Positions 1 through 64,000 of a DNA stretch of 64,000 bases are shown here, piece after piece. The notes under the pieces were generated by a model, which saw only the letters and a list, made by a program, of their open reading frames with translations, was not told where the DNA came from and made no database searches. The stretch is from Octopus vulgaris. Its lineage: Eukaryota. The DNA is taken from assembly GCA_951406725.2 (NCBI GenBank), contig OX597820.1, positions 122,512,001 through 122,576,000 of the forward strand, read 5' to 3'. Position 1 is the stretch's first letter, and every line of letters begins with the position of its first letter. The position numbers and the translations under genes were made by a program.

Positions 1-1065
1 AGCAGAAAACAAAACAGAAAATATAGATTTTTTTTTTTAACTGTTAAACAGCAGCAAATCTAAAGGGGAAAAATGGTTCTTCCCAGTTTTTGATGAGGTA
101 AATTTCTGAAATTTTATGTATGTTATGTCTAGTACCTATTCATTGATGTGATTGATTTATGCATTTGTTTTTTTTTTTTTTTCTTTGAAATCTTTTTATT
201 ACACCTGTGTTTCAAAGGTTTCATCCCATTCATGTTCATTCTGATATTATCATTGTGAAGAAAGCAATGAAGCTTGGTTATGTTATGAATGTACTTCGAA
301 AAGCATTAAACATACGACATACATGTAAACATACACTCTCCCTGTTATCTTTACTCTCACTCTTTCTCTCTCTCTTTATATGTTTGTGTGTATCTGAACA
401 CATATTTTACCCATCCTTTACGGATGTAGTTCAATCAATTATATTTTTCTCTTAACCATTTTTAGTTTCGAGGTCGGAATTATTTCTCTCTTCCTGCCTC
501 TTTCTGAATTGTTTCTGCTGAATCCTTTACTAACTGACAGTGGTGACTGTGTGTGTTTTTTTTTTGTAAATATAATACCATTTGTTATATAGAATGGGTA
601 TAAGTAGCTTTTCAGGGTGCACACTGAAAAGCTATTCTCTAACCCTTCTACAAGTATCCATCCATCCATCACCACTGTCACTAAACATATATTCCAAATT
701 ATTTCAACTCCAAAATTGTTCTTCTCTATTTTATATCACTGTCGTTTATTTCTCTCCTGAAGAAATATTGTACACTGAACATAATCATCAAACACAAAGA
801 ACTTATGATAGTGTTGTTGTTGTTGATGTTGATGATGATGATGAGGATGATGATCATGATGATGATAACAACGTGGAGAATGACAACAGCAATATTTGTA
901 ATTCTTTTAACTGTAAGCAATGAAAAGTTTTGGCATCTTTTATCTTTTTCCAAGAATGGTAAGTAAAGAATCCCAAAGAAATTGTGTAACCATTTGAAAA
1001 TTCCTTAACCATGTTTTGTATAACAGAACGTGTGTGTGTGTGTTAGTGTTTAACAAGCATAGTAC

Positions 1066-1154
1066 TGACAGTGATTTCACAGTTTCAGCCAGCTCTGCTC
1101 TCATCAGACTGTCCAATGACAGCTTAGCTGGCTGAAACATTGAAGTCGTTGTCA
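1066..1154 (+). ncRNA. Candidate intronic pri-miRNA-like hairpin
   Basis: Bulge-free stem of about 39 positions. It has a perfect 13-bp core (1082-1094/1126-1138), a 14-bp basal stem with three G-U pairs and an 11-nt loop. Confidence 0.4.
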
Positions 1155-4100
1155 ATTCTATTCTTCTTAAACAATAATAAATTTGTACTGTATAAAAGTA
1201 TGGAGTGACCCTCCAGATTAATGTAAAATTGTTTCTAATATAACTGAACATAAAATCAAATATTGATATATATATATGTGTGTGTGTGTGTAGTCATTTA
1301 AAAATGTGTAAGTCAGAAAAATTGGCATTCATATATTGGTTTATAAAGTGAGTATATTATTATTATAAATTAAAATATATTATATTCTCATAACAGCCAC
1401 TTAACCAATCAGGTTTATACAGGAGTTGAAATAACCCAGCAGTCATCAGGAAAGGTTGAAAGGAATGATGGCGCTGGTTTTACAGCTGTTGTAAAATTCT
1501 AAAAGGAATCGTTCAGGTGAAAATCCAAGGAAAGAATAGTTTGGACTTTGGAGTTACAACTCCTGGATTAGAAATTGAAAAACCCTGCAGAGTAGGGGAA
1601 ATATTAGCTTGTAGGGTCTTGTTGGGAGTGGGAAGGAGGGGTCTGGGGTAGAAATGTAAGGGATGGGGACAAGTGGTGAGTATTAGTTTTAATTTCATAT
1701 ATCATTATGTGCATGTATGTGTGTGTGCATGTGTATACACACACACATACATACATACATATATATATATATATACCAGAGTTTGGCAAGTCATTAATTC
1801 CTTAGATTTTTGTGAGAGGATGCCCTGTTTCCTATATTCATGGTGCCTTTTGGCAGTATGTGAGGACACATCTTTGCTCACTCTTACACTTAAAGTTGGT
1901 ACCAGGAAGGAAAGGTTTTTTTTAACATGACCCTTTTCCCACTGAAGCAGAATCTGTGCCTCTTACTACCATCAAAAGTAAGATTTACCTTTTTTTCACT
2001 ATCCTCCATTTGATTTTATAACACATGGCATTTCCCTTTCTTGTCTACATTATGCATTGCCATAGATGTAACATTTTCCACACTGAGGCGTTAAACCAAA
2101 GCTTGTTGTTGAATGTAGTAACATAACTTCCATGCATCTGTTGCTCCATTTGGATCTTTTGGTGCCATCTCCATGTCATACACAATGGTTTTTGTATTAC
2201 AATTGGACATATGGTTGCTACTTCTGCATGAACAGCTTACCTCTATTTCAGACTTAGGCCTGCTTAGTAGTATATTCTTGATACTAGGAGCTCACCTAAA
2301 AGAAATACTCAAGGTTGTGTTAAATATTTTCTTGTATCTATGTATGTGGGGGAAGTGATTATCAACTAACTTAAGAACGCTCCAGCATACAAAAATTTTT
2401 AAATTCAGAGTAAATGGTATTGTATCCCATATCACTTTATCATAGTACTTTTGTTTTGGAGGCGGGGGTAAAGGTCATGCAAAAAATTTAATTATTTAAT
2501 GCCCGTAATTTGTCCTGATGAATAAATCTGCTCAGAGCATCATTATGCTACTATACGAATATATGTGTGCATATATACATATATGTAAGGCATTTGTGAA
2601 GTGTATACAACTGAAATGGAAGTGAAAATGAATATCAATGGTGTAACTGCACGTGGATTGTAAAACAGCTGTGAACATAGAGAATAAATATATTTTAGCT
2701 CTCACTTCTGATTTTAATTAATACATATTCATATATGTATATTATGTTTATATATATACACACATGTATATATATATATATATACATGTGTATATAATAT
2801 TCCATATAGACAGTGTTTAAGTATGAGCTACTAATAGTTTCATGCTGTGAAAACACAATAATTCAGAACATTTATAAATCTGCTGAGTCATTACATTTCC
2901 ACAACAAAATGGACAACCAAGTGACATCAACCTGGTTTTATTCAGAATCATTACTATTTCTGAGCTGAACTGCACTGACATGAAGTTTACCTTTATTGAG
3001 GAGCCAAGAAAATAAAGTCTCAGTCATATACGAAGTAACAATTAATCCATAACCCCCTCTCTCTCTTACCTTCTGCTTGTATTAGAAATAATTATTATTA
3101 GTGTTAAAATTTGTCAGCAAATGAGACTAAATTGACTTAAAATTCTGCCGAGATCAATTTTGCTTTTCATCTTTTTGAGGGTCACTGAAATACATTGCCA
3201 GTCGAATATTAGGATCAGTGTGATCAACTAACCCCTTCCCTAGACATTGTGCTAAAATTTGGAACCCTTATTATAATAAGTAGCAGTGGAGAAAGGGAGG
3301 AGGAGGACTGAGTTAGATAGAGATTGTAAAACAGCCATCTTAAAATTCATTACAGTATGTAGATAATGTTAAAACTCTACTCGGAGTTGATATTTGCTTT
3401 GTCATTTTGTCACACTAAGATAAGCAACAGTCTTGTTCTGGACAGAACAGAATCTGTCAACCTTCTTCCCAAACATTCGTCATGTTTAGCATATTTGACA
3501 AAATACTTCACAGCATTTCTTCCGGCTCTTTGTGATGCAGGTTCAAATTCTGCTGCGGTTGACTTTGTTTTTATGCTATCCGAAGTTACCAGTTGAGTTT
3601 TAGGGTCAATGTAATTGATTATGCCCCTCCCCTAAGTTTCAAGCCTTGTGCCTTATTATTATTATTATTATTATTATTATTTAGTGACAGAGCAGTATAT
3701 GCCATCAAAATGACACTGGTGTACTAATATTTGAAACGCATTTTACCCATCATGACTACCCATCATGACTAAGGGTATGCTAGGCATATGTATCACAACC
3801 ATATCTGTGCAATATGGTGACCACATATCAACTTAAAGATCAGTGCAGGATCTTACAGGTGAGGGTCCACTTAGAATTTTTCTTCGAAAGGTCCTTCATA
3901 AAAGGTTGTTTAAATTATGATTATTTTCTGTCCTCTCACATCTCCATCATTCACTTTGAGTCATTGGAGAGAGGACATTTGAGAAGATATGAGTTGGCTA
4001 CTGTTAGCAAGAGACTAATATAATCTCAGCAATGATAACCTTTCCTTGTTGTTGGAATCCTCCCTGTGTATGTGTTGCGATTCAAGTTTCAACCTAAGAG

Positions 4101-4298
4101 ACTTGGGTTTTTCATTCACTCAGTTTTTGAGTTGATGTCACCTGAGTTTGCTAAAACATGAACTGGCTTATTTCTGGATTATTTCTCAAAATAAATGACT
4201 CTCTCTTTCTCTCTCTTCATGGGTTTCAATCAAGAGCAGCTAATAACTGATCAACTGAATTTCTACTGACTCCTCTCTTAATTAATATTTCAATGATA

Positions 4299-4446
4299 GG
4301 CGCAGGAGTGGCTGTGTGGTAAGTAGCTTGCTTACCAACCACATGGTTCCGGGTTGAGTCCCACTGTGTGGCATCTTGGGCAAATGTCTTCTACGACAAA
4401 AGCCTTGTGAGTGGATTTGGCAGACAGAAACTGAAAGAAGCCTGTC

Positions 4447-4498
<52 letters not shown>

Positions 4499-4710
4499 AT
4501 GTTTGTGTGTCTGTGTTTGTCCCCCCAACATCGCTTCACAACCAATGCTGGTGTGTTTACGTCCCTGTAACTTAGTGGTTTGGCAAAAGAGACCGATAGA
4601 ATAAGTACTAGGCTTACAAAGAATAAGTCCTGGGGTCAATTTGCTCGACTAAAGGTGGTGCTCCAGCATGGCCGCAGTCAAATGACTGAAACAAATAAGA
4701 AAAAAAAGAG
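4299..4710 (+). mobile_element. tRNA-derived SINE family A with internal (TA)n(TG)n
   Basis: A-box tggctgtgtgg, B-box-like ggttgagtccc, tail gactgaaacaa; multiple copies in the window. Confidence 0.88.
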
Positions 4711-5947
4711 ACTGAGTATTCTGCTGACAAATGAATTCTTCAAAGATATTTCTATGAGAAAATCAGCATGAAACATTGTGAAACAAGACACTATCTTTCA
4801 ATAGGCTTCTGCATAGTCTCCATCTCACATCACTCACAACGTCAGGGTTGTCTTGAATTAAGTCTGAAAACCACTCATTCAAGATACTTCACATTGGCAT
4901 TGAACCTCACATCTTGTCATTGAAAAAATATTTCACAAAAAATATAAATTCATTGCATATGTACATCTGTATGCTTAATATATTGCAAAGAATTCAATAG
5001 TTTGTGTCACCATGTTATTAAGATTAATTCTAGAATCTACAAGTCATCACTATGGTAGAAGAAAATACTTGTATTTTTTCCTAGTACATGTGTGTGTGTG
5101 TGTGTTGTTTAAAAATCACATTTGTTTACATTAGCTTTCATAAAGAAAATAATTCTTGTTTTCTAACTTCTTATGTTTTTTTATTACAAATTCCATCATG
5201 TTATCATCATTGTTATATAAACAATTATCCCCAACATCATCATTATCATCACAAAATGTTTGGTATCTTTATTTAAAATCCCTCTAAATTTGAGTTTTAT
5301 TTTCTATCATTAAAATACTCAAAACTTTGTGAACAAGAAACAAAATTTATGATTTTTATGATTATAAGCATTTCTGTTGTAATAATATATTTATCATCTC
5401 TTAAGTGACATCTCAACAACTGCATCTATGTGTGTGTGTGTTTATAACAACAAATATTAAAATGTGTGCCTAAAATTGAAAATTCCGATGGGTTCACTTG
5501 CCCACTTCAGCTCCCTGAAGAGTCGATTGTATGTCAACATGATTCGGAGGGGTAGGATGAGGATTGAATGAATTCACAAAGGAAAAAAAAGAGAACACAC
5601 AGAAGAAGAAAAAAATGTAGAAAGGAAAAGAAGAAGAAAAACAAGGAAAATTCAGTATAAAATATAATTTTCAACTTTGTTCTGGCCAGAATATTCTTGT
5701 TTAATTCTCCACTTTTTCTCTTTCTAACACTCAACTGTATGACATCCATTCTTGTGTGTATCTATCAATTTATTTGTTTTTCAATACATGCCTCTTCTTT
5801 CTTCAATGGTTACTCTGTTTTTACTTTCGCATCAAGTGTACAGATTATAAAACTTTTTGGCTTGTTTTTGTATTTTTCTGGGAAAGCATTGCAGACAAAT
5901 GTAATCATTGCCTACCCTAATTTTGTACCATTATTTTTAATACAAAC

Positions 5948-5995
<48 letters not shown>

Positions 5996-6119
5996 GCAGT
6001 CAAATCCATAAAATTTAATAAATTTATGCATTATTCATCTTAAAATAATCTAAACACTAAAACAGGCTTCTTAAACCACTAACCACATTACCATATGATC
6101 CATGTAGGTACATTCATAA

Positions 6120-6158
<39 letters not shown>

Positions 6159-6359
6159 AGTAGGTAAATGAATTATTCTATGTTTATCGTCAGCATGGAA
6201 AATTCGTTAAACCGAAACCTGGGTAGCAAATTCACACCAGAAAACACAGTTGAAGCGACCTGTCAAGGGTAGAAACTCCGGGTTTATGTGAAGAAATTTG
6301 TGTGTTATATATGAATAAATGAAAGAATGGAGTCGAACGAAGATGTTAACAAAATTCCT

Positions 6360-6390
<31 letters not shown>

Positions 6391-7215
6391 AACATATATA
6401 TATACTCATATATATACTTATGTATATGTCTGTGTGTGTGGGTGTGCCCCCTAATCTACATCGTTCTAATGTTCACTATCCCATATATGTATTGGTTGGA
6501 TGTAGCTTACAGAGGCAGATCTTCTATGGATGGATGCTCCCACCCCACATTCACCCCCTCCTTGTTGCCAAACCTCACTTTGTTTCCAAGCAAGGTAACA
6601 TTTCACTCTGACCAGACATGCTTACACAAAATATTAGAAATGACTGACAATCATATAAAACTATGATGCGATGTCAAGACAAGGAGACACACACACACAA
6701 CAGTGGGACTGAACCTATAATCAAGTGATAAGGAAATGGAATACTCAACCACACAGCCAAACTTATTCTCTCAGTGTTGGTGTGGCTGTGTGGTAAGAAG
6801 CTGGAAATCCAGCTACACTGTTTCAATACTTCTCTATGGCTGTTTCAGCAGGTGTCCCCTATTATAGTGCCAGGTGATCAAAGCCCCATAAGGGAATTTG
6901 GTAGCCAGAAACTGTAAGAAGGTCTTTGCATGTGTGTGTACCCTTGTGTTGATATCACATGATCATTGTACACAAGCATCTTCATCATAGACTGTTGTCA
7001 TTCATTACAAGTTTTCCATGTAAAACATGTCTAACCATGGAAAATACTCCGTTGCTAGGAAACAGGTGAGGGTTGGTGATGGGGAGAGCATTCAGCTGTA
7101 GAAAAGAGCCTGCCTCAACAAGTTCTGTCAGACCCATCAAGTACCGAAAAGTGGACGTTAAATGATGATAGATATAACAAATACATATGTGCAAATCTTG
7201 ATATATGTCGATAAA

Positions 7216-7272
<57 letters not shown>

Positions 7273-7398
7273 CAATACATGTGTATATATACACATGTAT
7301 TGAAATTTTTTCTGATTTTTCAGATTTTTTATATGCTAGGCTACTTGTTTTAAATTGATATTAATTAAATTAATATTCAATTTATCTCTCTCATTATT

Positions 7399-7438
<40 letters not shown>

Positions 7439-7598
7439 CACACACACACACACAGAAGATTAATATAGACAGCAGTCTACAATGTTTTACCAAAAAGGAA
7501 AACTATGATTGTCACTAAATGTAACTAAGGTATTAGAAACACCTACATTGCTAGAAATAAGAGCTAAAATACTCTAATGCTGTAGTGAAAGCACATAA

Positions 7599-7656
7599 CT
7601 GTATACATATATACTGACTGGGACCATAATCGCCTGAAAACATCAAAATATATAAA

Positions 7657-7697
<41 letters not shown>

Positions 7698-7750
7698 ATA
7701 TCTCGATGTTTTCAGGCGATTATGGTCCCAGTCAGTATATATGTATACAG
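7599..7750. repeat. Perfect 46-bp inverted repeat around a (TA)n core
   Basis: 7599-7644 is the reverse complement of 7705-7750. Confidence 0.92.
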
Positions 7751-9012
7751 TATACATATGTATACAGTTATGTATAAATGCTTATATATGCATATTTATA
7801 TGTTGGTGTGTTTGTGTTTACATAGATGTGGCTACATAAATATGTGTGTGCAATGTTAGATGTATGTATGTATATCTACCACTACATTTATTTCGATGTA
7901 TATTATTTGTGTAGTCTCATGAATTCTCAAACCAACTGATTCATGAAGAAAAATGGTTTCACGTTGGAAGCACTTTTCAGTTGAGGAAAGATAAATTAGC
8001 AGTTTTTAAGTTATGGTTGTAAGAAAGAGTCAGTATTGTTTGGGCTCTTTTTCACTGGAAGTTTGAAAACCCTACATCTCCTCTGATAGCTTCAGTGATT
8101 TAAATAAACTGGAATGAAAGTAAGGGTTGAAAAGTAGTCAAAAACAAGGTAGATGAAATCTGCCTTGGATCCCATTAGATTTACGTCCCTTGACTGATTT
8201 CTTTTAGTCGCTGTGTTTCTTTGTATTGATTAAATTTTTATGCTCTACATAGAGGATAATAATCCTCTGGTCCTCTTTGAGTATCTACTGCCCTTGATAG
8301 TATTATGGAGAAGAAATATAGGAGAAGTAATATTATTTGTTCCCTGTCTATGCTGGCAACGAATGATATGACCTGTGTCTTGTTTTTATCATACATTTTC
8401 ATATATGCATTCATGCACACACACACACACACACACATGCACAATCACACACACACACACACACAGAGTCTCAAGTATCAAACTCTCTCTTTCACTTTCT
8501 TGCAAAATCCTGTTTTTCCATGCAAATACTTTCTTCCTGTTTTTATTATCTTTATCATATGTATATATATTTTATCATATATACTATCTATATATCACCA
8601 TACTATATGTATGCATATATTACATATCTGGTTTCCTTGACCCAATTTCTTGGACACCCCCTTCCCTGCACCATGTATTTATTCTCATTTTGTTTTCCCC
8701 AATGCCTTTTTTTTTAAATCAAACTAAAGCACATCCTGTCCAGCTGAGCTATGGTTCTTTCCCCAGTTACCTTTGGCTCATGTTTGTTTACCTGTTCCTA
8801 AAATTATACAACATTCCTCAGACCACTTCCCCAGTATATAACTTTTTCATTACGTAATAAAAGAAACTGTTCGTTTGCCAGTTCTCCAGCTCAGCTGCTA
8901 ACTTTACTCTATGATATTTAGATTTATTGGTTGTTAACCCATGCAATGTGATATCATTAATGCACCAGTGACAACAACAACAGTAGGAAAACAAAGCCCA
9001 TACCATGAAAAC

Positions 9013-9615
9013 TGCCATAGAATCGTTAGCATGCCGGGTCAAAATGCTTAGTGGTATTTCATCTGCCGCTGCGTTCTGAGTTCAAATTCCGCCGAGGTCG
9101 ACTTTGCCTTTCATCCTTTCGGGGTCGATTAAATAAGCACCAGTTACGCACTGGGGTCGATATAATCGATTTAATCTGTTTGTCTGTCATTGTTTGTCCT
9201 CTCTCTGTGTAGCCCCTTGTGGGTAGTAAAGAAATAGGTATTTCATCTGCCACTACATTCTGAGTTCAAATTCTGCTGAGGTTAACTTTGCCTTTCATCT
9301 TTCCAGGGTTGATAAATTAAGTACCAGTCAAGTTCTAGTGTCGATGCGATTGACTGTCCCCCTCTCCCAAAATTTCAGGCCTTGTGCCTTGAGTAGAAAG
9401 GATCAATATTGTTCTTGTTGTTATCATAAGGTAGCAAGCTAGCAGAAATGTTAGCGTGTCAGGTAAAATGCTTAGCAGTATTTCATCCGTCTTTACATTC
9501 TGAGTTCATATTCCGGTGGGGTCGACTTTACTTTGCATCCCTTTGGGGTTAATAAAATGAGTATCAGTTGAGAACTGGGGTCGATGTAATCGACTGTCCT
9601 CTTCCCCCAAAAGGA
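9013..9615 (+). mobile_element. Three tandem or partial SINE family B copies
   Basis: Repeated ctgagttcaaattc...gactttgcctttcatcc...gtcgat. Confidence 0.85.
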
Positions 9616-10749
9616 TTATTATTAGTACTATCATTATCAAGTGAGAGAGCAGTGCATACCATCAAAGTGATACTGGGGTAAAATATACAAGGCCCAATAT
9701 ACCCATCATGACTACCTGTCTGATAAGGGTGCACCAGGCACATGCACCCAAACCATATGTACATGCTATGGTGATCTCATATTAAGATAAACCATGGGAC
9801 CCATTTAGAATTTTCTCCAGATCACTTAGCCCATCCCTCACTACTGCTTGTGATCAGAGATGCGCATATTGTCAGCCGACCAGAGATACGCTCAAATGGT
9901 TAACGTCAAGTAACTGACAAGCAAGTCTGTAGTATTGAGCAGAATATTCGTTGTAGCCTATCTTTTCTACCAAGATGAAAAATGTTCATGATAGCATTTC
10001 CAATCAGTTAAGTTGAGAAGTCATGAGAGCCAGTGCCTGGTACTGCATTATTATTATTGTTGTTATTGTTGTGTTCTTGGCATTATGGTTTTAAAATAAT
10101 ATCATAAAGTAAAATTCCTTTGATTTTAGTTCAACAAAACCTGTGTTCTTTCTTCCGTATGTTTCCTGAGAACAGTCCTTGTTTTTTTAGTGTTCATTCT
10201 TATCTTAAGTTTAGAATATTCATTCACATTTAGAATATAGGTTATGATAGTTGACTTTGATGAGCTCTTCTTGAAAAACTACCCAGTGGTGGTTATTTCC
10301 TAACAAATCAATCTTCATAACACACAAATCCCTCATGTGAGGAGTTCATTAAAACTGTGCAAGTCTTTTGAAGACCAGTAATAGAGAAAACCCCCAAAAT
10401 GTAATGAGGATAAAACAATGTCAGATTGGAAATTATTTGCGAATTCATTGCAGGAAAGTTAATTTCTGTGAACCTTGAAATTTTTATTCTAAAACAAACG
10501 CTTAGTCAAGATATATAATCCTTTAAATTTAAATTCTACACCATGTCTGCCCCACATACATATGCATGTGTGAGCATGTGTGTGTGCATGCGTGTATATA
10601 TGTATGTAAATATATACATAATGTATGTATGGATATATATGAATATGCATATATATATATATACATATATGTATGCATGTATATATGTGTGTATGCATGT
10701 ATATATATATATATATGTGTGTATGTGTATACATACAGAGCATGTATGC

Positions 10750-10780
<31 letters not shown>

Positions 10781-10826
10781 AACATACATATATATACATC
10801 TTTTCTTTTTTTTTTCATCTTTTCAT

Positions 10827-11533
10827 CTAGTTTCAGCTCACGAGCTGTGGCCATGCTGGGGCACCGCCATTCGGTGTTGCTACATGATTTTACTTCACAA
10901 ATGCTTTTTAGCAATTGACATTTGGTGCATGAGAGAGTTCGATGCAGCTGCCCTCATCTGCACCTCCTACCGTGAAGTTGGTTCATCTGGGACACCTAAA
11001 AGGAAGAGGTCCAGCTTTATTTTAAAGACATCTGCATCCACCCTATGCAGGTCTCTAAGGTCCTTCAGGAGGATATTGAAGAGCTGTGGATTTCTGAAGC
11101 CCAGGCTATCACAGTATCTTGTCCTACATCTTGATGACAAATTTGGAGTCCTTGGCACTATGCACTGGTGCCCAGTTCTAGTATTTGTGTAACTCTCGAT
11201 ACCAAAGTTTGGGACAAGTACTTCCAGGATCTTCCAGATGTATATTATGGCAGATCTTTCCCGCCTATGCTATAAGGAATAGAGTCTTAATCTCTTGAGT
11301 CTTTCCCAATAGCTTATATGCTGCATAGAGGCTATCTTCTTCGTGTAGCTTCGTTGGATTGCCTCAAGTTCTGTGATTAATTTGACACTGGATGGTGACC
11401 ATAGCTGAGAGCAATAGTCAAAGTGGCTTAGGACAAGCGTCCTCCAGAGGACCATCATGGTTTCCTGGTCTCTTGTTCTAAAAGCTCTAAGAATCCATCT
11501 GGTCAGCCGCCTACATTTCATTGCCAATTTAGC
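10827..11533 (-). mobile_element. CR1-group LINE 3' fragment
   Basis: WILRAFRTRD...HFDYCSQLWSP...LEAIQRSYTK...YWERLKRLRLYSL; homologous to the copy at 25424-27060. Confidence 0.85.
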
Positions 11534-11545
11534 ATACATGTATGT

Positions 11546-11590
<45 letters not shown>

Positions 11591-11667
11591 TGTATGTATA
11601 TGTACATATATATGTATGTATATATACACACACACACATGCATATATATATATGTATATAATGTATG

Positions 11668-12180
11668 TCATCATCATTTATTGTCCATGCTGGCATATGT
11701 TGGTTGGTTTGGGCAGGGCTGGTAAGCTGAGGGGCTGCGCCAGACTCCAATCTGATTTGGCATGATTTCTATGGCTGTGTGCCCTCCTTAACACCAACCA
11801 CTCAGTGCCAGTTGCATGGAACCAGTGTCTGCCATTTGTTCAATTTCACTTGGTTTCATGGGTCTTCATCTCAAGCATACCATATTGCCAAAGATCTCGC
11901 TCACTTGTCACTGTCTCTGTGGGGCCCAGTGCTTGAAAGGGGCTTTTCACATGCCCCCAGCACAGGTGCTGGTTATGTGACACCAGCATTGGCCACATTG
12001 CCTCCTTGAGACTCAACAGTCGACAAGTGCCTTCATTGTGCCACCAACATCGGTGCCACTTACATGACACGCACATCAGCCATGACTACGGTTTCACTCA
12101 GCTCGATGGCTCTTCTCAATGAGCATATTGCCAAAGGTCTCGGTCACAAGCCATTGCCTCTGTGATGCCCAATGTGTGCG
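11668..12180 (-). mobile_element. RTE 3' fragment, diverged
   Basis: Similar to 58842-59710 (LGITEAMACDRDLWQYA). Confidence 0.7.
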
Positions 12181-12192
12181 AGCATATATATG

Positions 12193-12652
12193 TGGACCCG
12201 AAAGAGTCCAGAAGCTGGCTACCTGCATGGTTCTTGGTCTCAAGCATTTGTCTTATGAAGAAAGGCTGAAGACGCTCGACCTTTATTCTCTCGAAAAACG
12301 ACGAAGTCTTGGTGATCTCATTCTTGCTCAAAACATCATAAGTGGAAAGTGTAACCTCTCGAAAGAGCTGTTCTACACTCCTGCTCCAGAGAGTTGGCTG
12401 CAGGGTCACTCCGAAAAGCTCTGTCTGCGACGATTTCATCTCAATTGGAGAGGGGCTTTCTCCGTCCAGGTTGCGGATCCGTGGAATAAGCTGCCAGACG
12501 AGATAGTGAAGATGCCGATGACCACTTGGTTCAAAGTCTCTCTTGACCAGATATGGCTTGAACTCTTTGCCTGAACACCCTCCCTGTACATAACTCCATG
12601 TCCCCCTACATGGCCTTGCTTTTTGCTTTTGAGCCAAAAAATTAACTTAACT
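12193..12652 (+). mobile_element. CR1-group LINE 3' end (second family) with taact tail
   Basis: ERVQKLATCMVLGLKHLSYEERLKTLDLYSLEKRR..GDLI...WNKLP; ends in taacttaacttaa. Confidence 0.8.
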
Positions 12653-12682
12653 TAAATACACATAATTATATACACACATAAT

Positions 12683-12721
<39 letters not shown>

Positions 12722-12981
12722 GAGCCATGGGGAATTGCCCACATTTTTGGAAATTTTTACTTCAAAATTGGAAAACCTAGCTATCAAGCAAAGGAAGACA
12801 ACTTGCCTGGCCATGTTTTTAAAGAGGCTTATTTCAAGAACTATCACCAGCATTCTTGTGTCTTAAAACAAACATTCTTTGCAGAGAATGCTTTCTGTTT
12901 AGGAAAACTGAAGAGATGTCCAGTTCACACTAGATATGAAACCAATGTTCTTTTTACTAAACTTACATTACAAATACACAA

Positions 12982-13053
<72 letters not shown>

Positions 13054-13185
13054 AGATAGATAGATAGATAGATATAGATGCATGTGTATCTACGTATATG
13101 TATGTACAAATGTAATATGTATAAATATGTATGCATGTATATATGTATATACATATGTATGTATATAAGTATATACATATGTATG

Positions 13186-13217
<32 letters not shown>

Positions 13218-13589
13218 CATATATATGTGTTAGTATATATATATATGTGTGTGTGGGGGTATGTATATGTGTGTATATATAAGTAAGCTTACTTTTTAAA
13301 CAAGACTATCTGCAGCTGCTATTTTTGTGTCAAAATATCAAAATGTAAATTTAAATAATTACTTTCCGTAGTTTCCACTGTTGACATAACATTATCTCAT
13401 TCATTTATTTCTCTCTCAGCCAAACATATTTCTTCAGCAGACTTCTTCTTGTTTAATAAAATTCTGCTCTTATATTGAACAAATAATTGATGGAATTTCA
13501 GTTTGGTCTTGTGATATGCTATTGCAGTGTTTCTCAACTATTTTCATCTCATGCTCCAAGAAAAGTGAGCCCAGCCATGAATCTAGAAA

Positions 13590-13642
13590 GTGTGTGTGAC
13601 TGTATATACATATATACATATGTATGTATGTGAGTGCGTGTG

Positions 13643-13679
<37 letters not shown>

Positions 13680-13852
13680 GTACGTATATGTATGTGTGTA
13701 TATATATATATGTGTGTATATATATGTGTGTATGTATGTATGTATATATGTATGTATGTATATATGTATGTATATATATATATATATGTATGTATATATA
13801 TATATTTGTAAGTATATATATATGTATGTATGTATGTATGTATATATGTATG

Positions 13853-13894
<42 letters not shown>

Positions 13895-14030
13895 CATGTA
13901 TGTATATATATATGTATGTATATATGTATATATATATATATGTATATATGTATATATATATGTGTGTGTGTATATATATATATATGTATGTATATATATA
14001 TGTATGTATGTATGGATATATGTATATATA
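13590..14030. repeat. Compound (TA)/(TATG) microsatellite
   Basis: Direct inspection. Confidence 0.95.
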
Positions 14031-16834
14031 AATAAAACATTGATCAGAGAACAAACGTCAAATTCGAGTCAATGACTTTATACATAACACCATACCTCCA
14101 AACATTTGAGCATATATAAATATTACCATGGCCTTTCAACATATGAAGAATACATATACAAAAAAAATACAGAAAGTAAAATATATATATATGCAAACAA
14201 AAATACAGGTATATAGAACGGCCTAAACAAGAAGGTATACACAATCAACTAAGAATTCTAAAGCATATCATGTGACTAAAAATCTAAATAAAATAAAATA
14301 TCAATTGACTAAAAAGATTTTTCTTACTCCCATCAAACAAAAAAATGTCCAAAAAGTTCATTTCATAAAAACCATGCTAGGTTGGAGTCCAGGAGTTTAT
14401 ATATATATGTGTGTGTGTGTGTGTATATATATGATTTTGGTAGAAGTTGTAGTTAAAACTTTTTTCAGTTATTTTCTTTCACCCGATTATGAAGTGACCC
14501 AAACCCCACCCAAAACATTGCCCCACCCCAGCTGTGGGATGTGCACCACAACTTGGGAAGTTTTTTTCTGCCTCAATGTATTTTTTAATAAATGTTTTAC
14601 TTGAGGTTGTGGCATATCATAATGTTTTTGATTAAATATTGTAATTTGATGTTCTGTGCATTTGCTAATTATTATTTGTTAATTGCATTACAATGTCACA
14701 CAGTGTATGAGATTTGTTTTTAACTTGACAAAACCCCAAAGAAATAAAGACAAACCTTTTAACTTGATGCACGCTGATGTATTACAACATACATAACTGG
14801 TATGTTGCTCTATGTAATTAACTACATAATTAAGAGAGAAGTATTTCACTTTATGTCTCTATAGGGAACATCCCATGAATTTCATAAGACTAAAATTTTG
14901 GGCACTGATTTGCTGCAGCGAATTTGTTACAAAGTAACTAATAACAGTTCATTTGAGATGTGTGTTTGTGTGTTTTCAGATTAATCTTGTTGTGTTTATG
15001 AAAGGAAAATACATTTACAAAAGGCAACATGATATCAACATCATATTTTCCATCCGGTATGTCTGGTGTGTCTGTGTTTGTGTTCAAATTTAGGCTCCAC
15101 TACAGCAACACTAAGCAATGGGTCTTGTACTTTCCACAGCTTGCTTACTTGTTTCAGGTTTTATTGGTGTGTAAATAAGAAGTCTCTTACCTGAAAGCAG
15201 GTAAGGGCTTGTTAGGGGAAAGATTTCTAGCTGTAAAAAAAATCCCTTGATTATATTTTTGTCTCACCCATACAAACTTGAAAAACATAAAACACAAAAC
15301 CACACATGCACACTCATATAAACGAGTAAGTTTGTATATGTCATATGTAAATATACCAATGTGTGTGTGTGTGTGTGTGAACATGGGTTTACAGAAATAT
15401 TAAGAATAATCAACTTTATTTTCCCAGTTTTCTATTCTTCTGTTCTTGGTTTTACATGTGAATTTTTGGGAGGTATATTATTTTTATTTATTCTTGAACA
15501 TCCATCTATTTATAATTCTTTACAGTTCCTTGATTTTTATTCGTTATTTCCTTTGATTTTGATACCAACTCCAACAAGTGTTATTCAACAACGATGAGTC
15601 TATCAACAACACACACACACACACACATATTTATTGACTCTTCTGATTTTTTTTCTTTATTAGCAAAAATATTTTCACTGAATTCTTTTTAGTTTGTTGT
15701 TGATGTGATCACTTAGCTTGTTTAACCTACAATTAGTATTTCATTTCTTTTCCAATGGAAAGGGAAACTCCACAAGTGAAAAGAAATGAGAGAAATCACC
15801 CCAAAAGGGCCAACAACATAATAAAATGACTTCCCAAACACTATCCCAGTTTTTTTTCCTTCTACCAGGAAAACATTGGAACGTTTTTAAGTGCAACTAA
15901 AGCAAACATATATTAAAACTAAGGACACCCAGTTTAGGGATATGTGCATGTGTGCGTGTGTGTATGTGTGTGTAGGTAGTTGATCTTTAATTAAACCTTT
16001 TTCCTTAGTAAAACCCTTAATTTCTATTGATTTCCTGTGCACTTCCATATAAACTTTTAACAAATTTATATGGTTATTGATATTATTGTTATTATTAATT
16101 ATCATCCTCATCATCATCATCATCATTACTATTGTTGTTATTAAACATCGTTTCGCATCATGATCTCAATCGAGGGAACAGATAAACAACCAACAAATAC
16201 ATCCCTTACACAAACATTCCTAATATTTCTGGATTGACATCATGATCCCCCCCGGATGGAGACAACAGTTTCATGTCTTGCGATGGTCAGATGGAATGCG
16301 GGGGATTTAGCCTTTGAAAATGAAATGTTTTTTACCCATTTTGTAGGATTTTTCTCTGTTTTCTTGTTTTGTTTTGTAAATAAACTATGAGGAAAAGAAC
16401 CCAAAACAAAATCCTTGCTTGCTTTGAGCTCCACTCTCTTTTAAGCTAACTCTAACTGCCTGAGCAAAATGCATTCTTCTAAGATGATTAGATCCAGGTA
16501 TACACAAAATTACATGTGTCTAGGTATGCCTTATCCACTTGCTTGGCTCTCTCTGCCAACTCCAAACTTTTCTGATTTTAAATGAAAAATTTTAAGGGAC
16601 ATGAATTTGCTGAAAATGCTCCCAGGATCTGAAATCTTTAGCTGCATGTCCTTTATGATTTTCGAAACTTTTCTTTCCTAATTTTCTTTGTTTAATTCTT
16701 TGATTTATTGATTGTTTGGTTGATGAAAAAGGTTTTAATATGTTCATTTAATATGTTTATAATAAACCATTCAATAGATCACAAACATATATGTGATGCA
16801 TGTAAATAATATATCTATATACGTTTATATGTAT

Positions 16835-16872
<38 letters not shown>

Positions 16873-16931
16873 ATATACATAAGACATAATACATATATAT
16901 GATATATATATAGCATATGTATGTAACTGGG

Positions 16932-16965
<34 letters not shown>

Positions 16966-17148
16966 TTGTGAGATAATGACAATTATTATGCAATTTCAGT
17001 TCCTACTTGAATATACATTGAAAAATGTGCAAATGTGTGTGTGTGTGAGTGTGTGTGTGTGTAAGTTAGTATCTGATTCTATGACTTTTTTTTCATTTAT
17101 ATTCTTTCATTGTTTTACTAACCATATATTATTGTTATAAATCAATAG

Positions 17149-17396
17149 GTGCAGTCCAGACTAAAGTCACATACCTCCCAGATGGCGCTGTTGTCATCGT
17201 CTTTCCATCGAACCTTACTGTTGCCTTGGAAACCAGAGGTCATCCGATCCTCGAGAGTAAACATAGGATGCATTTCAAGCGGAAAATGATCATTCCAAAT
17301 TTGTATGTGCACAGACTGGAGTGGCGCTTCTACCTTGACCGATCTGGTCGTCCAAAACAGAACCGCTTACTTGAACGGATTGGACGTCGATTGAGG
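17149..17396 (+). CDS. TENM: Teneurin internal exon (phase 1 to 0): (G)AVQTKVTYLPDGAVVIVFPSNLTVALETRGHPILESKHRMHFKRKMIIPNLYVHRLEWRFYLDRSGRPKQNRLLERIGRRLR
   Basis: Acceptor ...atcaatag at 17147-48 and donor AGG|gtaggg at 17397. The translation matches the teneurin segment ending EWR...GRKLR and joins in frame to INGVNLL of the next exon (vertebrate teneurins read GRKLRVNGRNLLS here). Confidence 0.9.
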
Positions 17397-17984
17397 GTAG
17401 GGCCATACTTCTCCCGGCATGCCAGCATGCATGGTTCGCATGACGACGGATACAAAGGAAAAGCATTGCTGGTATGTGAGACTTTGACTTTTTCTTGTTG
17501 CTTTTTTCGTTACTTTCCCAACTAAATCCCTTCTGTTCCCCTTTTCCATGTTGTTGTCTGGGGATCATTGACGCAAATGTAGTGTGTTTGATATTGGCTG
17601 ATAAATGCATACACAACAGTAGGAACAGTTTTTTTCTAATCAACAATAAAGGATAAAATTAAGATGGAATATTCTCTTAGATTTTGAAGCATCACTTGTT
17701 TCGAGATGGTGCCTTCAAAGTGGAACACTTGTAGTGTGAGATGGTCATTAGGTAGCCACTTGAAATACAGACAGTTATAATCCATTTTGTAGGGGTATGT
17801 TTCTTATATATTTAAGGGTCAGCAGCAAGTCTCTGGCATAAAGCAAGAGACTTTTGATATAAAAGAAAATGAAAAGTGATAATTTATGAGGTATATGTTG
17901 TCTTATCAATAAATACCTGGACTGATGCCAGAGTAACAAAGCTAAAGCACACAGCATAAATTCAGTTGGCACAAATTGACCTTA

Positions 17985-18540
17985 ACCTCTGCTGTGCATG
18001 TGCACTAAATTTTAACGTTCTAGCTCACTTCTGCTGATTACAGCAGTACTTTGAAGGAACGTGTGTAGCGTGTGATCATCGCATTGACGATGACAGAGAA
18101 AGTTGAGCAGAGAATCTGCATCAAATTTTGCCAAAAGCTTGGCAATACCTGCTCAGAGGCCTATGCAAAGTTTTCAAAAGGTTTTCATTGTTCTTGATAC
18201 AATCTAAGAGATCTGGTGCAACTAAAACCTGAGTGTCTTTTTGGTCAGCTGAAAGCAGTTTTGGCTCAAACTTGGCAGACACATGTCTCGTACCCAAATC
18301 TTCAGTGAACCATAACTAATCTGCACATGCTCTGATAATTCATGGATGGTGATTCTGTGATTTCCCTTCACAGCTGGATGCACATCTGCAATGTTTTTCT
18401 CAGTTCTGCTGGTTGCAAGTCTCCCAGAACGTTTTGTCATTATCAACGTTTTTTCAGCCATCTTAGAAACATTGGAACCACTCGGACACTCGTGCGCAGC
18501 TCATACACACCTCTCCATACACTTTCTGCAAAATTCTTAT
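17985..18540. mobile_element. Mariner transposase relic with internal inversion
   Basis: The + strand from 18090 reads MTEKVEQRICIKFCQKLGNTCSEAYAK. Its continuation (VYGE..., RSGRxATSRTEKNI...NHRITIHELSEHVQISYGS) is on the - strand at about 18535-18210. Confidence 0.75.
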
Positions 18541-19358
18541 CACTATGGATTATCATTAAATGCATATTAATAGGTTTGAAAGTCACAACTTCTTTCTCTC
18601 GTGACGAAATATCAAAGTATTCCCTTCAATCATGCTTTCTGTAGAGTTCAGAATTATGTTAGTAACAGAGGACTATCAAATGAGAGAGCAGTGCATACCA
18701 TCAAAGTGATACTGGGGTAAAATATACAGGGCCCAATATACAGGGCGTTTCATTCAGCATCCTTAAACAGCCCTTATTCATGGACCTTTTGAGTTGGATG
18801 GGCTAAGTGACCTGGAGAGAAATCTAAATGGGTCCCATTGTTTATCTTGATATGAAATCACCATAGCATGTATATATGGTTTGGGTGCATGTGCCTGGTG
18901 CACCCTTATCAGACAGGTAGTCATGATGGGTATATTGGGCTCTGTATATTTTACCCTGGTATCTCTTTGATGGTATGCACTGCTCTCTCACTTGATAATG
19001 ATAGTACTAATAATAATCCTTTTGGGGGAAGGGGACAGTCGATTACATCGACCCCAGTTCTCAACTTTTAATTTACTTTAATTTCTCAACTTTTAATAAA
19101 ATATAGAAAACAACAAGCACTTTCAAAATCTTGGCAGTTACCTACAATCTTAAACATTCATGCATAAAATTTGAATTTAGTTTCCTCCTATGTTATATTT
19201 TGCAAGCTTAAGCATGGTAGTTATTAACAAAACTAATAATTAGCAAGTAGTTTAGTTCTTATTTTAATTAAAATTAAAACCTTAAAATACTATGAATGCT
19301 GACGTGCATGTTTCATAGTAGTCGGTAATTAAATTTGTATTGTTTTTTTTAAAAGACA

Positions 19359-19685
19359 GGCACAGGAGTGGCTGTGTGGTAAGTAGCGTGCTTACCAACC
19401 ACATGGTTCTGGGTTCATTCCCACTGCATAGCACCTTGGGCAAGTGTCTTCTACTATAGCCTCGGGCTGACCAAAGCCTTGTGAGTGGATTTGGTAGACG
19501 GAAACTGAAAGAAGCCCGTCGTATATATGTATATATATATGTGTGTTTGTGTGTCTATGTTTGTCCCCCCAACATCGCTTGACAACCGATGCTGGTGTGT
19601 TTACGTCCCCGTAACTTAGTGGTTCAGCAAAAATTGACCAATGTAATAAGTATTAGGCTTACAAAGAATAAGTCCTGGGGTCGAA
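19359..19685 (+). mobile_element. SINE family A, 3'-truncated
   Basis: Similar to the copy at 4299. Confidence 0.88.
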
Positions 19686-20264
19686 TTAGGCCAAAGCGGA
19701 CTGATTGTTTAACCGAAAGGAGACCCAAACCAATTCTATGGTATTCAATACATTCTTAGTCTTAGATTTTCAATACACAGTTGTAAGAGGACTCAAAATA
19801 TTTTGCTATGTTAAGAAAAGAATTATAAATTAAGTAGAAATTTCTTTCTGGAGAAAACATTCTTTTTTTTTTTTAAATGTTGTAATTACTTTTGTAACCA
19901 GAATACATAATGTGGATGTTGTGTTTTTTGGCAGAGTATTTCTTTATTCACCATAAGGTTGAGAAAAAGAGGGGACAATATGGGGACAGACAAAACAAAC
20001 GTTGGGGTCAGGGTATCGAATGAGACGAAACGTATGAATAAACAAACAATTAAAATATATACAATTAAATGAGAATGAGTGATTAACAAAAAAATGAAGT
20101 GGAGGACGCGGTTGACCCCACAAACCGTGTCTGTTCAGTGATTTAACCTTTTGTAAGAATGACAATATTACACAAGTACTTTGTAACAACATCAATACAA
20201 GTATATATTGAAATAGTGCTGAATCTGTCACTTTCATCATCATCATCATTATTATTATTATTAT

Positions 20265-20810
20265 TGAGTGAGAGAGCAGTTCATGCCATCAAAGTGACAC
20301 TGGGGTAAAATATACGGAGCCCAATATACCCATCATGACTACCCGTCTGATAAGGGTACACCAGGCACATGCATCACAACCATATGTGCGCGACGTGGTG
20401 ATCTCATATCAAGATAAACAGCGCATGACCTTGCAGGTGGGGCCCAGTTAGAATTTTCTTCTGGTTGGGTAACCCATCCCACTCTAAAGGTTCCTGATTA
20501 GGGGTTGTTTGAGGATGTTGAATGAAACACCCATGTTTCCAGAGGTGAACTATTCAAGCCCCAAAGAATCCTTCTCAACACATGGCTATGATGCTCCCCC
20601 ACTACTTCTACTCGTGATCAGAGATGCACATATTGTCAGCCACTAAGGGACATGCTCAACTGGTTATGTTCAAACAACTGACAAACAAATCTGTGGTATT
20701 GAGCAGAATATTTGCTGTAGCCCATCTTTTATACCAACACAAAACAACATACATGACAACACTTCCAATCAGTTAAGATCAGAAGCCATGAGAGCCGCTG
20801 CCTGGTACTT
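20265..20810. mobile_element. Interspersed repeat family C flanked by (TAT)n; other pieces at about 3680-3915, 9640-10050 and 18676-19000
   Basis: Shared gtgagagagcagt..atgccatcaaagtgacactggggtaaaatatac start, next to TAT tracts. Confidence 0.75.
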
Positions 20811-20829
20811 ATTATTATCATCATTATTA

Positions 20830-20875
<46 letters not shown>

Positions 20876-22212
20876 CATTATTATTAGTGTGTGTGTATGT
20901 GTTTGTGTCAGTGAATCCCCTCTCTACCTGTCAACAAACTGAAGCCTCAGAGAAATCCTATCTCTTGCAATGTTTTATCCATTCCAAAAAATCTTTTGCT
21001 TTGCCCCAAAGAGGTTTTTTTTCTTGCTTTTTGTTATTTATACATATTCCCCATTTATCTATTGTCTTATTTCTTTTCAACTTATATGCACCTTGCTAAT
21101 GTTCCCTTTTAACATATTACCTGTTTCCCACCCAAGCATAACGCTCTACCAGCATATTATTATCATCTCCTCCAAGGGCTCCATCTATATGCTAGAAAAA
21201 AAAGGGAAAAATTCAACACATTTTCCCAGCTGAAAAATGTATATTTGCTGCAGAAGAACTCCGCTTTGCTCTTGGCTCATTTATTGTCTTTCTTATTTTA
21301 TCTGTGTGTGTGTCTGTGCGTGTGTCTCTGTGCGTGTGTGTGTGTGTGTGAAATGTTCTAATATTTTATCAATTGTAATTGTTATAGGAGTAATTCAGGG
21401 TCTGAAGACATTTCAGTCAAGTTAAGAGATTGTCCAAGAGTTTGGTAACTGCATTGGCACAATCCTGCAAGTTTTTCAATTCCTCTTGAGATAAGATATT
21501 CTACAAACTCAGTTTCTATGCATTTAGTTCAATTTTCTTTCTTTCATTTATAAAACAAAAGGAATATAAATACATACACACACACACACACACACACAAC
21601 ACTGTTTTGATATTCAAAGACATGATTACTGTTGAGATAATTGCTGTAAGGTTAATTAATAGAGTTCATATATACCAAGTGATGCATAAATTCATTAATA
21701 CGTTTACTATGTCCCTTAATTAACAGCTCATATATTTAACTTGCCATACAATGTGTTGGTCCAACTGGTTTGACAGAACCTATTCTTCTCGTATGAATAG
21801 GAGTAGCTGAAGTGCTTGTCAATACAGCTGCTACTCAGAGGAATATATTGCTCTCTGTCTGTTGTCCCCTTCAGTAATTTCTGGGTTAAGCTCTTTGAAG
21901 TTAAAATGTCTTCATCTAGATATAATTCATGGAGAGTCTCAGCATAGAAAAGTGTGAGTACTCTATTTGATAAGTACTCTATTACATTCATTCATGTAGA
22001 TGAGAAAGAAAAAAGAAAATAAAACATTGTCCAAGAAACTTGCAGTTTTGAAAATGAATAGAAACTGCACAAAGTCTCGGCTTAGACTGGCCTGATGCCT
22101 TCCGATTGCGAGCTACAAGAAAAGCCATTAAATGAAACTGAGTAACTTGTATACTTGTTGACATATATAGATATGTGTATATATATATATATATATATAT
22201 GAAACCCCCTTC

Positions 22213-22540
22213 AGTCACGACACAGACCATGTGATTGCACCCAGAAAGTTACCCTCCGAGGCACAAGTCTGGGCAAGGTTGTTTTTATGGAAGACCAGCA
22301 GTCGCTCATGCATACCGGCCTCCCCTCTCCACATCACCAGTGTTATCCAAGGGAAAGGCAAAGGGGCCAATACAGCTTGGCACCTGTGACGTCGCAACTC
22401 ATTTCTACAGCTGAGTGAACTGGAGCAACGTGAAATGAAGTGTCTTGCTCAAGAACATAACACACAGACCAGTCCAGGATTCGAGCTCACAACCTCACGA
22501 TCGTAAGCTCGATGCTCTAACCACTGAGCCATGCGCCTTC
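22213..22540 (-). mobile_element. tRNA-derived SINE (family D)
   Basis: Minus strand ggcgcatggctcagtggttagagc...gctcgaatcc (A and B boxes) followed by a non-tRNA body. Confidence 0.8.
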
Positions 22541-23522
22541 ACACACACACACACATATACACACATGCACTCTCTCTTTCTCTCTCACACACACACATTT
22601 TGTGTGTGTGTGTGCATGTATAGGTGTAAGGAAATAGACAATGTGAAGTATTTTAATAAGACTTATACAAACCTCGTCAACTTAATTAAAAAGAAATCAT
22701 GGAAATTCAAATCTGTTTCTGAATTGTCTGGAATTTTGGTGCAATTACTGCTATGGATGCCATTTAAAATGTTTCTTGCTGAATATTATTGTTGTTGTTG
22801 CTGCTGATATTGCTTGTATCATACATTCTGAAGAAAAAGATTGTCTAAGACAAAAGAAAAAAAAAACTGACGTAAGATTCTGCATTTCTATAAATTGCCA
22901 CTTTTGCCAAAATTTCTCCTTTTTCATGGGAATCTTCATATCTTTGCTTGGTGAACAGAGGAATGGAGGCTGAAGGTGGAAATGGTCAAAGTGCTGGCAT
23001 TGATGATGATGGTGTATGGCTCTGCCTAGAGAAATGGGTGTGAGAGTTTCAATCCCTACTTTCTCCCCTTCTCCTTCATGTCCACAATCTTTGCACCATC
23101 TGGTTACCTTACCTCCCTGTCACCCTCTATTCTGCTAGAGAAACTTGCATACCTACAACGTGCATGACTTGACCTTATAAGGGCATGCAACAAACTCTGC
23201 CTTGTATTTGATATCACCGAGGAAGCAAGTCAATTGGCTTGCAGAAACGCGTGTATGTTATTATTATGAAGCATAAAAATACTAATCCTTGATTTCTGCA
23301 TCTTTTATTATTTACATTATGTGTAAGAATGTGTGTGGGTGTATATACATGTATATATATATATATATGTATGTATAGGCACAGAGACACGCACATACAC
23401 ACACATGTTATTCTTAATCAACAGAAGTTATGAAATAACTCGTAGGTCAAGAGTTTCATGTATTGACATTTATCACATGCAGAAAACAGCCCTTGAGTTA
23501 CTTTGTAATTTCTGCTGCATGA

Positions 23523-23558
<36 letters not shown>

Positions 23559-23614
23559 ATGCGTGTGTGTGTGTATGTTTATTTACACATGTATATATAT
23601 TTAATTTTTTTTCT

Positions 23615-25005
23615 TAGTTTCAGTCCAAGGACTGTGTCCATGCCCAGGGCACTGCTGTTCATTTTGCTACACTTTCCCTAAATCTCCTCTGATATATGAA
23701 AATTGGTGGATGAGGGAGTTTGATGTTGCTGTCCTCATCTTTGCTTCTTGCCTTGAGATAGGGGTCATCTGGAACTCTTGACAGAAAGAGATACAGTTTT
23801 TGTTTTGAAAAGACCTACATCCATGCCATGCAGGTCTCTCAGGCTTTTTGGGAGGATATTGAAGAGTTGTGGGCCATTGAAACCCAAGCTGCTGCAGTAT
23901 CTGGACCTGCATCTTGAGGACAATGTTGGGATTTTTCATGCTATGCAGAGGCACCCCATCCTGCCGTTTATGTAACTGACAATGCCAAAGTTTGGTGCAA
24001 GTTTTTTCTAGGATTTTCCATATATATATATAACTGTATATCTTTCCCACCTTCACTTCGGGGAGTAGAGTATTAACTCTTTCATAACTTTGCTCGATCG
24101 CCTCAAGTTCCATCATTAAATTTACAGTTTGGTGACCACAGTTGGGAGCAGTAATCCAGACGGCTAAGAATAAAAATTCTCCAGAGGACAATTAGGGTTT
24201 CCTTTTCTCTCAATTTGAAAGTTTGAAGGATCCATCTGTCCCAGCATCTGCATTTTATTGCTAAGTTAGTTATGTATTGATGCCCAGGTTTTGCACTGGT
24301 TTTGATTCAGGGATTGCAATCCCTCCTGGGCCGGTGTATCCTATTTGCTTTACATTGAGCTTCGTGTGTTGGTAGTGCAGGGTTTGGAATTTTCCAACAT
24401 TGAACTGCATGTTATTTTCCTCAGCCACCTGTACATTGCATCTAACTCACATTGCAGATTCATGTCATCTCCAGGGTTTTGTATCCTCTGAGTGACTTTT
24501 GTATTGTCTGCCTTGCTAGCAAGGGTGACTACATGAGCATCTGAGGGCTTGTCAGAGAGGGCCATTATGAATAGTAACAGTCCCAGGGCAAGCCCCATTG
24601 ATCACCACTACCTGATTTCTACCTTTTAGAAAGTCATACAGCCATTCTCCAAGTTTTCCAACTATGCCAAGATCACGCAGCTTGTGACAAATCATACCAT
24701 GGTTGACTTTGTCAAAGACTTTTGCAAAGCCGCAGTATATCATGTCCACATTTGAGTTGTTGAGCAGCTGCTTCAGCACCCAGTCATAATGATACAAGAG
24801 CTGTGTCAGGCAGCTTCCACCCGGTCAGAAAAGATGTTGGGTGTCAGTCAGCAAGTCATTCTTTTCAAGGAATGCAATTAGTTTCCATAGGACTGTTCAT
24901 TCCATGTCATTGCTGATGTGTGAAGTCAGAGAGATAGGCCTGTGGTTTTAGCATCTGCTCTGCTTCTGCTGTTATGAATAGGGCATATTATACCTTCTTT
25001 TAGAT
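23615..25005 (-). mobile_element. CR1-group LINE RT fragment, decayed
   Basis: HYDWVLKQLL...FAKVFDKVNHG and KADNTK (decayed YADD); homologous to the adjacent copy. Confidence 0.85.
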
Positions 25006-25423
25006 TTGCCCAGGAGCTAAACCTCAAAGGTTGACGCTCAGAGATCTAATACTGCTTGTTTCCACTTTTTCGAGATCAGTGACTTTCCATCACAAGAAAA
25101 AGTATATATCTATTTGCGTTGAGAATCATTTCCCATCACCAACCGGTGGTTGTCACATGCTGATGATGGGTCAATACCCAGAAACTCGGGTCCATGTGTA
25201 TCAAGTCAGGATGGAGATGGGATGGATGACTTCCTTTGCAAATAGTGAAAGGGCACAGATAGTGTGTAAATAGCCAGGTGGAGGAGATGTCTTCCTGAGG
25301 CTACAAGCTACAGAAGCATCAACCCTTAAGGGTTAGCATCATTTAGGTGGCAAATATACTTCACGATATATATATATATATATATATATCGTACATTTTA
25401 TATATATATATTTTTTTTTCTCT

Positions 25424-27060
25424 CTAGTTTCAGCTCAGAGCTGTGGTCATGCTGATATACCACCATTTTGCTACACTGTTATTAGTGAGAGCCTCCTCTA
25501 ACATGTGGCACTTGGTGTAGAATGGAGTTTGATGTAGCTACCCTCATTTGCATCTCTTGCTGTGAGGTAGGTTCATCTGGGACTCTCGACAGGAAGAGGT
25601 CCAGTTTTGATTTAAAAACACCTACATCTACTTTGTGCAGGTTCCTCAAGCTCTTTGGGAGAATATTAAAAAGCTGTGGGCCCCTGAAACCCAGGCTGTT
25701 GCAGTAACTGGTTCTGAAGCACAATGGTGTTGCTGGGATCGTTGGCACTATGCTGAGTCATCCCATTCAGGCATTAGTGTAGCTTTCAATGCCAAAATTT
25801 GGCACAATTCCTTCCAGGATCTTCCAGACATATATTACTGCATACCTCTCCTGTCTTCTCTCCAGGGAGTTGAGTCTTAGCTGTTTCAACCTTTCCCAGT
25901 AGCTGAGCTGTTGCAAAGAGACGATCTTCTTTGTGAATCTTCTCTGGATTGCTTCAAGGTCTGCTGTTAATTTCACACTGGTAGGTGACCATAGCTGTGA
26001 GCAGTAATCCAGGCGGCTGAGGACGAATGTCCCCCAGAGGACCAAAGTGGTTTCCTTATCTCTGGTTCTGAATGTTCTTAGGATCCATCCAGCCAGTCGT
26101 CTGCACTTTGTCACCATCCTGGTAATGTATACTTGGAAAGAGGTATCATCACTCATGTCGATACCCAGGTCCCTCACTGATTTAGGCTCTGGGATTGAAA
26201 TTCCCTGTGGACCAGTGTACCCTGTAAGTTTCATATTCAGTTTTGGATGCTGGTAGCACAGGGCTTGGAATTTTTCAGCATTAAACTGCATATTATTATC
26301 CTCAGCCCATCTGTAAATTGAATCCAACTCCTGCTGCAGGTGTGCAACATCGCTGGGTTCTGTATTTTCTGCAAGACTTTCATATCGTCTACATAGCTTA
26401 CAAGGGTGGCTTTCCGGGCACTTGAGGGCATATCTGAGAGGGCCACTACAAAAAGCAGTGGTCCCAAGACAGTGCCCTGTGGAACACTACTCACTATTTG
26501 TGTGTTCATAGAGGTGGCTCCATTAGTTACTACTGCCTAATTCCTATCTTTCAGAAAGTCAGGTAACCACTTTACAAGTTTTCCAGCTATGCGAAGATCA
26601 CACAGTTTGTGGCATATCATACCATGATCCACCTTGTCAAAAGCTTTTGCAAAATCAAGGTATATTACGTCCACATTTGATTTGTTGAGTAACTGCCTCA
26701 ACACCCAGTCATAATGTTGTAAGAGCTGGGTCAGGCAGCTCCTACCTGGTCGAAAACCATGCTGGGTATCACTCAGCAAGTTATGTTCTTCAAAGAATGC
26801 AATTAGTTTTCCTCTGACTATCCGTTCCATTACTTTGCTGATGTGTGAAGTCAAAGAGATAGGCCTAGAGTTTTTGGTATCTGCTTGCTAGTTTGCAATT
26901 TGCAAGAAAGCTCAGGAAGAGAATCTGGAGGGGTTTTGCCAGGACATGCTTACACGCTTTGAGGAGGATTGCTGGGAAACCACCAGGACCAGCAGTTGAG
27001 TTTGTGTCCACTTCATCTATGGCTAGTAGTATATCTCCTTTGCTAATGTCAATATATACA
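25424..27060 (-). mobile_element. CR1-group LINE RT fragment (about 1.6 kb)
   Basis: QHGFRPGRSCLTQLL, YLDFAKAFDKVDH, VPQGTVLGPLLF, SYVDD and YWERLKQL across ORFs 25482-27077. Confidence 0.92.
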
Positions 27061-27693
27061 AGCAACCCCCACCCCATCCAATGGACAGTGCTGAATCATA
27101 TCTTCTGAATAAAAAGCAATCAGTGTTTTCTTTTCATTAAAAAATAATTAAGCATGCCTTTATTTCAATAAAATTTTTGGTTTTGTTAAACAAAGTTAAG
27201 GCAAAAAAAAATGACTTCTTGAGAAATCAAAGTCTTTCCTTCCTTCCTGCCAAGTTTGAAGAAAATATCTCTTTTGCATCTTACTTTTTTGGTCTCTTAA
27301 AATATACTGCAATTTGTGGCATTATTTCAAGCCATCTGGCTTTTGATGCGCAAACTGCATGTGTATTTTTCTCGTGTACGCATAGTCTTGATCGCAACAG
27401 CTGATGTACTTGCGCATACAAATGCACGTTCCGACGGCTTTATCAATTACATTCTCACCTGGAATCGATTTTTGTAATTTTTTTCAAGACTTATACACAC
27501 TCTGATACCATCGGTATCTACATGTCAAATTTGAGCGCAATCAGATAGAGGCTGCCCGAGATCCTAGAAGACACACAGACAGACAGAATGGATTTTATGT
27601 TATAGATATAAATGGAGTTAAACGTTGTGTTATTCAAATCTTTTTATTTCCAAAATATATTTGAAAGAAAACACTGATGTGTTTGGTTTCTTT

Positions 27694-27781
27694 CTTTCCT
27701 GATGAAAAGATTGCATTGTTTTACATCATTTTATTCCTTCTGGAATAATACCAGTGTTTTCTTTGAAACATATGTCGGAAG
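27694..27781 (+). ncRNA. Type I hammerhead ribozyme motif with long stem II
   Basis: ctttc-CTGATGA(27699-705)-aaagattgcattg...cagtgttttcttt-GAAAC(27765-69)-atat-GTC(27774-76)-ggaag. Confidence 0.7.
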
Positions 27782-28004
27782 CAAAAAGATTTGAATAACA
27801 CTTGTGCTTAACTCCATTTATTTATTTATCTATGTTTACAAAATCATTTCACCAAAACCTGAACTTTCGATCTTTATAAGTAGGCTCTTATATCCTTGGT
27901 ACTTATGTGGATTTTTGCTACCCTGTTAACTATTTATTTGTTTTTTCCCTGTTATTTGTAAACATTGAAAAAAATACACTTACATTGATATATTTTAATC
28001 TATA

Positions 28005-28190
<186 letters not shown>

Positions 28191-28281
28191 TAATCCAAAC
28201 ACGAAAATACAAGGAGAAAACACAACAATGCGAGGACGTGGAACAAGTATAGTTTTATTGGACACTCAGGAAAGAAGGAGG

Positions 28282-28316
28282 GTTTAACGTTTCAAGCGGA
28301 GCTCTTCGTCAGAAAC
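28282..28316 (-). ncRNA. Minimal type I hammerhead motif (Penelope pLTR type)
   Basis: Minus strand reads gttt-CTGACGA-agagctccgctt-GAAAC-GTT-aaac, with a palindromic AACGTT stem III region. Confidence 0.6.
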
Positions 28317-28644
28317 ATAGGAAAAGGAAAGATCCAAAGAAGGGAAGACGGAGGGAAAAAAAATTGCCAACGGTACAATATATATGTATATATATAAACA
28401 ATTGCAGCATGGAAGGTGTTTATAAGCCATTTAAGAAATACACAAAAACTGTTAGATTCATTTCAACATTTACATTTAATTTGCGAAAATACTTTGTGTG
28501 TGTATATACTTTACATGTACCACATCCTCACGTTGTTGGTTTTCTTTTGTGTTTGTTCTTCTTTTTGGGATTTACTATACATATAAGTGTGTGTATATAT
28601 CTATGTGTGTATATATATGTTTATACATATGTATGTACATATAT

Positions 28645-29380
28645 CATCATCATCGTCATCATTTAGCATCTGTTTGTCTATGCTGGCATGGGTTGGATGG
28701 TTTGACCTGGGATGGGAAGCTGGGGGACTGCATCAGCTGCCAGTCTGATTTTGCATAGTTTCTACAGTTGAATGCCCTTCCTAACACCAACCACCCTGAG
28801 AGTGTAATGGGTGCCTTTTTACATGTCACTGGAATGGGCACCAGTTGCATGGCAGCAATGTCTGCCACAACTATGATTCCACTTGTCTTCAGAGCTCTCC
28901 CTTCTGAAACACAGCATTTTGCCAAAGGTCTTGGCCATTCGTCATTGCATCCTTGTATATATTTATATATAAAATATAAAATGGTGACAATTTACCCATT
29001 ACACCCTGTATATATATATATATATATATATATATCATCATCATCATCATTATTTAACGTCCGTTTTCCATGCTAGCATGGGTTGGACAGTTCGACTGGG
29101 GTCTGGTAAGCCATGGAGGCTGCACCAGGCTCCAGTCTGATTTGGCAATGTTTCTACAGCTGGATGCCCTTCCTAATGCCAACCACTCCATGAGTGTAGT
29201 GGGTGTTTTTTACATGCCACTGGCACAGGGGCCAGAGCAGACGGACAAACGGCCATGATTGGTTGGTGCTTTTACATGTTACCGACACAGACTCCAGTCA
29301 AGCGGTGCTGGTATCTGCCACATTCGGACGGTACTTTTTAAGTGTCACCGCATGGGTATCTTAACTACAATTTCCATTTG
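28645..29380 (-). mobile_element. Two RTE 3'-UTR fragments (about 28645-28950 and 29035-29380)
   Basis: (CAT)n followed by the family 3'-UTR (ccatgctagcatgggttggac in the second copy). Confidence 0.8.
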
Positions 29381-29415
<35 letters not shown>

Positions 29416-30503
29416 TTATACTTAATGTAATATTTACATATGTGTGTATAAACGCATGTGTGTGTATATATGTGTGTGAGAGAAGGATAACTTGTTTCTT
29501 CTTTTGTTATTGATAGTCTCCAAGAGACGGTTTGTTTTCATAGGGATCATACAAGGCTAATGTGTGGCTATTAGGGATTCAATGGAAGGGGGTTTTCTGC
29601 AGGAAATGAGACAAGAGTTGATTTAACCTGCTCAGTGGAAGTAATGCAAAGTAAATGATTATTCTTTGTCTGAAGCCAAAACTCAGCAAGGAGACAATGA
29701 TGTCATAAGCTAATTAATAGCGAAAGCTATTTTAAATAAAATCTAGTAATTAGATAAATTTTTTAAAGGCTTGAGTTTTACAGCAAAGAACACATTGAAA
29801 GATTTATGTGAAGCGAAATAGATTTCAGGTTATGGCATTGTGTAATGCAGTAATAATTTATTGGAAATTTCTTCTGAAGGTAAGTATTGCCACCACAGAA
29901 AAGTGGGAATGAATAATGCATTTTGGATATGTTTGGTGTGGTGGAAAGATTTTGTATAATTAAATGATGAGCCATTAGATTTTCTTTATTGATATGGAGA
30001 TTTTTGTATGTAGTATATTTTAAATTTTACTTTTTACATTTTGCTAACTCATAAATTTAGAAAAATTTAATATAAGTTCAATTTTAATGGAAATATCTAA
30101 AGGTATACATGTAGATAAAAATTTCTTCTGAGAATGAATTTGCCAACTTCCCCATTTTCTATGCATCAATCATGGTGAGTGAGTGAAATGAGGCAGAAGA
30201 AATATAATTTCAAAATATCTGCTGTCTCATGGATGATAACTAAATTTGGAGAGAAAACCATTCTTATTTAGAAAAATTGAAGCCAGATAAACTATGGGTA
30301 TATCTTAATTCAAACTTTCAAACAAATCTCAACACATTGACAATGATTGCAACTGGAGTATATTTTATTGCCATTTATTTTATTTTCTACTCCAAGTTCT
30401 TTAATTACAATGGAATAAAATGTATTATAGGTCTTCTTCATTCACATTTGAGAAGATATTCTATTGATATTATGCTTTGGTGGGTAATATTTTAGAGGAG
30501 CCT

Positions 30504-30589
<86 letters not shown>

Positions 30590-30590
<1 letters not shown>

Positions 30591-30943
30591 GAAATCGAAT
30601 TGAACCAGCCAGGATCCCTGGTCTGGTGGTACGTAAAAAGCACTATCCGACTCGTGGCCGATGCCAGCACCCCCTCGTTTGGCTTCCGTGCAGGTGGCAC
30701 ATAAAATACACCAATCCGACCGTGGCCGTTGCCAGCCTCACCTGGCACCTGTGCAGGTGGCACGTAAAAAGCACCCACTACACTCATGGAGTGGTTGGCG
30801 TTAGGAAGGGCATCCAGCTGTAGAAACACTGCCAGATAAGACTGGAGCCTGGTGCAGCCTTCTGGCTTTCCAGATCCCCGGTCGAACCGTCCAACCCATG
30901 CTAGCATGGAGAACGGACGTTAAACGATGATGATGATGATGAT

Positions 30944-30945
<2 letters not shown>
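30590..30945 (+). mobile_element. RTE 3'-UTR fragment within a (TA)n tract
   Basis: ggcgttaggaagggcatccagctgtag...ggacgttaaacgatgatgat, with (TA)n on both sides. Confidence 0.85.
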
Positions 30946-30981
<36 letters not shown>

Positions 30982-31769
30982 TACATACAGACAGACAGAT
31001 AGATATAGATAGATAGATAGGTAGATATATAGATAGGTAGGTAGGTAGATAGATAGATAGATATATAGGTAGGTAGGTAGGTAGATAGATAGACACATGC
31101 ATACATACACACACATGCATGCATGAACCTAGTGCAGGCTTAACGGTTATCTAGCAATAGCACGAGTACGCAGAAATTCCGGGATGATGTCCAGTGTGCT
31201 GAAAGACCCCTGGGAGTGAGGCACCCTTCAGCTTCTTTTGAAGCATGTCTCTAGGAGAAGGTCACTCTGATATAAAAACCAGATATGCAGGGAATGACAT
31301 TGGACATTTTAGGGATTTTTGGTGTGTGCTAGAGATCACAGCGCTACATACATATATGCATGTATATAATTGAAAAAGAAATAAATGTCCAAATGTCCTT
31401 TTTGTTTCCTCCAAATTGTTTTCAGTTATCGATTCACACCTGACAAATGTCCAAACACAAACCTGGAAGTATGTACGATACTGCTGTACTGCATAGCACA
31501 GGGTGGAATCTGAAGGTGGATGAGCTTTATACAGTACTCTGCTCTGGTCTTTACAGAATATACCATAACTATATATATATATATATATATATCATCATCA
31601 TCGTTTAACATATGCTTTTCATGCTAATATGGATTGGATGATATATATATATATATATATACCACCAAGTAAGTTAGGGGTTATTGATCCAACCCACTAA
31701 GGGATCATATCCAATATACTGGTGGTATAATACTCAAATTATTAATGCACAATATATATATATATATAT

Positions 31770-32081
31770 CACCGTGATCACCTGTGACCGACCAAGCTAT
31801 CAGATGTTGTTACACATCGCTGGTCACAATGCGTTCGCATTGTTTTTTAGCCTTTGAATGATGCCACCCCGCTGGCTAAGTGAGCTGGCCAACAGAAGAA
31901 AGAGTGAGAGAAAGTTGTGGCGAAAGAGTACAGCAGGGTTTGCCACCAATCCCTGCCAGAGCCTCGTTGGAGCTTTAGGTGTTATCGCTCAATAAACACT
32001 CACAAAGCCCGGTCTGGGAATCGAAACCGCGATCCTCCGACCGTGAGTCTGCTGCTCTAACCACTGGGCCATTGCACCTCC
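31770..32081 (-). mobile_element. tRNA-derived SINE (family E) in a (TA)n tract
   Basis: Minus strand ggaggtgcaatggcccagtggttagagc...gtttcgattccc. Confidence 0.8.
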
Positions 32082-32892
32082 ATATATATACATATATATT
32101 ACTTAGCCCCTTAATAAAGTAACAAATTCTAGATATGATAGTAACTGCACTGCTTATAGAAGCCAGTGATGTGGTTTTGATCATGTTACTTGTGCAAAAC
32201 TGAAACAGCTGATTAAGTTGCCTAGGGAGTCAATTTCCAGTTTGTTTTTAGCATCACTTTCCATATACTAACAATATTTTTATATGAATGCATCAACATA
32301 TCTAAACATTATTTGTGCAGAATAATTGCTAGCAGGTTAGTTGATGCACATAGCAATGGTGAAATGCCTTTTTTGTTTTTAAGATGCTACTTGCACAGGA
32401 AATAAGGAAGCAAGAATCTAAGCTTAAAACACACAGACAAAGAAATTAAATTTAAGCGAGGCATTATTAGGACATGTGTAAACATGATACAGGATTCTCC
32501 TCCCTATGGTGCCCCTTGCATTTGCACATTGGGTAGGAATTGGCCAAGCCCAGGGTTCATTTATTTGTTTATTTTCTGCAGCAATTTATATCTCGAAGCT
32601 TCTTTTTTATTGTGTAAAGGAGTGTGTGTGCTTGTATATTCTTTTCCACTCTTTCTCTTTCTCTCTTCTGTCTGTCTGTCTGTCTGTCTGTCTCCCCCCC
32701 TCTCTCTCTCATTCAGTTGTTGAGATTAATTGTCTGTGTTACTCTGTGTTTTGTGGGTGAAATTAAGCCAAATTATGAACCTACTAACATTAGCTAACTG
32801 GTATTGTAGTAATGAGTCTGCTTTAATTTTAGTGACATATCTAATTGCTGCCCGATGATGGTGATGTGTAATATTGTTGCAAAAGTCAATAC

Positions 32893-32950
<58 letters not shown>

Positions 32951-33708
32951 TGTGGGGGTAGGAATAGCTAGGGGTGGGTGGTTCTGGATGATGGCATATA
33001 AAGGACAGCTGCTACTACTACCAGTTCTGCTGTTGTTTAAGGGGATAAGAATTGTTTCATGCCAATTAATTAATCAATTAAATTAAATAATATAACCTCA
33101 CATGCATCCGTGTGTGTGTGTGTGTGTGTGTGGTGGTGTTTGTGTACAGGCCTGTTTGTAGTAATCAGGACAATGGTGTTTGCTTGGTGTAAAGTAGATG
33201 AAGATGATCATTAACGGGGCGGTGGTGTAGGCTTTGCTTATGTGATGTTTACAAAGGATCTTTTCTGTATATGACTGTCAAGATATAATGTAGCAGTGGT
33301 GATTGTAAGAGTTGTGCTCGTTGTGGTGGTCATTTTATTATGCAAGGGTAAGGCAATGATGACCACATTAGCTGATCATCTCCTTCAATATACTAACTCT
33401 GTTTAATGACATTGGTAGTGAAATTATTCATAATGGAATACAAGAGGATGTGTCCCATTGATGAAAATAGATGACAGCTTCATGGCCCCTAAACCAGCTA
33501 AAGCAACAGGGAAGTTATTCTTTAAAGGTTCAGACCCCCTACACACACAAACACTACACAATAAAAAAAGTCAGTTTTGTGAACAAAAACCAGGACAGTT
33601 TATAAGATTGTCAGAAGAGTATAAGAGAACATATAAACTTAAATACATGACTGGTATTTTACCAACTGAATGGGATCTGAAATTTGAATGTTAAGGGCCA
33701 TAATGAAA

Positions 33709-34115
33709 TCATCATCATCATCATCGTTTAACGTCCGCCTTCCATGTTAGCATGGGTTGGACGATTTTGACTGAGTGCTAGCGAGCCAGATGGCTGCACC
33801 AGGCTCCAATCTTGATCTGGCAGAGTTTCTACAGCTGGAAGCCCTTCCTAACACCAACCACTCCGATAGTGTAGTGGGTGTTTTTACATGCCACCTGCAC
33901 GGGGGCCAGTCAGGCAGCACTGGCAATGACCTCGCTCGAATCTTTTTACACGTGCCACCGGCACAGGTGTCAGTGAAGCGACATTGGTAACGATCACGCT
34001 CGAATGGTGCCCTTTTACGTGCCATGGGTACGGAAGCCAGTTGGCTGCTCTGGCAACGATCACGCTCGGATGGTGCTCTTGGCACCCTACTTGCACAGAT
34101 GCCAGTCATCGAATT
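33709..34115 (-). mobile_element. RTE 3'-UTR fragment
   Basis: Same family signature as 58842. Confidence 0.85.
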
Positions 34116-34709
34116 GCTTTTAATTCTTCAACAATACTGTTAGTAATGATAATTGATCAGACAATGTTAGGTAAACAAGCAGAGTTGGATGATTGCAGAA
34201 GTCTACTATACTCCACTGTGTTTAGCATGGTAAATCATTTCTGGAGTGGCTCAAATCTTCTTGGATTCCTCTTTATATTTCATTCCTCTCTGGGCCAGTA
34301 AAATAAGCATCTTTAATTCATCAGAATAAAGTCAATATTTAATATCCAATTTCTAAAGGTAACTCTCTGCCTCAGAAAAAAAAAAAAATAATAAAAAAAA
34401 ACAAAGAAAACAATCTAGAAAAAAGACAAAAAAATTGTGACTAAATGAAAGAGCCTGATAAAGAAATCAATATCAAAACAACAACTGCAGCGATGGTAGC
34501 AGCAGTGGCAGCAGCAGCAGCAGTATTTTGGTTTAGCTTTAAGCTACTGCTGCTTGTCTTGTTGTTGATCATGTGTTTTAGATGATTTAATTAATTTTAT
34601 TCGATGAAGTAGAGTTTCCAACTTTCCACTACTGAATACTCATCATTTATCGAATTATTGCGTCGATAATTTCATTATTTTAAACAATTTTATTTTTTAT
34701 TATTAGATG

Positions 34710-34743
<34 letters not shown>

Positions 34744-35377
34744 TAAATTGATGATAAAAAAAGTATTTTAAAATTTATTCACTTATGTTTATTAGTTTTT
34801 TTTCCTAAAAAATCTTTGCTTTAGAGAATTTTTTAAACTGCAAAACTAAAAGAAATATAATTGTATTCCTCTTTTAATGTTCAGGTTTTGTATCAGGCAA
34901 AGCAATATATCCATGTCACAAAGACAGTGTTGTGTGTCTCATAACAAACATTGTTGATACACTTGTTTTGAAGGTAGGCAAAAAAGAAGAATCGCCTTCA
35001 AAACATTGCCAGAGAGAATCAGATTGTTTTGGTGAACGGATCACTTGAGACTTGAGTAGTAAAACTCAACTCGTTAGTGGTGCCCTCACAGTGTCGTTTA
35101 CAAGTTTCAGTGGCTTTGGAACATCAGGGCCAGTTCTTCCCCTGCTGACTAATTCATAGTTTTATACATCCATCCATCCATCCATCCATTCTTATACAAG
35201 ATGAGGCATAAATAATGGTGATGACATATTTTTCATTATTGTGGAAAGAATATGTAAGGATCACTCTTTATGGTTTGTCTATCCACTCTGTGTAGAAACC
35301 AGTATAACTGGAGCACAACCATTCATTTACAATAGAGAATGGCAATGAACTAAAACTTTGGCCCTTGCCACAAATAG

Positions 35378-36092
<715 letters not shown>

Positions 36093-36497
36093 CCTTTATA
36101 TCTTTTACTTGTTTCATTCATTAAACTGTGGCCATGCTGGGGCACGATCTTGAAGAAGTTTGTTTTTAAAACCTGGTACTTACTCTGTCAGTCTCTTTTG
36201 ACAAACTACTAAGTTATGCAGGACATAAATACACAAACAATGGTTGTCACATGGTGGTGAGGGACAAACATAGACACAAACCCGCAACCCACACACAGAA
36301 ACACACACGCACATACATACATATATACACATGCATGCAGTGAACTTATTTCAGTTTCCATTTTCCAAATCTACTCTTCCACTAACAAGGCTTTGATAAG
36401 GCAGGAAACGCTTGCCCAAGGTACCATGCAGTAAAACTGAAACTGGCACCAAGTTGTTGAGAAGCAAACTTCAAACCACACAGCCATGCCTGCACCT
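36093..36497 (-). mobile_element. SINE family A, diverged
   Basis: cttttacttgtttca...accacacagcca. Confidence 0.7.
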
Positions 36498-37014
36498 ATT
36501 GTGAATATATACATAATATATAGACCAGATTCTGTGTCTGCTTTGGTTTCTGTGACTGGATGCCCTTCTTAATGCTAATCCCTGATTGTACTTGGTGTTT
36601 TGTATGTGAGAACATGGGCCCCAAACCTGGCACACCACTCCTTTATCTGACCTGTGCTTCAGCACTTGGCAATACATGATGTCATACTAAAGATGCAATC
36701 CATGTATGACCCTCATAAGGGCAGACTGCACCAGCAAACTTAGCCTCAGACACGAAAACTAGAAATACAAGCTATAAATATGCCTGAATTGAATGTGAAT
36801 ATCTGAGAGAGAAAGAGAAGGTGAGACAGGAAGCAGTATTGCATGCCCTTCCCCCTCCAGCCTTATACCCCTTAGGCACTTAAACTTGGTTACTGTGACT
36901 TGCACCTCTCATCCACCTGAAGATGTGATTTCCTATGCATGCCTTTCCCATAAGGCATATGCGTTTATTTATCAATCTGTCTGTCTGTCTCTTTCTCTCT
37001 CTCTCTCTCTATGT

Positions 37015-37290
37015 ATGTGGCTGGTGCCAGTGCCACTTTGACTGGCTTTTGTGCTGGTGGCACATAAAAAGCACCATCTGATCGTGGTCAATGCCAGCCT
37101 CCTCTGGCTCCTGTGCTGGTAGCACGTAAAATCACCCACTACACTCTCGGAATGGTTGGCATTAGGAAGGGCATCCAGCTGTAGAAACACTGCCAGATCA
37201 GACTGGAGCCTGGTGCAGCCTCCTGGATTCCCAGACCCCAGTTGAACTTTCCAACCTATGCTAGCATGGAAAACGGACGTTAAACAATAA
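37015..37290 (+). mobile_element. RTE 3'-UTR fragment, tail-to-tail with the copies at 37462 and 37653
   Basis: Same family signature. Confidence 0.8.
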
Positions 37291-37405
37291 CCATGATGAT
37301 GATATGTATGTAGAGAGGGAGTGAGATATATAATTAATTCAAAAAACGGGGAAAAAGGACAAGAAAAAAACAACGCGAGGATGTGGTACATGCAAAGTAT
37401 TAACA

Positions 37406-37461
<56 letters not shown>

Positions 37462-37465
<4 letters not shown>

Positions 37466-37620
37466 TCATCATCATCATTTAACGTCCGCTTTCCATGCTA
37501 GCATGGGTTGGACGGTTCAACTGGGGTCTGTGCAAGCTGGAAGGCTGCACCAGGCCCAGTCAGATCTGGCAGTGTTTCTACAGCTGGATGCCCTTCCTAA
37601 CGCCAAGGAAGGGCATATAT

Positions 37621-37655
<35 letters not shown>

Positions 37656-38325
37656 TCATCATCATCATTTAGCGTCTGCTTTCCATGCTAGCATGGGTTG
37701 GACGGTTCAACTGGGGTCTGTGAAGCTGGAAGGCTTCGTCAGGCCCAGTGGGGCCAGATCTGGCAGTGTTTCTACGGCTGGATGCCCTTCACCGGCACGG
37801 GGGCCAACCACTCCGTGAGTGTAGTGGGTGCTTTTACGTGCCACCCGCACAGGTGCAAGACAGAGCTGGCAAACGGCCACGAACGGATGGAGCTTTTACG
37901 TGTCACCGGCACGGGGGCCAGGCGAGGCTGGCAACGGACACGAACGGATGGTGCTTTTACGTGCCACCGACACGAGGGCCAGACCTGGCAAACGGCCACG
38001 AACGGATGGTGCTTTTACGTGTCACCGGCATGGGGGCCAGGCGAGGCTGGCAACGGACACGAATGGATGGTGCTTTTACATGCCACCGACACAGGGGCCA
38101 GACAGAACTGGCAAACGGCCACGAACGGATGGTGCTTTTACGTGTCACCGGCACGGGGGCCAGGCGAGGCTGGCAATGGACACGAATGGATGGTGCTTTT
38201 ACGTGCCACCGACACGGGGGCCAGACAGAGCTGGCAACGGCCACGGATGAATGGTGCTTTTACGTGTCACCGGCACGGGGGCCAGGCGGGGCTGGCAGCG
38301 GACACGAACGGATGGTTCGCTTAAC
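37462..38325 (-). mobile_element. Two RTE 3'-UTR fragments; the second has an expanded internal tandem repeat
   Basis: (CAT)n signatures at 37462 and 37653. Confidence 0.85.
37827..38316. repeat. Minisatellite of 8 units of about 61 bp alternating ABABABAB
   Basis: Units begin ggtgcttttacgtg. A = ccaccgacac...cagacagagctggc; B = tcaccggcac...caggcgaggctggc. Confidence 0.9.
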
Positions 38326-38410
38326 CACAGCTGATGATGATGATGATGACGATATATATATATATTTATATATATATATATATATAATCCAAAAAGTATA
38401 GTATTAAATA

Positions 38411-38518
38411 TCCATCACAGCTGATCTTACCAATCAGTTTCCTGTAAAGAATACAATGGAATGTTAGGTAACAATCCGATTATATAACTTTACGCTCATC
38501 AGAGATAGCTGATATGGA
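38411..38518 (-). ncRNA. Type I hammerhead ribozyme motif with long stems I and II
   Basis: Minus strand reads tccatatcagctatct-CTGATGA-gcgtaaag...ctttacag-GAAAC-tgattg-GTA-agatcagctgtgatgga. Confidence 0.7.
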
Positions 38519-38691
38519 AGGGAATATAATCGGATTGTTACCTAACACTCCATTCACCTCTTTACGTGATTGGTAAGATCAGGTGTGACGGATATTTAAT
38601 ACTCTACTTTTAAGATGATCTAACCACTCTACTAACGGATATATGAATGCATCACATCCCTGACTTATGATCTCTTAGATGACTCACATAC

Positions 38692-38730
<39 letters not shown>

Positions 38731-38860
38731 TTTATATATACATATATATATATTCATATATACATATATTCATATATATATATACATACATATATATACA
38801 TATATATATACACACACACACACACACACTATATACATATACACACATATATATACATAT

Positions 38861-38912
<52 letters not shown>

Positions 38913-38914
<2 letters not shown>

Positions 38915-39043
38915 CGTAAAGTGTATTAGCCATCTGAATGTGGCTAGCCACTGGGGGTGGGGTGTTACTGATGCTTTTAGCCCCAGGCGATCACCCCACC
39001 CCCAGTAGCTAGCCACATTCAGATGGCTAATACACCTTACGTT
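38913..39043. repeat. 52-bp inverted repeat (2 mismatches) with a 27-nt loop
   Basis: 38913-38964 versus 38992-39043. Confidence 0.92.
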
Positions 39044-39087
39044 GTCGAGCGTTTACTGTTTATATCTCGTTCAGAGATTTATTATTG

Positions 39088-39127
<40 letters not shown>

Positions 39128-39136
39128 TATATAATA

Positions 39137-40024
39137 CAGGGTGTGATGGGTAAATTGTCACCATTTTATTTTTTTATTTTGTGTTTGTGCATTGTTTGTC
39201 TTTAATTTTGTTGACTACATAGTTTAGTAAAGTCAGTTGGGAACTGTCTGTGAGAAAAACAGCACCGTGACACTATTCACTCTGCCAGAAATTTGGAAAT
39301 GACATACTGTACTGTTTGGCATTTGTGCCAGAAGCTCTAATTGGAACATTTCAGAGTGTTTTGGGGTCAGTCTGAGGACTTGTACAATCTGAGGTCATGT
39401 ACCGAGAAGGATAAAAATCAAACATCCAGTCAACATCATGATGTTTGGAGTGATCACTAGTGATGGTGAGATTATGTCTCCTTTCATCTTCCCACATAGC
39501 TTCAGACTCAATACGGGGGTCAACATCAAGTGCCTGGAGGAGGTGATGCTGCCCTGGGTCAAGAGGGTGGCAGCTGGAAGACCCTATTTCTGGCAACAGG
39601 ACTCTGCACCATGCCACACAAACAGGAGAACCCAGTCATGGTTGTCAGACAATTTCTACGACGACATCAACCCTAACATCTGGCCACCTAACTCGCCAGA
39701 CTGCAAACCCTTTGATTATTATGTGTGAGGTACAGTTGAGTGAGAAACCAACAAAACACCTTATAATTCCAAAGATGAATTAAAGGCAAGGATTACGACA
39801 GCATTCACCAACTTAAACAAGAAGACCGTTCCAGAAGTGTTGCAGGAGATTCCAAAGTCGTCTGGAGGCCATGGTTGAAGCCAATGGCAATTTTGTTGAA
39901 TAAATTTACTCTTTAGTATTTCAAGATATTTTAAAGTAATTTTGGTGAATATATGTTAAAACGAGATGTCAGGGTAATTTTCATTTTTGTGTAATTTAGA
40001 CTACAGTTTATTCACCACACCCTT
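39137..40024 (+). mobile_element. Internally deleted DD37D (maT-type) Tc1/mariner transposon
   Basis: Termini TA|CAGGGTGTG...CACACCCT(T)|TA. ORF 39438..39728 has WQQD-(37 aa)-D: QQDSAPCH...WPPNSPDCKPFDYYV. Confidence 0.85.
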
Positions 40025-40057
40025 TACACACACACACACACACACCCTATACACACA

Positions 40058-40131
<74 letters not shown>

Positions 40132-40812
40132 CATATTTATGTTTGCACACATCCAACTTTAGACACAATAAATGTGTTTCTAAGCTTCAAATTTGTTAAA
40201 GAGATATTTGGCATGTGTCCATTCTTCTTTGTATCTATACAAATTTCATAGAAGCTCTTAAAAATGTCTCCGATACCCATAGACATCCAATCAGCTCCCT
40301 TTGCATTGATATTTATTGATTTAAATTCAGTACACAAAATATTATAGCTGGACTGGCCTGTATCAAATAAGAAAATCATATGAAATTAATAACAACATTG
40401 AAATATTAATAACAAGAAATATTAGAAGCCATGATAATGATGATGATGATGATGAGGAGGAGGACGAGAAAAACATGACCCAGTAGTAATAACAAGAGAA
40501 ATGCTGGAAAATGCCTTGGCAAACAATGGAAGCAACTCAGCTTTCCGTTCCTAAATCATTTGTGCAGGATTCTTATGAGAGCTCAAAATCCCTCGTGGAA
40601 GCGTCATCCAACCAAAGTACAAATATATGGGAAACTACTACCTGTGTCATCTCTTGTGAAAGGTAGGAGAGTCCAGTCACCAGCTACGCCAATGATGCAA
40701 AAGTAGTGGATATCAACTCATTTCTTGTTTTTGTAAAATGCATCATAAATGTTCGATAATTATTTACATTATTTACATTTGACAGATATTTGTCTTCATC
40801 TTGTTTGTTGTT

Positions 40813-40858
40813 AACATAACGTTTCAGCTGATATACCCTCCAGCCTTCACCAGGTGTC
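40813..40858 (-). ncRNA. Degenerate minimal type I hammerhead motif
   Basis: Minus strand reads gacac-CTGGTGA-aggctg-gagggtatat-cagct-GAAAC-GTT-atgtt. The core carries an A-to-G substitution. Confidence 0.5.
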
Positions 40859-40922
40859 TTGGGGAAATTTTGAATAATGTAAATAATGTACATAATTCCT
40901 CATCTCTTAAATATAGAACTGT

Positions 40923-41900
40923 ATGTTCAATAATATTGAAATCTGGGCACTGTGGTGCCCAGATAAGATGTTCAACTTCCCTAGAATGTTCCTCGTGCCA
41001 TTCAGTAACAACTGTAGCTGTGTGTGTTGGTGCATTATCATCCTAAAAGATTGTGTTTCCCTCCGGAAACAGTTCCGCAACCATAGCATGAATGTGATCA
41101 GATAAAATGCTGAAATAATCTTGGCTATTGATTCTGCCATGAAGGGAAACTACTGGCCCAGTGGATTTCCAAGATATAGATCCCCCCAGATCATCACAGA
41201 TCTCCATGTTTAACAGTTTCGGTCAAATGCTTCTTTTGGCGGTCTCCATGCATATACTTGGCCAGTGGATGGAAAGGAAGTAAAAGATGACTCGTCCGAG
41301 AAAATAACATTCTTCAACTTCTCTAGGGACCAATTCTGTAGGTTTTTACTCCACTCTAAACGCTTTGCAACGTTTGCTTTTGAAAGTAGTGGTTTTCTGC
41401 TTGCAGCCCTCCCGTGAATTCTAGCTTTGTGCAGCTCCCGGCGAACAGTTTTTGTGGAAACTGGGTTCTCTAGGTGGTCATTAAGCTCTGCAGTAATTTT
41501 GGGAGCTGTACTTTTGTGATCCTTTCTAACAATTCATGTAAGAGTCTGATGGTCCCTATCTGAAAGTTTTGGTTTTCTTCCAGAGTTTTGTTTCGACAAG
41601 GAGGTTTTTTCCCTCTTTCTCAAAGGCTGTCATTACTTTCAAGGTAGTACTTCTTGATACACCAAACATTTTGGCTGTTTTTGCTATGCTAGTGCCTGCC
41701 ATATGAGCACCAACAATCTGACCTCTTTGAAAGTCAGATAGATCTGTCATTTTAATGAGTTTAAATTACCTTTTACTCATGATATCTGGAAAGAAACATC
41801 AATTTTGATAAAACATATTAAGCAACACTAATAATAAATAAAAAAAAACAAAAAATAAACAAGCTTTTGATGGTTTTATAGATATTTCAAAATTATGATA
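40923..41900 (-). mobile_element. Tc1-type (DD34E) transposase pseudogene
   Basis: MTDLSDFQRGQIVGA at 41750; DDNAPTHTA...WAPQCPDFNIIEH at the low-coordinate end; stops and frameshifts present. Confidence 0.85.
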
Positions 41901-42023
41901 TATGTATATATATATATATATAACGTCCGTTCTCCATGCTAGCATGGGTTGGACCATGCTAGACCATGGGTTGGACCATGCTGGACCATGGGTTGGACCA
42001 CTATATATATATATATATATATA

Positions 42024-42216
42024 GGCATAGGAGTGGCTGTGTGGTAAGTAGCTTGCTTACGAATCACATGGTTCCAGGTTGGTTCAGTCCCACTGCATGG
42101 CACCTTGGGCAAGTGTCTTCTACTATAGCCTCAGGCCAACCAAAGCCTTGTGAGTGGATTTTGTAGATGGAAACTGAAAGAAGCCCATTGTATATTTGTG
42201 TGTGTGTGTGTGCATG

Positions 42217-42247
<31 letters not shown>

Positions 42248-42470
42248 ATGTATGCACGTTTGTGTCTGTGTTTGCCCCCCCCCTCCCAACATCACTTGAC
42301 AAACGATGCTGGTGCGTTAACGTCCCCGTAACTTAGTGGTTCAGTATAAGAGACCGATAGATTAAGTACTAGGCTTACAAAAAATAAGTCCCGGGCGCAA
42401 TTTGCTCAACTAAAGGCAGTGCTCCAGCATGACCCCAGTCAAATGGCTGAAACAAGTAAAAGAGTAAAGA
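42024..42470 (+). mobile_element. SINE family A
   Basis: Similar to the copy at 4299. Confidence 0.88.
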
Positions 42471-42656
42471 TATACATATATATGTATGTATATATAAATA
42501 TATATATAAATTATGATATATATACACACACAAACACATACATGTAGATACATAAACACATACATGTATATATATATATAACACATACATATATATATAT
42601 ATATATCCATATATATATATACACACACACACCCACCCACACACACACATATATAT

Positions 42657-42687
<31 letters not shown>

Positions 42688-43655
42688 AAAGTATATATAT
42701 AAAATATATATATAGGTGTTTCACAAAATCGATCATGGGAGCGATGACGTCCAACTTCGTTATATCTATGATATTATCCCCCCCACCCCCCACCCGCTAT
42801 TTAATGTTGCATTACTCGAGAGATGGCCTGTTGCAGCACTGAAGTGATTTGCATTCAAACTTACTCTTCCCCCAAATGGCTTGTATATGCAGAAAATAAT
42901 TTTCCTCCCATTAAGTCATTGCATTGAGCAGAGTGACTGTTTTCCCTCTTCTACATCTTTGCTTTTCGGTAGAAGTGAAACGTTTTTAAAGCAGAATAAA
43001 TAAAATGCTTGATTTGTGAACGTTTAGATAACTCTATATAAGTTTGGATTTTGAGTTGGAACACGGATGTTTTATTTTGAAAGGGTAGCTGAGTCGGGTG
43101 GAATGTTGTTACAGCGAAATATTTATCCTAAACATCAGCAATGCAGGTGAATCTGTTTGAAAGTAGATTGAAATCTAGGATGCAGGTTTCACATCACCTG
43201 AGCTCCTCTTCTTGATGAGAGTAGCACTGTTGAAACTTGATAGAATAATCAGTGGAGGCCATATCAAGAAAGCTCCAAGCATCAGTTTACACTTCTACAG
43301 TACACTGTTACATTAGACTAACTGTAACAATGAAGGAGCTCTTTGTAGTCACTATAACTGCTAGAAATGGCTGTCAGATTTCTCTCAAATGAAGCCTAAC
43401 CTTTTTAGGAAATGATGGACACATTGCATAATGGGAACCAACAGAAGAGATGATTCCAGCTGGATTGTCTTTGGTCATGTGTCTACCGAAAGAAGATTGG
43501 TCTGGAGCAAAACATCAACAGCATAGACTCTAGACCAAGCTATATTTGTGGGTCTTTTATTTGGCTCTTTTATGTTGAATCTGCTATAAAATGATAGCAA
43601 AATCTCATCCAGCCATCTTGGGAAAGCTACATCAGGTAATGGTTATCTTACATAA

Positions 43656-43885
43656 GGCGGTGAGCTGGCAGAAACGTTAGCACGCCTGGCGAAATGCTTA
43701 GCGGTATTTCGTCTGCGTTATGTTGTGAGTTCAAATTCCACCGAGGTCGACTTTGCCTTTCGTCCTTTCAGGGTCGATAAATTAAGTACCAGTTACGCAC
43801 TGGGGTCGATGTAATCGACTTAATACCTATGTCTGTCCTTGTTTGTCCCCTCTGTGTTTAGCTCCTTGTGGGTAATAAAGAAATA
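43656..43885 (+). mobile_element. tRNA-derived SINE family B, full length with target-site duplication
   Basis: ggcggtgagctggcagaa...gagttcaaattcc. The direct repeat aggtaatggttatcttacataag is at 43634-56 and 43885-907. Confidence 0.92.
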
Positions 43886-45042
43886 GGTAATGGTTATCTT
43901 ACATAAGCTTTAAAAAGATGATTGGTCAATGTTTGACTGACTTTGATGGTTGATCCGATCAATCAGGTGCTTGCAATTAAATAACAACAATGCCATGACC
44001 CCCACCCCCAACTCCATCACCACTCTTCTACACTGCACTATATTAAATAAAACAAATGAAAGACTAGTTTATGGCAGTGTTTCGAGGTTGTTGTCATACC
44101 AGAATATTTCCTTTGCCTCGATTCTATAAAAACCGTTTTATTCCTCTCTCGACAAAAACAACAGAATCAGCACAAACAACTGCAACTACCAGCAATACAA
44201 ACAACAACAACACCACCACAAAGCATAACATTCTTCTGTTTGTTGTTTAACATGTATCTTCATGTCTTTATATATATTTTTTTATTTGTAGTTTTCTATC
44301 CTCCCCCATCCCGACCCCCCCACATTCATATTGATTTCTGCATTCCCACCCCCACCCCCCTGCTTACACCCCCTCTCCTACCAGCCAGCCAGCCAGCCAA
44401 CCAACCAACCAGACCAGCACTATTGATTACTATTTGATCAGTCATGCAAACAATTAGTATTGAATAGTTAATGTTCAAGCTGAAAGAAGAACTGGAAGGT
44501 TTTTTTTGGTTTTTTTTCTTTCGGGGGTGGGGGGATGGGAGGGGGCAGTGCTGTTTTGTTGCAGTTGGTGTTGTTTTCAATATCAATGGTTAATGTGATG
44601 TGTTGGCCATCATGCTGCTGATGACTGTGCAAATGCTTGTAGTATGGTAGCACCATTAGACCTTGGATTGGTTTCCATACTAAATGAAGACTAAAATGGT
44701 TTGGTGGCCGTCACCAGTATCGTCCTGTCACTGCTGCTTCAGTTGTTCTTTGGAAAAAATTCTTGGTAGGCACAAGAGGTTTTAGAGAATGTTCTAGTAA
44801 TGTTAATATGTGTGTATGTGGTGGTGGTGGTGGGGGGGGTAGAGTGATGGTTGATTGAATTATTTCTTTTTTGTTCTTCTTTGAAAACAGGCATGAACAA
44901 CACAACATTATTTATCACATAGACCCAGTTTAATTCATCCTTATATGGAGGTTTCTATCAGCAGGTTTCATTATATAAAACTACGAACCTATGTTTTGTG
45001 TGTGCTTAGTATTTTCAAAATATAGGTTCATAGTCTGTGTAG

Positions 45043-45096
<54 letters not shown>

Positions 45097-45146
45097 ACTA
45101 AGGACTCCGTGTGGGCAGTCATCTAAAAGGTTTTGTTTGTCATAAG

Positions 45147-45245
45147 TTCCTTGTCTTTCCTGATGAGAAGACGGCATAATGCACTCTTTATTCCTTCGGA
45201 ATTAAGAATATGCCGTCTTTGAAACATGTGTCGACAATAAAGGAA
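45147..45245 (+). ncRNA. Type I hammerhead ribozyme motif with long stem II (same family as 27694)
   Basis: CTGATGA at 45160-66; 12-bp stem II gaagacggcata/tatgccgtcttt; GAAAC at 45221-25, then atgt, then GTC at 45230-32. Confidence 0.75.
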
Positions 45246-45278
45246 TTTTGTTAAATTGTCGTTCGACTCCATTCTTTC

Positions 45279-45315
<37 letters not shown>

Positions 45316-45322
<7 letters not shown>

Positions 45323-45597
45323 TGCCCCCTCGTTATCGCGTATGGCCTATTGCACGAAGCTTAACTGTTACTGGAGCTGTGATCGAATGTGACTTTTTAG
45401 CACAACCAAAGATCTACAATGTCTTGTATAGAATTGGCAACTAAAACCTTTACCGGTAATAGCCAGCTGTAGTTGTAACTGGGCTTCATGTACCTTTGCA
45501 TGTTGTTTAAGTCCTCCTGCCGAATTACACTCTCTTCCACATGCCCAACAGATATGATTAGTATGGTGTCTAACACCACCACCAGTGGCCAGGTTGT

Positions 45598-45600
<3 letters not shown>
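45316..45600 (-). mobile_element. LINE (probably RTE-type) C-terminal fragment with C2H2-like fingers, between microsatellites
   Basis: [23 protein letters not shown]...[22 protein letters not shown] followed by a stop and a short tail. Confidence 0.55.
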
Positions 45601-45671
<71 letters not shown>

Positions 45672-46070
45672 TACACACACACATATACATATACATACAC
45701 GCACATATATATATATATATACACAGACACACACACATACACACATATATATATACCTACATATATCTATCTATCTATCTATCTATATATATATATATAC
45801 ACACATACATACACACACACACACACACACTGATTACTTGTTTGGTCAAGAGAAGAAAATATATTTAATACCAAAATATATCACTGAAAGACTGAAAAAC
45901 AATCAACGAAATGTATAAAATGCCCACGTGGGGGCAGGGCAGGCGATATCAAATTAAAGAGGAGGGGAATGAAAAGAGAAAAGATGCTGCCAGTTTGAAG
46001 AACAACAAATGGTAACGGATATTGCAATACTCTCTTTTACTCTTTTAAGAGTAAAAGAGAGTATTGCATA

Positions 46071-46650
46071 GGTGCAGGAGTGGCTGTGTGGTAAGTAGCT
46101 TGTTTACCAACCACATGGTTCTGGGTTCAGTCCCACTGCGTGGCACCTTGGGCAAGTGTCTTCTACTATAGCCTCGGCCCGACCAAAGCCTTGTGAGTGG
46201 ATTTGGTAGACGGAAACTGAAAGAAGCCTGTCGTATAAATGTATATACTCTTTAAACTCTTTAACTTGTTTCAGTCATTTGACTGCGGCCATGCTGGAGA
46301 ATCACCTTTAGTCGAGCAAATCGACCCCGGAACTTATTCTTTGTAAGCCCAGTACTTATTCTATCAGTCTCTTTTGCCGAACCGCTAAGTGACGGGGACG
46401 TAAACACACCAGCATCGGTTGTCAAGCAATGCTAGGGGGACAAACACAGACACACAAACATATACACACACTTATATATATAAATACATATATACGACAG
46501 GCTTCTTTCAGTTTCCGTCTACCAAATCCACTCACAAGGCATTGGTCGGCCCGGGGCTATAGCAGAAGGCACTTGCCCAAGATGCCACGTGGTGGGACTG
46601 AACCCGGAACCATGTAGTTGGTTAGCAAGCTACTTACCACACAGCCACTC

Positions 46651-46686
<36 letters not shown>

Positions 46687-46881
46687 TGTGTGTGTTTGTG
46701 TTTGTCCCCCTAGCATTGCTTGACAACCGATGCTGGTGTGTTTATGTCCGCGTTACTTAGTGGTTCGGCAAAAGGGACCGATAGAATAAGTACTGGGCTT
46801 ACAAAAGAATAAGTCCCGGGGTCGAGTTGCTCGATTAAAGGCGGTGCTCCAGCATGGCCGCAGTCAAATGACTGAAACAAG
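46071..46881. mobile_element. SINE family A (+) with a second full copy nested in reverse (about 46247-46653)
   Basis: 5' half at 46071-46235, inverted copy, then 3' half at 46690-46881. Direct repeat gatattgcaata at 46018 and 46881. Confidence 0.9.
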
Positions 46882-47841
46882 ATATTGCAATAAGGACATT
46901 TTATTTAAAAGATGCTGTCTTCTTCTTCTTCTGACGTTTCCCAATGGCTTTTCGTTTATTGTGAAATTGATTGAGCTGAAGATATTTGATGTGAATGGTT
47001 AATGTCCAAGCTGAAAGAAGAACTGGAAGTTTCTTTTTGTTCTTTTTTTCTCTTTCGGGAGGATGGGGGAGCTGTATTGTTGCAGCTAGTGTTGTTTCCA
47101 ATATCAATATGCAATTGTTCTCCCTCTCTTGCATCTCGTTATGTAAATCCCTACATAAACTGTAAACCGTCTTTCTAATATCCCTCTTATCAAATGAACA
47201 AAATCAGCCGAGTTTCTCATTGATGTCCAGGCAATGAGAACCTTTTTCTGTACGTATTCTGTGTCCAGGGCCGGAGCATTGCTGACTTGTAGAGTTATAT
47301 ATCTAACCCCTGCTGCCATATGTAAGAGGATGGATTCAGATCTCAGATGACTCTATTGTAAAGATCATACTAGCTCCTCCCTTTTATGAACCAGTAGGCA
47401 GTCATTGTCCAGTGACTCTGATGAAAGGTGTTATGTGGTAAACAAGCTTGAAAGGGTCGAAGGAAAACTTCCTCTTTGGTCTAACTCTCATCAAGTTCTC
47501 TTGAAAAGAAATATGGGAATGGAGAATGAAGTGTTGCCTCCTAGCAAATTTGTTGAAAGGTGGGTGAATGATGAACCTAAATCCAAATGACCTGGCCTGC
47601 CGTGAGTATGTACCTGTAGATTAGGGTTTTCAACAATAGCCCATGGAGGTCTCTCATTTTGGGGAATTTTGTTTTGTTCTTTTCATTTTCTACATGTTTT
47701 TTATGTAATACCACACTGTATTGTCCTATACTGTTCTCGATTTTGTCAACCCCTGGAGTTAATAGAGAAAGTAGTTTTATTTACAATTAAATGGAGTTGA
47801 TGTTATGAGCCAAAATTATTCCTATTATTATTATTATTATT

Positions 47842-48172
47842 CAGTAGTATAATTTTTATATCATGATTTCACTTCACTACCGAGCACAGCTCTGTGTGCC
47901 TTGGGTATGTGCTGTGATTTGTTGTGATGCACTGATGGTTACTGTATGGAAAGTGTTCTGCATAGGATGTGTGCAGTGCCCAGTAGTGCAATTTTCTGTA
48001 TGGTATATGTGTTTGTAAGTCCTGGTGTTTTTGTTATGTATTTGTCTGAATATTTTTTAATCATATCTAATGCACCTACTATGAGAGGAATTGTTTCTGT
48101 TTTTAGATTCCACATTCTGGTTACCTCTATTTCCAGGTCTTTGTATTTTGAGAGTTTCTCCATTTCTTTTAT
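47842..48172 (-). mobile_element. 5'-truncated R4/Dong-like non-LTR retrotransposon (RLE endonuclease C-terminus plus 3' UTR) in a (TAA)n tract
   Basis: ORF 47939..48286 contains KEMEKLSKYKDLEIEVTRMW...PLIVGAL...QKIALLGTAHILCRTL, typical of the R4-clade C-terminus. (TAT)n lies on both sides. Confidence 0.8.
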
Positions 48173-48203
48173 CATTATTATTATTATTATTATTATCTTA
48201 CAG

Positions 48204-48503
48204 ATAAACGGTGTCAACTTGTTGACTGTTGAGTACAACCGGGAGACAAACACAGAAACTGTAATGGACAAGTCTATGAGAGACATACTAACAGTTGTCT
48301 ACGACAACACTGGCCTGCCAACCCATTTTCTGCCCAACACTGGTCACAATGACTTGAATATTAGCTACACCAGACACGGCGCAGTAGAGAAATGGCAATA
48401 TGGTGAACTTACTGAACAACGCATGTACGAGAAGGGAATGATGGTGGAAAAGATTTCCACAAATGGCGCTCAATATCGGTATATTTATAGTTACGGGCTT
48501 AAA
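48204..48503 (+). CDS. TENM: Teneurin exon (300 nt, phase 0 to 0), start of YD repeats: INGVNLLTVEYNRETNTETVMDK...QYRYIYSYGLK
   Basis: Acceptor cttacag at 48197-48203 and donor AAA|gtaagt at 48504. Lies in ORF 47946..48608 and is in frame with both neighbouring exons. Confidence 0.93.
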
Positions 48504-48690
48504 GTAAGTATAAACAGAGATGTCTTCATTGTTGATTTTTGTTTTTGTCAACACACTCACACTAAACACTACCCCTCTATTTATATATATATATGTATGT
48601 ATATATAGCTATACATAGATATATGTGTGTGTATGTATGTCCATATTTCGCTCGGTCTCATATATATATGTATGTATGTCTGTATGCATG

Positions 48691-48732
<42 letters not shown>

Positions 48733-50710
48733 CATACATATGTATATATATACATACATACATGCCTATGTGTATATATATATATATATATATACACATA
48801 TCATCATCACCATCATCATCAATGAGATGTCATGTGACTGTGTGGTTCAGTAGGTTGCTTTCCAGTTACATGAATTCAGGTTCCATTCCACTGCGTGGTA
48901 CTTTGGGTAAGTAACTTCTGTTATAGCCCCAGGCTGACCAAAGCCTTGAGAATGGATTTGGTAGATGGAAACTGAATGAAGCCTATTATATATTTATATA
49001 TGTGAATGTGAGAGTGTGAATGTATTTGTGCTTCCTTGTCTTGAGACTGCATCATAATCCTTAATGAATATCACTGCCATTCTTTTTACCATTGCTGCCT
49101 ACTGGCCCTTCCATCTTCCGTTTTCCTATTTCTGGCTGTTCCATACACTCTTGCAAATCCCCACCCTCATCTACCTACACTCCCAATTTCTCAGTCCCTA
49201 TATACTTCTATTCACCTCTTACCTTGAGGGGCCACCTAGACACCTTATCAGCACAATTTAGTGTGTTTACAGTACCCTGTCCTCATTCTCTCTCTTCTGA
49301 ATGTAAGCAACCATGTAGCTTCTCCACACCACAAGAAACCTGATCTGTCCCCTTCTCTCATCTCCACGCATCAATGGGGTTCATACTCTTGCATACCGTG
49401 GGGTGACTTCAGTAATGCTGGTGGCATGGCTGGAGCACTCAGTTTGTGTTATAAAGCAGTTGGCACTAATTAGAAATGGCCAACTGTAGAACACACTGTG
49501 GAACCAGGCTCCGGAGCATGATGCAGCTCTTGAAGCCACTGGATCCCATCAAACTGTTCAATCCATGCTAGCATGTGACACGGATGTTCACTACGCTTCA
49601 AGGATCAGACATCTTCATTTACATTTGGTGAATGTAGCTTTGACCAAGAGGAATTAGTGTCATTAGATGATATTCAAGCATCCCACAATCATTGGGTATT
49701 TTGACCCTGAGTGGTAATGTTTTCCCGTTGGTGTATCAGCAGGGCGGGGGTAGCCAATGTCATCATCTTCTTTTGATCCAGCTTAGCTCCTCTCTTTTGT
49801 GCTCCAGTACCGGTAACAGACTCTTTCTTAGCTCATCTTTCTCAGCTCATCTTTCTTTTGTGTAATGTTAAGACATGAGAGAGGAGGATTTTACAAAGTG
49901 AGTCTGAGTGAAAGCAGGAGCTAAAGCAAACATGCAAGAGAAAGAGGGTGGAAGTGATAGAGAGATCTTAACATGGAGAGTGAGGATGGGAAGAGAGATA
50001 AGGGTGTGACGGGGGAAAGTTTGTGGCTTCACTGCATCTTCAGTTATCTCGGTTTTTTATCTCCCTACAAGTGCACACACACACACAAAAAAATATGTCA
50101 GACTTTTGTCACTCTCTCTCTCCCTCAAATCCTCTCACAAAGTTTTGGCTAGTCTTGGGCTACAGAAAAAAAAACTCCTTGTCTAGTGTGGCCTGGGATG
50201 GGGCCGAACCAGAGAACACGTGGTTGGAGAGCAAACCTCTTAACCACACAACCATACCTTAGAAAATGCATGAAAAATAAAAATTATCCCGATTATTCAA
50301 TTTATAAGATCTTCCCTCCTTCCCTCCCCCTCAACCACTCTCAATCTTGTCACCTCTTTGACATCATTTTTTAATGCTTTTTGTTGTTTTTGGTTCTACT
50401 TTTCTTGCATGGTATGTTGGTGTGGATGTTCTTTTAGTTAGTCATTGTCTTCCTCCTCCCCTCCTCCTCATTATCATCATCATCCAGATCAAGTGAAGTT
50501 TCCTGCTGTGTTATATCTATATGTCTCTTCAAATATTGTACCCACCCCCGAGACTGTATTGGTTGGCTCTCGTCAGAAATAAAGAAATAAAAAATGTAAT
50601 AAACGTGAAACATAAAAGCACAAAAATAATCGAATAAAAAAACATGAAATGAAAAAGGTAAAGAAAATAAACAAAGTACCTACTACTACTACAACTACTA
50701 CTACTACTAC

Positions 50711-50746
<36 letters not shown>

Positions 50747-51662
50747 CATTATTGTTGTTGTTGTTGCTGTTGTGTTTCTTCTTGTAATTTCATCAATTGT
50801 TTTTAGTCCGTTGCAATAAATAGTGCTTGACATTTTCCAAAGAAACGTTAAATGCCTCCTCGCAGGAACTGACTACTTCTGACCTATTGTCCTTCTTGGG
50901 ATAACAATTTTTTTTTTTTTGGCTTATTTTTTTTCTTTGTTTCTTAATTTTTATTCTCCCAACTGCCAACATTTTAATGGCACTCTCTAGCGTATATATA
51001 TGTGTATGTGTGTATGCGTGTGTGTGTGTGTGTGTTAGTACCAGTCTGCATGCGTAGTTTCCTCAATCGTGTATTTTCTCACTGCTGCTTACACTACTGT
51101 GCTAATTCTGTTCTCCTTCCCACAACTACAGACTTACACACCCTTGAAATATTACTTCATCTCTCCTATTCTCTGGAGTGACCCAATGAGGGGAACTTCG
51201 AAGTGGCCATGGAATATTTAAGAAATAGCAGCCTAGTTTTCTTGAGAATGCATCTTGCAGTCTTAATTCAGTCCAAGATACATAATGCTCACGAGAAGGA
51301 CAGAAAAATGGTAGCAAGAATACATTTTGTCCTAAGTCTGCTCAGAGATAATCTGTGGTGGATTATGGTATCCCAAAGATTGAGAGATTTTATTGATTGA
51401 GCAGTTGTGAGAAATATAAATAATTTGCTTTGTAAAAGAAAAAAAAAAATTCTTGTTTCTTTTTTCTTAACTGACAATTTTTTAGCAGGTATACACCATC
51501 AACTACCATATCATAAGTTTGTGAGTTCAAATCTGATGCCTGTATTTTCTGTCGTTATAGTAGTACCTCTTACACTTCATTCTGAATGTGTTTCAGTCCC
51601 TTTTACTGCCAAAAATATATAACAAGTCAATGTCCAATAAAGTCACAGGAAATTCAAATGGA

Positions 51663-52062
51663 CTCTCTTTACTCTTTTACTTGTTTCAGTCATTTGACTG
51701 CGGCCATGCTGGAGCACCGCCTTTAGTCGAGCAAATCGACCTCGTGACTTATTCTTTGTAAGCCCAGTACTTATTCTATCGGTCTCTTTTGCCGAACCGC
51801 TAAGTGATGGGGACATAAACACACCAGCATCGGTTGTCAAGCAATGCTAAGGGGACAAACACAGACACACAAACACACACACATATATATATATATATAT
51901 GACAGGCTTCTTTCAGTTTCCGTCTACCAAATCCACTCACAAGGCATTGGTCGGCCCGGGGCTATAGCAGAAGACACTTGCCCAAGATGCCACACGGTGG
52001 GACTGAACCCGGAACCATGTGGTTGGTTAGCAAGCTACTTACCACACAGCCACTCCTGCGCC
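51663..52062 (-). mobile_element. SINE family A
   Basis: Near-identical to the copies at 46247-46653 and 61583-61971. Confidence 0.9.
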
Positions 52063-52627
52063 TATTGGACTGTTACCATTTCCAAAATGAAGTCTATGAA
52101 TTCTGCAGTTTTGTGGCTTTCTATAGTAATTCCATATTAAGTAAGATGTACAGAATGCTGTTCTGGACCAGAAATGCTTTTCTCACTAATAATGAATTAC
52201 TTAATTCTATTTTGTGTTTATCAGTCTGACTTTACACACAGACATATATGCATTTACACATACACAGACATATATGCACATACATTTACTATAGAAATTT
52301 GACCTAGAAAATGATAAATTTCACATGTTTTGAAAAAATATAAGAAAATGACAAAACCAGTGGTTTCAGGAAATTTGATATTGTCTGGAATACAGAATTC
52401 ATATTGGCAAGAAATGCATATTAAATGATTCTGACATATTCAGCTATTTTTAAGTTGGTTGGCTGGCAGACTGATTAGCGTCATCATCGTTTAGCGTCCG
52501 CTTTCCATGCTAGCATGGGTTGGACATGCAGAACTAAAGGCTTTGTGTCATTTCGTTTGTCTTTACATTCTGAGTTCAACTTCAGTCAGGGTCAGATCTA
52601 ATCAACCAGCAACACCCTATCTACTCA

Positions 52628-52828
52628 ACATCATCATCATCATCATCATTTAACGTCCGTTTTCCGCACTAGCACGGGTGGGATGGTTCGACCGGGGTCT
52701 GGGAAGCCAGGGGTTGCACCAGGCTCCAGTCTGATCTGGCAGAGTTTCTACAGCTGGATGCCCTTCCTAACACCAACCACTCCACGAGTGTAGTAGGTGC
52801 TTTTTACGTGCCACCTGCACAGGTGCCC
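52628..52828 (-). mobile_element. RTE 3'-UTR fragment about 135 bp upstream of the YD exon
   Basis: Family signature. Confidence 0.8.
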
Positions 52829-52962
52829 ACACGCAATCTCCAAAAATTTCAGCCCTTGAACTTATTATCATTTATAGCATAAATTTGTGTTGTTCTATAT
52901 ATGACTTGTTTGAATCCATCTCCAACTATATGTTTCCTAAAAAATTTTCTTATCTCTTCCAG

Positions 52963-54574
52963 CCAACTGACATTATTCTTCCAAGTGGTAAGCAATACCG
53001 GTTCCATTATGATTCAGAAGGCAATCTGATTTCTGTGACAATGCCCAGCTTAGGAGTGCATAGATTTGCTTATGTCACATCGATCAGATTCCAGCGTTAT
53101 CTATACTACCCACCCAAGGCTCAGTTACCATTCATCAAAGACATTGATGGAAATGGAAAGCTGCGGCAGATCCTGTATCCAAGTGAACGCAAGCGAGTCA
53201 TCTATAGATATAACAACCACTTTCAGCCTGTCACTATTCTGTTTGATGACTCTCACATCAGCTATGGCTACGACAGTCAGACTGGGAAGCTGAACAAACT
53301 AGAAGCCTTTTACACGGGTTATGGATGCCAGTATCTGTATTACCACAGCAGTACCTTAATTAGTAGCATCGAAGTTCAATTCCAGCAAGACAGGCAACTT
53401 ATCGGTGCCAAATCTTTCTATAACTATGACAACAACTTCCGGCTTACTTATATGCACATTGTGTTCACCAATAACGAGACGACATCGACTAATTTCAGCT
53501 ATAATACCAACACTGGGAAACTGGCTAATATTAAGCAGTTTAAAGTAAACTGGCCCTTACCTGACAGAGAGATAATCTCTGATGAAAATGTGAAAATCAA
53601 CCGAGAATACGACCATTACGGAAGACTGAAAGACATTGAGTACAAGTTTATAGAAGCTCAACGTTTTAAACTTGAAATTAACTACGACCACACGAATCGA
53701 ATTCATGAATGGAGACGAAAAATTGGTCATGTGAATTCTGAAGCAGTGGAATATGTTTATGATATTGATAACAATGTTATTGATGTGTTAATTGATGACA
53801 AACGAGCTTGGCACTTTGGCTACGACGCCAATGGAAACATAGCCAAAATCACAACTGATGGTCGGACAAAAGAACTGCACTTTGATGAAGCCGATCATAT
53901 TAAGAAATACGGGGAAAAGTACTACAAATTTGACCCTGATGGTTTCATGGTACAGCGTAATAAGGAACACTTGTATTTTAACTCTCTTGGTCAGTTACGT
54001 TCAGTGACGAAAACTGAAGAATATAAAGTGTTTTTCTCCTATGATCCAATTGGGAGACTTGTTGTTTTTAAAGACCTTGTAGGCAATGTGCTGCAGTATT
54101 TTTATCTGGATGTGGAACATCCTGAACGAATAACACACACCTACAATCATGGAAATGGGGACACTACACAATATCATTATGATGAACTTGGCCATTTAGT
54201 AAGCATGGAACGGCGTGGAAATTCCTACTATATTGCAAATGATCCAACTGGAACTCCTCTTGTTGTTTTTGACATCCAAGGGAATGTTATGAAACAAATG
54301 AGTTATGATCCACTTGGTTCAGTAACCTCAGACACTAATCCCCATTTTGAATTCTCTTTTGGTTTCCAAGGAGGAATCCACAATCCAATTACAAAACTTT
54401 TACACATTAGAAACCGAGTTTATGATCCACAAATAGGACGATGGGTCGCACCAGACTTTTCAAATGTATTTGAAAAGGTCAAAGATGCAATTGAGAAACC
54501 AGAGGTGTTAAATATCTACCAATATCACTTATTAGTCAATTTACATACGAAAAATCGGAAATACCCATTAACAG
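52963..54574 (+). CDS. TENM: Teneurin large YD-repeat/RHS-core exon (phase 0 to 1): PTDIILPSGKQYRFHYDSEG...FGFQGGIHNPITKLLHIRNRVYDPQIGRWVAPD...KYPLT
   Basis: ORF 52885..54585 has many YD repeats and an RHS-associated core motif. Acceptor ctcttccag ends at 52962; donor ACAG|gtaaaa at 54575. Confidence 0.97.
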
Positions 54575-55862
54575 GTAAAATTTGAAACCAACAGGTGTTG
54601 GAATTTTTTTTACTATTGATTATGTCTTTTTGTACCTTTTGAGATTTAAAAAATTTATTTATGGCGAGATATGATGTCTATAAATTGTTCTCTTCCTAGA
54701 TTGTTATTACAGCTTTACACATACAAAGCGCTGACCCTTCTTAGTTAACTTTACTTACTTTGATTTGATTGGAAATGTCAAAAGACTTCAATTATATAAT
54801 TGTAATAATTACCAATTTCATTAGGCTTTGCATTCCAAGCAGGAATCAAAGAGAATCATTTATAAGTTTAGATCATTAGACAGGAGTTGAAATTTAATTA
54901 ATCAAATAATTATTAATATGTTGTTAATATGTCAAAAGTGAATTTGCTATTCATTTTTACGGGAAACAAAGGAAATGTATACATGCAAGTAATATAACTC
55001 ATTCATATAAACCATTTGTAAAAGAATGATTTGATTGACTAATTCTGCCCCTTCTCATCGCTGCCACACGTGTGTGTCCATTCAGTTTGGGTCCCTCTCT
55101 TATCCAGTCCTTGACGTTGTCATTCCTTCATCATCTTTGGCATTTGCAAATGTGATTTCTATCCCTTCAGCCCCCAAAATGCTTCTGAGCCAGTTTATAA
55201 TATGACCAAAGTACAGCAGTTTTTCTTGCTTGCCCTTCATCACCAACGATGTCCCTTTTTTCATCTCTTCCACAACTGAATCTCACTCATTCTAGAGGCC
55301 ACCCAACTGATCCACTGCAAACACCGGTATAGCACCTCAACTCAAATGCCCTCAGTCACACTTAGAGTTCATGAGTCACACCCTTAAAATGCTACTGCTC
55401 AGAGCAGGGAGTTGAGAAGTTTCAACCTTGATGTTTTTGTTGAGGGCACAGTTTTTCCCTATTATACTGAGTGACCTTCAAGCTGATTTTCCTGCACCGA
55501 GTCTAGCTCTGTTTTCCTGGCTGCAGGTCTACTATTTAGGTAGCAATTGGACCCAGGTACTGAAATTTGTTGATCTGGGTTAGCTTGACTCCCTTGGTAT
55601 TGCATAGTAATCTTCTCTTGTCCCCTGGTGATCACCATGATAGTTTTGGTGCTATGAGACTCAAGTAATTTCGTTAATAAATCTTCGATGCTCAACAATG
55701 AGCCAGTGATTCACACAATGTAATAAACACAGCTAAGCTTATTTCATTGCCCATCACTAATCCATTTACATTTGTAAAAGAAAGTTTGTTTTTTTAATTC
55801 CAGTAATCATCAGAGAACATTCTTTTATTCTTTATTTTACTTGTTTCAGTCATTCGACTGCG

Positions 55863-57245
55863 GAAAATGATGCTTATATTATTGTTAGTATTACTATCAT
55901 TAAATTGACAGGCTTCATTTATATATTTAGAAAACATACTTGTTATCTTATTTTTTAATACCGTGTTAGGTATATAATAGATATTATTATTAAATCCACA
56001 TAGTTTTAGGGTGTTGTTATATATAGGCACATATTGGCTAAAGGCATTCTTGTTCGAAGATAGATTTGAAATCCTAATTGATGTAGCCACTTCGATGTTA
56101 TTAATTGTCAACCTAGGGTGATTGGAGGATACATTAATATATTAGAGAGTTTAATTTGGTTTTCAATCTCTGAAGTTTTTATTTTTTGACCACCGGATTG
56201 GACAGACCATATGCAGCAAATAGGGTATCATCCTTACACAGACCCCCAAAGAGATTAGGAAAGCTACTTTTTATTTGGTCAAGGAGAAATAGGCCCACCA
56301 AATCAGTAACCTGCACTGACTCCAATGAGCCCATCATTATGTCCTGAACAGATCCTTGGAATCCAATTCGGATCATTGTAGTTGATTCAAGTCTCTCTAG
56401 CAACCAGAAAAACATTGATGTCAGATTTTGGGATATCCATGAATTTACGTGCGAAAATTAATGCCTAGTTCAATAAGAATGCGGATATGGACATGTAGTA
56501 GTAGATATATCAAATTGGATGAAGCGAATGGATTTCATATCTTTGAGAGAGTGGCACCAGAAAATCATGTCCTCGGTTGAGTTCCGTAAGGGGAGGATGA
56601 CTTTATGTTTGACAACAGGAACAATTCTATCAATGATGCACTTGCTGATTCTACCCAAATTAGACTGAAAGCCCAGTTTATCTTCCTTCAGGGTAACAAG
56701 GGGGATTTTAGGTGAACACTGCTGGGTCCTATAGAGTAATCCCAATTTCAATATAAGTTCATAGTGTAAATCATTAATTTCCTTCAGAGCAGTAGCATTG
56801 GCATGCTTATAGTTGGTGTTCCATTCCTTGCAGTTTAAGTCATTCTGTATATATATGTCCCATGGTACTGAGTAGATGTTTCTAGTTTTATCCAACAAGA
56901 AAGAAAGATCTGGTGTAGACTTCAGTAGCGATAGAGTTTCAGGCATTTTTTCCTGGAAGGAATTGGTATACCGTGCAAACTTCAGATTTTTCTGCATCTT
57001 CATTAAATTCTCAAACTTAATTAGGGCCAGGTTCAGAAGTGGGTTCTTATATGATTTAAGATTATAAGAATCCTTCTCAACCATTTCTATGTAATTATTG
57101 TAATCCTTTTATTCCCTTGTATCCACTCCATTATTCACTTCCCACCTGAGCCTGTCAATAAATTCCGTTGTTTTGCCCAAAAGAGATTCCATATATCCTA
57201 TCCTTTGATGGAATTGGGATGTTCTTGGTAGACAGTACCAGGCTT
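55863..57245 (-). mobile_element. Decayed Penelope-like retroelement RT (frameshifted, 3'-truncated before any GIY-YIG domain)
   Basis: Minus-strand fragments KNIPIPS, FIDRLRW, DKTRNIY, VTLKEDK, LGRISKCIID, FIQFDI, MGS...DLVGLFLL, GGLCKDD (decayed YxDD) and SNHP follow the PLE RT motif order (ORFs 56470..57084, 56179..56415, 55794..56111). Confidence 0.8.
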
Positions 57246-57481
57246 TAGAAAAAATCTAAGTACTCGTGTTTATTATTTCATTCGAGTGAGAATTCTTCAA
57301 GGCAGTGCCCCAGCATGGCCACGGTGTAATGACTGAACCAAGTAAAATATATATACACTCATATACACACAAATGATATGACGTTGCAATGTTTTTCCCT
57401 ATTCAGCACTGCATTGCTGCACAATGGCAGTTCCAGCTTATTTACTTCAGTACTGAATACATATATGCATGCATGCATGCT

Positions 57482-57783
57482 TCATCATCATCGTTTAACG
57501 TCCGTTTTCCATGCTAGCATGGGTTGGACGGTTCGACTGGGGTCTGGGAAGCCAGGAGGCTGCACCAGACTCCAGTCTGATCTGGCAGTGTTTCTACAGC
57601 TGGATGCCCTTCCTAACGCCAACCACTCCGTGAGTGTAGTGGGTGTTTTTTACGTGCCACCTGCACAGGTGCCAGGGGGGTCCGGCATTGGCCATGCTTA
57701 TGTGGGTCTATTTCACATCATCATCATCATTATCATCATCATCGTTTAACGTCCGCTTTCCATGCTAGCATGGGTTGGACGAC
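57482..57783 (-). mobile_element. RTE 3'-UTR fragment plus a minimal terminal tag
   Basis: Family signature at 57482 and 57717. Confidence 0.8.
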
Positions 57784-58841
57784 TAGTTAACGAACAATAC
57801 AACGACTTGCTACTCCTTTGAATCTCATTATCTTAATATTATTGAAACCAGAGTTAAGTCGGACTTTATCATATGAATTCAGAAAACTATTTATTTATTT
57901 ATTTATTTCCTCCACCTTCGATGTAAATACTAAGGCAGCGTCCTGTAACACTATATTATTGTTTTATACATTTTACACAAATCATTTTTTGTTTCTTTTT
58001 TTTTGTTTTCACACAGAAGGAAAAAAAACTTTAAAAACAAATTTTCCCTCCTCCTCTATGCTGCTCATATTGCATTGGGCAAACAACGAAATAAGGCTTA
58101 CTAATATAATTGCCAGACCTTCAACATGTAATTTTATTTTCAGTAAACCTACGTTTAGCGAGATATAGCTTCCATTGTTCACTGCACTCTTACATTAGAT
58201 TAAATTATTGGCAGCAAACCAAAAGGTCAAAATAGTTTGCAAGTATGCTTATCTCGACATGGAGGTGTTTCTAGTCTTTAGTTTCAAACTTAGCGGATGT
58301 CAGGAAAATTTATCCTAACTCTGTAGCTGACATTTACTTACAAATATACACAGAGAAAAACACTTGACCAGGCATTATGTTCAAACTGACTCCTGCATAG
58401 TATAAATGCATTTAAAAATCTTATTGCTGGTGTCTGAAAATTCAAAGACTCGGTAAATAGGCATCACAGCTGTTGAAGCAAGATGAAGGGAAAAGCTTTC
58501 GGTAATTTTATGAAACAGAGATGTAAGTCTTTCCTAAAGTTTGGGATTGTGGGACTACTATGACCCAGGGCTTAGATTTGAAGTGGATCAGAAACAGTTT
58601 CTTATCCTGGGCTTATTAACAGTCAAAGTGATCTGGTGGATATGTAACTGTATGGAAGTGAACCCTGCCACATGAGATTAATTGTACTAAATGAAATGTG
58701 CAAATGGATGCATGGAATGAGGATGAGGAAGTCTACATCATAACTGTGAACTCTTCATTGTCTCTCTCTCTCTAATGAATATATATATATTCATTAAAGT
58801 TGTGCTTTAAAGACAAAGTTCCACTGTTATATACATACATA

Positions 58842-59710
58842 TCATCATCATCATCGTTTAACGTCCGCTTTCTATGCTGGCATGGGTTGGACGATTTGAC
58901 TGAGGATTGGCGAACCAGACAGCTGCACAAGGCTCCAATCTTGTTCTGGCAGAGTTTCTACAACTGGATGCCCTTCCTAACACCAACCACTCTGACAGTG
59001 TAGTGGGTGCTTTTATCTGCCACTGGCACAAGGGCCAGTCAGGCGTTATTGGCAACGGCCACGCTCAAATGGTGTTTTTTATGTGCCACATGCACAGGAG
59101 CCAGACCAGCGGCACTGGCAACAACCTTGCTCGCATGTTTTTTCATGTGTCACTGGCACAAGTGCCAGTAAGGTGACACTGGTAACGATCACACTGAAAT
59201 GGTGCTTTTTACGTGCCACTGGCATGAAGGCCAGTCAGCTGCTCTGGCAACAATCACACTTGGATGGTGCTCTTAGCGCTGCACTAGCACGAATGCCAGT
59301 CATCAAATTTGATTTTGATTTCGATTTCACTTGCCTCAACAGGTCTTCGCAAGCAGAGTTTAGTGTCCAATGAAGGAAAGGCATGCATAAGTGGGCTGGT
59401 TACATCCCTGGCATAGGCCACAAGGTTATGGTCACATTTGTGCTTGCCAAGTCTTCTCAAGCACAGCATATTTCCAGAGGTCCCGGTCAGTAGTCACTGC
59501 CTTGGTGAGGCCCAGTGTTTGAAGGTCATGCTTCACCACCTCATCCCAGGTCTTCCTGGGTCTACCTCTTCCACAGGCTCCATCAGCTGCTAGGGTGTGG
59601 CACTTTTTCACACAGCTATCCTTCTCCATTCTCGCCACATGGCCATATCAGCGCAGCTGTCTCTCTTGCACACCGCATCTGATGGTACTTATGTCCAACT
59701 TTTCTCTCAA
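58842..59710 (-). mobile_element. RTE-clade LINE 3' end: ORF C-terminus, about 590-bp 3' UTR and (GAT)n tail
   Basis: ORF 59432..59638 GRGRPRKTWDEVVKHDL...DRDLW. This copy identifies the family of the many catcatcgtttaacgtccg fragments. Confidence 0.88.
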
Positions 59711-60229
59711 TCCAACATTTGCTAAAATTTGTTCCCTTAATTGTCGTCATCTTTTTTGTGTTATCACCTACTTTATATATGTTTGTGTGTGTGTGTGTAT
59801 GCACACACATACATATATATATATATAAATGTGTACACACACACACACAATTATGGATATATATTAGATGCATAATTCTGAAGTTATTTCTAATGTTTTT
59901 CTTACATCTGCGATACATGGCAAAAAACAAAACAAAACAAACAATAAAAAAAACTAAAGGAAAGAGTATAGTCGTCCTTTAAGAAAACTAAATGATAATT
60001 TCTGCTTGATTTGCTTTAGTAAGCATTCTTATGTTACATATCTTCTGTTTATCATATTATGGCTAATTCTTTTCCCAGCAGACACTAGTTTCCATATACC
60101 ACTAATGCAGCTGCTCTTTTGGCAACTTTCACATGTTACACATAGTTTTTTATATCAATAATGATAGAGAAATCAATACGCTATACATTAATCTTTCAAT
60201 ATTTTTTTCTGAGTTTGTATATTCATATA

Positions 60230-60268
<39 letters not shown>

Positions 60269-60511
60269 TGTGTGTATCCATAAAGTTTTGGATGAAAATA
60301 TGTTTATTAATAATGTTCATTGATTCTGCCATAAATATATATCTTTACATTTGGGTGTGTATCTATACTCACACACACACACACACACAAATATCTCTGT
60401 GTGTGTGTATACATGCATGCATGTATGTGTTTACTTCAAATATTCCATGCAACTTTTCCACACCCTGTTTCTCCTCGGGAGTATCTTTATTTTGGATTCT
60501 GTTTCTAGAAG

Positions 60512-60876
60512 GTCACTCAAATTAATTATCATCATCATCATCATTGAATGTCCGTTTTCCAGTCTAGCATGGTTTGGACGATTTTGACTGAGGACTGGCA
60601 AACCAGATGGCTGCACCAGGCTCCAGTCTTGATCTGGCAGAGTTTTTACTTCCTAACGCCAGCCACTCCAAGAGTGAAGTGGGTGCTTTTTACGTGCCAC
60701 TCTCAGAGTGTTTGGCATTAGGAAGGGCATCCAGCTGTAGAAACTCTGCCAGATCAAGATTGGAGCCTGGTGCAGCCATCTGGTGGCTAGCCCTCAGTCA
60801 AAATTGTCCAACCCATGCTAGAATGGAAAACGGACGTTAAATGATGATGATGATGGTAATAACTAATTTGAGTGAC
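60512..60876. repeat. Fold-back of two head-to-head RTE 3' ends including inverted flank
   Basis: gtcactcaaatta (60512-24) and taatttgagtgac (60864-76) enclose inverted RTE tails. Confidence 0.85.
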
Positions 60877-61582
60877 AATTTTGTAACAAAGAAAAAGTCT
60901 AACCTTTTCCACTTACAATTGAATATTATCATCTTATTCTGCATTAGCACACACTGCTTATCGTATGTGTGTGTGTGTTGTTCACTCTATCCCTACTGAG
61001 AGATTTCTTCTATTCAGCACTATCCCTCTATTTACCAGTTTTAGATAAATAGCATTGACTCTACATCATACACTGTGTATTGCATCTCTCAGCTATTAAA
61101 CCAAAAACGTTTAGCATCATCATTTTCAGGAAACTCTTCTAATTCATAAAGGCCTTGCTTAGATCAATTCACCATAATGTTTCACCACCTCTTTATAGTA
61201 ACTTGTCATCTCCTTTATCGATGTCAGTCTCTTGCGATCACTGCTTTTTAGGACTTCTTCCCCATGCTGTTTCCAGTTGGATCACTTGATACACTACTTC
61301 TCATTCTTTTTTTTTTTTTCTTTACTCCCAATTTCTTTCTCTGGTCTTTTGTGCCCCATCACTCATTCTCACTCCCCTTATTCATTCAGCAAAGCATGCT
61401 TGCCTCTTTTCTGGCCAGCCTTCACATTTCCCTGCTTTTAATGCCCATGTTTCTCTGTTATATAATGTGACACACTTCAAGAGAGAAACCCTTTGTTACC
61501 ACCTGAGATTAAAAGCCCTTTGAACTTTTTTCACCTTCCTGTTCTTACTGTAGCTTCTCCGTTTCCAGAACATTTTTTTTTT

Positions 61583-61971
61583 CTTTTATTCTTTTACTTG
61601 TTTCAGTCATTTGACTGTGGCCATGCTGGAGCACCGCCTTTAGTCGAGCAAATCGACCCCGGGACTTATTCTTTGTAAGCCTAGTACTTATTCTATCGGT
61701 CTCTTTTGCCGAACCGCTAAGTGACGGGGACGTAAACACACAAGCATCGGTTGTCAAGCGATGCTAGGGGGACAAACACAGACACACAAACACACACATA
61801 CATATATACGACAGGCTTCTTTCAGTTTCTGTCTACCAAATCCACTCACAAGGCATTGGTCGGCCCGGGGCTATAGCAGAAGACACTTGCCCAAGATGCC
61901 ACGCAGTGGGACTGAACCCGGAACCATGTGGTTGGTTAGCAAGCTACTTACCACACAGCCACTCCTGTGCC
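61583..61971 (-). mobile_element. SINE family A
   Basis: Near-identical to the copy at 51663. Confidence 0.9.
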
Positions 61972-63434
61972 TATGTTCAATGCTGCACGAAAAATTGTAG
62001 AGATGGCTTTTCTTGGATAGAATTATACTGAGGACTTCCTCCTGAAGCATGAACTGTTAGTATTACAATACTAGGTGTATGTTCAGAGAGATGTATTCCA
62101 GCAATTACCAAACTTATTCTCAAATCCAAGCATTAACAGCAGCAAAACTGGTATCCGTTTTTGACTTGAAGTGCTACGTTTAAATATTGTCTGAGCAGGT
62201 GTTAGAAATCGTTTGCAACTCGAGAAGGTATTTAGCAATAGACAGAATGCTCAGCTTGTAAAGATTTTGAATGGAATTTTACTCACCAGCGACACAAGTC
62301 TTGTGATTAGGACCAGCATGTAGATCTCGGGGTTAAAAAGAGGTGAAATATTTAATAGATTCTTCTCTGAAACAATCAGATTGATCTGGTATCACCTCTT
62401 CACTAGAATAGGATGAAATGAGATAATGTGAGGTAAATTCATGACTCATGAACAGGTAAAAATCAATACTTTTAACCAATCAATTATTTTAACCTCTACA
62501 ATAATAAATATATAAAGAAAAAGGCGAAAAATAAAAGCTAGAAAAAGTTATAAAAAATAGGGTACAACATAGCTGAATTATTGTGGAAAGTCTGGATAAT
62601 GGGGATGAATTGTTGATGAGGGGTCAGTGTGACCCTGTTACAATAGTTACCAACACAGTATAAAGAAGAGAGAGAGGGGGTGGGGTTATTTATTGTTGTC
62701 ATAGACATGATTCAAGCATTAGAGATGGGTAAAGATCTAAAGTATTTGCATGAAAGGCATAACATTATTTCAGTTTCTTTCCTTGATTCAGAGTTCAAAT
62801 TCAAGCAAGGCCACAGTTATTTTATTAATTTTTTTTTTTTCAAAATCTGTGACCATTTTGCCAGACTCTTTCTGTGGCTTTGTTTGTAGGTGTGGAAAGG
62901 CAATTAGTTGAGAAGTAAATAAAAGATGCATTTGTGCAAGGAGTCTCATTTTCAAATAGGATTTCTGCACCTTGTTTTGGGGGTTTTAATTTTTGGATTT
63001 AAAATTTTGTCAGCATCTTCTGACAATCCATCTTCTGCCTCCAACTTCTTTGAGCTTCATTTGATCTTACTAATAACATTGATTTTGCATTGCTTCTTTT
63101 AGTGAACTTCTTTCCAAGTGCAGCAGGCAATCTTTTCTGTAATTATTTTTACCTCATATCAGTGATATGGCCAACAACGATAATAAACTGGTATCAGCTT
63201 GCTTAAATAGATCCTAAATTTCCTTTTTATAATGGAAACCTCTCATGATCACATTCATTATTGAGTAGATCTAATTTTGCTTTCTATAACTGCTTCAGTA
63301 GAATATAGATATAAATACGTGTGTTGAGGCTTATGCAGACAGTGTTTAGGTTTTGTAAGATGGTTAATCAGTAGATATGTTTTCCAGTTATTTTGCAATC
63401 AACATTTACATTCTGTCCCTTTTATTTTTTACAG

Positions 63435-64000
63435 ATCTTGCCGACTGGCTGCTGCTTCTGGGTTATGATGTACGGAGTTTAGCACCAGATGTCACTTATA
63501 CTGGTGAAATTCGAGGCCACAAGAAGGGTTGCCATGACGTCGAGTTGCTACCAACATCATCTGCATTTGAGTGCACTTTCCGCCGTGACATGGACAACTT
63601 ACTTATGATGTCAACTGTATCGAGTTCGAAAATCACACCAAAGCAGCCAACCCCTGTCTTAAAGCCAGCACATGTCCCTTTTATTCTTGGGAATGGAATC
63701 ATTCTATCAGTGGTTGATGAGCGTGTTCTTGTAAACTTTGTCGATAACACCCCAGAGATCTTACGTAAAACTGCCAGTGTTTTGTTGAACAATTCGGATA
63801 TTATTGATATGCACTTCACAATTAAAGGCAAAGCTATCCACTACTTTGTCAAAGTTGATACCAACCAGGCTGACATGGATCTTGGCAGTCTTAATTTACG
63901 GGGCAAGCCAGTGGTTTTCATGGAAAATGGTATCAACATCACAGTACACAAGATCCAACATACTGACGGCTTTCACGCAAGAAGCCACGAGGAAATCGAC
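63435..64000 (+). CDS. TENM: Teneurin C-terminal exon (phase 1, runs off the window): (D)LADWLLLLGYDVRSLAPD...LLNNSDIIDMHFTIKGKAIHYFVK...
   Basis: Acceptor tttttacag ends at 63434 and the frame is open to the window end. TDLADWL and HFTIKGKAIHYFVK correspond to the teneurin motifs TDVxSWL and HFTIxGxDTHYFVK. It is missing from the ORF track because there is no stop codon. Confidence 0.95.

Follow-up and report, generated by a model that had tools for sequence, protein, structure and literature searches.

A truncated Hydra-clade Penelope-like element with a predicted long-stem-II hammerhead and an inverted arm in a teneurin intron of Octopus vulgaris

The window, a stretch of 64,000 nucleotides of Octopus vulgaris DNA, carries part of a teneurin gene on its plus strand. 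A close teneurin relative maps to 17103-17474 (amino acids 1545-1670) and 48198-48503 (amino acids 1668-1769), with nothing between; together with splice signals it places two plus-strand exons at 17103-17471 (start approximate) and 48204-48503 (end approximate), of which the first had no match among solved structures. They enclose a 30.7-kb intron, 17472-48203, with a donor GT at 17472 and an acceptor AG ending at 48203. The initial annotation had placed two sense hammerhead copies, 17.5 kb apart, within one intron, and both of them, at 27699 and 45160, do lie in 17472-48203 in the sense orientation. The teneurin sense strand has a T-over-A skew of about +0.045, positive in 10/10 bins (window 1-64000 and loci L269 and L270).

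Sequence match and fold analysis predict a type I hammerhead at 27694-27781 on the plus strand, its core elements in the order CUGANGA, GAAA, NUH (27699, 27765, 27774). Stem I pairs 27694-27698 with 27777-27781 (5 bp, one of them G-U), and is followed by the core CTGATGA (27699-27705), stem II (27706-27764; 59 nt, with about 11 of 13 pairs forming), GAAAC (27765-27769) and GTC (27774-27776), with cleavage predicted after C27776. The palindrome ACATATGT at 27768-27775 makes up stem III, a 2-bp stem with an ATAT loop. These motifs, and the TTATTCC/GGAAT cap, stand exactly where they had been reported, and the catalytic core letters of this sense copy are all intact. The three stems can form around the 27699 core; the lowest-energy fold of the copy is a different one. 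Stem I has lost one C, and the 10.1-11.1 pair is A-U, a state seen in 0/136 other intact cores, 117 of which have G10.1-C11.1. An A-U pair at this position slows hammerhead cleavage. Judged from the sequences, G10.1-C11.1 is a character of the family that the window copy has lost through drift. The palindrome, singled out earlier as perfect, is present but nothing special, being the norm in the family (loop ATAT in 87 of the 136 intact cores and ATGT in 40). An Rfam scan of the window returned no hammerhead among the best 150 of 185 matches, and no second same-strand hammerhead motif was found within the 27675-27992 insertion, so that the insertion is not the tandem unit of a non-LTR retrozyme.

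Among eight aligned sequences, 86% of stem cells pair, as against 36-50% in slid controls, and their consensus fold again contains stems I and II; the predicted hammerhead structure is conserved across the eight. The view that the differing stem II sequences reflect compensatory change was not supported: two-sided change occurred in 6 of 24 pairs, a level that 67 of 500 shuffles reached with only eight sequences in the alignment.

The second intronic copy belongs to subfamily B and occupies 45095-45290 (plus strand), with a stem I of 2 bp plus a mismatch at its 45160 hammerhead. It had been described as having the same architecture as the 27699 motif. The two copies are only 69% identical and fall in different subfamilies, that of the 45160 copy being the younger. 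A third motif, hammerhead-like and likewise sense to teneurin, lies at 12908 (12901-12955, plus strand); its stem III is degenerate, and it is nearly identical to the published Hydra-1_Obim hammerhead. No inverted arm was found within about 1.6 kb upstream of the 45160 and 12908 motifs. The 12908 motif sits between microsatellites (12650-12960, plus strand). Two further fragments lie on the minus strand of the window: a subfamily B 3' fragment with a tail and without a ribozyme core, at 6184-6363, and a decayed reverse transcriptase (RT) of another Hydra-like element, with DKT, at 55960-57200, antisense in the next intron (E 2e-31 to protein relative P0071).

The hammerhead at 27694-27781 is part of a 5'-truncated element 3' end (pLTR plus tail) of subfamily A, which alignment to longer copies extends over 27675-27992 on the plus strand, at 89% identity to a long subfamily A copy. 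The feature had been ended at 27822; the element continues to about 27992. The window copy represents the last ~320 nt of the element, without the coding part. Longer copies carry an RT and a GIY-YIG endonuclease upstream, in agreement with the Penelope origin first proposed. Both are decayed, with RT motifs RIRWL, DKT and YRDD and endonuclease motifs YIG and CPLC..E..N..CKH (CPLCNSE..N..CKH), and neither had a curated match in Pfam. DKT is present in 14/20 RT loci among the genome copies, and DKT or DKS in 80 of 82 protein relatives. Of these relatives 57 have RWK and 65 the CxCx5C linker; the subfamily A copies have RWL for RWK and, decayed as they are, no intact CxCx5C linker. The DKT and CxxC..E..N..CxH motifs agree with those aligned for Hydra elements in the PMC8557442 supplement, as far as that was available, and by its motifs the element is assigned to the Hydra clade of Penelope-like retrotransposons. 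Other Penelope traits seen are 5' truncation, inverted arrangement, a one-sided tail and, in locus L032, a partial tandem. In the last case (L032:6503-9316) a full ORF begins after a truncated copy, an arrangement that could bring two hammerheads together.

The tail of ~160 nt (27833-27992, plus strand) is found on the main copy and is absent from the arm described below. A (TA)n microsatellite at 28000-28190 adjoins the element's 3' end, and (TA)n also flanks most other copies inspected; (TA)n is the reported target of Hydra elements in the available part of PMC8557442. On the other side, an unrelated repeat of very high copy number, recognised by sequence depth and loose ends, spans 27396-27600, and its TA-rich end, which adjoins the arm, is likely the left side of the insertion target. 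A 22-nt match of 82% at 27592 and 27992 was considered as a target duplication; the end of the arm and TA-rich sequence both overlap this match, which was not called.

In the sections of Craig et al. (2021; PMC8557442) accessible to us, the Hydra clade shares with the octopus element a short single ORF with its GIY-YIG endonuclease C-terminal, DKT replacing DKG, CxxC and CxH around conserved E and N, (TA)n targets, a 3'-end hammerhead and inverted 5'-truncated neighbours. Subfamily A differs from that account in having RWL for RWK and, in the copies read, no CxCx5C linker. Nor is it Hydra-1_Obim (Octopus bimaculoides) itself, whose hammerhead, which the 12908 motif resembles, has a short stem II, whereas subfamily A has a stem II of 53-61 nt and a tail of ~150 nt instead of 30-40 nt. 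A 12-nt core-plus-stem word of the long-stem-II family is absent from the supplement of PMC8557442, the one catalogue checked, in the form in which it was available. The minimal hammerheads of metazoan Penelope elements, in the accessible text of Cervera and de la Pena (2014; PMC4209133), share with the octopus family the type I topology, a short stem I, a longer-than-usual stem II, the G10.1-C11.1 pair of the family and a palindromic 15.2-16.2 region; they too occur mostly as single dispersed motifs, with some opposite-strand pairs 100-700 bp apart. Their stem II is 7-8 bp, whereas that of the octopus motif is much longer (~12 bp plus a distal hairpin), and the octopus motif is without the extra base between A9 and 10.1. 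Non-LTR retrozymes also have a type I hammerhead, a short palindromic stem III and a high copy number, but they are tandem non-coding repeats, whereas the octopus copies, scattered and truncated, derive from an element that codes for protein.

Head-to-head with the main copy lies an inverted 5' arm, 27601-27676 (minus strand), which alignment identifies as the reverse complement of 27752-27828. It is a second, 5'-truncated copy of the element 3' end, from about +51 to +130 relative to CUGAUGA and without CUGAUGA itself. An imperfect inverted copy of the hammerhead's own 3' half had been claimed here, and the alignment confirms it, with a local score of 95 where shuffles gave a mean of 26 and a maximum of 42 (n=500), and with 84% identity across 70 nt to the repeat in the main copy. 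A 4-nt overlap, ACTG (27673-27676), belongs both to the inner end of the arm and to the 5' end of the main copy, a microhomology of a size that is common at the joints of other loci. The joint is bridged in two further contigs, one from a second sample with the same organism label (2 differences) and one with a different organism label (1 difference plus 3 gaps), which excludes an assembly error. The structure of arm and main copy likely predates the split between the two organism labels.

The region was folded with and without the arm, as the initial annotation had proposed, and the result accords with its suggestion that the arm would sequester GAAAC and GTC. The predicted fold of 27600-27830, a long hairpin (-81.3 kcal/mol, z -11.8), pairs the arm across GAAAC/GUC, and the penalty for adopting the hammerhead fold is 7-8 kcal/mol when the arm is left out and 22-23 kcal/mol when it is included, some 15 kcal/mol more against the active fold, by nearest-neighbour energies at 20 C, which ignore tertiary contacts. 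Elsewhere this cost is 1.4-6.1 kcal/mol for typical members of five subfamilies, with a median of 7.6 in subfamily A. Arm and main copy differ at 12/72 positions, 5 of them in the 17-nt core stretch; among 12 subfamily A pairs this is the most diverged, the others having 5-10 differences with 0-4 in the core stretch. Changes on the arm side lie opposite the core in 5/9 cases (p 0.04, post hoc), an excess that we do not take as selection because the stretch is richer in G+C. A rare variant, G27754, present in 2/49 copies, is common to arm and main copy, and some other pairs share variants in the same way.

The family is large. A 15-nt 3'-core pattern has 7,660 exact matches in the genome, compared with 29 for a reversed control, and first-pass searches of the 2.8 Gb gave 2,175 candidates for 27675-27830 (40 scored) and 2,037 for the 45160 region. 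Elsewhere in the genome, copies reach far upstream of these regions and, as the window copy does, continue for another ~160 nt downstream. Close pairs among the first 100 pattern matches were head-to-head in 15 cases and tail-to-tail in 1, with 0.7 expected by chance. The frequency of inversions was taken from 152 ten-kb loci, comprising 84 from one contig picked by the pattern, hence by an intact 3' core, and 30 A-like and 38 B-like loci chosen by likeness to the window copies. Directly abutting head-to-head pieces occur at 67 of the 152 (44%; 38/84 pattern-picked, 12/30 A-like and 17/38 B-like) and tail-to-tail pieces at 1, in keeping with the earlier remark that inverted partial pLTRs are typical of Penelope insertions. 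Counted as pairs, there are 70 head-to-head and 1 tail-to-tail. Copies end 3' in two classes, at about +130 and about +270 from CUGAUGA, and 52/70 pairs combine a short-ended piece (+110 to +145) with a tail-ended one (beyond +225), as in the window, while the inner ends of the arms spread from -669 to +76. Leaving aside 1 locus without a match and 18 without a whole ribozyme, 133 loci fall into 89 without a covering arm (73 with an intact core), 35 in which each strand holds a whole ribozyme and 9 that combine a whole ribozyme with a partial arm. The last, which is the window layout, is thus a minority (9/151 loci).

Across loci L117-L268, the 3'-end classes lie ~150 nt apart, giving a tail far longer than the 30-40 nt described. 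With 63 segments, the 5' ends of copies in these loci are concentrated 61-80 nt upstream of CUGAUGA, which is partly an edge effect of the subfamily B reference and possibly marks a ~350-nt non-autonomous unit. The 5' ends do not pile up at the cleavage site, and most templates would therefore have been uncleaved RNA.

Very probably, the window insertion is a 5'-truncated 3' end of a Hydra-clade Penelope element whose arm is a by-product of integration, likely not kept by selection. Reverse transcription would have started two times on the RNA of the element, once at each 3' site, with priming from opposite sides of the TA-rich target, and a few bases of microhomology would then have served to join the resulting truncated cDNAs; since insertion, arm and main copy would have drifted apart. 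We infer the double priming from published descriptions of Penelope elements and from the shared variant G27754, which points to one template. As far as the available text of the sources goes, inverted 5'-truncated copies with a one-sided tail are typical of Penelope-like elements (PMC8557442, PMC3846280), opposite-strand pairs of hammerhead motifs occur in Schistosoma (PMC4209133), and two RT start sites have been offered to explain the one-sided Penelope tail (PMC11167929). By the same partial accounts, the Penelope of Adineta vaga (PMC3846280) and PAc of the anole (PMC11167929) share with the octopus copies a head-to-head inverted pLTR shorter than the direct one, an overlap at the joint, a one-sided tail and the explanation by two RT starts, although they belong to a different clade (Penelope/Poseidon). 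GAAAC/GUC sits at +66 to +78 from CUGAUGA and the inner 3' site, near +130, ~55 nt beyond the cleavage site; an arm that begins there therefore covers GAAAC/GUC automatically once its length exceeds ~70 nt.

The initial annotation had seen in the arm a built-in off switch. We regard this as improbable in the form in which the arm arises by chance but an insertion lying sense in an intron persists only where an arm or a mutation has silenced its ribozyme, so that the arm would be what allowed the window insertion to stay. In its favour, the arm would act as a lock by the predicted fold-back and its additional penalty, the sense copy keeps all its core letters, the two unarmed sense motifs of the gene both carry other damage, and a depletion of retrozymes from Xenopus introns is reported (bioRxiv 10.64898/2026.07.22.740005, in the part available). 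Against an off switch stand the arms at 44% of sampled loci overall, the loss of complementarity, greatest opposite the core, the 7-8 kcal/mol by which the active fold is already disfavoured without the arm, and the unarmed sense copies at 45160 and 12908; the two latter motifs are imperfect controls, being otherwise damaged (weak stem I at 45160, degenerate stem III at 12908).

Orientation elsewhere was approximated by the T-over-A skew of the flanks, a proxy for which left and right flanks are uncorrelated (r -0.02, 0.11). With repeats masked, 6/9 partial-arm loci lean sense (mean +0.026, p 0.12), but a lighter mask splits the same nine 4 vs 5, and armed and unarmed loci showed no difference in flank skew (p 0.71-0.76, the proxy having failed to validate outside the teneurin gene). 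A search for nearby exons among the best 150 of 476 candidate frames gave one host-gene match and nine transposon-type matches, and the single host-gene locus has a broken hammerhead core. No literature on orientation bias of intronic hammerheads was found in a search whose coverage left out most subscription journals; papers on octopus and hammerheads, judged by title and the start of the abstract, contained none on intronic orientation.

The likely inactivity of single copies bears on the same question. In the available portions of the sources, a single minimal hammerhead motif from Schistosoma gave no detectable cleavage and dimers gave low cleavage (PMC4209133), as a review repeats (PMC6765202), and cleavage is reported for the anole Penelope hammerhead (PMC11167929); the inactive monomer of PMC4209133 is the Schistosoma motif, not that of the octopus. 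To complete its 2-bp stem III, the ribozyme at 27699 would probably depend on a second copy in tandem, and for this reason a lone intronic copy is likely to be nearly silent, armed or not. We turn only with much doubt to the broader proposal that integration, its inner priming site being just beyond the ribozyme, writes an antisense lock on about one third of sampled whole-ribozyme copies (44/133), of which the host preferentially keeps those that are sense and intronic. On this proposal thousands of arm hairpins in octopus pre-mRNAs could in addition be substrates of ADAR, and editing would then tune the folding of the ribozyme.

An origin of the arm after insertion, in which DNA repair or replication duplicated the sequence locally by fold-back and retrotransposition played no part, is very unlikely. 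Such local copying is compatible with the microhomology at the joint and with the variants shared between arm and main copy, but the arm's outer end coincides with a family-wide 3'-end class, pairs are head-to-head 70 times to 1 tail-to-tail, and the same pattern repeats at unrelated loci. Least credible of all, and scarcely to be entertained, is the suggestion of an active dimer in which the stem III loops of the 27699 and 45160 motifs meet over 17.5 kb and the intron is cut: the loops are compatible, the two 8-mers pairing fully at -7.0 kcal/mol, equal to the homodimer, but this is the default in a family where either loop variant occurs often, each copy would pay ~7 kcal/mol to open (22 for the 27699 copy with its arm), and an ideal-chain local concentration of 4e-8 to 1e-7 M against a Kd of ~1e-5 M falls short, on this rough estimate, by 100 to 300 times, making dimerisation at that distance implausible by about 100-fold or more.

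As it stands, the window copy is an ordinary retrotransposon fossil. The family to which it belongs, with thousands of copies, two sharp 3'-end classes and ~44% inversions, offers a large natural data set that bears on the making of inverted Penelope ends, a matter the cited papers call unresolved, and its long-stem-II hammerhead is a variant of putative activity. An off switch, if true, would mean that selection sorts insertion structures by ribozyme activity. One of the sampled loci also contains, at L229:7663-9159 on the plus strand, a long frame free of interruptions that begins WW-like and gives two PTB matches, an intronless gene or retrocopy that resembles Fe65/APBB.

Follow-up and report, generated by a model that had tools for sequence, protein, structure and literature searches.

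The window, a 64,000-nt stretch of the Octopus vulgaris genome (assembly GCA_951406725.2, contig OX597820.1, positions 122,512,001 to 122,576,000), contains an insertion between (TA)n tracts in an intron of a teneurin gene (Table 1). This is very probably a decayed two-armed 3'-end insertion of a Hydra-clade Penelope-like element (PLE), carrying a type I hammerhead motif with a 54-nt stem II that is likely inactive here. The locus is a real but ordinary dead PLE end, and its ribozyme belongs to a known kind, as a variant with a long arm.

Table 1. Features of the insertion and of the host intron, in window positions.
Feature	Position	Strand	Basis or remark
CUGAUGA core (C3-A9)	38496..38502	-	sequence; DNA CTGATGA 38502-38496
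Stem II, 54 nt	38442..38495	-	first two pairs broken in this copy (G10.1.G11.1)
GAAA core and C15.2	38437..38441	-	sequence (GAAAC 38441-38437)
Stem-loop III (10 nt; pairs with itself, G.U included)	38429..38438	-	predicted dimer helix
GUA triplet	38428..38430	-	sequence and hammerhead numbering; predicted cut between 38428/38427
Stem I, 5' strand	38503..38518	-	fold
Stem I, 3' strand	38411..38427	-	fold
Arm 1, 5'-truncated PLE 3' end with the entire hammerhead motif and the family's short 3' end	38385..38527	-	family alignment
ATAT, 4-nt microhomology common to both arms, head-to-head junction	38524..38527		alignment
Arm 2, inverted copy	38524..38619	+	84% identical to arm 1
PLE tail, ~68 nt, arm 2 only	38620..38687	+	comparison of family 3' ends
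(TA)n target tract, left	38352..38386		sequence; similar right tract from near 38696
Teneurin intron, ~30.7 kb, approximate ends	17475..48197	+	mapped exons
Teneurin exons	17103-17474, 48198-48503, 52945-54618, 63371-64000	+	four mapped in the window

The hammerhead motif and the fold-back

All core elements of a type I hammerhead (CUGANGA, GAAA and NUH) were found in this copy, and the minus-strand CTGATGA, GAAAC and GTA given in the initial annotation match the sequence exactly. Stem II, estimated there at about 55 nt, measures 54 nt, and its base is mismatched as described, with a G.G and a C.A mismatch followed by six pairs. Among 58 full-length family copies, the 10.1:11.1 position is G-C in 38, G.U in 15 and another mismatch in four. 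G faces G solely in this copy, breaking the G10.1-C11.1 closing pair. Stem I had been called long; its pairing is present, but the family majority is shorter near the core, and the extra pairs here come from one substitution. CpG decay accounts for a seemingly compensatory A-U pair in stem I, which falls on two CpG sites. Stem-loop III pairs with itself at 10/10 positions when G.U is allowed. Its duplex is predicted at -6.6 kcal/mol in this copy and -12.4 kcal/mol in the family majority, versus -0.9 kcal/mol for the majority hairpin.

This copy differs from the family majority at 8 of 136 bases (5.9% divergence). The whole insertion is predicted to fold at -136.4 kcal/mol, compared with -83.6 kcal/mol when the ribozyme fold is enforced, and the three-helix hammerhead fold is not what this copy is predicted to prefer. 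The ribozyme is likely dead twice over, because the closing pair is broken and the fold-back is predicted to exceed the ribozyme fold in stability by ~53 kcal/mol; the earlier suspicion that the copy may be inactive is on these grounds probably right. With the stem II apex ~22 bp from the core, the canonical contact between loop II and stem I would be out of reach. Contigs from three presumed-RNA runs and one run of unknown type did not cross the junction of this copy, which carries no weight either way. An Rfam search of this locus gave no hammerhead match at E <= 10. The 12 loci searched gave none either, two short-stem loci among them, and the miss is therefore not specific to long stems. 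For the whole window, the 150 of 282 Rfam rows listed contained just microsatellite-driven miRNA noise.

The arms had been placed at 38392-38486 and 38525-38611. They are indeed inverted copies, but the insertion is longer and extends over ~38385-38687 with the tail included. Arm 2 begins within stem II and so lacks CUGAUGA. Its GAAAC, already reported missing, was lost through a 6-nt deletion after 38566. The 220-nt region folds as a single hairpin (-119.5 kcal/mol, z -19.7; 0/200 shuffles as stable). This fold-back is a known inverted, 5'-truncated PLE arm and is separate from the ribozyme. The 3' ends of the family are bimodal (48 short, 32 long and 3 between; n=83), and 13 of 15 two-arm loci combine one short with one long arm. 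Alignment folding of 30 long-end copies, a single crude test, found no conserved hairpin at these 3' ends.

So strong a hairpin could also be a MITE-like element or a microRNA precursor, mobile or functional as one piece, with the hammerhead motifs incidental. A MIR171_1 match was obtained, at 31 bits against the 48 needed, and an inverted arm is present at 13 of the first 30 family loci, retrieved with a query that favoured such loci. This reading is highly implausible and largely refuted already. The other 17 loci are single-armed, the arm junctions vary from locus to locus, each arm is simply the 3' end of an element with an ORF, and hammerhead cores are enriched 100-fold over the control.

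The fold-back as a PLE insertion may stem from a cut in (TA)n whose two ends both acted as primers for reverse transcription on element RNA, at two sites ~68 nt apart. The two truncated cDNAs would then have been joined at the 4-nt microhomology. The anole PLE PAc is reported to extend both DNA strands in vitro from two RT start sites (Frangieh 2024, PMC11167929), and self-priming on an antisense template has been argued instead of two primers (Arkhipova 2013, PMC3846280). The inverted-pLTR and tail insertions described for EN+ PLEs (PMC3846280; PMC11167929) share with this locus the head-to-head inverted truncated arm, the overlap or microhomology junction, the tail on one arm and the AT-rich target. 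Their tails are given as 30-40 nt compared with ~68 nt here, and, unlike in those insertions, both arms here are cut down to 140-165 nt. Inverted truncated PLE arms with a one-sided tail are also described by Craig 2021 (PMC8557442).

Near the insertion, a GC-rich tandem array of ~61-bp units, part of a repeat, lies just to the left (37800-38330), and another short fold-back, unrelated, occurs between (TA)n tracts at 38915-39045.

Family A and its Penelope-like element

The copy belongs to family A, which has at least 374 copies by a 27-nt signature (0 in the control) and a sister subfamily. The 58 full-length copies diverge from their majority sequence by a median of 8.8%, and the hammerhead core is intact in 37 of them. 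Folded without constraint, the majority forms all three hammerhead helices (-37.8 kcal/mol versus -35.7 with the core held open). Its stem I consists of 2 bp, an internal loop and two 5-bp helices, its stem II is predicted at 22 bp (8+7+3+4) and its stem III has 3 bp. Conservation at the core exceeds that of the remaining non-CpG positions (0.97 vs 0.93, p 0.0003), which we read as selection on the source elements.

Covariation was assessed in 63 copies, those free of indels among the 87 extracted. Between the subfamilies, two pairs of stem II covary, 39:80 (AU 30, GC 27) and 36:83 (UA 34, CG 14, UG 13); the remaining frequent double changes are at CpG sites. Neither of the two covariation measures that resist relatedness, one counting pairs and one counting types, reached significance (253 and 142 of 500 shuffles). 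The majority sequence of the sister subfamily breaks three distal pairs of stem II, and one of its proximal pairs forms only with a bulge shift. From these comparisons the 8-bp base of stem II is supported, and its distal part weakly so. The stability of the family A stem II hairpin is ordinary (z -1.3, one copy tested). For the family, the majority fold and two covarying stem II pairs show the type I arrangement, in which three helices surround the core and stem I is the open end. The initial annotation had turned on whether other copies preserve the core and the pairing, and they do.

Longer family A copies contain the end of an RT-endonuclease ORF on the same strand, ~0.57 kb upstream of the hammerhead, and align to residues ~120-710 of an intact 717-aa relative. 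The suspected linkage to a PLE ORF was confirmed: of 20 loci retrieved through the upstream body, 19 have the hammerhead directly behind it. A same-strand hammerhead also lies 340-842 nt downstream of 33 of 42 EN C-terminal pieces, with overlap among some of the loci. The CxCX5C linker, CxxC and CxH are present in the family A translations L035, L042 and L052. RWK and DKT lie outside the truncated family A copies; the intact family C (40% identical) has both, and family D carries RWR/DKT. Among the 150 matches listed, no intact family A ORF was found. Pfam gave no match for these PLE ORFs, and their domain names are based on published Hydra-clade motifs and on RT motifs. L070, whose hammerhead corresponds to the published one of Hydra-1_oBim, shows 47% identity to the family A ORF piece, and a (TA)n insertion site, as in the Hydra clade, is present at this locus. 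The motifs given for the Hydra clade are the CxCX5C linker, CxxC, CxH, RWK and DKT (Craig et al., 2021, PMC8557442), and by its motifs family A is probably a Hydra-clade PLE.

Three other assignments were considered and rejected. Nematis was dropped, as the published Nematis linker differs and the Hydra motifs fit. Naiad_Ovul is marked HHR_half_core, but its sequence, read by eye, showed no long-stem type I motif. A non-LTR retrozyme was rejected because family A is ORF-linked and its loci contain no head-to-tail arrays.

Published Hydra-clade elements such as Hydra-1_Obim resemble family A in the CxCX5C, CxxC and CxH motifs, the (TA)n target, the sense 3' type I hammerhead and the palindromic stem III (PMC8557442). 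They differ in stem II, which by our count does not exceed ~26 nt in any of the 26 Hydra entries of File S2 (PMC8557442), compared with a span of 54 nt in family A and as much as 100 nt in its sister families, and in the unit, described as <3 kb in the same source versus 5.6 kb in family D. The minimal or dimeric PLE hammerheads (PMC4209133; Lunse et al. as cited in PMC6765202) share the pLTR location and the type I topology. As described in PMC4209133, they are also alike in the palindromic stem-loop III, the larger helix II (7-8 bp) and the close opposite-strand pairs. Unlike those (PMC4209133), family A has no extra base between A9 and G10.1, a 3-bp stem III with a stem II predicted at ~22 bp, and a stem I lengthened by two 5-bp helices.

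In the source element, the ribozyme would fold as a three-way junction. It would cut after GUA as a dimer formed through the self-complementary stem-loop III, possibly aided by the element's protein. A self-complementary stem-loop III and a dimer design have been reported for PLE hammerheads (Cervera 2014, PMC4209133; Weinberg 2019; Perreault 2011), and the PAc hammerhead is reported to require protein (Frangieh 2024, PMC11167929).

Two related families are young. Family C (L061-L068, L073, L075) has open frames of up to 717 aa. The inspected copies have a deviant core (CCGAAGA, U at 11.1), and many other genome copies with the same 31-32 nt stem II have a standard core. Family D (L116-L122) is Hydra-like, with a 5.6-kb hammerhead-to-hammerhead unit, an 85-nt stem II, a ~2-kb 3' UTR and an asparagine-rich insert. 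In the three full copies seen, its ORF is in two frames, split between the RT and the endonuclease. At the family D 3' end (L116:793-1219), 19 of 27 listed differences in run X1, presumed to be RNA, are T>C, compared with 3/10 and 4/10 in two other runs. The excess, seen in assembled contigs, is A>G on the element strand and resembles A-to-I hyper-editing of fold-back RNA.

Long stem II hammerheads in the octopus genome

A strict pattern, with G10.1, C11.1 and C15.2-G16.2 fixed, was counted across the 2.8-Gb genome by stem II span and compared with a control. It matched 910 cores with a stem II of 5-22 nt (91 in the control), 3,399 of 23-41 nt (83), 12,035 of 42-70 nt (120) and 2,363 of 71-100 nt (54). 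Cores with a 42-100 nt stem II thus total 14,398 versus 174 and are spread across many families. The strict pattern leaves out minimal cores with an extra base after A9. Short cores of this kind number 11,193 in the forward count versus 1,902 in the control, the reverse count being inflated by overlapping matches. As they are abundant too, the idea that hammerheads with long stems predominate was discarded; these form a large class in this genome, not the dominant one.

Forty regions were picked by eye for diversity from the first 100 matches listed for each of the 5-22, 42-70 and 71-100 nt bins, with three chance-looking ones omitted. Together with the earlier loci they supplied 103 long cores, which group at 62% identity into 29 clusters, not all of them independent. 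The initial annotation's statement that long stem II appears in at least two families therefore holds for many more. At pattern-free positions, pairing was found in 91 of 116 cases for stem II (null 33), 95 of 116 for stem I (null 37.5) and 51 of 58 for stem-loop III (null 20), none of these values being reached in 10,000 cross-cluster shuffles. Of the 29 clusters, 25 have a fully self-complementary stem-loop III and 20 a stem II hairpin with z <= -2. Four clusters (A, D, L112, L098/L114) have Hydra-type ORF pieces in the 1.5-5 kb of sequence retrieved, and family B gave one unconfirmed RT match. A metagenome scan yielded four loci, one of which has a hammerhead (L161), with a short stem II.

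Two clusters include ORF-less tandem arrays. L109 and L110 are retrozyme-like, with 594-bp and 535-bp units and one long-stem hammerhead per unit, and the L110 array terminates in an inverted copy. They are retrozyme-type tandem arrays with a long stem II (cf. PMC7229834). Animal non-LTR retrozymes as described (PMC7229834; Li et al. 2026 preprint) likewise carry type I hammerheads in PLE-derived repeats. Family A is ORF-linked and dispersed, unlike the tandem non-coding retrozyme monomer (PMC7229834).

The long stem II could be a selected functional domain, and thus a distinct hammerhead architecture, serving as a binding site for the PLE protein or providing an internal-loop contact in place of the loop II-stem I interaction. 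The excess of strict cores of 42-100 nt, the stable hairpins in 20 of 29 clusters and the 85-nt stem II kept in near-identical full-length copies of the young family L116-L122 agree with such a role, as does the reported dependence of the PAc hammerhead on protein (PMC11167929). Families A and B also share a 54-nt span, an equality that drift does not predict, but they have no sequence in common. Stem II length runs from 14 to 100 nt, distal pairs are broken between the subfamilies of family A, and stem II is at most ~26 nt in the published Hydra-clade rows (PMC8557442) and is likewise short in L161, the hammerhead locus from the metagenome scan. In addition, the related families of L106, L113, L101 and L128 all retain 13 bp at the base of stem II, with spans that run from 55 to 77 nt through (TAC)n-like repeats. 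Growth of the apex by simple repeats over a kept base favours tolerated drift of stem II length, and we consider a selected arm unlikely. These observations suggest that stem II length variation is tolerated drift, in which the base alone would be constrained.

It is doubtful that octopus PLEs and their retrozyme derivatives evolved a distinct class of long-arm dimeric hammerheads, with the arm as a module for protein docking or dimer geometry. Such a class would comprise more than 14,000 copies in dozens of families, with a stem II of 42-100 nt unseen by standard descriptors, a proposal to which we give a low probability.

Spike-moss PLE-X1 (Craig 2021 File S2, PMC8557442), flagged there as deviating, has a ~53-nt stem II region of 9 bp and a 35-nt loop, and is a direct precedent for the stem II length. 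Unlike the thousands of copies here, the PLE-X1 cases listed are isolated and belong to Chlamys-related EN-minus plant elements (PMC8557442). In viral type I hammerheads, a "long helix II" refers to 6-8 bp in the account of de la Pena (PMC13725137). Long-stem-II PLE hammerheads in octopus were not found described in a literature search of mostly open-access sources. The core search described by Craig 2021 used 7-17 nt spacers (PMC8557442). Short-spacer searches would overlook motifs that, in this genome, are of the same order in number as the short type, and cephalopod ribozyme counts are therefore likely too low. Young, near-identical families with 31-, 54- and 85-nt stem II form a natural series on PLE hammerhead function, which also addresses the role of stem II beyond its base.

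The host teneurin intron

The initial annotation called the hammerhead antisense. This is correct relative to the + strand teneurin intron, but within its own element the motif runs in the sense direction. As part of the host pre-mRNA (+ strand), the insertion amounts to no more than a hairpin of ~220 nt (-125.9 kcal/mol) and has no hammerhead core motif. Its place within the intron, the stability of this hairpin and the A>G-like excess in a related family in one presumed-RNA run could suggest that the copy affects teneurin, either by cleaving an antisense RNA or by altering splicing as an intronic hairpin subject to editing. We consider such an effect very improbable. The + strand has no core, the divergence of this copy (5.9%) is near that of other dead copies (median 8.8%), and the copy shows CpG decay together with the broken G10.1-C11.1 pair. 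Similar copies are scattered by the hundreds genome-wide, and the nearest mapped teneurin exon is ~10 kb away.

Other hammerhead motifs in the intron are sense to the teneurin pre-mRNA. One, at 25160-25192 (+), has a 14-nt stem II. Another, at 27699-27776 (+), has a 59-nt stem II, its own fold-back and A-U at 10.1:11.1, and a third, at 45170-45242 (+), has a 54-nt stem II and G.U at 10.1:11.1. The copies at 27.7 and 45.2 kb have 73% identity to each other over 93 nt. The copy described here had been judged unrelated to them, and blastn gave no match above 8 nt. The window also contains a LINE-type reverse transcriptase fragment at 26240-26887 (-) and a Tc3-like transposase fragment at 41213-41533 (-).
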